Shown: one piece after another, positions 1-32,000 of the stretch
How the letters are laid out: every line of letters begins with the position of its first letter
Numbering within the stretch: the first letter of the stretch is position 1
NCBI GenBank assembly: GCA_900234795.1
Contig: LT962688.1
Location: 570,001 to 602,000, forward strand
DNA length: 32,000 nt
Source: Methylorubrum extorquens
GTDB taxonomy: Bacteria > Pseudomonadota > Alphaproteobacteria > Rhizobiales > Beijerinckiaceae
Direction of reading: 5' to 3'
Made by a program: the position numbers and the translations under genes
Notes under the pieces: model-generated
What the model was told of the DNA's origin: nothing
Databases searched by the model: none
The model's input: the letters and a program-made list of their open reading frames with translations, nothing else

Positions 1-953
1 TTTCGCTGCTGCGCCTGCGCCAGGGCAAGGGCCAGCCGATCCGCGAGGACGGCCCGGCCAGCCACCTGACCAAGCGCGGCACGCCGACCATGGGCGGCCT
101 GATGATCCTGGCCGGCGCCGTGGTCTCGATCCTGCTCTGGACCAACCCGCATAACCACTACGTCTGGGTGACGCTCGCGGTGACCCTCGGCTTCGGCGCG
201 ATCGGCTTCTACGACGACTACCTCAAGGTGACGAAGCAGTCGCACAAGGGCTTCTCGGGGCGCTTCCGCCTGCTACTGGAATTCGCGATCGCGGGCGCGG
301 CCTGCCTGATGATCTCGCTCTACTCGCCCGCCGGACTGCAGAACCAGCTCGCTTTCCCCGTCCTCAAGGACACGCTGCTGAACCTCGGCTGGTTCTGGGT
401 GCCGTTCGCCGCCTTCGTGATCGTGGGGGCGGGCAACGCGGTCAACATCACCGACGGGCTCGACGGGCTCGCCATCGTTCCCGTCATGATCGCCTGCGCC
501 ACCTTCGGCATCATCGCCTACCTCGTCGGCAACGTGATCTATGCCGGCTACCTGCAGGTGAACTACGTGCGCGACACCGGCGAACTCGCCGTGGTCTGCG
601 GCGCGGTGATCGGGGCGGGGCTCGGCTTCCTGTGGTTCAACGCGCCGCCCGCGCAGATCTTCATGGGCGATACCGGCTCGCTCGCGCTTGGCGGCCTGCT
701 CGGCTCCATCGCCGTGGCGGCCAAGCACGAGATCGTGCTCGCCATCGTCGGCGGCCTGTTCGTCTTGGAGATCATGTCGGTGATCATCCAGGTCGTCTCG
801 TTCAAGCTCACGGGCAAGCGCGTCTTCCGCATGGCGCCGATCCACCACCACTTCGAGCAGAAGGGCTGGAAGGAGCCGCAGGTCGTGATCCGTTTCTGGA
901 TCATCGCCGTCATCCTGGCGCTGGTCGGGCTCGCCACGCTGAAGCTGCGCTGA
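1..953 (+). CDS. mraY: Phospho-N-acetylmuramoyl-pentapeptide transferase MraY, 5'-truncated by the window edge (frame starts at nt 3)
   Basis: The frame is open from nt 3 (..[34 protein letters not shown]..), so the ATG at 90 is internal. MraY hallmarks are present: [34 protein letters not shown]. Stop TGA at 951-953. High GC3. Confidence 0.95.
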
Positions 954-977
954 GCCGGGACGAGAGACATAAAAACC

Positions 978-2345
978 ATGACGCCAGCCACCACCTTCGC
1001 CGGCCAGAAACTCGCCCTGTTCGGCCTCGGCGGGTCCGGGCTCGTCACCGTCCGCTCGCTGCTGGCCGGCGGCGCCGACGTGCTGGCCTGGGACGACAAT
1101 GCGGGCAGCCGCGACCGCGCCCGCGAGCAGGGCATCACCGTTACCGATCTCAACGAGGCCGACTGGTCGGGCTTCTCCGCCCTGGTGCTGGCGCCCGGCG
1201 TGCCGCTGACGCATCCCGAGCCGCACTGGACCGTGGGACTGGCGCAGCAGGCCGGCATCCCGATCATCGGCGACATCGAGATTTTCTGCCGCGAGCGCGC
1301 GGCCCTGGCACCCGACGCACCGTTCGTGGCCATCACCGGCACCAACGGGAAATCCACTACCACGGCGCTCACCGCGCACCTGCTGCGCCACGCGGGACGC
1401 GACGTGCAGATGGGCGGCAATATCGGCACCGCGATCCTGTCGCTGGAGCCGCCCGCGGCTACCTGCGTCCACGTGGTCGAACTGTCCTCGTTCCAGATCG
1501 ACCTGACGCCCTCGCTCAAGCCCGGCGTCGGCATCCTGCTCAACCTGACGCCGGACCATCTCGACCGTCACGGCACCATGGAGAACTACGCCGCGATCAA
1601 GGAGCGGCTGGTGGCGGGCGCGGACCTCGCGGTGATCGGCGTCGATGACCCCTACTGCGCAGCGATCGCCGAGCGTCGCGCGGGCGAGCGCATCCGCCTC
1701 CACGTCGAGGGTCACGGCGACGCGGCGGGCGACTATGTCGGCGCCAACGGTACGGTGCGCGGGCCCGACGGCGCCGTGATCGCGGAGGTCTCGGGCATCC
1801 AGGCGCTGCTTGGCGACCACAACCTCCAGAACGCCGCCGCCGCCGTCGCCGCCGCGATCCGGCTCGGTCTCACCGGGGCGGAGATCGCGGCGGGGCTGAA
1901 GAGCTTTCCCGGCCTCGCCCACCGAATGGAGCCGCTGCGCCGGATCGGCCCGACGCTGTTCGTCAACGATTCCAAGGCGACCAACGCCGATTCGACCGAG
2001 AAGGCGCTGCTGGCCTTCCGCGACATCCACTGGATCGTCGGCGGCAAGGCGAAGGAGGGCGGCATCGAGCCGTTGGCGCCGCTGTTCGACCGCGTCGCCC
2101 ATGCCTACCTGATCGGCGCGTCGAGCGAGGCCTTCGCCGTAACGCTGGAAGGACGCGTGGCCTTCACCCGCTGCGGCACGCTGGAGGCCGCGACCGAGGC
2201 GGCGGCGCGAGCCGCCCGCGCATCCGGCACCGAGGCGCCGGTCGTGCTGCTGTCGCCGGCCTGCGCCTCATACGACCAGTTCCCGAACTTCGAGGTCCGC
2301 GGCGACCGTTTTCGGACCCTGGTCGCCGCGCTGCCGGACGCCTGA
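978..2345 (+). CDS. murD: UDP-N-acetylmuramoyl-L-alanine--D-glutamate ligase MurD
   Basis: 455 aa. Mur ligase P-loop [10 protein letters not shown]; C-terminal [17 protein letters not shown] typical of MurD. Sits directly after mraY, as in dcw clusters. Confidence 0.95.
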
Positions 2346-2360
2346 GGGCGGGCCGGAGCC

Positions 2361-2408
2361 CGCTCAGGCGCTCTTCCGCTCAGGCGCTCTTCCGCTCAGG
2401 CGCTCTTG
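2361..2408. repeat. 16-bp direct tandem repeat x3 (cgctcaggcgctcttc; last base of the third copy differs) in the murD/kefB-like convergent gap
   Basis: Read directly: copies at 2361-2376, 2377-2392 and 2393-2408. The third copy contains the stop codon of the minus-strand CPA2 gene (tca at 2396-2398). Confidence 0.9.
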
Positions 2409-4288
2409 CCGACCGGCCGCGGGCTCGGCGCCGGTTCGGCGGCCTTGGCCTCGGACGGCGTCTCGCGCCCCTTGCCGACGGTGCGGCGGGCGCGGAAGAC
2501 CGGCCGCGCCTCCGCTTCCCGCCGCTTGAGCATGGTGCGGAACTCGTCGCGCCGCTCGTGGATCGAGGCGATGACGTGGCCCATCGGCACGCCGACATCG
2601 ACCAGCACGGCCTCCGAGAGCTGCAGCGAGGCCTCGATCGTCTCGGGCACCGCATCGTCGACGCCCATCTCGTAGAGTTGCGTGGCGTGGCGCGCGTCGC
2701 GGGCGCGGGCGACGATGGTGAGGTCCGGCCGTTCGGCGCGGGCGGCCTGCACCACCGCCTCCACGGCGCGGGGATTGTCGAGGGTCACCACCAGCGCGCG
2801 GGCCGTGGCGATGTCGCAGCGGCGCAGCATCTCCGTGTTGGCGGAATCACCGAAATAGACCGGGCTGCCGAGCCGGCGCTGTTCGGCGACGCGGGCGGGG
2901 TCCGAATCAACAGCGATGTGGGAAATCGCGTGGCGCTTGAGCATCTCGCCGACGAGCCGCCCGACCCGGCCATAGCCCGCGATGATCACCCGGTTCTGCT
3001 CCGGCTCCGGCACCGGCTCGGCCTGTGCCGGACCGACCTGCTGCTTCGAGGCGCGGCCGCCGATGCGGCGGCCGAGCGCCGCGAGGCCGGGAATCGCGAT
3101 CATGGTGACGGTGGTGACGATGAGGGCGGCGCCGCCGACCGGCTCCGGCACGAGCCCGGTCGCCATCGCGCCGCCGATCAGCACGAAGGCGAACTCGCCG
3201 CCGGGGCCGATCAGCAGGGCCGCCTCCAGGGCGACCGAACGGGACAGCTTCATGATGCGGGCGCCGACGAGCACCACGGCGCCCTTGATGACGAGGAGCC
3301 CGACCGACAGGCCGAGGATCGCGCCCGGCGCCGAGATGAGCTGGGCCGGATCGAGGTTCATGCCGACCGAGACGAAGAACACCCCGAGCAGCAGCCCCTT
3401 GAACGGATCGATGGTCGCCTCGATGGCGCGGCGATACTCGGTCTCGGCGAGCAGCAGGCCGGCGACGAAGGCGCCGAGCGTCATCGACAGGCCGCTGCCC
3501 GCCGCGACCAGCGCGGTCGCCACGATGACGAGCAGGCAGGCCGCCATGAACAGCTCCGGCGAGCGGGTGCGCGCGACGAGATGGAAGAGCGGGCGCAAAG
3601 CGACCCGGCCGGCCACGACGATCACCGCGAGGGCGATCGCCGCCTGTCCGAGCGCCAGGGCGAGCGCGGCCCCGAGGTCGCCGCCATCCTTGCGGCCGAG
3701 CACGGCGATGGCGAACAGGATCGGAGCAACCGCCAGATCCTGAAACAGCAGGATCGCGAAACTGGTGCGTCCGGCCGGCGTGCCGAGCCGCTTCTGCTCG
3801 GCGAGCACCGGCAGCACCACGGCGGTCGAGGAGAGGGCGAGCGCCAGCCCCACCAGCACCGCCCCGGCCACCGGCTGATCCAGAACGATGAGGATCACGG
3901 CGATCACGGTGGCGGAGGCCGCCACTTGAATCGCCCCGAGGCCGAAGACGAGCCGGCGCAGCACCCGCAGGCGCTCCCAGGACAGCTCGATCCCGATCAT
4001 GAACATCAGGAAGATGACGCCGAACTCGGCCAGATGCGCGATCTCCGCACGGTTGCCGATGGTGAACGACGCGAGCCAGGGATGCGCGTCGGCGAAGCGC
4101 CCGAGGCCGAACGGCCCGAGCAGCGCGCCCGCGCCGATGAAGCCGAGCACCGGGCTGATCCGCAGGCGGTGGAACAGCGGCACGACGATGCCGGCGGTGA
4201 CGAGGAAAAGGATCGCCTCCCGGTAGCCGCCCGCATGCGCGCCGGCTTCCGCGGCGATCTGGGTTCCGGCCTGCAGGGGGTCGGTCAT
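2396..4288 (-). CDS. CPA2-family monovalent cation:proton antiporter / glutathione-regulated K+ efflux protein (KefB/KefC-like) with C-terminal TrkA-N (RCK) domain
   Basis: The long ORF is trimmed to the ATG at 4288 (MTDPLQAGTQ..). It has about 12 hydrophobic helices followed by the Rossmann motif VIIAGYGRVGRLVG. The 69 codons upstream are Arg/Pro-rich and unlikely to be coding. Confidence 0.85.
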   Translation of the reverse strand: MTDPLQAGTQIAAEAGAHAGGYREAILFLVTAGIVVPLFHRLRISPVLGFIGAGALLGPFGLGRFADAHPWLASFTIGNRAEIAHLAEFGVIFLMFMIGIELSWERLRVLRRLVFGLGAIQVAASATVIAVILIVLDQPVAGAVLVGLALALSSTAVVLPVLAEQKRLGTPAGRTSFAILLFQDLAVAPILFAIAVLGRKDGGDLGAALALALGQAAIALAVIVVAGRVALRPLFHLVARTRSPELFMAACLLVIVATALVAAGSGLSMTLGAFVAGLLLAETEYRRAIEATIDPFKGLLLGVFFVSVGMNLDPAQLISAPGAILGLSVGLLVIKGAVVLVGARIMKLSRSVALEAALLIGPGGEFAFVLIGGAMATGLVPEPVGGAALIVTTVTMIAIPGLAALGRRIGGRASKQQVGPAQAEPVPEPEQNRVIIAGYGRVGRLVGEMLKRHAISHIAVDSDPARVAEQRRLGSPVYFGDSANTEMLRRCDIATARALVVTLDNPRAVEAVVQAARAERPDLTIVARARDARHATQLYEMGVDDAVPETIEASLQLSEAVLVDVGVPMGHVIASIHERRDEFRTMLKRREAEARPVFRARRTVGKGRETPSEAKAAEPAPSPRPVGKSA

Positions 4289-4590
4289 CGGGCTGATATG
4301 CTGACGCCTGGAGGGGAGGAGAGGGGCGGCCCGGCTCCTTGCATCTTCGATGCCGTGGGAGGGACCGGCGGCATCATGGGCGGCGAGCCGGTGGCGGAGC
4401 AACCGTTTTCCGGGGCGATCGGCCGTTTTCGCGCTCACTCCACCCGCGGCGATCGCGGCGGGCCGCCATCCACCGCTCATCGATCGGGCCGGCACAACTT
4501 CGGCACAATACGCCCTTACGCTCGGGTAACGCGATGTTAGGGGATGGCAGGTCCGCCGCTCAGCCGGAGGCCCGTAGCGATCTGAGGCCC

Positions 4591-5829
4591 ATGAAGTTCT
4601 GGCCCATGAAATTCTTGTCCGACACGCCTCCGAGCCGGGACGTGCAGCGCGAGCGGCGCGAATGGATGCTCGACCAGCAGCGCTGGAAGCACCAACGTGA
4701 CATCGAGCGTGGCTACCGCATCAAGTGGGGCTACGTCGCCATCGCCTATCTCGTCGAGTTCATGGTGATCGGCGCCTCGCTCTGGGGGGCGTGGCTGTTC
4801 GCGGGCACCTACAGCGACGGTGACGACCGGGCGTTCTACTTCATGCTGCTGGCGCCGCTCGTCTACGCCGCGGTGGAGCTGTGCCGCGTGCCGCTCGGCA
4901 TCCTGGCGCGCACCCAGCGCTCGTGGTTCGTGAAGGCGCTTGCCATCGTCGGCATCATCTTTGCCGCGGGCGTCACCACCAAGTCGGTGTCGCAGCTCGG
5001 CGAGATGATGTTCCATCCCCGCCTGATGGACGCGGCCAAGGCCAAGACCGCCCTCAAGGACGCGCAGGCCGACCGCAGCAGCATCGATACGCGTATCGCC
5101 GCCGCCAACGCGCGGGTCGAGCAATACACCAACGAACTGGAACAGATCGAGCGGCGCTCGGCCGAGAACGCCTCGCAGCTCGCCGGGCTTCCGGCGCAGC
5201 GCTGCGAGCGCGTCTACGGCACCAATAGCCGCGGCATGCGCTACTCGAACCTGAAATGCGTCACCGACCCGCGCACCGCGACCCTCAACGCCGCGGTGGC
5301 CAAGGCGGGCAGCGACCGGGGCGCCATCGTCAAGGAGCTGGAAGAGGCCCGCAAGGCCCGCGCCGCCCTCGACCGCGGCGCGGCCGACCGCAAGGTGGCC
5401 GATGCCGAGCAGGCCTACCGCAATTCGGTCAACCGCTCGCAGCTCCACTCCTTCACCGCGATGGTCTACGGCGTCGATCCGATCGACGTGAACGATGCGC
5501 AGGTCCACGCCTTCCTGCGCATCTTCGTGTTCGTACCCGCGCTCTGCGCCGCCTTCGCCTCGACGATCCTCGCTCTCTCGGCGGTCTCGGTGCGTAAGAC
5601 CTTCATGGACGAGGACGACCTCGGCGCCGCGGTGAACCCGGAGGCCACGCCCTACCTGCTCGCCTCCATCGCCGAGGGCGTGCGCCAGGAGATGGCGCTG
5701 GCCCAGCCGAGACCGATGACGCGGGAGGCCTCGGTGATTCCGCTGGAGCGGCGCACGGCGCCCGTGGTGCCGCCGCCCCCGCCGCCCGCCAACACCTCCG
5801 GCAACGCCACCACCGGCGCCACCGCGTAA
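4591..5829 (+). CDS. Hypothetical membrane protein: three N-terminal TM helices, long central coiled-coil-like region, one C-terminal TM helix, Pro-rich tail
   Basis: High GC3 in this frame. Hydrophobic segments: GYVAIAYLVEFMVIGASLWGAWLF, FYFMLLAPLVYAAVELC, ALAIVGIIFAAGV, FLRIFVFVPALCAAFASTILALSAV. The start is ambiguous (ATG at 4534, 4591 or 4606). I recognise no family. Confidence 0.6.
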   Translation: MKFWPMKFLSDTPPSRDVQRERREWMLDQQRWKHQRDIERGYRIKWGYVAIAYLVEFMVIGASLWGAWLFAGTYSDGDDRAFYFMLLAPLVYAAVELCRVPLGILARTQRSWFVKALAIVGIIFAAGVTTKSVSQLGEMMFHPRLMDAAKAKTALKDAQADRSSIDTRIAAANARVEQYTNELEQIERRSAENASQLAGLPAQRCERVYGTNSRGMRYSNLKCVTDPRTATLNAAVAKAGSDRGAIVKELEEARKARAALDRGAADRKVADAEQAYRNSVNRSQLHSFTAMVYGVDPIDVNDAQVHAFLRIFVFVPALCAAFASTILALSAVSVRKTFMDEDDLGAAVNPEATPYLLASIAEGVRQEMALAQPRPMTREASVIPLERRTAPVVPPPPPPANTSGNATTGATA

Positions 5830-5835
5830 ATCCAT

Positions 5836-5863
5836 CGAGCCGCCCCCGATCGGGAGCGGCTCG
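5836..5863 (+). terminator. GC-rich hairpin just after the stop of the 4591-5829 gene (candidate intrinsic terminator)
   Basis: Arms cgagccgcccccg (5836-5848) and cgggagcggctcg (5851-5863) are complementary except at one position. The outer 8 bp are perfect. It is followed by aattccttg, which is only a weak T tract. Confidence 0.35.
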
Positions 5864-5890
5864 AATTCCTTGCGAAATCCTTGTTCAAAC

Positions 5891-5934
5891 GCGCTCTCCC
5901 GCGCCGAACCGGCGGCCCCTTCGGCGGAGAGCGC
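5891..5934. other. Nested inverted repeat (9-bp outer stem enclosing a 6-bp inner stem) about 20 nt upstream of the 5956 gene
   Basis: Outer stem gcgctctcc (5891-5899) / ggagagcgc (5926-5934); inner stem gccgaa (5903-5908) / ttcggc (5920-5925). Both are perfect complements. Function unknown. Confidence 0.4.
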
Positions 5935-5955
5935 TCCTGAGGCGAGTGCCCGGCC

Positions 5956-6609
5956 ATGAGTATCCACACCGACGGCACGCACGAGAACATCGTGCTCGCG
6001 CAACACGTCAATGGCCGCCTGCGGGCGGAGGCGCGGATGCACTTCGCCCGCGCCTTTCTGCTGCGAGCGATCGGCGCCGGGGCCTTCTCGGCGCTGGCCG
6101 GGATCGGCATCGGCGCGGCCTGCTACGGCTATGCGTATATGAACCAGTTCGACTCGGCGGCGGAGAAGATCGCCAGCGCGATGCAGGCCGCGCTCTCCGA
6201 CGTGACGCTGAAGACCAAGGGCGAGGTCACCCTCACCGACAACACCCTGAAGCTCGAAGGCCTGCCGGCGCAGAAGGCCAACGCGGTGCCGACGCCGACC
6301 AAGGCGCAGCTCGGTACGGACGCCGCCCCGGCCTCGCAGGCGCCGGTGAACACGACCTTCACCGTGTTCAAGCAGGTGCCCTATCTCGACGGGCAGATCG
6401 TGACGGGTTGGAACTTCAAGGCCAACGAGGAGCGGCCGTTCCAGCAATATTGCTACTTCTCGCGTCGCTCGAACGAGACGAAGGGGCAGGTCGAGATCAA
6501 GATCGACCTCGCCATGGACGGCAAGACCCTGCCCCAGCCACAGAAGTCGGACGTGAATCTGGGGATTCTGGCCTCGAACTGCGTGTGGCACGACGGGAAG
6601 ACGTTGTGA
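5956..6609 (+). CDS. Hypothetical membrane-anchored protein (one N-terminal TM helix plus a soluble domain of about 150 aa)
   Basis: 217 aa with protein-like composition and high GC3. TM segment FLLRAIGAGAFSALAGIGIGAACYGYAY. The C-terminal domain has two Cys (YCYF, NCVW). No family recognised. Confidence 0.6.
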   Translation: MSIHTDGTHENIVLAQHVNGRLRAEARMHFARAFLLRAIGAGAFSALAGIGIGAACYGYAYMNQFDSAAEKIASAMQAALSDVTLKTKGEVTLTDNTLKLEGLPAQKANAVPTPTKAQLGTDAAPASQAPVNTTFTVFKQVPYLDGQIVTGWNFKANEERPFQQYCYFSRRSNETKGQVEIKIDLAMDGKTLPQPQKSDVNLGILASNCVWHDGKTL

Positions 6610-6704
6610 GGGAACGCCCCGGGCGTCGACCGCCGCGTGAGCGGTTGCCGAGCCGCTTCGCCTCGGGTTAGTCCGCTTCGATTCCCCTCCCGACGCGAGG
6701 CTCC

Positions 6705-7556
<852 letters not shown>

Positions 7557-7602
7557 CGGACCGCTGCGGCGCCCCAGTTAAGCGGCTCCGACCCGCCTCC
7601 GC

Positions 7603-8595
7603 GTGACCGATCCCATGCAGACAAAGAAACTCGGCCGCACCGGCCTCGACATCTCGCCCCTCTGCCTCGGCTGCATGACCTACGGCGTGCCGGAGCGGGG
7701 ACCGCATCCGTGGACCCTGCGGGAGGAGGAGAGCCGGCCGCTGATCAAGCGGGCGCTCGATCTCGGTATCAACTTCTTCGACACCGCGAACTACTACTCG
7801 GACGGCACCTCCGAGGAGATCGTCGGCCGCGCTCTCAAGGACTACGCCGACCGCGACAGCATCGTACTGGCCACCAAGGTCTACTACCCGCAGAAGAACC
7901 AGCCCAATGCCGGCGGCCTCTCGCGCAAGGCGATCTTTTCCGCGATCGACGCTTCACTGAAGCGGCTCGGCACCGATTACGTCGATCTCTACCAGATCCA
8001 TCGCTGGGACTACGCCACGCCGATCGAGGTGACGCTGGAGGCGCTGCACGACGTCGTGAAGGCGGGCAAGGCCCGCTACATCGGGGCCTCGTCGATGTTC
8101 GCGTGGCAGTTCGCCAAGGCGCTCTACACCGCGGACCTGAACGGCTGGACGCGGTTCGCGACGATGCAGAACCACCTCAACCTGCTGCACCGCGAGGAGG
8201 AGCGGGAGATGATCCCGCTCTGCGCCGACCAGGGCATCCCGCTCCTGCCCTGGAGCCCGCTCGCCCGCGGCCGGCTCACCCGCGACTTCGACGCGGGCAG
8301 CGCCCGGCAGGAAAGCGATCTCGTGGGCAAGAACCTCTACGACGCCACGGTCGAGGCCGACCGGCAGGTGGTCGAGGCGGTGGCCGACGTCGCGCGCGAC
8401 CGCGGCGTGCCTCGGGCGCAGGTGGCGCTCGCCTGGGTGATCCAGAAGCGGGGCGTGGCCGCCCCGATCATCGGCGCCTCGAAGCCGGGGCACCTCGACG
8501 ACGCGGCGGCGGCCCTCGACCTCGAATTGATGCCGGACGAGATCACCCGGCTCGAAGCCCCTTACGTTCCGCACGCCGTGGTCGGGTTCCAATGA
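7603..8595 (+). CDS. Aldo/keto reductase family oxidoreductase
   Basis: AKR signature: LGRTGLDISPLCLGCMTYG, INFFDTANYYSDGTSEEIVGRAL, YVDLYQIHRWD, GASSMFAWQF. The track start is the GTG at 7603. The ATG at 7615 (MQTKKLGRTGL) is an equally likely start. Confidence 0.9.
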   Translation: MTDPMQTKKLGRTGLDISPLCLGCMTYGVPERGPHPWTLREEESRPLIKRALDLGINFFDTANYYSDGTSEEIVGRALKDYADRDSIVLATKVYYPQKNQPNAGGLSRKAIFSAIDASLKRLGTDYVDLYQIHRWDYATPIEVTLEALHDVVKAGKARYIGASSMFAWQFAKALYTADLNGWTRFATMQNHLNLLHREEEREMIPLCADQGIPLLPWSPLARGRLTRDFDAGSARQESDLVGKNLYDATVEADRQVVEAVADVARDRGVPRAQVALAWVIQKRGVAAPIIGASKPGHLDDAAAALDLELMPDEITRLEAPYVPHAVVGFQ

Positions 8596-9122
8596 TGCGC
8601 CGCCTGCTCCTCCTGCGCCACGCCAAATCCGCCTACCCGCAGGGCGTGGCCGATATCGACCGCCCGCTCAATGGGCGCGGTCGGGAGGCCGCACCGCTGA
8701 TGGGCGCCTACCTCGCCCGCGAGGGGCTGACGCCGGACCATGTCATGGTCTCGCCGGCCCGGCGCACGCAGGAGACCTGGGCGGCTTTGCGGGCCGAGCT
8801 TCCCGAGACGCCGATGGAGACGGTGCCCTCGATCTACGAGGCGCCGGCCGCGCGCATTCTCGACGCGATCCGCTCCGCCCCGGCGGAGGCGGCGACCCTG
8901 CTCGTCATCGGCCACAATCCTGGCCTCGGCGATCTCGCCCTGCGACTCGTCGGCGAGGGGCCGAAGGACTTGCAGAAGGAACTACGCGAGAAGTTTCCGA
9001 CCGCGGCGCTCGCCGTGTTCGCGTTCGACGCGGAGGGCTGGGAGGATATCGCCGCGGGCGGCGGGCGTCTCCTGCGGTTCGTGCGCCCGCGCCAGCTCGC
9101 GGCGGACATGGACGACGATTGA
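8592..9122 (+). CDS. Histidine phosphatase superfamily protein (SixA-like phosphohistidine phosphatase)
   Basis: 176 aa. Only the last part of track ORF 7710-9122 is coding. MMRRLLLLRHAKS (RHG-type motif) and VIGHNPGLGDLA are present. The ATG at 8592 overlaps the AKR stop (ATGA), suggesting translational coupling. Confidence 0.8.
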   Translation: MMRRLLLLRHAKSAYPQGVADIDRPLNGRGREAAPLMGAYLAREGLTPDHVMVSPARRTQETWAALRAELPETPMETVPSIYEAPAARILDAIRSAPAEAATLLVIGHNPGLGDLALRLVGEGPKDLQKELREKFPTAALAVFAFDAEGWEDIAAGGGRLLRFVRPRQLAADMDDD

Positions 9123-9135
9123 TGGACGACGATTG
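9108..9135. repeat. Perfect 14-bp tandem duplication (atggacgacgattg x2) spanning the stop codon of the SixA-like gene
   Basis: Read directly: 9108-9121 and 9122-9135 are identical. The stop TGA is at 9120-9122, at the copy junction. Confidence 0.9.
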
Positions 9136-9152
9136 AGGTGCTTTGCCAGCGA

Positions 9153-9197
9153 GAGCATCGTCCCGAAAGCCGGCAAGCACCGTTCGGGATGATGCTC
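9153..9197 (+). terminator. 15-bp-stem hairpin downstream of the SixA-like gene (candidate terminator or structured RNA; no U tract)
   Basis: gagcatcgtcccgaa (9153-9167) pairs with ttcgggatgatgctc (9183-9197), with one G:U wobble and a 15-nt loop. Confidence 0.4.
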
Positions 9198-9274
9198 GGG
9201 CACCGAACCCTTCGCCCTCTTGCGCCGTTCCTCAACGAGAACAGCCGAGCTGACACCGCGTAGGGAAGACCGGC

Positions 9275-10495
9275 GTGCTCCTCGAAACGCTCCTCGCCGT
9301 GACGATGCTGCTGCCGCGGATCGAGCCCGCGCTCGACACGGCTCGGGCGCGCCTGCCGCCTCTCCCCCGCGCGGCCGAGGCGGCCCCGGCGCCCGCGCCG
9401 AGCTTCAGCCTCGTGGCGCGGGCCGTCTCGAACTGGCGGGAACAGGCGGGCGAGAACCTCGCGCCGGGCTCGCTCGCCTTCGTCGTCCGGCACGCGGCGA
9501 CGGAGCCGGGCTTCGTCGCCCGCTGTGTGCGGCTCAACAATTACTGGTGCATCAAACAGGCGCGGTGGAGCGGCGAGCTCGGCGGCGACGCGGAGGGCCA
9601 TACCGGCTTCGCGACCGCCGCCGACGGGGCGGATGCGGCGGTGCAGCTCCTGCGCCGCTACCAGCGTGATTACGGACGCCGCTCGGCACTCGCCATCGTG
9701 CGCCGCTGGGCGCCCGCCGAGTGCGGCGTGGCCCGCCCCGTCGCTGCCGCGCCCGTCGGCGGAAAGCCGAGGCCGCCGGCACGCCAAGCCGCCGGGCCCG
9801 CCGTGTCGACGACGACCGCACCACGGGGCATCGGCGGAACGTTGCGCGCCCGCTTCCTCGCGCGGCATGGGCGGGGCGGGGTCGCGCGGGCCGCGCCGAG
9901 CGCCGCCGCGGGGCTGCGGGTGCAACCTTGGTCGGCCCGTGCGCGGCTCGCCGGGCATCCCGGCCGGGCGCCCCGTGCCGTGGCAGGATCGACCGTCTCC
10001 GTGCCGAGGCCGGCCGCCGACATCGCGACGGGCCTGACCGAGGCACCGAAGATCGCGGCCAAGTCTCCGCCGGCGGTCAACCCGGCCCGTACTCTCGTCG
10101 CCTCCGGCGCGGCCAATCCTGCCGCCCTGCTGGCGCCCGACCGGCTCACGGCGGAGGCGGCAGCACTGCCCTCGATCGCCGCCTCGCTGCCGAAGGGCAG
10201 CCTGCTCGATCTCAGCCTCCCGGCCCCTGTCTGCGCCAACGACGAGACGCGCATCCGCAACTACGCCGCGCGGATCGCCGACAGCGTCGGCCTCAAGCCC
10301 GACGACGATCTGCGCCTGTTCCGCGACGACGGCCGGCCGAGCGACAACCTCCTGCCGGTGCTGCTGGCGATGTCCTCGGTCGAACTCGGTACGCTGCACG
10401 CCTCGAAGGCACTGGTGAGCGCGGCGATCGAGCGGCTCGAGGCGCGCCTCTCCGGAACCGCCTCGTCGGAAGCACGGTCGAATTCCGCACTCTAG
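9275..10495 (+). CDS. Hypothetical protein: N-terminal Cys-containing domain, Pro/Ala/Arg-rich linker, C-terminal helical domain
   Basis: 406 aa with high GC3 in this frame. The start is the GTG at 9275, or alternatively the ATG at 9305. Distinctive stretch: CVRLNNYWCIKQARWSGELGGDAEGHTGF. No family recognised. Confidence 0.55.
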   Translation: MLLETLLAVTMLLPRIEPALDTARARLPPLPRAAEAAPAPAPSFSLVARAVSNWREQAGENLAPGSLAFVVRHAATEPGFVARCVRLNNYWCIKQARWSGELGGDAEGHTGFATAADGADAAVQLLRRYQRDYGRRSALAIVRRWAPAECGVARPVAAAPVGGKPRPPARQAAGPAVSTTTAPRGIGGTLRARFLARHGRGGVARAAPSAAAGLRVQPWSARARLAGHPGRAPRAVAGSTVSVPRPAADIATGLTEAPKIAAKSPPAVNPARTLVASGAANPAALLAPDRLTAEAAALPSIAASLPKGSLLDLSLPAPVCANDETRIRNYAARIADSVGLKPDDDLRLFRDDGRPSDNLLPVLLAMSSVELGTLHASKALVSAAIERLEARLSGTASSEARSNSAL

Positions 10496-10822
10496 GACTA
10501 CGCCTCGAAGAGCACCGACCGGCCTGCGCGATGAAGCGCGCAGAGTGGAGAAGCACTACTCCCAAGGAGGCAGATGATCGCCGCCGTCCCGCTGGTATGG
10601 TCGTAGTAACGTCTCTCGGGGGCTTGCGGAAAACCGGTCGAGACACCGGTCCTCACACTCCCGGCGACGCGATGACCCTCCTGCTCGTCACGCGAAGGCA
10701 GGTGTGCCTCATCGGACGCCCGATCGCCGAGAGCGCCCGGCTCCAACCCGGCGGCGCGGCTGGCGTCCGGTGCGGGATGCCCGACCTCCGCCGATGAGCC
10801 GCACGGCCAGACGAGGATCGGG

Positions 10823-13800
10823 ATGTCCTGCATCGACGGCGAGGCTGTTTTCCAGTCGATCCCAGCCCGTTACGCCGCGCCCGGTTCGGACGGGGAGGGG
10901 CGGCCGGTCGTCCCCCTCGCCACGCCGACGCCGGAGGAACTGCAGGAGGTCTTCCGGCATCAGCTCGATGCCGTGTGCCGCGTGGTGGAGGAGCAGCTTC
11001 GCACGCTCGCGCTGACCTTCACAGCCGCGCGGGTGAGCCGGCCCGAGCCGCAATCATCGCCGGCTCTGCCGATGGCGGATCGCGGGGCAGAGCGGCCGCT
11101 GACCGACGGGGAGGCCGAGATCTGGCTCGCCGCGCAGTTCGGTGCCGACGCCAATGCCGCGATGACCGAGATCGTCACCCTGCGGCTCGACGGCCCGCTC
11201 GACGCCGAGCGGCTTCTCTCCGTCGTGAGAGCGGTGCTCGGCCGCCACGACGCCCTGCGCAGCCGCTTTTCCCCGAGCGGCGAGACCGTGCGGATCGATC
11301 CCGCGGGCCTCGTGCCGGTGCGATGGATCGATCTCGCGGGCGACTCCGATCCGGAGGCTGCTCTGGCGGCACATCTTCACGCACAAGCGGGCCTCTCGTT
11401 CGATCCCGTCGCCGGCCCGGTGGCGCAGGCCGACCTCGTTCGCCTCGGCGAGCGGCGTCACGTCCTCGTCCTCTCGGCCCACCACATCGCCTGCGACGGC
11501 TGGTCCTTCGCGGTCCTGGCCGACGCGATCGCGAGCGCCTACCGCGCCGCGCCGGAGGAGTTGGCGCCGGCCCCGCAGACCACGGGCTGTGCTCCATCGG
11601 AGGCGGAGGCGAGCCGGGCGCTGGATTACTGGGCCGGGCTCTATGCGAGCTTGCCCGAGCCGCTCGACCTGCCGGCCGACCATCCGCGGCCGAAGCTGCG
11701 CGGCTTTGCCGGCGACACCCGAAGCGCCGCTCTGCCTCCGCCGCTCGTCGCCGCGCTCAAAGCGCTGGCGGCGCGCCAGGGGCAGACGCTGAACGCCACG
11801 CTGCTCGCGGCCTTTCAAGTGCTCCTTGCCCGGCTCTCGGGGCAGGACGATCTCGTCGTCGGCGTGCCGATGGCGGGCCAGCCGCGCCGCGGCGAGCCGG
11901 ACCTCGTCGGGCACCACGCCGATTTCCTGCCGCTGCGGGCCCGGTTCGACCCGGACGAACCCTTCGCTGCCCAACTCGCCCGCACCGGCGCGGCCCTGGC
12001 CGAGGCCGCCGCTCACGCCGATTGCACCCTGGGGCGGCTGCTGCGCCATCTCGACCGGCCGCACGATCCGGCGCGCCCGCCGCTGGCGCAGGTGCAGTTC
12101 AACCTCCAGCGTTTCGCCGACGCCATCGATTTCGGGGCGGGCCTGCGCGGCACGCTCGCACCCGCGCCGAAGCGCTTCTCGACGTTCGAACTCACCGTCA
12201 GTCTCACCGAAACGTCCGACGGGCTGACCGTTGAGGCCACCTACAACCGCGCCCTGTTCGATCCGGCGACGATCGAGCGCTGGATCGGGCACTACCTCAC
12301 CCTGCTCGAGCATCTCGCCCGCGATCCCGCGCAGCCGGTCGGGCGCGTTCCGCTGCTTGATGCGGCCGAGCGGCAGACCATGCTGGTGGCCTGGAACGCG
12401 ACCGAGACAGCCCATCCGCTCAGGGTCGGGGCGATGCGGGCCTTCAGGCTCCACGCCCGGCGCGACCCGGACCGGATCGCGATCCGTTTCGGCGAAGAGA
12501 CCGTCTCCTACGGCGCCCTCGACCGCTGGGCCGATCGCGTCGCCGCGGCGTTGCAGGGAAGCGCTCTGCCCGAGGGGGCCCGCGTCGGCCTGCTCATGCG
12601 CCGCTCGCCCGGCCTCGTCGCGGCGATGCTCGGCGCTTTGCGCGCCGGCATCCCTTACGTCCCGCTCGACCCGGCCATGCCGCCTGCCCGCCGCGCGGGA
12701 ATCGTCGCCGATGCCGGGATCGGCGCGATGCTCACGCTTGCGGCCGACCGCGCGCTCCTGCCGGAGGGCCCCCGGATCATCGAGGTCGATCGTCTCGACG
12801 GGCCGGCGCCGACCCGCTTCCCGCGCGTGCCGGCGGAGCGGGCCGCCTACCTGATCTACACGTCGAGCACGACCGGCGCGCCGAAGGGCGTCGAGGTGCT
12901 GCATCGCGGCCTTTCGAACCTGCTGTTCTCGATGGCGCGGGCACCTGGGATCGCACGCGACGACCGGCTGCTGGCGGTGACGACGATCACCTTCGACATC
13001 GCCGGGCTCGAATTGCTGCTGCCGCTGATCCGCGGCGCCCAGATCGTGCTCGCCTCGGCCGAGGAAGCGCGCGACGGCCACGCCCTCCTCGCCCGCCTGG
13101 AACGGGACGAGGCCACCATGCTCCAGGCGACGCCGATGACGTGGCGGCTCCTGCTGGAGGCGGGTTTCCGCTCCCGTCCCGGCTTCAAGATGCTGTGCGG
13201 CGGCGAAGCGCTTCCGCTCGATTTAGCCCGGCGCCTCACCGAGGGCGGAGGCGAACTCTGGAACCTCTACGGGCCGACGGAGACGACGATCTGGTCCTCG
13301 GCCGCGCGGGTCGATCCGGGGGAGGAGACGGTCACGGTCGGGCGGCCGATCGACAACACCAGCCTGTTCATCCTCGACGCGCAGGGCGAGCCGGTGCCGG
13401 TCGGGGTCACGGGTGAATTGCTGATCGGCGGGATCGGGCTCGCCCGCGGCTATCTCGGACGGCCGGACCTGACGCAGCGCAGCTTCACCGCGAGTACGCT
13501 ACCGGAATGCGCCGGGGCGCAACTCTACCGGACCGGCGACCGCGCCCGCTACCGGCCGGACGGACGCGTCGAGATCCTGGGACGGGCCGACCACCAGATC
13601 AAGCTGCGCGGCTACCGGATCGAGCCCGCTGAGATCGAGGCGGTGCTGCTGCGCCAGACCGGGCTGCACGCCGTCGTGGTGCTGCGCCCTGACGCGGCGG
13701 GCGAGGATCGCCTCGTCTGCTACTTCGTGCGCCCCGAGGGCGAGGCGGCGCCCACCCTGCGCAATCTGCGCGCCGCGCTCGCCCGCGAACTCCCCGATTA

Positions 13801-14284
13801 CATGATCCCCTCAGAATGGGTCCGGCTGTCGGCCCTGCCGCTGACGGCGAGCGGCAAGGTCGATCGCCGGGCGCTGCCCGCTCCCGAGGCCCGGCCCACC
13901 GGTTCGGCCGAGCCGGCCGCCGCGATCAAGCTTCCCCTCAAGCCCGCTCCGGTCCCGACCTCCGACGACGGCCTCGAGACCACCCTCGCGGCGATCTGGC
14001 GGGAGGTGCTGGGGCTCGCCAGTGTGGAGCGGGACGACGACCTGATCGCGTTGGGTGCAGATTCGCTCAGCGTGTTCCGCATCGTCGCGCGGGCGCGGCG
14101 GGAGAACCTGCCGCTCGGGGCCGGCGATCTGTTTCAGGAACGCACCATCGCCCGGGTCGCGGCCCTGCTGCACGGGCGCCTCGGGGAAGGGCGCGAAACA
14201 CCGGCCGCCGCGCGCGCGCCGATCCCGTCGATCCGGCGCCCGAGGCCCGCCGACGCCGACCGCGCCGCGGTCGGTCAGGCGTGA
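10823..14284 (+). CDS. Non-ribosomal peptide synthetase, single module C-A-T (A domain predicted to activate glycine)
   Basis: - 1153 aa; GAGGA Shine-Dalgarno at 10814-10818.
- C domain: PLTDGEAEIWLAAQ, GRHDALRSRF, HHIACDG (11480-11500).
- A domain: LIYTSSTTGAPKG (A3), FDIAGLEL (A4), NLYGPTETT (A5), GELLIGGIGLARGY (A7), YRTGDRARYRPDGRVEILGRADHQIKLRGYRIE (A8), GK (Lys codon 13856-13858, A10).
- T domain: LGADSLS (Ser codon 14063-14065). Confidence 0.95.
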   Translation: MSCIDGEAVFQSIPARYAAPGSDGEGRPVVPLATPTPEELQEVFRHQLDAVCRVVEEQLRTLALTFTAARVSRPEPQSSPALPMADRGAERPLTDGEAEIWLAAQFGADANAAMTEIVTLRLDGPLDAERLLSVVRAVLGRHDALRSRFSPSGETVRIDPAGLVPVRWIDLAGDSDPEAALAAHLHAQAGLSFDPVAGPVAQADLVRLGERRHVLVLSAHHIACDGWSFAVLADAIASAYRAAPEELAPAPQTTGCAPSEAEASRALDYWAGLYASLPEPLDLPADHPRPKLRGFAGDTRSAALPPPLVAALKALAARQGQTLNATLLAAFQVLLARLSGQDDLVVGVPMAGQPRRGEPDLVGHHADFLPLRARFDPDEPFAAQLARTGAALAEAAAHADCTLGRLLRHLDRPHDPARPPLAQVQFNLQRFADAIDFGAGLRGTLAPAPKRFSTFELTVSLTETSDGLTVEATYNRALFDPATIERWIGHYLTLLEHLARDPAQPVGRVPLLDAAERQTMLVAWNATETAHPLRVGAMRAFRLHARRDPDRIAIRFGEETVSYGALDRWADRVAAALQGSALPEGARVGLLMRRSPGLVAAMLGALRAGIPYVPLDPAMPPARRAGIVADAGIGAMLTLAADRALLPEGPRIIEVDRLDGPAPTRFPRVPAERAAYLIYTSSTTGAPKGVEVLHRGLSNLLFSMARAPGIARDDRLLAVTTITFDIAGLELLLPLIRGAQIVLASAEEARDGHALLARLERDEATMLQATPMTWRLLLEAGFRSRPGFKMLCGGEALPLDLARRLTEGGGELWNLYGPTETTIWSSAARVDPGEETVTVGRPIDNTSLFILDAQGEPVPVGVTGELLIGGIGLARGYLGRPDLTQRSFTASTLPECAGAQLYRTGDRARYRPDGRVEILGRADHQIKLRGYRIEPAEIEAVLLRQTGLHAVVVLRPDAAGEDRLVCYFVRPEGEAAPTLRNLRAALARELPDYMIPSEWVRLSALPLTASGKVDRRALPAPEARPTGSAEPAAAIKLPLKPAPVPTSDDGLETTLAAIWREVLGLASVERDDDLIALGADSLSVFRIVARARRENLPLGAGDLFQERTIARVAALLHGRLGEGRETPAAARAPIPSIRRPRPADADRAAVGQA

Positions 14285-14295
14285 GGGCGGGCGGG

Positions 14296-16866
14296 ATGCG
14301 GCATTTCACGCAGGAATCGCCGGCCATGACCGGCGAGGTTCACGGCGGCGACGCCTTCACGGCCCGCTGCTCCCACAGCCAGACGCGGTTCTGGCTGCTC
14401 GATCAGTTGAGGCCGGGCGATCCGAGCCTGCACGTCGCCGCCCGCTGGCGCATCGCCGGACGGCTCGACGCCGAGATCCTCACCCGTGCCTTCCGCCTCT
14501 TGCTTGACCGGCACGAGGCTTTGCGCACGTCGATCGTCGGGGAGGGCGGGCGACCGGTGCAGCGGATCGCCGGAACGGTGCCGCTGGCCTTCTCCGAAAT
14601 CGACCTCTCCGGCCTGCCCGGCGACCGCCTCGGCGAGGCGCGCGCGATCGCCGAGTCGGAGGCCGGGAAGCCCTTCGATCTGGCCCGCGCGCCGCTCGTG
14701 CGGGTGACGCTGCTGCGGCTCGGGCGCGGCGATTCCCTGCTGCTCGTCACCGCCCATCACAGCATCTGCGACGGCTGGTCGATGGTGGTGCTGGCCCGCG
14801 AGTTCGTCGCGATCTACGGCGCCCTGATCCGGGGACAGGTACCGGCTCTGGCGCCTGCGGCCCTGCACTATGCCGACTTCGCGGAATGGGAGATCTCCCC
14901 GGCCCTCGCCGAGGCGGCGGAACGCGACCTCGCCTTCTGGGCACGCTCGTTGCGCGATCTCATCCCGTTCGAGCTGCCGCCGGACCATCCCCGCCGCCCC
15001 GGCCGGGAGCGCCGCTTCGCCGCCGAGACCCGCCCGCTTTCCGCCGATCTCGGCGCGCGCATGGAAGCGTACGCGCGGGCGCAGGGCGCCACCCCCTTCG
15101 TCCTCGCCTGCACCATCCTGTTCGGGCTCCTGAGCGCGCGCACCGGGCGCGGCGACATCGCCATCGGCACGCAGGTGCTGGGGCGCGACGAGATCGAGCT
15201 GGAAGGCGTCGTCGGCACCTTTGTGAACACGCTGGTGCTTCGGACCCGTGTCGAAGCGGAGCAGAGCTTCGCCGAGCGGCTGGCGGCGACCCGCCGGACG
15301 ATCCTCGACGCCTGCGATCACGCGCTCGCCCCCTTCGACCGGGTGGTGCAGGCGCTGGCGCCCTGCCGCGACGGGCTGCGGCCGCCGCTGGTCTCGGCCA
15401 ACGTCCGGATGCGGCCGGCGCCCCAGGCGACGCCGTCCGGCGGGTCCTCAGTCGGGGAGCCGGCCCCGATCCGCCTCGTCGATCTCGACTACGCCGCCAC
15501 CGGCAGCTTTTTCGACCTCGATCTCGAACTCGCGCCGGGCGAGGCCGGCTGGCGCCTGATCTGCGAGTACGATGCGGGCCTCTACGCGGCGGAGACCGTC
15601 GCCGGCCTGCTCGCCGATTTCGAGCAGGCGGCTCGCGCGGCGGTCGGGGCGCGGCTGCCTGATCCGGCCCCTCTGGGAAGGGGCGGGGGAGGGATCGCGG
15701 GCGAGCGTGAACAGGCATCCCGAGAAGAGGGTCAGCCGGAGGGGGAGGAGACGGCCGCGCGGGTGACGCCGGTTGCGGCACCTGCCCCTGAGACGCCGCC
15801 TCCCTCGGCGGGCGAGGCGGCGGGCGAACTTCTGCCGACGATACGCACGATCTGGCGGGAGATGCTCGGCCGCCCCGACCTGTCCGACGACGAGGATTTC
15901 TTTGCGGCGGGCGGGCACTCGCTGCTGGCCGCCCGCGTCGTCGCGCGGATCGAGGCGGCGACGGGCCGAACCGTTCCGCTCTGGTCGTTCTTCGAGGCGG
16001 GCACGGTCGCACGGCTCTGCGCCTTCCTCAGCGGCGAGGCGGCGGCGGGCGTGCGGCACCGCGCGCTTCAGGAGCCGACGGCGCAGGCGCGGCCCGGCTT
16101 CACCGCGATCCACCACGCCGCGGCCGATCAGGAACTCTACCGGCCCCTGTCCGAGGCCCTGGGGGCGGACCATCCCTTCGCGACGCTGCAACTGGAAAGC
16201 CGGGTTCCGCCCCACGAGGAAACCCTGGAGCGGCTGGCCGGCGCCTATCGCGAGGCGATCGATGCCGCGCAGCCGCAGGGGCCGATCCGCCTCGTCGGGT
16301 TCTGTCGCTCGGGCGTTCTCGCCTTCGAGATCGCCCGGCAGTTCGCGCAGGGCAGCCGGGACGTCGCCCTCGTCGTCCTGATCGATTGCTGGGAGCCCGG
16401 CTATATCAGGCGCCTCAAGCCGCTCGCGCGCATGCGGGTGATGGTGGCCTACCGGCGCGGCCGGCTCGCCGCGCTCATCCGCCACGTCCGCCGCGACGGC
16501 ATCGGCTACCTCGGCTCGCGGGCCCATCTCTGGTTCCGCTCGCATCGCGCCTGGCGCGGGTTGCGGCGCGCCCTGAACCGGGTGGGGCTCGCCACCCCGA
16601 GCCCGGAGGACGCGTTCTGGCAAGTGACCGACGAACTCGACGCGCTCGCCCTGGCCTACGAGCCGCGCCCCCATCCCGGGCCGGTGCTGATCGTCCGCAG
16701 CGAGAGTGTTCCGGTCGGCCCTGCGCTCGACCCGATGCTCGGCTGGCGCGCCTATGCCGAGAACTGCGAAAGCGTGAGCGTTCCGGGCTTCGGCCACGAG
16801 GGCGCGTTCTCTCCCGCCGGCTGCCGGGTGATGGCCGCCAAGATCAGCCTGATGGCGTGCCGGTGA
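14296..16866 (+). CDS. Non-ribosomal peptide synthetase, terminal module C-T-TE lacking an adenylation domain; the TE has Cys at the nucleophile position
   Basis: - Start at the ATG at 14296 (or 14326), 12 nt after the upstream stop. The 160 codons of the track ORF before that overlap the previous gene.
- C domain: SHSQTRFWLLDQL, DRHEALRTS, HHSICDG (14755-14775), YADFAEWE, VGTFVNTLVLR.
- An acidic/Pro-rich linker of about 90 aa follows.
- T domain: FFAAGGHSLLA (Ser codon 15919-15921).
- TE: LVGFCRSGVLAFEIA (Cys codon 16303-16305), VVLIDCW, VPGFGHEG. Confidence 0.92.
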   Translation: MRHFTQESPAMTGEVHGGDAFTARCSHSQTRFWLLDQLRPGDPSLHVAARWRIAGRLDAEILTRAFRLLLDRHEALRTSIVGEGGRPVQRIAGTVPLAFSEIDLSGLPGDRLGEARAIAESEAGKPFDLARAPLVRVTLLRLGRGDSLLLVTAHHSICDGWSMVVLAREFVAIYGALIRGQVPALAPAALHYADFAEWEISPALAEAAERDLAFWARSLRDLIPFELPPDHPRRPGRERRFAAETRPLSADLGARMEAYARAQGATPFVLACTILFGLLSARTGRGDIAIGTQVLGRDEIELEGVVGTFVNTLVLRTRVEAEQSFAERLAATRRTILDACDHALAPFDRVVQALAPCRDGLRPPLVSANVRMRPAPQATPSGGSSVGEPAPIRLVDLDYAATGSFFDLDLELAPGEAGWRLICEYDAGLYAAETVAGLLADFEQAARAAVGARLPDPAPLGRGGGGIAGEREQASREEGQPEGEETAARVTPVAAPAPETPPPSAGEAAGELLPTIRTIWREMLGRPDLSDDEDFFAAGGHSLLAARVVARIEAATGRTVPLWSFFEAGTVARLCAFLSGEAAAGVRHRALQEPTAQARPGFTAIHHAAADQELYRPLSEALGADHPFATLQLESRVPPHEETLERLAGAYREAIDAAQPQGPIRLVGFCRSGVLAFEIARQFAQGSRDVALVVLIDCWEPGYIRRLKPLARMRVMVAYRRGRLAALIRHVRRDGIGYLGSRAHLWFRSHRAWRGLRRALNRVGLATPSPEDAFWQVTDELDALALAYEPRPHPGPVLIVRSESVPVGPALDPMLGWRAYAENCESVSVPGFGHEGAFSPAGCRVMAAKISLMACR

Positions 16867-16916
16867 TCCGATCTGCCGCACTTCGCCGCACACGCAGCGG
16901 GCGAGCCTAGATCCGC

Positions 16917-16946
16917 TTGCAATCCCTTCGCGGCCGAGAGTAATTT
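16917..16946 (+). promoter_or_regulatory. Candidate sigma70-like promoter (TTGCAA, 18-bp spacer, TAATTT) in the most AT-rich patch of the window
   Basis: ttgcaa at 16917-16922 and taattt at 16941-16946, about 35 nt upstream of the small ORF ATG at 16982. This is pattern matching only. Confidence 0.3.
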
Positions 16947-16981
16947 AGGTTAATAAGCAGCAGGCGGTGCATGGGGGAGCG

Positions 16982-17149
16982 ATGACGGGCCTGTCGTTGG
17001 TGATCTGTGGAGCGATCGGCGTCGGATTTCTCGCGATGCTGTTCCTTCTGCACGAACTCAAGAACGCTCCCTACGACGACGGCCTCGAACCCGAGCAGGT
17101 GGTGTCCGAACTCGAAAAGCAGAGGTTGCGCTACCGGTCGCGGGATTAG
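16982..17149 (+). CDS. Small single-pass membrane protein (55 aa), hypothetical
   Basis: ATG at 16982, preceded by GGGGGA (16973-16978). Sequence MTGLSLVICGAIGVGFLAMLFLLHEL followed by an acidic/basic tail. The track start (GTG at 16967) is less likely. It lies between the convergent NRPS and glycan operons. Confidence 0.4.
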   Translation: MTGLSLVICGAIGVGFLAMLFLLHELKNAPYDDGLEPEQVVSELEKQRLRYRSRD

Positions 17150-17313
17150 CGACGCGATACGGTGGTCGTTCGATCGAAGCAGGAAGTGTCACGCTCGGCC
17201 GGCGCGGCGCTTGAGCGAAACCCAGCTCCGTCATGCCGAAGGGGTCGACCGGATCAGGGATGAGGTCGGACCCCATCCGCGGACCTGCTCGTATTCCGAT
17301 AAGCCGCGCGTCC

Positions 17314-18486
17314 TCAGGCGATGGCGCGCCCGTCCCGCATCCGTGCGGCGAGCGCCGAGCGATAGACCGTCAGCAGCGTGGCGGTCGTCGCCGTCTCGGT
17401 CCAGTCGCGCAGGTAGGCGGCACGGGCGGCCGCGCCCATCCGCCGGGCTTCCTCCGGCCGGGCTCGCAACCGCTCGATGGCCTGGGCGAGGTCGGCCGGA
17501 TCGCCCGGCGTCACCAGCAGGCCCGTCACGCCGTCCTCGACGAGACCGGCGAGCGCACCGATCCGTGAGGCGATGACCGGGGTGCCCGCCGCATAGGCCT
17601 CGGCCACGACCATCGGCAACCCCTCGTACCAGAGCGAGGGCACGACGAGGGCTACCGCCCGGCCCATCCGCGCCCGCATCTCCGCGCGGGGCAGGGCGCC
17701 GAGCAGGTTGAGCCCGGGCGCCCCCTCCAGCATCTCCCGCAGCGGCCCTTCGCCCGCGACATCGACCGGTGCGGTAAGGAGCGCGCCGGCTCCCTTCAGG
17801 ATCTCGACGCCCTTCTCGGGGCTGAGGCGGCCGGCGAACAGGATGCCCTCGCGCAGGCCCTCACTCGGCGGCCCCGGATCGGGCAGGCCGTTGGGCTTCA
17901 CGAAGATGCGCTGCGCCGGCAATCCCGCCGCGATGAAGCGACCGCGGGCGAACTCGGTCAGCGCGACGAAGGCATCGACGTCCCGCGTCCACGTGCCGGT
18001 GCGGCGGTGCCGGTCGATCATCCGCGCCACGGCAAACGTGCCGAGCCGCGAGCCGCGGTAGCAACCGTGGCGCACCGCCGCGTAGGAGGAGCCGGTGAGG
18101 CAGGTCTCGCAGGGCGCGCCGTCGCGCATCAGCATGGCGCCTGCGCAGGCGAGGCGGAAATTGTGCAGCGTCTGCACGGTCACCGGGCCGAGCGCCCGCA
18201 CCACCCCATGCATGGCGGGCGAGACCAGCGGAAAGGTGTTGTGGGCGTGGACTACGTCCGGCCGGAAGCGCTCCACTGCCGCGACGACGCGGGCGATGCC
18301 GCGGGGCGCATGCGGCGCCTCGAACGCCGTGCGCAGGCGATCCAGCGGCGTGCGGATGTCGTCGTTGTGGAAGGCCAGGGTCTCGACCGTGCAGCCGGCC
18401 TCGGCCAGCGCCGCGGCCTCATGCTCCACCACCGCGTCCTCGCCGCCCCGGATCTGATAGTGGTTGTGGACGATGAGGACGCGCAA
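17314..18486 (-). CDS. Glycosyltransferase family 4 (GT-B, retaining, EX7E type)
   Basis: Trimmed to the TTG at 18486, which has a perfect AAGGAG Shine-Dalgarno (18494-18499) 7 nt upstream. N-terminus LRVLIVHNHYQIRGGED; C-terminal EGLPMVVAEAYAAGTPVIASRIGALAGLVEDGVTGLLV (EX7E). Confidence 0.85.
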   Translation of the reverse strand: MRVLIVHNHYQIRGGEDAVVEHEAAALAEAGCTVETLAFHNDDIRTPLDRLRTAFEAPHAPRGIARVVAAVERFRPDVVHAHNTFPLVSPAMHGVVRALGPVTVQTLHNFRLACAGAMLMRDGAPCETCLTGSSYAAVRHGCYRGSRLGTFAVARMIDRHRRTGTWTRDVDAFVALTEFARGRFIAAGLPAQRIFVKPNGLPDPGPPSEGLREGILFAGRLSPEKGVEILKGAGALLTAPVDVAGEGPLREMLEGAPGLNLLGALPRAEMRARMGRAVALVVPSLWYEGLPMVVAEAYAAGTPVIASRIGALAGLVEDGVTGLLVTPGDPADLAQAIERLRARPEEARRMGAAARAAYLRDWTETATTATLLTVYRSALAARMRDGRAIA

Positions 18487-18497
18487 CAGAGGGCTCC

Positions 18498-19373
18498 TTA
18501 CGACCGGCGCGGCTCGGGCTGGCGCGCGATCTTCCACAGGAAGACGGGCGCCATGACGAGATAGCGCCGCCACAGCCGCCGGGGCTCGCTCAGGAGCCGG
18601 TGCAGCCATTCGAGGGCGAGCACCTGCATGAGTTTCGGCGCACGCTTCACCGCCCCGGAATGGAAATCGAAGGCGGCGCCGACACCGATCAGCACCATGC
18701 CCGGCAAACGATCGAGGTGATCGTTCATCCAGATATCCTGCTTGGGCGTCGACATGCCGACCCAGACGATGTGCGGCTCGGCCGTCTTAATCGCATCGGT
18801 GAGCCGCGCGTCGAGATCGGGCGCGACGGTGCCGAAGGGCGGGCAAGCGAGGCCGCAGACCTCGGTACCGGGATATTTGCGGGCGAAATTCGACGCGACC
18901 TGCTCCGCCACGCCCTCCTTGCCGCCGTAGAGATAGTGGCGGATTCCGGTGTTCTGCGTGGCCGCGAACATCTCCTCCATCAGCGAGGGGCCCGGCACGC
19001 GGCCGGTGCCGTGCGCGCGGAAGAACCGGCTGATGATCGTGAGCGGCGCGCCGTCCGGTGTGATCATGCTGGCCCGCTCGTGCGCGGCCCTCAGATCGGG
19101 CTGGTCCTGGGCGCACATGATGCCGTGCACGTCGCGCACGCAGATCATGCTGGTGCGCCGCGCCCGCGCCCAGCCGATGACGGTGCGGACAGCGAACGGC
19201 ATGTCGATGACGCTCACCGGCACGCCGAGGATGCGGGTCGCCGGGAGACGATGCGCCGCCGGCCCGTCCGCCTGGACGAGGTAGGGATCGTTCCGGTTGA
19301 TCCGGAGCGCGTAGGGCCCGGAAGCCGGGATGGCCACGGCATCCATGGGCAGGCTTCCCTCGATCTCAGCCAT
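18498..19373 (-). CDS. WecG/TagA/CpsF-family glycosyltransferase (GT26)
   Basis: Motifs ITPDGAPL, GMSTPKQDIWM, GVGAAFDFHSGAVKRAPKLMQVLALEWLHRLLSEPRRLWRRYL. The ATG at 19373 has AGGAG 10 nt upstream and overlaps the fcl stop (ATGGCTGA). The stop TAA at 18498-18500 sits inside the Shine-Dalgarno of the next gene. Confidence 0.88.
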   Translation of the reverse strand: MAEIEGSLPMDAVAIPASGPYALRINRNDPYLVQADGPAAHRLPATRILGVPVSVIDMPFAVRTVIGWARARRTSMICVRDVHGIMCAQDQPDLRAAHERASMITPDGAPLTIISRFFRAHGTGRVPGPSLMEEMFAATQNTGIRHYLYGGKEGVAEQVASNFARKYPGTEVCGLACPPFGTVAPDLDARLTDAIKTAEPHIVWVGMSTPKQDIWMNDHLDRLPGMVLIGVGAAFDFHSGAVKRAPKLMQVLALEWLHRLLSEPRRLWRRYLVMAPVFLWKIARQPEPRRS

Positions 19374-20304
19374 GGGCGACATGCTCCTGGAACCACGCAT
19401 AGGTCGCGGCGATGCCGTCCCGCAGCGGCACCTTCGGCGCCCAGCCGAGGCCGCGCAGCTTGTCCGCCGACATCAGCTTGCGCGGGGTGCCGTCGGGCTT
19501 GCTCGGATCACGCACGATCTCGCCCTCGAACCCGACGACCTCGCAGACGAGGCGGGTCAGGTCGTAGATCGGGATGTCCTCGCCCGAGCCGACATTGACG
19601 TGCTCGGCCTCCGAATAGGTCTTCATCAGGTGCACGCAGGCGTCGGCGCAGTCATCGACGTGCAGGAACTCGCGGCGCGGCGATCCGGTGCCCCAGATCA
19701 CCATCTCCCGCGCGCCGGAGCGCTTGGCCTCGTGCGCCTTGCGGATCAGGGCCGGCAGGACGTGGCTGGAATTGAGGTCGAAATTATCGCCCGGCCCGTA
19801 GAGGTTGGTCGGCATGGCCGAGATGAAGTCGCGGCCGTGCTGCTGGCGATAGGCCTGGGCGAGCTTGATCCCGGCGATCTTGGCGACCGCGTACCACTCG
19901 TTGGTCGGCTCCAGCGAGCCGGTGAGCAGGCTCGCTTCGACGATCGGCTGTTCGGCGAATTTCGGGTAGATGCAGCTCGACCCGAGGAACAACAGCTTGC
20001 CGACATCCTCGCGGAACGCCGCCTCGATGACGTTGGCCTCGATCATCAGGTTCTCGTAGAGGAAGTCGGCCGGGTAGGTCGCGTTGGCCAGGATCCCGCC
20101 GACCTTGGCCGCGGCCAGGAACACCGCATCCGGCCGCCGGTCCCGCATCCAGGCGCGCACGGCGGCCTGATCGCACAGGTCGAGTTCCGCGCGGCTGGCG
20201 GTGAGGACCTCGCAATCCTCACCCTTCAAACGCCGTACCAGGGCGCTGCCGACGAGGCCGCGATGTCCGGCGACGAAGACGGTCTTGCCCGCCAAGCTGT
20301 GCAT
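19366..20304 (-). CDS. fcl: GDP-L-fucose synthase (GDP-4-keto-6-deoxy-D-mannose 3,5-epimerase/4-reductase)
   Basis: 312 aa from the ATG at 20304 (MHSLAGKTVFVAGHRGLVGSA). Motifs GSSCIYPK, EWYAVAKIAG, PTNLYGPGDNF, HVLPALIRK, DGTPRKL. A strong family match. Confidence 0.9.
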   Translation of the reverse strand: MHSLAGKTVFVAGHRGLVGSALVRRLKGEDCEVLTASRAELDLCDQAAVRAWMRDRRPDAVFLAAAKVGGILANATYPADFLYENLMIEANVIEAAFREDVGKLLFLGSSCIYPKFAEQPIVEASLLTGSLEPTNEWYAVAKIAGIKLAQAYRQQHGRDFISAMPTNLYGPGDNFDLNSSHVLPALIRKAHEAKRSGAREMVIWGTGSPRREFLHVDDCADACVHLMKTYSEAEHVNVGSGEDIPIYDLTRLVCEVVGFEGEIVRDPSKPDGTPRKLMSADKLRGLGWAPKVPLRDGIAATYAWFQEHVAHG

Positions 20305-20314
20305 CGGTCGGCCC

Positions 20315-21286
20315 CTACAGAAGCGGGTTGGAATCGGTCGGCGCCGGGTTCTCGCGGTACCACGCGACCGTGCGCTCGATGCCCTGGACCAGGGAAACGC
20401 TCGGCGCGTAGCCGATCGCCTGCATCTTGCCGATGTCGGGGCAGCGGCGCGGCGTCGCCCCGGCGGCGGCCGGTCCGGCAATCAGCTCGACGCGGGTGCC
20501 GAGCGCCTCCGCGGTGATCCGGGCGAGGTCGCGGATCGCGACCTCCTCCATCGAGCCGATGTGGTAGACGTTCATGCTCTCGCCATCGCGCCACATCCGG
20601 ACGATGCCGTCGACGACGTCGCTGACGTAGCAGAAGGCGCGGGTCTCGCTGCCGTCGCCCTGAAGCGTGATCGATCCGCCGTCACCGGCCGCGACGATCT
20701 TCTCGATGAGCTGCGGCACGACATGCTTCCAGCCCATATCCGGCCCGTAGATGTTGTGCGGGCGGAAGACCTGGACCTTGCGCAACTTGTCGCGGCAATA
20801 GTTGAAGGCGATCAGCTCCGAGATCAGCTTCGACCCGCCATAGGAATAGCGCGGGTTGAGCGAGTCGGGGATCACCATCTCGATGGTCTCGTCCGTCGGC
20901 ACCACGCGCGGGGTCTGGTAGACCTCCGCCGAGGAGGCGACGACGAGATCGGGCACACCGGCCTCGATGCAGGCTTCTGAGACGGCAAGCGCGCCGCGCA
21001 CGCCGACATCGAGCACGAGCTGCGGCTGCGTGTAGAAGTTCTCCGTACCGTTGACGGCGGCCAGATGAAACACGCACTCGACGCCCCGGAGCGCCTCGAC
21101 CAGCGCATCCTTGTCGCGCACGTCGAGCGTCACGCGCTCGATCGCACGCTGGGCATTGGCGAGCCGCGAGGCCTGTCCGCGGATGTAGTTGTCGATCGCG
21201 ACGACCTCGTGCCCCTCGGCCAGGAGCGCGCGGGTGAGGTGGGCGCCGATGAATCCGCCCGCCCCGGTGACAGCCAGTCTGCTCAT
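20315..21286 (-). CDS. NAD-dependent epimerase/dehydratase-family SDR (UDP-glucuronate decarboxylase/epimerase-like)
   Basis: 323 aa. VTGAGGFIGAHL (GxxGxxG), SSAEVY, YSYGGSK (YxxxK). The start ATG at 21286 overlaps the upstream stop (ATGA). Confidence 0.85.
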   Translation of the reverse strand: MSRLAVTGAGGFIGAHLTRALLAEGHEVVAIDNYIRGQASRLANAQRAIERVTLDVRDKDALVEALRGVECVFHLAAVNGTENFYTQPQLVLDVGVRGALAVSEACIEAGVPDLVVASSAEVYQTPRVVPTDETIEMVIPDSLNPRYSYGGSKLISELIAFNYCRDKLRKVQVFRPHNIYGPDMGWKHVVPQLIEKIVAAGDGGSITLQGDGSETRAFCYVSDVVDGIVRMWRDGESMNVYHIGSMEEVAIRDLARITAEALGTRVELIAGPAAAGATPRRCPDIGKMQAIGYAPSVSLVQGIERTVAWYRENPAPTDSNPLL

Positions 21287-22620
21287 TGAAACTTACCCAC
21301 GAGGTTGCCCACGGTGACGTAGCGATTTTCCAGAACCTCCGCCGGCATCTCGCTGAGGTTGTTCCAGTAATCGTAGACGAAGGCGTCGTCCGACATCGTA
21401 CCGATGATCGTTTCCAGATCGATCTTCGAATATTCCGGATGGTTGTTGGCGATCACGAGCACATCGGCACCCTCGCAGGCGGCCGCGAGGCTGTCGTAGG
21501 GCGTCAGCCCCGACGAGATGGCCCGGATGTGATCCATCGGCACCACGCCGTCATAGACGCGGATTTCCGAAAACTGCTCGGTCGCCATCATCTCGCGGAT
21601 GACGTGGAGCGACATCGACCCGCGCAGGTCGTCGGTCTCCGGGCGGCCCTTGAAGGCAAGGCCGGCGACCACCGCCTTGAACGGTCCGGCGCGGCGGGCC
21701 CGCAGCCGCTCGACGAGGCTGCCCACCGTTTCGGCCGGCTGGCGCTCGTTGACGAGGCGGGAGGCCGCGGTGATCTCGAGGTTCACGCCCTGGCCCGAGA
21801 CCGACGAGAGCAGGATGTGCGGATCCTTCTCCAGGCAGGGCCCGCCGACGAGGCCCGGCGCGGCGACATTGGTGCGGGTGTAGCCGAGTTTGCCGTAGCG
21901 GATGACGTCGTTGGCGTTGATGCCGAGCGCGTCGCAGGCCCGCGCCACCTCGTTGGCGAAGGCGAAGTGGACGTCGCGCGAGGTGTTGTCGACGAGCTTG
22001 ATCATCTCCGCCGTCTCCGGGCTCGCGACCCGGACGATGGTGTGGGTCAGGCGGCTGAACAGGGCGGCCGCCGCGTCGGACGCGTCCGGCGTCTCACCGC
22101 CAACGATCTGCGGCAGGTTGATGAGTTCGCGCATCGCGTCGCCTTCGAGCGTCCGCTCGGGGCACATCGCGAGGTGGTAGGGCGTGCCGGTGCGGTCGAG
22201 GATCGGCTTGACCACGCCCGTCGTCGTGCCGATCCGCACGGTCGAGCGCAGGATCACCGTGGCGCCCTCGGTGAAGTGCTCGGCCACCTCGCGGGTCGCC
22301 TCTTCAATCATGTCGAGACGCGGCTCGTGCGAGCCGGGATAGAGCGGGGTGCCGACCGTGATGATGTAGTACTCGGCCCGCGGCACATCGTGCGTCGTGG
22401 TGCTCGCGACGAAGCGGCCCTTCTTCACGACGTCGGCGAGGGCGGCCTGAAGCCCCACCTCGGCGAAATGCGGCATGCCGGCATTGGTCTTTTCGACAAC
22501 GTCGGCCCGCTTCTCGATGCCGTAGACCTGGACACCGCGGCGGGCCAGGGCGACGGACAGGGTCAGGCCGACATAACCGAGACCAATGATGACGACGTTG
22601 GGAGCTTTTCTGGCGTCCAT
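21283..22620 (-). CDS. Nucleotide-sugar dehydrogenase (UDP-glucose/GDP-mannose dehydrogenase family)
   Basis: Trimmed to the ATG at 22620 (MDARKAPNVVIIGLGYVGLTLS, GxGxxG). Catalytic Cys motif GGPCLEKDP. C-terminal UDP-binding-type region GLAFKGRPETDDLRGS. First gene of the five-gene minus-strand operon. Confidence 0.88.
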   Translation of the reverse strand: MDARKAPNVVIIGLGYVGLTLSVALARRGVQVYGIEKRADVVEKTNAGMPHFAEVGLQAALADVVKKGRFVASTTTHDVPRAEYYIITVGTPLYPGSHEPRLDMIEEATREVAEHFTEGATVILRSTVRIGTTTGVVKPILDRTGTPYHLAMCPERTLEGDAMRELINLPQIVGGETPDASDAAAALFSRLTHTIVRVASPETAEMIKLVDNTSRDVHFAFANEVARACDALGINANDVIRYGKLGYTRTNVAAPGLVGGPCLEKDPHILLSSVSGQGVNLEITAASRLVNERQPAETVGSLVERLRARRAGPFKAVVAGLAFKGRPETDDLRGSMSLHVIREMMATEQFSEIRVYDGVVPMDHIRAISSGLTPYDSLAAACEGADVLVIANNHPEYSKIDLETIIGTMSDDAFVYDYWNNLSEMPAEVLENRYVTVGNLVGKFQ

Positions 22621-22735
22621 AACTTGGTCCCGTCTGCGATCGATCGTCGGAATCTCTGACCCGATTGGGAAACCGGCACGGCGCAAGCGCTCGCCCGTCA
22701 CCGCTCCACCCCGGGACGGCCGAAACCGTCGGGAT

Positions 22736-22753
22736 TGAACTGTGACCAGTTCA
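22736..22753. promoter_or_regulatory. Inverted repeat TGAACTG-N4-CAGTTCA about 115 bp upstream of the glycan operon start (candidate operator)
   Basis: Perfect 7-bp arms read directly from the sequence. A second palindrome, TTGACGGTCAA, lies at 22847-22857. There is no functional evidence. Confidence 0.2.
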
Positions 22754-23081
22754 GCAAAGCCTGTGCCTAAGGAAATTCGTATCAAACCGGGACCAACGGC
22801 CCGTCAGCGGACACTCAGAGTTCGTCGCGCGAAGATTTCGGGACTTTTGACGGTCAACGGACGGAGTCCGGCGGGTGGAACAATTGATTCTTGTCGGGTC
22901 GGCCGGGGCGGGGGATCGCGATCCGTTCACCCGTCGAGCTGTTTCAATCCCGCGGCACCCGCGCGGCCCATAGCCTCAGCCCGCCCCGGTGCCGCCCAAG
23001 CAACGCTTCGCGCCGCGCTTCGTTCGTCCTGCCGGAGACGGTGGGGCGCAGCGGGCGCCGCCGGCTTGGAGGGAGACGCGG

Positions 23082-23303
23082 ATGCCGGTTCGGATGACCC
23101 AGGAAGTGCAGGACGTGATCGACGGCCGGCGGCAGGTGGTGGTGCGGGTTCTGTTCGGCCGGCCGGATGCGGGACGCGACATCGTCGAGGTCTCGGCGAC
23201 AGTCCGGGTGCCCGCCATCGAGTCCGAGACGCAGACGGAGGCCGCCGCGCGACAGATGGCACGGCGGGCACTCGAGCAGGCATTATCAGCCTTCCCGCTC
23301 TGA
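23082..23303 (+). CDS. Small hypothetical protein (73 aa)
   Basis: ATG at 23082, preceded by GGAGGGAG (23069-23076). Sequence MPVRMTQEVQDVIDGRRQVVVRVLFGRPDAGRDIVEVSATVRVPAIESETQTEAAARQMARRALEQALSAFPL is protein-like. The 31 codons before it in the track ORF are not. Confidence 0.4.
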   Translation: MPVRMTQEVQDVIDGRRQVVVRVLFGRPDAGRDIVEVSATVRVPAIESETQTEAAARQMARRALEQALSAFPL

Positions 23304-23738
23304 GGAGGGCTCAGCAAACGCCCGGCCGCCGGACGGCCTCGGGTCGGTCACAGCAGCGCATTTTGTGAGAGACCGTGAGGATGGCGCCGGGGTTGCCCGC
23401 CGGTGTCACCTCCGCATCAAGGTGCGTTCGGGGGCAAGGTGTGGATTCTCACGCCGCGCAACCATCGGGCCGATTTCGCCTTTTCCTCGCCATTCCCTTG
23501 CGGTCGAACCGCCGGACATGCCTTAAGTGCATCAGCGAGTGCCACGCCCACCAGGGCGAGTGGTCTCAACCCAAATTCCGACGATCCCATAGGGATAGCG
23601 GATTGGGGCTTCGCTCGAGCGCTGCGCAGGCTGGGCGATACGCTTCCCGCTTCGAATCGAGCGGAAACCGTATCACTCTCACGCGCGGTCCCCTTTCGTC
23701 CTTCAGGCCGCTCCCGAGCCTGCATCTCGCCAGGGTTG

Positions 23739-26678
23739 ATGTCGTCCAACGCCTTTCTCGCCGCCGCCGCGATCCTCCCCTTCGCGGGCTCCGTGCTCAC
23801 GGGCGCCCTGCCGAGCCATGCCCGCACCGCCGCGGCCGTGCTCGCCGGGTTCGTGACCCTGGCCAGCCTCGGCTGCATCCTCGCGCTCACGCCGCAACTG
23901 GCCGAGGGCGGCACCGTCGTCCACGCGGTCGAGTGGCTGCCGAGCCTCGGTGTCAACCTCGTCCTGCGGCTCGACGGGCTCGCGTGGCTGTTCGCGGTGC
24001 TGGTGCTCGCCATCGGCGCGCTGGTGGTGCTCTACGCGCGCTACTACATGGCCGCCGCCGACCCGGTGCCGCGGCTGTTCTCGTACTTCCTCGCCTTCGT
24101 CGGCGCGATGCTCGGCATCGTTCTCTCCGGCAACCTGATCCAGCTCGTCCTGTTCTGGGAATTGACGAGCATCGTCTCATTCCTGCTGATCGGATACTGG
24201 TACGACAACGCCGCGGCCCGTGACGGCGCGCGGATGTCGCTGACCATCACCGCGGCGGGCGGCCTGTGCCTGCTCGTCGGGACGGTGCTGATCGGACGCA
24301 TCGTCGGCAGCTACGATTTGGCCACCGTGCTGGCCTCGGGCGACACGATCCGCAACAGCCCGCTCTACCTGCCGGCCCTGGTGCTGGTCCTCATGGGCGC
24401 GCTCACCAAGTCGGCGCAGTTCCCGTTCCACATCTGGCTGCCGCGGGCGATGGCGGCGCCGACGCCGATCAGCGCCTACCTGCACTCGGCCACCATGGTG
24501 AAGGCCGGCATCTTCCTGATGATCCGCCTGTGGCCAGTGCTCGCGGGCACCGACGCGTGGTACTGGATCGTCGGCAGCGCCGGCATGGCGACCCTGCTGA
24601 TCGGCTCGTGGAGCGCGATCTTCCAGCACGACCTGAAGGGTCTGCTCGCCTACTCGACCATCAGCCATCTCGGGCTGATCACGCTGCTGCTCGGCCTGAA
24701 CTCGCCGCTCGCCGTGGTCGCCGCGATCTTCCACACGGTGAACCACGCCACCTTCAAGGCCTCGCTGTTCATGGCGGTCGGCATCATCGACCACGAGACC
24801 GGCACGCGCGACATGCGCCGCCTCTCCGGCCTGTGGCGGGCGATGCCCTATACCGGCACGCTCGCCATGGTCGCCGCCGCGGCGATGGCCGGCGTGCCGC
24901 TGCTCAACGGCTTCCTTTCGAAGGAGATGTTCCTCTCCGAGGCGGTCGACAACATGGGCGACCACCCGATCCATATCGCCCTGCCGGTGCTGGCGACGCT
25001 GGCCAGCGCCTTCACCATGCTCTACTCGCTGCGCTTCATCCGCCAGACCTTCTTCGGCCCGCCCCCGCACGACCTGCCGAAGACGCCGCACGAGCCGGTG
25101 CGGTGGATGCGCATCCCGATCGAGATGCTGGTGCTCGCCTGCATCGCCATCGGCCTCGTCCCGAACCTCACCATCGGCCCGGCCCTGGAGCGGGCGGTGA
25201 GCGCGGTGTTCGGCGCGGAGACTCCGACCTACAGCCTCGCGATCTGGCACGGCTTCAACGCACCGCTGGCGCTCAGCATGATCGCCCTCGTCGGCGGCGT
25301 GCTGCTCTACGTCCTGTTCGGAAAGCGCATCAACACCAATCCCCGCGGCGGCCCCTGGCTGATGGACCGCCTCGACGGTGGCTGGGTGTTCGAGCGCGTG
25401 ATGACCGGGCTGACGAAGGGTGCCCGCCTGCTGGAACGGGCCTTCGGCGCCGAGCGGCTCCAGCCGCAATTGCGCATCCTGTTCCTCGCCGCCCTGCTCG
25501 CCGCGCTGGCGACCGGCGTCGCCCGCGGGCTCGACCTCTTCGCGCTTGGCCGGCTCACGCCGTTCGATCCCGCCTTCGCGCTGATGTGGCTCGTCGGCGG
25601 CGCCTGCGCGATCGGCGCGGCGGAGCGGGCGAAGTATCACCGCCTCTCGGCCACGATCTTCGTCGGCGGGGCCGGCCTCGTCAGCAGCCTGACCTTCCTC
25701 TGGCTCTCGGCGCCGGATCTGGCGGTGACGCAGATCCTCGTCGAGATCGTCACCACCGTCATGCTGCTGCTGGGCCTGCGCTGGCTGCCCAAGCGCGACC
25801 GGGCGATTCCCGCGCCCGCCGCCGAGAAGGCGCGGGCCCGGCGCCGCCGCCTCGTCGATCTCTGCATCGCCAGCTTTGCCGGGCTGGGACTCGCCGGCCT
25901 CGCCTACGCCGTGATGACCCGCCCGGCCGGCGACGGCATCGCGCGCTGGTTCATCGAGGAGGCCTATCCGCAGGCGGGCGGGCGCAACGTCGTCAACGTG
26001 CTGCTGGTCGACTTCCGCGCCTTCGACACGCTGGGCGAGATCTCGGTGCTCGGCATCGTCGGCCTTACGGTGTTCGCGCTGCTGCGCCGCTTCCGCCCGG
26101 CCCCGGACAGCCTGGAGCGTCCCAAGCAGCAGCACCACCACGACGCCTACGACCGCGCCCGCGAGGGCCGCAAACCCGGCGACACCACCGCCGACGCCTT
26201 GATGGTGCCGCGGGTGGTGATGACGTGGCTGTTCCCGTTCATCGTGCTGCTGTCGCTGCACCTGTTCCTGCGCGGCCACGACCTGCCCGGCGGCGGCTTC
26301 GCCGCGGGCATCGCGCTCACCATCGCCTTCATCCTGCAATACATGGCCTGCGGCGCGCGGTGGGTGGAGGAGCGCCTACGCATCCAGCCGATCTCGTGGA
26401 TCGGTCTCGGCCTGCTCATCGCGGTGGGCGCCGGCGCGGCCTCGTGGGCGTTCGGGCGGCCCTTCCTCACCGCCTACTTCGCCTATTGGGAGCTGCCGCT
26501 GCTCGGCAAGGTCCCGGCGGCGAGCGCCCTGGTGTTCGATCTCGGGATCATGGTGCTGGTGGTGGGCGCGAGCGCCCTGATGCTGGTGGCGCTCGCCCAC
26601 CAATCCCTGCGCCGCACCCGCAGCGCGGAGGCGGAGGCCGAACTGGATGCCGAACAGGCCGGCGAGGAGACGGCGTAA
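23739..26678 (+). CDS. mrpA: Monovalent cation/H+ antiporter subunit A, fused MrpA-MrpB (group-2 Mrp/Pha type)
   Basis: About 979 aa from the ATG at 23739 (MSSNAFLAAAAILPFAGSVL). NuoL/ND5-like core: WELTSIVSFLLIGYW, SAQFPFHIWLPRAMAAPTPISAYLHSATMVKAG. The C-terminal MrpB-like part is VNVLLVDFRAFDTLGEI. Confidence 0.92.
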   Translation: MSSNAFLAAAAILPFAGSVLTGALPSHARTAAAVLAGFVTLASLGCILALTPQLAEGGTVVHAVEWLPSLGVNLVLRLDGLAWLFAVLVLAIGALVVLYARYYMAAADPVPRLFSYFLAFVGAMLGIVLSGNLIQLVLFWELTSIVSFLLIGYWYDNAAARDGARMSLTITAAGGLCLLVGTVLIGRIVGSYDLATVLASGDTIRNSPLYLPALVLVLMGALTKSAQFPFHIWLPRAMAAPTPISAYLHSATMVKAGIFLMIRLWPVLAGTDAWYWIVGSAGMATLLIGSWSAIFQHDLKGLLAYSTISHLGLITLLLGLNSPLAVVAAIFHTVNHATFKASLFMAVGIIDHETGTRDMRRLSGLWRAMPYTGTLAMVAAAAMAGVPLLNGFLSKEMFLSEAVDNMGDHPIHIALPVLATLASAFTMLYSLRFIRQTFFGPPPHDLPKTPHEPVRWMRIPIEMLVLACIAIGLVPNLTIGPALERAVSAVFGAETPTYSLAIWHGFNAPLALSMIALVGGVLLYVLFGKRINTNPRGGPWLMDRLDGGWVFERVMTGLTKGARLLERAFGAERLQPQLRILFLAALLAALATGVARGLDLFALGRLTPFDPAFALMWLVGGACAIGAAERAKYHRLSATIFVGGAGLVSSLTFLWLSAPDLAVTQILVEIVTTVMLLLGLRWLPKRDRAIPAPAAEKARARRRRLVDLCIASFAGLGLAGLAYAVMTRPAGDGIARWFIEEAYPQAGGRNVVNVLLVDFRAFDTLGEISVLGIVGLTVFALLRRFRPAPDSLERPKQQHHHDAYDRAREGRKPGDTTADALMVPRVVMTWLFPFIVLLSLHLFLRGHDLPGGGFAAGIALTIAFILQYMACGARWVEERLRIQPISWIGLGLLIAVGAGAASWAFGRPFLTAYFAYWELPLLGKVPAASALVFDLGIMVLVVGASALMLVALAHQSLRRTRSAEAEAELDAEQAGEETA

Positions 26679-27046
26679 TGGAGATCGTGCTGTCGGCTGG
26701 AATCGGCGTCTTCGCCGCCTCCGGCGTGTGGCTGATGCTGCGCCCGCGCACCTTCCAGGTGGCGCTCGGGCTCTCGCTGCTGAGCTACGCCGTCAACCTG
26801 TTCATCTTCGCCATGGGCCGGCTCACCGTCGGCGCGCCGCCGGTGCTCGGGGCCGGGCCCGAGACCGTCTCGGTCGATGATCCGGTGCCGCAGGCGCTGG
26901 TGCTCACCGCCCTGGTGATCAGCTTCGCGCTTACCGCCCTTTTCCTCGTGGTGCTGCTCGCGGCCCGCGGCATCACCGGCAGCGATCACGTCGACGGCCG
27001 GGAGCCGCATCACGCCGAACCCACGCCGGAGAACCCGCATCCATGA
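26678..27046 (+). CDS. mrpC: Monovalent cation/H+ antiporter subunit C (NuoK-like)
   Basis: 122 aa with three TM segments. The ATG overlaps the mrpA stop (TAATG). Only this last part of track ORF 24266-27046 is coding. Confidence 0.85.
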   Translation: MEIVLSAGIGVFAASGVWLMLRPRTFQVALGLSLLSYAVNLFIFAMGRLTVGAPPVLGAGPETVSVDDPVPQALVLTALVISFALTALFLVVLLAARGITGSDHVDGREPHHAEPTPENPHP

Positions 27047-28728
27047 ACGCGCCCCTCCTGAGCGGCCCCGGCGCGGTCCTGTGGTCCGATCATCTCGTCG
27101 TCCTGCCGATCGTGCTGCCGATCGCCGCGGCCGGTGTCATGTTCCTGATGGACGAGCGGCGCCACCGCCTGAAGTCGGCGATCAGTCTCGCCACGGTGCT
27201 GGTGCTGCTCGGCATCGCCCTCGCTCTCGTCGGTCGGGCGGCCGAGGCGCCAGAGGTCTACCGCCTCGGCAACTGGGCCGCGCCCTACGGCATCGTGCTG
27301 GTGGCCGACCGGCTCTCGGCGGTGATGCTGACGCTGGCCGGCGTGCTGGGACTTGCCGCCCTCGTCTTCTCCTTCGCCCGCTGGGGCCGGGCCGGCCCGC
27401 GCTTCCACGGCCTGTTCCTGCTGCTGCTGATGGGGGTGAACGGCGCCTTCCTCACCGGTGACGTGTTCAACCTGTTCGTGTTCTTCGAGGTGATGCTGGC
27501 GGCCTCCTACGGCCTCGTCCTGCACGGCTCGGGCGAAACCCGCATCCGGGCGGGCCTCGGCTACATCGCCGTCAACCTCGTCGCCTCGCTGTTCTTCCTC
27601 ATCGGTGTCAGCCTGATCTACGGCACGATGGGCACGCTCAACATGGCCGACCTTGCCCGACGGCTCGCGAGCCCCCCGGCCGAGGCCGCCCTGTTCGAAG
27701 TCGGCTGCGCCGTGCTCGGCATCGCCTTCCTCATCAAGTGCAGCGCCTGGCCCCTCGGCTTCTGGCTGCCGACCACCTATTCCGCCGCCACCGCCCCCGC
27801 GGCGGCGATCCTGGCGATCCTGAGCAAAGTCGGCGTCTACGTCGTGATCCGCCTCAGCCTGCTCCTGTTCGGGGACGGCAGCTCGGCAGGGTTCGGCCAG
27901 AGCTGGATCCTCGTCACCGGCCTCGCGACCATCGCCTTCGGCACCTTCGGCATCCTGGCCGCGCGCCATCTGACGCGGGCGGCGGGCTACGCGGTGATGA
28001 TCTCGTCGGGCACGGTGCTCGCGGCGCTCGGCACCGGCAGCGCGGCGGCGCTGTCCGGCGCGCTCTACTACCTCGTCGGCTCGACCTGCGCGGCCGGCGC
28101 CCTGTTCCTGCTGGCCGAGATCCTGCAGCGCGCCCGCGACCCGGCGGACGCGGCGCAACCCGTCTTCGCCGACGAGTATCGCGATCCCTTCGACGATGCC
28201 GACGCCGTCGAGGTCGGCCGGGCGATCCCCGCGGCCGTGGCGATCCTCAGCAGCGGCTTCCTGCTCTGCACGCTGATGCTCGCCGGCATCCCGCCGCTCT
28301 CGGGCTTTGTCGGCAAGCTGGCGATGTTCTCGGGGCTGGCCTCCACCACCATGACCGCCTCGGCCTGGTGGCTGATCGCCGCGCTCACGCTCTCCAGCCT
28401 CGGCACCCTGATTCCCCTGGTGCGGCTCGGCATCTTCAGCCTGTGGGTGCCCCACGACGACCCGCCGCCGACGATGCGGACGCCGGAACTCGCAAGCCTC
28501 AGCGTCCTGCTCGCGGCCTGCGTCGCGCTCGCGCTGTGGGGCGGGCCGGCGCTCGCCTACAGCGAGGCCACCGTGCGCTGGCTGTCGCAGCCGCAGGACT
28601 ACGTCCGCGCCGTCCTTGATTCGGGCAAAGGTGAAGCGGGCAAGAGCAGCGCAGGCAAGGGCAGCGCAGGCAAGAGCGGCGTAGGCAACGGCGGCGCGGG
28701 CGAGGGTGCAGCGGGAGCAAGGCCATGA
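27043..28728 (+). CDS. mrpD: Monovalent cation/H+ antiporter subunit D (NuoN/NuoM-like) with a low-complexity Gly/Lys/Ser/Ala C-terminal tail
   Basis: 561 aa. ATGA overlap with mrpC. Motifs FNLFVFFEVMLAASY and KCSAWPLGFWLPTTYSAATAPAAAILA. Confidence 0.9.
   Translation: MNAPLLSGPGAVLWSDHLVVLPIVLPIAAAGVMFLMDERRHRLKSAISLATVLVLLGIALALVGRAAEAPEVYRLGNWAAPYGIVLVADRLSAVMLTLAGVLGLAALVFSFARWGRAGPRFHGLFLLLLMGVNGAFLTGDVFNLFVFFEVMLAASYGLVLHGSGETRIRAGLGYIAVNLVASLFFLIGVSLIYGTMGTLNMADLARRLASPPAEAALFEVGCAVLGIAFLIKCSAWPLGFWLPTTYSAATAPAAAILAILSKVGVYVVIRLSLLLFGDGSSAGFGQSWILVTGLATIAFGTFGILAARHLTRAAGYAVMISSGTVLAALGTGSAAALSGALYYLVGSTCAAGALFLLAEILQRARDPADAAQPVFADEYRDPFDDADAVEVGRAIPAAVAILSSGFLLCTLMLAGIPPLSGFVGKLAMFSGLASTTMTASAWWLIAALTLSSLGTLIPLVRLGIFSLWVPHDDPPPTMRTPELASLSVLLAACVALALWGGPALAYSEATVRWLSQPQDYVRAVLDSGKGEAGKSSAGKGSAGKSGVGNGGAGEGAAGARP
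28636..28710 (+). repeat. Degenerate 15-bp tandem repeat x5 encoding (A/V)G(K/N/E)xx pentapeptides in the MrpD tail
   Basis: gcgggcaagagcagc / gcaggcaagggcagc / gcaggcaagagcggc / gtaggcaacggcggc / gcgggcgagggtgca, read directly from the sequence. Confidence 0.75.
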
Positions 28729-29213
28729 ACGCGCTTCTGCCCCACCCCTTCCTCTCCGCCGGCCTCGTCCTGATGTGGCTGCTGCTGAACGCGCCGCCGA
28801 CGCCCGGCAACGTCGTGCTCGCGCTCCTCGTCGGGCTGACCGTGCCGGCGGTGATGCGGGCGCTGCGCCCCAGACCGGTGCAGGTCCGCCGCCCCGGTCT
28901 CGCCGTGCGGCTGCTGTTCACCGTCCTCTACGATATGCTGCGCTCCAACATCGACGTGGCCAAGATCATCCTCGGCCTGCATCGCGGCGAGCGGCGCACC
29001 GGCTTCGTCTCGGTCCCCCTCGACATGACGACGCCGTTCGGCCTGTCGGTGCTGTCGATCATCCTGACCGCCACGCCCGGCACCCTCTGGGTCCAGTACG
29101 ATTCCCATACCGGGCGCCTGCTGATGCACCTTCTCGACGACACCGACAGCGAGGGCTGGGTCCGCCGCGTCAAGGACCGCTACGAGCGCCCCCTGATGGA
29201 GATCTTCGCGTGA
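28725..29213 (+). CDS. mrpE: Monovalent cation/H+ antiporter subunit E
   Basis: 162 aa. ATGA overlap with mrpD. Position and size fit MrpE; ILTATPGTLWV is an MrpE-like segment. Confidence 0.85.
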   Translation: MNALLPHPFLSAGLVLMWLLLNAPPTPGNVVLALLVGLTVPAVMRALRPRPVQVRRPGLAVRLLFTVLYDMLRSNIDVAKIILGLHRGERRTGFVSVPLDMTTPFGLSVLSIILTATPGTLWVQYDSHTGRLLMHLLDDTDSEGWVRRVKDRYERPLMEIFA

Positions 29214-29494
29214 GCGCCGCCACCATCCTCGATTGGGGCCTCGGCCTCGCCCAAGGCATGCTGGTGCTGGCGATGGCGCTGGCCGCGTGGCGGATGCTGC
29301 GCGGCCCCCGCGCCCAGGACCGCATCCTCGGCCTCGACACGCTCTACCTCAACGGCATGCTGGCGATCGTCGTCCACGGCATGCGCACCGGCAGCGGACT
29401 CTATTTCGAGGGCGCGCTGATCCTCGGCATGATCGGCTTCACCGCCACCGTGGCGCTCGCCAAGTTCCTGATGCAGGGCGAGGTGATCCAGTGA
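29210..29494 (+). CDS. mrpF: Monovalent cation/H+ antiporter subunit F
   Basis: 94 aa from the GTG at 29210 (GTGA overlap with the mrpE stop). Three TM segments; RMLRGPRAQDRILGLDTL is typical of MrpF/PhaF. Confidence 0.8.
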   Translation: MSAATILDWGLGLAQGMLVLAMALAAWRMLRGPRAQDRILGLDTLYLNGMLAIVVHGMRTGSGLYFEGALILGMIGFTATVALAKFLMQGEVIQ

Positions 29495-29832
29495 CCGGCG
29501 CCGACCTGCCCGCCTGGGCGGCCTGGATCGTCGTGGCGCTGGCGCTCGGTGGCGCCGGCTTCTCGCTGACGGGCGCGCTCGGGCTCATCCGCCTGAAGAC
29601 CTTCTACGAGCGCGTCCACGCCCCGACGCTCGGGGCCACGCTCGGCGCCTTCCTGATCCTAGCCGGCTCGATGCTGCTGCTGTCGCTGATCGAGGGTCAC
29701 GTCGTCCTGCGCGACGTGCTGATCGGCCTGTTCATCACCATCACCACGCCGGTGACGATGCTGCTGCTCGCCCGCGCCGCCGCCCACCGCGACCGCACCG
29801 AGAAGAACCCGAAGGCCCCGCCCGAGCCGTGA
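29491..29832 (+). CDS. mrpG: Monovalent cation/H+ antiporter subunit G
   Basis: 113 aa from the GTG at 29491 (GTGA overlap with the mrpF stop). GLIRLKTFYERVHAPTLGATLG is typical of MrpG/PhaG. Confidence 0.8.
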   Translation: MTGADLPAWAAWIVVALALGGAGFSLTGALGLIRLKTFYERVHAPTLGATLGAFLILAGSMLLLSLIEGHVVLRDVLIGLFITITTPVTMLLLARAAAHRDRTEKNPKAPPEP

Positions 29833-29942
29833 TGCTTGTGGCCTGAGGGCCGGCGCCGGGCCCGCGCGTCGCAGCGGGTCGGGATCGAGGGGCGACGGCC
29901 GGCCGCTCTTGCCCTTCGTTGAGCTCGCGGCCGTGGCAGCCT

Positions 29943-32000
29943 ATGGATAGCCCCATGGAACTCCGAGCTTCAACTGAGCGATCCTTGGCTCCCGTAGCCC
30001 CCTTGGCTCCCGTGGCCCCCTTGGCTCCCGTGGCCCCCTTGGCTCCCGTGGCCCCCTTGGCCTGCAAACCGCCCCCCGGAACGGCTGCGCCGTTCCTGCC
30101 GATGAGCCGCGCCGAGATGACGGCGCTCGGGTGGGACGCCTGCGACATCGTGCTGGTGACCGGTGACGCCTATGTGGATCATCCCAGCTTCGGCATGGCG
30201 ATCATCGGCCGGCTGCTCGAAGCGCAGGGGTTCCGGGTCGGCATCATCGCGCAGCCCGACTGGCAGTCGGCGGAGCCGTTCAAGGCCCTGGGCAAGCCGC
30301 GTCTGTTCTTCGGCGTCACCGGCGGCAACCTCGATTCGATGGTGAACCGCTACACGGCGGACCGCCGCTTGCGCCACGACGACGCCTACACGGCCGGCGG
30401 GGAAGGTGGCCGGCGGCCGGACCGCTCAACAATCGTCTACACGCAGCGCTGCCGCGAGGCCTACAAGGACGTGCCGATCGTGCTCGGCGGCATCGAGGCC
30501 TCGCTGCGCCGTATCGCCCACTACGATTACTGGTCCGACAAGGTGCGCCGCTCGATCCTGGCGGACGCGAAAGCCGATCTGCTGCTCTACGGCAATGCCG
30601 AGCGCGCCGTGGTCGAGGTGGCAAACCGCCTCGCGGCCGGCGAGGCACCGCACGAGCTCGAGTCGGTCCGGGGCGTCGCCCTGTTCCGCCGCGTACCCGA
30701 GCATTACACCGAGCTGCCCGCCGACGATCTCGACTCGACAGACGAGGCCGCCGCCCGCCGGCCCGGCGACACCGTGATCCGGCTCCCCGCCTACGACGAG
30801 GTCAAGGACGACAAGGAAGCCTATGCCCGCGCCTCGCGCGTGCTGCACCGAGAGGCCAATCCCGGCAACGCGCGCCCGCTCGTCCAGCGCCACGGCGACC
30901 GCGACCTGTGGCTGAACCCGCCGCCGATCCCGCTGACCAGCGACGAGATGGATGCGGTCTACGACCTGCCCTATGCCCGCGCGCCCCACCCGTCCTACGG
31001 CGACGCGAAGATCCCCGCCTGGGACATGATCAAGTTCTCGGTGACGATCATGCGCGGCTGCTTCGGCGGCTGCACCTTCTGCTCCATCACCGAGCACGAG
31101 GGCCGCGTCATCCAGAACCGCTCGGAGGGCTCGATCCTGCGCGAGATCGAGCGGATCCGCGACAAGACGCCCGGCTTCACCGGCGTGATCTCGGATGTCG
31201 GCGGACCGACCGCCAACATGTACCGGATGGCCTGCAAGGACCCGAAGATCGAGGCGGCGTGCCGGCTGCCGTCCTGCGTCTTCCCGGACATCTGCCCCAA
31301 CCTGAACACCTCGCACGACGACCTGATCCGGCTCTATCGGAAGGTCCGCGAGGTGAAGGGCGTCAAGAAGGTGATGGTCGCCTCCGGCGTGCGCTATGAC
31401 CTCGCGGTCCGAAGCCCCGAATACGTCGAGGAGCTCGTGACCCACCATGTCGGCGGCCGTCTCAAGATCGCGCCCGAGCACACCGAGCGCGGCCCCCTCG
31501 ACCTGATGATGAAGCCGGGCATCGGCACCTACGACCGCTTCAAGGAGATGTTCGACGCCGCCGCCAAGAAGGCCGGCAAGAAATACTACCTGATCCCGTA
31601 TTTCATCGCGGCGCATCCGGGCACGACCGACGAGGACATGCTGAACCTCGCGCTCTGGCTCAAGAAGAACGACTACCGCGCCGACCAGGTCCAGACCTTC
31701 CTGCCCTCGCCCATGGCGACGGCCACGACCATGTATCACACCGAGATCAACCCGCTGCAGGGCGTGCGCCGCGGCGGCAGCGAGCCGGTCGCTGCGATCA
31801 AGGGCCTGCGGCAGCGCCGGCTGCACAAGGCGTTCCTGCGCTACCACGACCCCGAGAACTGGCCCCTGCTTCGCGAGGCGCTGCGCGACATGGGCCGCGC
31901 GGATCTCATCGGGCCGAGGCCGGACCAGCTCGTGCCGTTCTCGCAACCGCCGGGAACAGGCACAGGCGTGAGCAAGGGGCGAGGCCAGCCGCGCCCCATA
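29943..32000 (+). CDS. ygiQ: YgiQ-family radical SAM protein (UPF0313), 3'-truncated by the window edge
   Basis: - Absent from the ORF track because there is no stop codon before the window end. The frame is open from 29847.
- Motifs: [40 protein letters not shown] and [13 protein letters not shown] (CxxxCxxC at 31059-31082).
- Also [36 protein letters not shown].
- Start candidates are the ATGs at 29943, 29955 or 30102. The conserved APFLP immediately before the 30102 ATG argues for an upstream start. Confidence 0.9.
29983..30062 (+). repeat. 18-bp tandem repeat x4.4 (ccttggctcccgt[a/g]gccc)
   Basis: Read directly. The four full copies differ at a single base (gta versus gtg). In the ygiQ frame the repeat reads (LAPVAP)x4 followed by LA. 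Confidence 0.95.

Follow-up and report, generated by a model that had tools for sequence, protein, structure and literature searches.

A conserved two-protein peptide synthetase of Methylorubrum with a terminal module devoid of an adenylation domain

Results and Discussion

Gene B, a termination module without an adenylation domain

The window (the whole 32-kb stretch of Methylorubrum extorquens DNA analysed here) contains two adjacent NRPS genes, of which the downstream one, gene B (14296..16866, + strand, 856 aa), begins with a start codon 11 nt past the stop codon of the upstream one, gene A (10823..14284, + strand, 1153 aa), at the junction TGAGGGCGGGCGGGATG. The Pfam analysis of gene B identified a condensation (C) domain (PF00668, aa 25–446, E-value 1.4e-71; 14368..15633, +), a carrier (T) domain, hereafter T2 (PP-binding, PF00550, aa 515–578, E-value 1e-14; 15838..16029, +), and a thioesterase (TE) domain (PF00975, aa 605–705, E-value 2.6e-15; 16051..16866, +). 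Gene B thus possesses the C domain with the HHxxxDG motif, the carrier Ser and the type I TE of a termination module, but lacks the adenylation (A) domain between C and T.

The place where the A domain would be expected is occupied by a disordered, Pro/Ala/Glu-rich linker (aa 452–509; 15649..15822, +), which has no Pfam match at E≤1, exhibits pLDDT values below 50 and no secondary structure in the AlphaFold2 model, and is hypervariable among Methylorubrum species both in length, owing to indels, and in sequence. No match to the AMP-binding families (PF00501/PF13193) was obtained for gene B even at E≤1, and tblastn searches of the whole window with intact C-A-T-TE relatives found A-domain similarity confined to gene A (11060–14170), with nothing in other frames or places. 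A frameshifted A domain, as well as the cryptic one that the preliminary description had raised as a caveat to its claim that the terminal module has none, is ruled out by these results, and gene B is genuinely an A-less C-T-TE protein. The gap of about 90 residues given in that description is correct for the distance from the end of the C domain to the carrier Ser, but not for the inter-domain linker proper, which comprises only about 60 aa. The motifs it listed are all in place: HHSICDG (14755–14775), YADFAEWE (14869–14892) and VGTFVNTLVLR (15211–15243) in the C domain, and GGHS (15910–15921), which contains the attachment Ser of T2 (aa 542), conserved in all Methylorubrum orthologues. Its assignment of the C domain to the canonical peptide-bond-forming type also holds, as the domain is ordinary and LCL-like (closest PDB entries: Txo2, TycC, Txo1), its nearest structural relatives are the peptide-bond-forming C domains of Txo2, TycC6 and the fuscachelin PCP-C, and the HHxxxDGWS motif is invariant in the alignment with its relatives.

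The TE domain exhibits a Cys nucleophile (aa 670) in the motif GFCRSG (16297–16314), which aligns with the nucleophile Ser of PKS/NRPS TEs and with the Cys of GWCFGG in AB3403 from Acinetobacter baumannii; the catalytic His is in GFGHEG (16786–16803), and the Asp of the triad is tentatively placed in VLIDCW (16375–16392). AB3403 (C-A(Gly)-T-TE, 4ZXH/4ZXI in the PDB), a termination module that binds glycine and belongs to an orphan pathway (PMC10510592), is the closest solved structure to this TE. Unlike gene B it retains its A domain, its cluster encodes a donor system of acyl-ligase and ACP, and its C domain is distant from that of gene B (82 bits, versus 177 for Txo2). In M. populi the TE Cys is replaced by Asn, which we count against the main model proposed below.

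Gene A, the glycine module upstream

Gene A comprises an N-terminal extension followed by a C-A-T module, with the C domain (aa 100–521, motif HHIACDG; 11120..12385, +), the A domain (AMP-binding, aa 542–878, and AMP-binding_C, aa 937–1012; 12446..13858, +) and the carrier domain T1 (PP-binding, aa 1054–1116, motif LGADSL; 13982..14170, +) all identified by Pfam. The specificity code of the A domain, DILQLGLIWK, is the canonical glycine code and is the same in all Methylorubrum orthologues, and the closest solved structure to gene A is the Gly module of LgrA (module 2, 693 bits), in accord with the glycine specificity proposed earlier. This is the sole A domain in the 32-kb window.

In the hybrid PKS-NRPS relatives discussed below, the homologue of gene A's C domain comes after the aminotransferase. 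The C-A-T part as a whole is 52–53% identical to that of two AMT-C-A-T proteins (P0133/P0134), and 53% identical to its counterpart behind the aminotransferase of Bosea hybrids. The C domain of gene A has lost its cis donor, i.e. the ancestral PKS and aminotransferase. Remnants of these upstream of gene A were sought and not found: the first ~88 aa, a Methylorubrum-specific extension (10823..11086, +), do not align to the aminotransferase end or to the linker found ahead of this C domain in hybrids of the Bosea type. The extension holds a helix, TPEELQEVFRHQLDAVCRVVEEQLRTL, that is conserved in every Methylorubrum orthologue although its flanks vary, and shows a weak Pfam match to the dimerisation domain Hera_DD (E-value 0.17). 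The helix may serve in docking or dimerisation, and the donor for the C domain of gene A may come in trans by way of it.

Conservation in Methylorubrum

Orthologues of gene B in Methylorubrum (839–868 aa) have an identical architecture and are 74–98% identical, while those of gene A are 75–97% identical. The pair and its flanks are syntenic in M. populi (L001/L002), Methylobacterium sp. R2-1 and M. podarium (L010/L011). The dN/dS ratio is 0.25 for gene A (N-terminal extension 0.48, C 0.27, A 0.16, T1 0.12) and 0.27 for gene B (T2 0.21), i.e. well below 1 in every domain. Together, genes A and B make up an NRPS of two proteins, C-A(Gly)-T and C-T-TE, that is conserved across the genus. Its terminal module has been without an A domain since before the diversification of Methylorubrum, and all its remaining catalytic motifs (both HHxxxDG, both carrier Ser, the TE Cys and His) are under purifying selection. 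Given this selection, the genus-wide synteny and the architecture shared across species, a recent deletion or a pseudogene, the other caveat of the preliminary description, is ruled out.

A truncated member of a hybrid PKS-NRPS family

The gene pair descends, in truncated form, from a widespread orphan assembly line composed of an A-T loader, a KS-AT-ACP-aminotransferase-C-A(Gly)-T part and a terminal C-(A)-T-TE part, found in Rhizobium, Agrobacterium, Sinorhizobium, Bosea, Labrys, Bradyrhizobium, Acidobacteria, Verrucomicrobia and Nostoc. The pair shares with this family the Gly-specific C-A-T homologous to the post-aminotransferase module and a terminal protein that belongs to the same clade and carries a Cys-TE; the TE of gene B is 43% identical to that of a Bosea protein (P0019), and its GxCxxG motif is kept across the family. 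The A domain that follows the aminotransferase carries a Gly code in 49 of 51 hybrids. The family, the C domain of gene A without a cis donor and the Cys-TE all go beyond what had been described for this locus.

The domain order of the middle part recalls the KS-AT-ACP-aminotransferase-C-A-T of mycosubtilin/iturin-type synthetases, whose post-aminotransferase C-A-T is homologous to that of gene A. However, the latter systems start from a fatty acid, whereas the loader didomains of the family exhibit amino-acid codes (Val, Thr and others), which rules out a fatty-acyl (FAAL) starter for the family, and Methylorubrum is without the whole PKS-aminotransferase part. The literature search did not find a characterised product for the Methylorubrum cluster or for the hybrid family. 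The methylolanthanin locus, a different cluster of the NIS type, and the Collimonas carenaemin cluster, a different system, were considered as matches and rejected.

Nearly all relatives have the A-T loader and the KS-AT-ACP-aminotransferase part. Both are missing from the window and from the syntenic loci of M. populi (L001, L002) and of the R2-1 and M. podarium strains (L010, L011), and tblastn detected no remnants of them in the window. An unlinked Methylorubrum copy of the PKS-aminotransferase half was not seen among its 120 best relatives, all of at least 53% identity, which is a weak negative. Could the pair then be a slowly decaying remnant with no defined product, its ancestral loader, PKS and aminotransferase gone? 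The loss of these parts is consistent with such a view, as are the lack of a PPTase, an MbtH-like protein or a transporter near the pair, the dN/dS values of 0.25–0.27 compared with 0.07–0.23 for the neighbouring genes, and the Asn at the TE nucleophile position in M. populi. However, both frames are intact in every species seen despite a synonymous divergence of 0.4–0.5, dN/dS is far below 1 throughout with the catalytic motifs kept, and gene A has gained a new N-terminal helix that is itself conserved, so that we find decay quite unlikely.

Fate of the terminal A domain in the family

The terminal A domain of the family has repeatedly proved dispensable, having been decayed or deleted. It is intact, with a Gly code, in L009, L029, L033, L082, P0024, P0034 and P0073, and Val-like codes are about as frequent as Gly among the intact domains, which we count against loading of T2 by gene A. 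It is degenerate, lacking motifs A3/A5/A7/A8 and the A10 Lys, in P0037, P0044, P0048, L027, L040 and L044, reduced to a fragment in P0033, and cleanly absent in about 25 named Rhizobiales genomes, in none of which an extra A domain was found within 10 kb. In Bosea and Chelatococcus, the closest relatives outside the genus, T has been lost along with A, leaving a C-TE protein that is conserved across many Bosea genomes. The members with a degenerate domain (P0037, L040 and others) resemble the inactive-A modules of albicidin, ramoplanin and enduracidin, which require an external A domain (PMC8949500, section 4.1); the clusters of the latter encode a dedicated stand-alone A-T protein, whereas most members of the hybrid family have none.

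In the C-domain tree, a single neighbour-joining tree calculated without support values, Methylorubrum and Bosea form a clade whose sister clade consists mostly of Gly-type C-A-T-TE proteins. This position suggests that the A domain lost from gene B was probably Gly-specific and made redundant by the upstream one. The relatives P0132/L008 and L009 possess two consecutive Gly modules.

A different source of the activated residue is suggested by the relative L004, in which a stand-alone A gene (542 aa; Val-type code DAFWLGGTFK) lies immediately upstream of an A-less C-T-TE gene. This pairing indicates that dedicated trans-acting A enzymes are used in the family, which speaks against loading of T2 by gene A, as does the loader A domain of the complete clusters, an alternative trans-loader. 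Rhizobium freirei PRF81 and Labrys miyagiensis, for instance, are complete members with the [A-T][hybrid][C-T-TE] set. A precedent is the ninth module of SyrE, a terminal C-T-TE without an A domain, whose carrier is loaded in trans by SyrB1 (A-T) and SyrC (PMC8949500, section 4.1). Gene B shares with it the A-less terminal C-T-TE within an assembly line that otherwise looks functional, but it is encoded as a protein of its own, downstream of just one Gly module; the A-T didomain, the halogenase and the aminoacyl shuttle of the SyrE cluster have no counterparts near the Methylorubrum pair, and a dedicated A or A-T protein in the same cluster, missing from the window and from L001/L002, was seen only in L004. 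In M. extorquens AM1, antiSMASH reports two NRPS regions that are uncharacterised and have no known product (bioRxiv 10.64898/2026.05.05.723055). This, together with the restriction of our view to 32 kb, we likewise count against gene A as the loader.

T2 might accordingly be charged by an enzyme encoded elsewhere, either a free-standing A domain or an A-T protein with an aminoacyl shuttle of the SyrB1/SyrC kind, in which case the C-terminal residue would not be Gly. The L004 gene, SyrE, the second NRPS region of AM1 and the separate A-T loader that complete family members own, and that is missing here, are all compatible with such an enzyme. Beyond gene A, however, no A, A-T or SyrC-like gene is present in the 32-kb window, nor does one lie less than 10 kb from the pair in M. 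populi, the ~25 A-less relatives are likewise without a nearby extra A domain, and the weak negative for the PKS-aminotransferase half points in the same direction. We regard a loader encoded elsewhere as somewhat unlikely, though a possibility of real weight.

Proposed loading of T2 by gene A

We propose, as the best explanation of the A-less module and with a likelihood that we put a little below even, that T2 is trans-loaded with glycine by the A domain of gene A. The single Gly A domain would charge its own T1 with glycine and would also charge T2 in trans, the latter being within reach by virtue of its disordered tether of 40–110 residues. The C domain of gene B would then couple the (acyl-)glycyl donor bound to T1 with Gly-S-T2, yielding an X-Gly-Gly thioester, which the cysteine-TE would release or transfer. 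As a Gly-type terminal A domain is common among the closest intact relatives of gene B, the upstream Gly A domain is a sensible substitute.

The A domain of HMWP2 charges carrier domains on two proteins. The proposed logic is the same as that of yersiniabactin HMWP2/HMWP1, i.e. a single A domain supplying two carriers, located on two proteins, with the same amino acid; HMWP1/2, in contrast, have cyclisation domains, use cysteine and have been proven experimentally, while trans-loading in Methylorubrum is a proposal. The preliminary description had held that T2 must be aminoacylated in trans, with the upstream Gly A domain as the obvious candidate. The Gly-type terminal A domains of the nearest intact relatives favour that candidate, but the necessity is not established, in view of the C-TE proteins of Bosea and Chelatococcus, the free-standing A gene of L004 and the second NRPS region of AM1.

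The C-TE proteins show that a terminal C/TE pair is evidently workable without a carrier of its own, which is a further observation against loading by gene A. Perhaps T2 is not aminoacylated at all, and the C domain of gene B uses another acceptor (a free amine or alcohol, an intramolecular nucleophile, or an aminoacyl group on another carrier), with T2-TE serving for chain hand-over, editing or transfer, e.g. onto a glycan? The carrier-free yet conserved Bosea proteins would fit this possibility, and so would the Cys nucleophile, as in AB3403, and the genomic neighborhood, since both the window and L003–L009 have polysaccharide genes beside the NRPS genes, with Acyl_transf_3 membrane acyltransferases in L004, L005 and L009. 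The same polysaccharide neighborhood has been noted in Bosea (PMC10508160). On the other hand, the Ser of T2 is conserved, its dN/dS is 0.21 and the C domain of gene B resembles an ordinary elongation domain. Moreover, we know of no C domain that transfers a chain to an unloaded carrier, and we consider an unloaded T2 unlikely.

Trans-loading by gene A may also be combined with the polysaccharide neighborhood. The pair could be the minimal form of a large peptide synthetase family of polysaccharide loci, in which a single Gly A domain would charge both carriers, one on each protein, to give Gly-Gly, and the Cys-TE would act as a transferase onto an exopolysaccharide or glycolipid, with no free peptide formed. 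We offer this as a speculation that is very unlikely to hold in full; such a transfer would resemble the D-alanylation of teichoic acids or the addition of glycine/diglycine to Vibrio lipid A, but carried out by an assembly line.

Conclusions

A-less NRPS modules such as that of SyrE are a known exception to the collinearity rule, so the bare observation of another one is not surprising. The family to which the Methylorubrum pair belongs is, however, widespread, conserved and uncharacterised, and every stage in the decay of the A domain is present in it: intact, degenerate, fragmentary, deleted, and lost together with T. This series is well suited to asking how a module comes to rely on the A domain of its neighbor. 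For genome-mining software, such loci carry a warning that they should not be read as a missing residue or a dead cluster. The Methylorubrum version combines one A domain with two carriers across two proteins, in a model methylotroph that is amenable to genetics, and would be about the simplest system in which to study trans-loading between proteins.

Domain composition and setting of the gene pair

Gene A (10823–14284, 1153 aa) and gene B (14296–16866, 856 aa) are co-directional NRPS genes separated by 11 nt, with the stop codon of gene A overlapped by a Shine-Dalgarno-like GAGGG. The Pfam analysis identified Condensation (aa 100–521), AMP-binding (542–878), AMP-binding_C (937–1012) and PP-binding (1054–1116) domains in gene A, and Condensation (aa 25–446), PP-binding (515–578) and Thioesterase (from aa 605) domains in gene B, i.e. 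C-A-T followed by C-T-TE, with carrier domains hereafter called T1 and T2, respectively. Gene A starts with an N-terminal extension (10823–11086, ~88 aa) found in Methylorubrum only, which comprises a strongly conserved helix (TPEELQEVFRHQLDAVCRVVEEQLRTL) between variable flanks, shows a weak match to Hera_DD in Pfam (E 0.17), and may act in docking or dimerisation with an upstream partner.

The G+C content of the window is ~70% and remains flat across the NRPS pair, and the best protein matches of the window belong to extorquens-group members of Methylorubrum and Methylobacterium (97–98% identity). The pair is flanked by housekeeping genes (1–2345 and 23403–29213), including those for a MraY-like protein, a Mur ligase, a Kef-type K+/H+ exchanger and a seven-subunit Mrp antiporter operon, and therefore belongs to the core chromosome rather than to an obvious island. 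A YgiQ-type radical SAM gene extends from 29847 onward. Three ORFs with a coding-like GC3 profile (9275–10495, 4339–5829 and 5956–6609) have no Pfam match; the 406-aa ORF that immediately precedes the pair is Ala/Pro-rich and has a conserved counterpart in M. populi (430 aa, dN/dS 0.22).

Absence of the A domain from gene B

No AMP-binding match was found in gene B even at E≤1, and tblastn searches with intact C-A-T-TE relatives revealed no A-domain similarity in the window outside gene A. In the AlphaFold2 model, residues 452–509 exhibit pLDDT<50 and lack secondary structure, and this Pro/Ala/Glu-rich segment varies in both length and sequence between species. The preliminary description, whose quoted motifs were all found in place, had proposed that the terminal module lacks an A domain; this is confirmed by the Pfam scan, tblastn, the structural model and the interspecies variation of the linker, the last three of which also rule out any concealed or decayed A fold.

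The possibility that the A domain was lost recently and that gene B is a pseudogene is rejected by conservation of C-T-TE across species, synteny in M. populi and low dN/dS. C-T-TE proteins of 839–868 aa (74–98% identity) are present in M. extorquens, M. rhodesianum, M. thiocyanatum, M. populi, M. zatmanii, M. podarium and related strains. M. populi has the same chromosomal context: genes for an aldo-keto reductase, a histidine phosphatase and a function-unknown protein of 406–430 aa precede genes A and B, and an opposite-strand glycosyltransferase/WecG/epimerase/UDP-sugar dehydrogenase operon and then Mrp antiporter genes come after them. The dN/dS values (Nei-Gojobori, window versus M. populi) are 0.25 for gene A and 0.27 for gene B (C domain: 0.22, T2: 0.21, TE: 0.27), with 0.07–0.23 for the neighbouring genes.

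Ancestry in a hybrid PKS-NRPS family

The nearest relatives of gene A outside Methylorubrum are the C-A-T ends of KS-AT-ACP-aminotransferase (AMT)-C-A-T hybrids (Bosea proteins P0133, 53%, and P0134, 52%), and those of gene B are proteins encoded directly downstream of such hybrids (Bosea-type P0019/P0020; C 45%, TE 43%). A scan of related loci (one genome per species, 80 loci, annotated by ORF and domain BLAST with Pfam spot checks) revealed an assembly line of three genes, [A-T loader][KS-AT-ACP-AMT-C-A-T][terminal protein], that is conserved in many Rhizobiales (Rhizobium, Agrobacterium, Sinorhizobium, Azorhizobium, Ancylobacter, Labrys, Chelativorans, Methylocapsa, Bosea, Chelatococcus, Bradyrhizobium) and is also present in Acidobacteria, Verrucomicrobia, Gammaproteobacteria and Nostoc. 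Of 51 A domains that follow the aminotransferase, 49 have a Gly code. The codes of the loader A domain vary (Val-like, Thr, others), which makes the starter an amino acid rather than a fatty acid. The first gene (L009 118–2049, L003 3–2045, L008 3231–10001) resembles a fatty-acyl ligase-ACP, yet has amino-acid codes (Val DAFWIGGTFK, Thr DFWNLGMVHK), so that the PKS-aminotransferase would elongate an amino acid to yield a diamino acid unit. Of this line, Methylorubrum has the final third alone: loader, PKS and aminotransferase are absent from the locus without detectable remnant, and the best 120 relatives of the missing half include no Methylorubrum protein, a weak negative.

The terminal A domain itself is dispensable across the family, as the range of terminal proteins shows. 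C-A-T-TE forms with an intact A domain have a Gly code (L009, L029, L033, L082, P0024, P0034, P0073) or a Val-like code (L075, L079, L080, L088); others (P0037, P0044, P0048, L027, L040, L044) keep the AMP-binding fold and have lost motifs A3, A5, A7, A8 and the A10 lysine, and are therefore probably inactive pseudo-A domains. The fold in the L040 protein (9899–13993) still scores 190 bits despite the lost core motifs. The remaining forms are C-[A fragment]-T-TE (P0033), clean C-T-TE with no further A domain within 10 kb (~25 genomes), C-C-T-TE (L030, L036, L067, L078, L089), and C-TE without carrier in Bosea and Chelatococcus (L003 9998–12259, L006 4728–6983, L021 10001–12145), the last being conserved across many Bosea genomes. 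A neighbour-joining C-domain tree, calculated without support values, groups Methylorubrum C-T-TE with Bosea C-TE as sister to a mostly Gly-type C-A-T-TE clade and indicates at least three origins of A-less forms. Some relatives possess two Gly modules in series (P0132/L008, L009). In L008 (16135–17259) the terminal module is split otherwise: after C-A(Gly)-T-C-A(Gly), the carrier (102 aa) and an alpha/beta hydrolase are encoded as two proteins of their own.

Proposed loading of T2 and release of the product

The specificity code of gene A, DILQLGLIWK, mapped by alignment with the FDxxx, GGE and NxYGPTE motifs as anchors, is the canonical glycine signature and is identical in all Methylorubrum orthologues; the best solved-structure match is the LgrA C-A(Gly)-T module (693 bits; next protein 531 bits). 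The earlier assignment of Gly to this domain was thus right. In gene B the C domain retains HHxxxDGWS and is closest to ordinary elongation C domains (Txo2, TycC6, Txo1, fuscachelin PCP-C). Its TE exhibits a cysteine at the nucleophile position (GFCRSG, 16297–16314, aa 668–673), aligned with the serine of PKS/NRPS thioesterases; the best PDB match, AB3403, likewise has a cysteine at the elbow (GWCFGG), and GxCxxG is common to the TEs of the whole hybrid family. In M. populi this residue is Asn (GFNRSG; L001 gene 10001–12607), on which two independent sources agree, one a complete genome and the other a metagenome contig.

In yersiniabactin biosynthesis one A domain loads several carriers. The simplest reading, which we consider plausible if slightly short of probable, is that of a redundant terminal Gly module. 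The ancestral module would have added a second glycine, and would therefore have duplicated the role of the upstream Gly A domain, which would now load both T1 and T2; the long disordered tether would let T2 reach it, the C domain of gene B would make X-Gly-Gly-S-T2, and the Cys-TE would release X-Gly-Gly. Several observations count against loading of T2 by gene A: a free-standing Val-type A gene lies beside C-T-TE in L004, Val-like codes are about as frequent as Gly codes among intact terminal A domains, in complete clusters the loader A domain could serve as trans-loader just as readily, the sister lineage (Bosea, Chelatococcus) does without a terminal carrier, and, the present genome having been inspected over the 32 kb of the window, M. 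extorquens AM1 is reported to have two uncharacterised NRPS regions (preprint, bioRxiv 10.64898/2026.05.05.723055). The preliminary interpretation thus stands as to the Gly-specific upstream A domain and the A-less module, while loading of T2 by gene A is a step that we infer.

Genomic neighborhood and significance

Polysaccharide-biosynthesis genes lie on the flanks of the NRPS genes, both in the window and at all the further loci that were inspected closely (L003–L009); they encode, among others, glycosyltransferases, WecG, Wzy, Wzz, Poly_export, Bac_transf, UDP-sugar dehydrogenase and Acyl_transf_3. In the window, a minus-strand operon (17314–22785: GT4, WecG/TagA, two NAD-epimerase/dehydratases, UDP-sugar dehydrogenase) converges on the pair; exopolysaccharide genes (Wzy, Wzz, Poly_export, Bac_transf, Acyl_transf_3) also surround related NRPS loci in other phyla, and a like neighbourhood was remarked in a Bosea genome announcement (PMC10508160). 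Because of this flanking, one may speculate that the NRPS pair acts in glycan peptidylation.

No published product was found in the literature for the Methylorubrum cluster or the hybrid family. Terminal modules without an A domain are already known: the classical case of C-T-TE, as in gene B, is SyrE module 9, loaded via SyrB1/SyrC, and inactive A domains are complemented in trans in albicidin, ramoplanin and enduracidin biosynthesis (PMC8949500). The Methylorubrum pair is a new, uncharacterised case, and its main value lies in the successive stages of A-domain decay that the family displays and in the experimental simplicity of the pair itself.

Follow-up and report, generated by a model that had tools for sequence, protein, structure and literature searches.

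The thioesterase (TE) domain that closes a two-gene non-ribosomal peptide synthetase (NRPS) line in the window, the whole stretch of 32,000 nucleotides analysed here, is probably a functional type I NRPS thioesterase, whose predicted triad of Cys670, His834 and Asp697 is canonical, with the Asp after the sixth strand; alignment and model would place it with the AB3403 type and not with the ObiF/SulM type. By its sequence, the domain falls in a clade that is large and mostly alphaproteobacterial, whose members invariably carry the Cys and usually follow a glycine-loading module. The cysteine at the nucleophile elbow is here a further case of the rule of an existing group and no new chemistry.

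Organization of the two-gene NRPS line

NRPS gene 1 (10823..14284, + strand, as are all the features described below) encodes a protein of 1153 aa, in which Pfam Condensation, AMP-binding and PP-binding matches give the order C1-A-T1. The C1 domain occupies nt 11120-12385 (Pfam Condensation), the A domain 12446-13858, and the T1 carrier 13982-14170, with Ser1081 at 14063-14065. The code of the A domain, DILQLGLIWK, taken from its core motifs and from alignment, is predicted to be of glycine type, as with AB3403; the exact code had no match in a literature search, a shorter string led to support for glycine, and the related codes DILQLGMIWK and DILQLGVI have been reported for glycine (PMC12283262, PMC5466765). 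The best solved relatives of C1 are the C domains of Txo1/Txo2, with lipo-initiation C domains (CDA, RzmA, surfactin) matching much more weakly, which does not support a reading of C1 as a starter-type C domain.

The start of NRPS gene 2 is most likely at 14296 (MRHFTQE...), which is preferred because a 97%-identical, 856-aa database protein (P0004) begins there; the gene would then span 14296..16866 and encode an A-less termination protein of 856 aa, C2-T2-TE, in agreement with the Pfam order Condensation, PP-binding and Thioesterase (PF00975, E 3.4e-15). The C2 condensation domain (14368..15633; PF00668, E 2e-71) has an intact HHSICDG motif, with its second His at 14758-14760, and this motif is kept in 9 orthologues. 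The T2 carrier domain (15838..16029; PF00550; GGHSL) carries its phosphopantetheine Ser542 at 15919-15921, conserved among the orthologues, and has no cognate A domain. The TE follows directly behind this carrier at the C-terminus, at 16078..16863 (262 aa, TE 1-262 corresponding to residues 595-856, from PF00975 and the model), the PF00975 match spanning only the N-terminal half of the domain. The original prediction of a terminal module without an A domain is borne out by this domain order, and the glycine feed that it proposed agrees with the predicted code of the lone A domain of the pair.

The gap between the stop of NRPS gene 1 and NRPS gene 2 is 8-11 nt in 8/8 orthologues. A fusion of the two genes in M. 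podarium, suggested by a long stop-free frame, was rejected as the stop and the ATG are conserved. The identity between T2 and T1 is 38%, which is uninformative as to a recent duplication of T1, and this argument for shared loading was also set aside. In the window, neither an initiation module nor a PPTase nor a further A domain was found; an NCBIfam scan returned generic NRPS matches only, all below the cut-off, and Rfam, promoter and terminator scans of the window gave nothing relevant.

Nucleophile elbow and catalytic triad

The codons CTC GTC GGG TTC TGT CGC TCG GGC at 16291-16314 read L-V-G-F-C-R-S-G, and the TGT at 16303-16305 lies in frame within the ORF 13816-16866, so that the motif had been read rightly in the original prediction; in the 856-aa numbering this codon is Cys670, TE residue 76. 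In the alignments it falls on the Cys of AB3403 (ABBFA_003403 of Acinetobacter baumannii, PDB 4ZXH/4ZXI; GGWCFGG), which is the best PDB sequence match of the TE with E 8e-7, on the catalytic Ser of 7R0X and 7CRN, and on the engineered Ser-to-Ala site of 7DXO. The AlphaFold2 model of the TE (pLDDT 91.8, pTM 0.90) shows an alpha/beta-hydrolase core with an inserted helical lid, its top Foldseek matches being the TE domains of NocB, Pks13, AB3403 and EntF (E 1e-12 to 1e-9), and places Cys76 between strand 70-75 and helix 77-91. The elbow G-x-Nuc-x-G is present as G-F-C-R-S-G, the second Gly being Ser here and A/G/S in the family, whose consensus is G-[WLFY]-C-x-[AGS]-G. The check proposed earlier, by alignment or AlphaFold model against known TE structures, sets Cys at the nucleophile elbow both in the sequence alignment to four solved TEs and in the model.

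The motif GFCR[ST]G was observed in 27/27 species-level relatives, whose genomes were retrieved by search patterns without the Cys motif, so that the Cys count is independent of the search; the proposed check of conservation in orthologues therefore found no interchange of Cys and Ser among those 27. Eight other Methylobacterium/Methylorubrum orthologues have TGC at the Cys670 codon, a synonymous difference from the TGT of the window; these TGC codons and the 27/27 count rule out chance and sequencing error as sources of the Cys. From alignment, model and conservation we infer that Cys670 is the nucleophile of the TE. A Ser does sit two residues 3' of Cys670, and the idea that catalysis rests on this Ser672 (GFCRSG) or on some other residue, with the Cys merely incidental, has a probability close to nil: Ser672 lies within helix 77-91 of the model, away from the strand-helix turn; its position is Thr in Chelatococcus, and in the 126 Cys-bearing family members position 78 is occupied by A 48 times, by G 45 times and by S 15 times; a nucleophilic Ser672 would shift the G-x-Nuc-x-G frame to C-R-S-G-V; and the catalytic residue of the four solved structures aligns to Cys, not to Ser672.

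With Cys670 as the candidate nucleophile, the two other members of the triad are placed as expected. The predicted Asp697 (TE 103; GAT at 16384..16386, in LIDCW) stands at "position I", directly after strand 96-102 of the model, and aligns to the Asp of MIDTR in AB3403; the predicted His834 (TE 240; CAC at 16795..16797, in GFGHEG) lies in the loop after strand 227-235. Asp is found in the Asp697 column in 137/151 family members and His in the His834 column in 136/151, consistent with the earlier statement that the downstream Asp (VVLIDCW) and His (GFGHEG) are retained. The lid region (TE 106-193; 16393..16656) is Arg-rich, with a net charge of +11, and the model gives it four long helices at TE 109-193; across the family the lid has a median charge of +9 and the core is acidic.

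The cysteine clade and its glycine-loading partners

The relatives of the TE were obtained from an exhaustive search of cluster representatives, of which the best 150 of about 14,000 matches were taken, ranked by similarity to the Cys-bearing query; a word-indexed protein search with the TE gave 3 matches only, and the family became visible by the exhaustive search. Among the 151 closest aligned TE segments (the query and these best 150) the Cys is present in 126, with the nucleophile flanked as [WLFY]-C-[VLAFIR]. In the query's own cluster all representatives among the best 150 have Cys (91/91), and Cys and Ser interchange in the sister cluster. The earlier view that Cys-TEs are rare does not hold within the query clade, where the residue is invariant.

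A glycine-type code was found in 18/28 members of the query clade having an upstream A domain, in 1/21 of the sister cluster and in 0/10 of the Ser-TE proteins. The A-less C-T-TE(Cys) protein is likewise recurrent, as P0024, P0031 and P0143 align to NRPS2 over the full length and show the same split into C-A-T and C-T-TE; complete clusters with an A-less C-T-TE(Cys) protein include ones with a single amino-acid A domain. The earlier view that a Cys-TE on an A-less module fed by glycine is an unusual combination is not supported, since a Gly-coded A domain is the usual partner and the A-less architecture recurs.

The domains of both genes are under purifying selection. In NRPS gene 2, dN/dS was 0.17-0.32 for the TE, 0.10-0.22 for T2, the most constrained part of the protein, and 0.18-0.29 for C2; all three NRPS1 domains gave 0.09-0.30, whereas the linkers, at 0.33-0.94, are drifting. 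These values bear on the reading of the TE, or of the whole two-gene line, as a nonfunctional remnant of a larger lipopeptide pathway in which the Cys is merely tolerated. The line does lack the FAAL-ACP-KS-AT-ACP-aminotransferase part and the PPTase of the Bosea and L038 clusters, and in a metagenomic fragment (P0001) the TE half is joined to an unrelated N-terminus; a search of the window for leftovers of the Bosea-type FAAL, KS, AT, aminotransferase and PPTase genes returned nothing significant, and residues 1-90 of NRPS1 showed no significant similarity to the Bosea protein. Decay is nevertheless very improbable, as the ORFs are unbroken in 9 Methylobacterium/Methylorubrum genomes, the catalytic motifs are all intact (two HHxxxDG, two carrier Ser and Cys/Asp/His), every domain stays within 0.09-0.32 against the higher values of the linkers, and the Cys is fixed even among relatives that are only about 40% identical. 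A functional TE remains the preferred reading, and with it a mainly alphaproteobacterial clade with a fixed Cys and mostly glycine-specific partner modules is brought into view.

Release chemistry and comparison with known systems

The interest of Cys-for-Ser TEs is that the thioester alters the release nucleophiles that can be used, as in beta-lactones, beta-lactams and N-acyl indoles. ObiF and SulM, named in the original prediction as Cys-TEs, are confirmed as such in the literature (PMC6668435, PMC11298585); in both, the triad Asp has been relocated to "position II", ObiF1 has Gly where the position I Asp would stand, in SulM the motif is Gln-Cys-Asn and the pocket is lined with Arg, and the C-terminal residue in ObiF/SulM bears a beta-OH or beta-sulfamate nucleophile (PMC6668435, PMC11298585). 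Like ObiF1 and SulM, the window TE is of type I NRPS kind with a Cys at the nucleophile position and, presumably, an acyl-thioester intermediate. Unlike them, it keeps the Asp at position I, directly after its strand, and its motif is Phe-Cys-Arg, not the Gln-Cys-Asn of SulM; ObiF1 (6N8E) and SulM are absent from its 34 PDB sequence matches at E<=1 and from its top 50 Foldseek matches.

An ObiF-like (beta-lactone) or SulM-like (beta-lactam) TE, in which the Cys thioester drives the closure of a four-membered ring, is accordingly a highly unlikely description. The Cys at the elbow and the published ring-forming precedents, both of which require Cys (PMC6668435, PMC11298585), speak for it, and T2, which has no A domain of its own, might receive a beta-functionalised residue in trans; against it stand the Asp position, the F-C-R motif and the missing matches, together with the lone A domain, which is Gly-coded in the window as in the complete relatives, where the ObiF/SulM type would call for a beta-OH amino acid or 2,3-diaminopropionate code for the last residue; glycine has no side-chain (beta) nucleophile. 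The lead towards strained rings drawn from the Cys is not upheld by these features, nor by AB3403 being the best solved match: as far as alignment and model indicate, the window TE is not a beta-lactone or beta-lactam former of the ObiF/SulM type. An elbow Cys alone is no marker of strained-ring products, and the Asp position and the flanking motif need checking as well.

The TE ends the line that C-A(Gly)-T and C-T-TE form in the Methylobacterium/Methylorubrum genome. In the proposed mechanism T2 would be loaded, and the lone Gly A domain of NRPS1 may do this for both carriers; the glycine-containing chain on T2 would pass to Cys670 by transthioesterification, forming an acyl-S-enzyme; and the acyl-S-Cys670 would be released by water, or by an amine, the latter more readily than from a serine ester.

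It is also conceivable, although unlikely, that the Cys-TE acts by transfer or small-ring cyclisation and not by hydrolysis, handing a glycyl-terminated chain to an amine. This amine could be intramolecular, in which case the fatty acid of the complete pathways might offer its beta-amino group and a 7- or 10-membered lactam would form, or it could be intermolecular, with a glycan or lipid of the envelope as examples. BulbE, polymyxin TE and SulM, the characterised Cys-TEs, point this way, with thioesters favouring poor or amine nucleophiles (PMC11792885); a beta-amino fatty acyl-Gly chain would be made by the complete relatives, judging from their gene content; the acyl-transferring Pks13 TE is among the top Foldseek matches, but the likeness is at fold level only (TM about 0.65, 20-22% identity); and the TE lid is strongly basic. 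Several clade members adjoin polysaccharide genes, yet synteny extends over the whole region within the genus, the NRPS of M. thiocyanatum stands without most of the sugar genes, and P0015 has no polysaccharide gene neighbours, so the polysaccharide link is kept as no more than a weak lead. A wider scenario, in which the obligate-Cys clade is an aminolysing release catalyst for glycine-terminated short lipopeptides, is unlikely as a whole. Under it, the complete pathways (FAAL-ACP-KS-AT-ACP-aminotransferase-C-A(Gly)-T plus C-(T)-TE) would close beta-amino-fatty-acyl-Gly(-Gly) to a 7- or 10-membered lactam; the truncated Methylobacterium version would pass glycyl or diglycyl on to a different amine or to an acceptor in the envelope; and in the C-TE without a T domain of Bosea, the closest subclade, the Cys thioester of the TE might stand in place of the carrier-bound intermediate. 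The simple linear model set out above does not explain this carrier-less C-TE. Working out one member, for example the small and tractable Methylorubrum pair, would give a function for the clade and possibly for AB3403.

Among the known systems, the BulbE (bulbiferamide) and polymyxin TEs are those in which the Cys thioester aids attack by a nitrogen nucleophile, and BulbE is reported as fold-closest to the Pks13 TE (PMC11792885), which is also among the top Foldseek matches of the window TE. BulbE has a unique "second lid", and the BulbE and polymyxin TEs cyclise long peptides through internal nucleophiles, whereas the window line, with one Gly A domain and two carriers, would be a short-chain one. 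The complete relatives (Bosea L004 and L038) have, upstream of a homologous C-A(Gly)-T to whose C-A-T portion the window NRPS1 is 51-52% identical, a logic like that of mycosubtilin and iturin; the window and all Methylobacterium/Methylorubrum orthologues are without the FAAL/PKS/aminotransferase part and without remnants of it. In mycosubtilin/iturin-type lipo-initiation (MycA) the order is FAAL-ACP-KS-aminotransferase-C-A-T. A-less modules loaded by the A domain of another module are known from yersiniabactin HMWP2/HMWP1 and from the last SyrE module; these and the window have in common a C-T(-TE) without its own A domain, the loading enzyme being established there and only proposed here.

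AB3403 is the only solved Cys-TE that shares the canonical position I Asp. The literature gives it a Cys nucleophile and a position I Asp (PMC11298585), its A domain binds glycine, as seen in 4ZXI, and its product is undefined (PMC10510592). AB3403 and the window line thus both join a Cys-TE, a position I Asp and a glycine A domain; however, AB3403 is a single C-A-T-TE protein, and the window line, C-A-T plus C-T-TE, has one more C domain and one more carrier but keeps to one A domain. In sequence AB3403 is distant: it scores about 30 bits, where the top 150 relatives, among which it does not figure, reach at least 80 bits, and its motifs (GGWCFGG, IDT) resemble those of the sister cluster, in which Cys and Ser interchange.

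Gene architecture and genomic surroundings

The motif L-V-G-F-C-R-S-G is encoded on the forward strand at 16291-16314 (CTC GTC GGG TTC TGT CGC TCG GGC), with Cys670 as TGT at 16303-16305, as the original prediction had read it, and the Asp of LIDCW (D697, 16384-16386) and the His of GFGHEG (H834, 16795-16797), said there to be retained, were both found downstream. The ORF at 13816-16866 matched the Pfam families Condensation, PP-binding and Thioesterase (PF00975, E 3.4e-15, covered by the TE over its N-terminal half alone), with no A domain, in agreement with the proposed A-less terminal module. Since an 856-aa database protein, 97% identical, begins MRHFTQE, the true gene of this C2-T2-TE protein (NRPS2) most likely spans 14296-16866, from whose start Cys670 is numbered. 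The C1-A-T1 gene (NRPS1, 10823-14284, Pfam) lies directly upstream, and in 8/8 orthologues examined a G-rich gap of 8-11 nt separates its stop from the ATG of NRPS2, which suggests translational coupling. The NRPS1 C-terminal tail (...RPRPAD.DRAAVGQA) and the NRPS2 N-terminus (MRHFTQE[ST]PA) are conserved (window 14240-14330 and its equivalents in the loci L008-L014), and represent candidate docking elements.

Nei-Gojobori dN/dS of the window against four or five orthologues was 0.17-0.32 for the TE, 0.10-0.22 for T2, 0.18-0.29 for C2 and 0.09-0.30 for the NRPS1 domains (C1, A, T1), with the C-T linker drifting at 0.33-0.94; the two HHxxxDG motifs and two carrier serines are all conserved, and the whole pair is under purifying selection.

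The neighbourhood of the pair is of the housekeeping kind, including MraY/MurD, a KefB-like transporter, an AAA ATPase, an aldo-keto reductase, a SixA-like phosphatase and a conserved 406-aa hypothetical protein upstream; GT4, WecG/TagA, two epimerase/dehydratases and UDP-glucose dehydrogenase on the minus strand downstream; and Mrp antiporter and radical SAM genes past the sugar genes. This synteny is kept across the genus, so adjacency says little. Polysaccharide genes neighbour some other members of the TE clade and are missing beside one, and a transferase role for the TE is of low probability. In Methylorubrum thiocyanatum (L011, 10783-13719) the NRPS pair is kept and GT4, WecG, the second epimerase and UDP-glucose dehydrogenase, whose window counterparts follow the NRPS at 17314-22785, are absent. 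The 406-aa protein (9275-10495, +), which matched no Pfam or NCBIfam family, is always the next gene upstream of NRPS1 in the Methylobacterium/Methylorubrum loci (75-98% identity), and is followed by an intergenic region of about 330 nt (10496-10822). In the close relatives L001-L003 the AAA ATPase and aldo-keto reductase genes are separated by a ParD/ParE toxin-antitoxin pair (L001:2619-3261), with none at the corresponding window site, 7556-7603. Rfam, promoter/terminator and NCBIfam scans returned nothing further.

The nucleophile of the thioesterase

Solved-structure alignment, a structural model, conservation and the variable neighbouring Ser form four independent lines that agree on Cys670 as the predicted TE nucleophile. 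When the TE sequence was searched against every PDB chain, the best match was AB3403 of Acinetobacter baumannii (4ZXH/4ZXI, E 8e-7), whose GGWCFGG places Cys on the Cys of GFCRSG and whose MIDTR places Asp on the Asp of LIDCW; that Cys column is occupied by the catalytic Ser of 7R0X and 7CRN and by an engineered Ser-to-Ala site in 7DXO. The AlphaFold2 model, built on 52 homologues, was confident (pLDDT 91.8, pTM 0.90) and displays a classical nucleophile elbow (strand 70-75, Cys76, helix 77-91 in TE numbering, where Cys76 is Cys670), with Asp103 right behind strand 96-102 and His240 in a loop past strand 227-235, and Foldseek grouped it with type I TEs, such as NocB, Pks13, AB3403, 7CRN and EntF. 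Scanning a single genome per species with the motifs [VM]LIDCW[AE]P and G[EF]GHEGAF, the Cys motif being left out of the query, returned 27 loci, comprising seven from Methylobacterium/Methylorubrum (76-95% identity) and about 20 from Hyphomicrobiales (39-45%), including Bosea and Chelatococcus, and G-F-C-R-[ST]-G was conserved in all 27. The competing placement of the neighbouring Ser at the elbow is contradicted by its position within the helix in the model, by Thr in Chelatococcus, and by the 126 Cys-bearing relatives described below, where Ala (48) and Gly (45) prevail over Ser (15).

The codon of the predicted catalytic Cys is TGC in eight orthologues and TGT in the window alone among the nine, in a gene whose third codon positions are about 83% GC; neighbouring codons also vary synonymously.

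Cysteine and glycine across the TE family

Searching 1.84 billion cluster representatives exhaustively with the TE in HMMER gave 13,993 matches at E<=1e-3 and four at E<=1e-30. Of 151 aligned TE segments, made up of the query and of those among the best 150 of the 13,993 representative matches and three word-search matches that cover the motif, 126 have Cys and 25 have Ser in the nucleophile column, and average-linkage clustering separated two clusters. The query's cluster (n=91; typical motifs GWCxxG, D[ATS]WA and PGDH) is 100% Cys, whereas in the sister cluster (n=60) 35 Cys and 25 Ser are intermixed and nearest neighbours about 50% identical to one another alternate between them. Cys is thus fixed in the query's own clade and interchangeable with Ser in the sister group, so that the interchange considered as a refutation occurs, among these segments, only outside that clade. 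Named organisms in the query's clade are Methylobacterium marchantiae, Methylocella, Lichenicoccus, Belnapia, Vitreimonas and a Steroidobacteraceae MAG, and its proteins are mostly single C-A-T-TE chains of about 1320-1370 aa.

The TE lid (16393-16656, about 88 residues) carries 17 Arg and a net charge of +11 on an acidic core, a basic character common to Cys and Ser members of the whole family (median +9); it may accommodate anionic or membrane-bound substrates. The database protein P0001 (243 aa, ENA contig of 1409 bp) is 76% identical to the TE C-terminal half over its last 143 residues, lacks the Cys-bearing half and resembles a short-chain dehydrogenase at its N-terminus; it is either the remnant of a rearrangement or a chimera made in assembly.

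The NRPS1 A domain code, DILQLGLIWK, is of glycine type, as had been supposed, with DILQLGMIWK and DILQLGVI reported as glycine codes (PMC12283262, PMC5466765). Where an A domain precedes the TE, glycine-type codes were observed in 18/28 proteins of the all-Cys cluster, 1/21 of the sister cluster and 0/10 of the Ser-TE proteins. Because of this frequency, and because the AB3403 A domain bound glycine in the crystal (PMC10510592), a Cys-TE served by a Gly module appears from these codes to be the common state of the family and no oddity. A-less C-T-TE(Cys) proteins also recur elsewhere (P0024, 953 aa; P0031, 851 aa; P0143, 850 aa), aligning with NRPS2 over full length at 32-39% identity, and the supposed unusual combination does not hold.

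Pathway context and comparison with known Cys-TEs

At the locus L038, a 3256-aa FAAL-ACP-KS-AT-ACP-aminotransferase-C-A-T protein with one amino-acid A domain (Gly-type motif) precedes P0024, behind which come a PAF-AH-like hydrolase and a PPTase. In Bosea the order is FAAL-ACP, KS-AT-ACP-aminotransferase-C-A(Gly)-T, a C-TE without carrier domain, and PPTase, where the C-A-T is 51-52% identical to NRPS1 and the C domain 45% to C2. The window pair corresponds to the tail end of such a FAAL/KS/aminotransferase pathway, and neither lipid-initiation gene remnants nor a PPTase were found in the window. The nearest relatives outside Methylobacterium are 751-aa C-TE proteins (L004:10001-12256, Bosea; also L015-L034), which have no carrier domain between condensation and thioesterase. 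A PAF-acetylhydrolase/PETase-like alpha/beta hydrolase lies directly 3' of the C-T-TE(Cys) gene at L038 (12915-14057) and on the unrelated contig of P0143, with no counterpart within the window.

Among solved structures, C1 and C2 are both nearest to the Txo1/Txo2 C domains, and lipo-initiation (starter) C domains (CDA, RzmA, surfactin) are much further away, so that a starter type is not supported for C1. This points to a probable C1 donor that is carrier-bound and encoded at another locus. Since these systems combine two peptidyl carriers with a single amino-acid A domain, the Gly A domain would, on the simplest view, charge both carriers to give X-Gly-Gly; T2 and T1 are only 38% identical.

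Among the Cys-TEs in the literature, ObiF forms a beta-lactone, SulM a beta-lactam and the polymyxin TE a macrolactam, BulbE acylates an indole nitrogen, and AB3403 is uncharacterised (PMC6668435, PMC11298585, PMC11792885). A triad Asp relocated to position II is common to ObiF and SulM (PMC6668435, PMC11298585), and SulM is further marked by a Gln-Cys-Asn motif and by its positively charged pocket (PMC11298585). The strained-ring type, to which the original prediction had pointed through ObiF and SulM, found no support, since the window TE has its Asp at position I and Phe-Cys-Arg in place of Gln-Cys-Asn, and neither ObiF1 nor SulM appeared among its 34 PDB sequence matches at E<=1 or its top 50 Foldseek matches. 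With these defining features failing, the alignment and model fit the AB3403-like, canonical-triad type, in which Cys is likewise combined with an Asp that stays at position I (PMC11298585). In BulbE and the polymyxin TE the thioester intermediate has been linked to release by nitrogen nucleophiles (PMC11792885), and by analogy a Cys thioester in the window TE would favour such nucleophiles.

Of the original interpretation, the Cys nucleophile, Asp/His, A-less module and glycine code stand, while the strained-ring lead and the unusual combination fall away. NRPS clusters in pink methylotrophs remain uncharacterised (PMC13192835), and the main value of the window TE is as a tractable way into a large obligate-Cys, glycine-associated clade. 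Compared with the known systems, it is an additional, uncharacterised Cys-TE with a canonical triad, of a kind already known.
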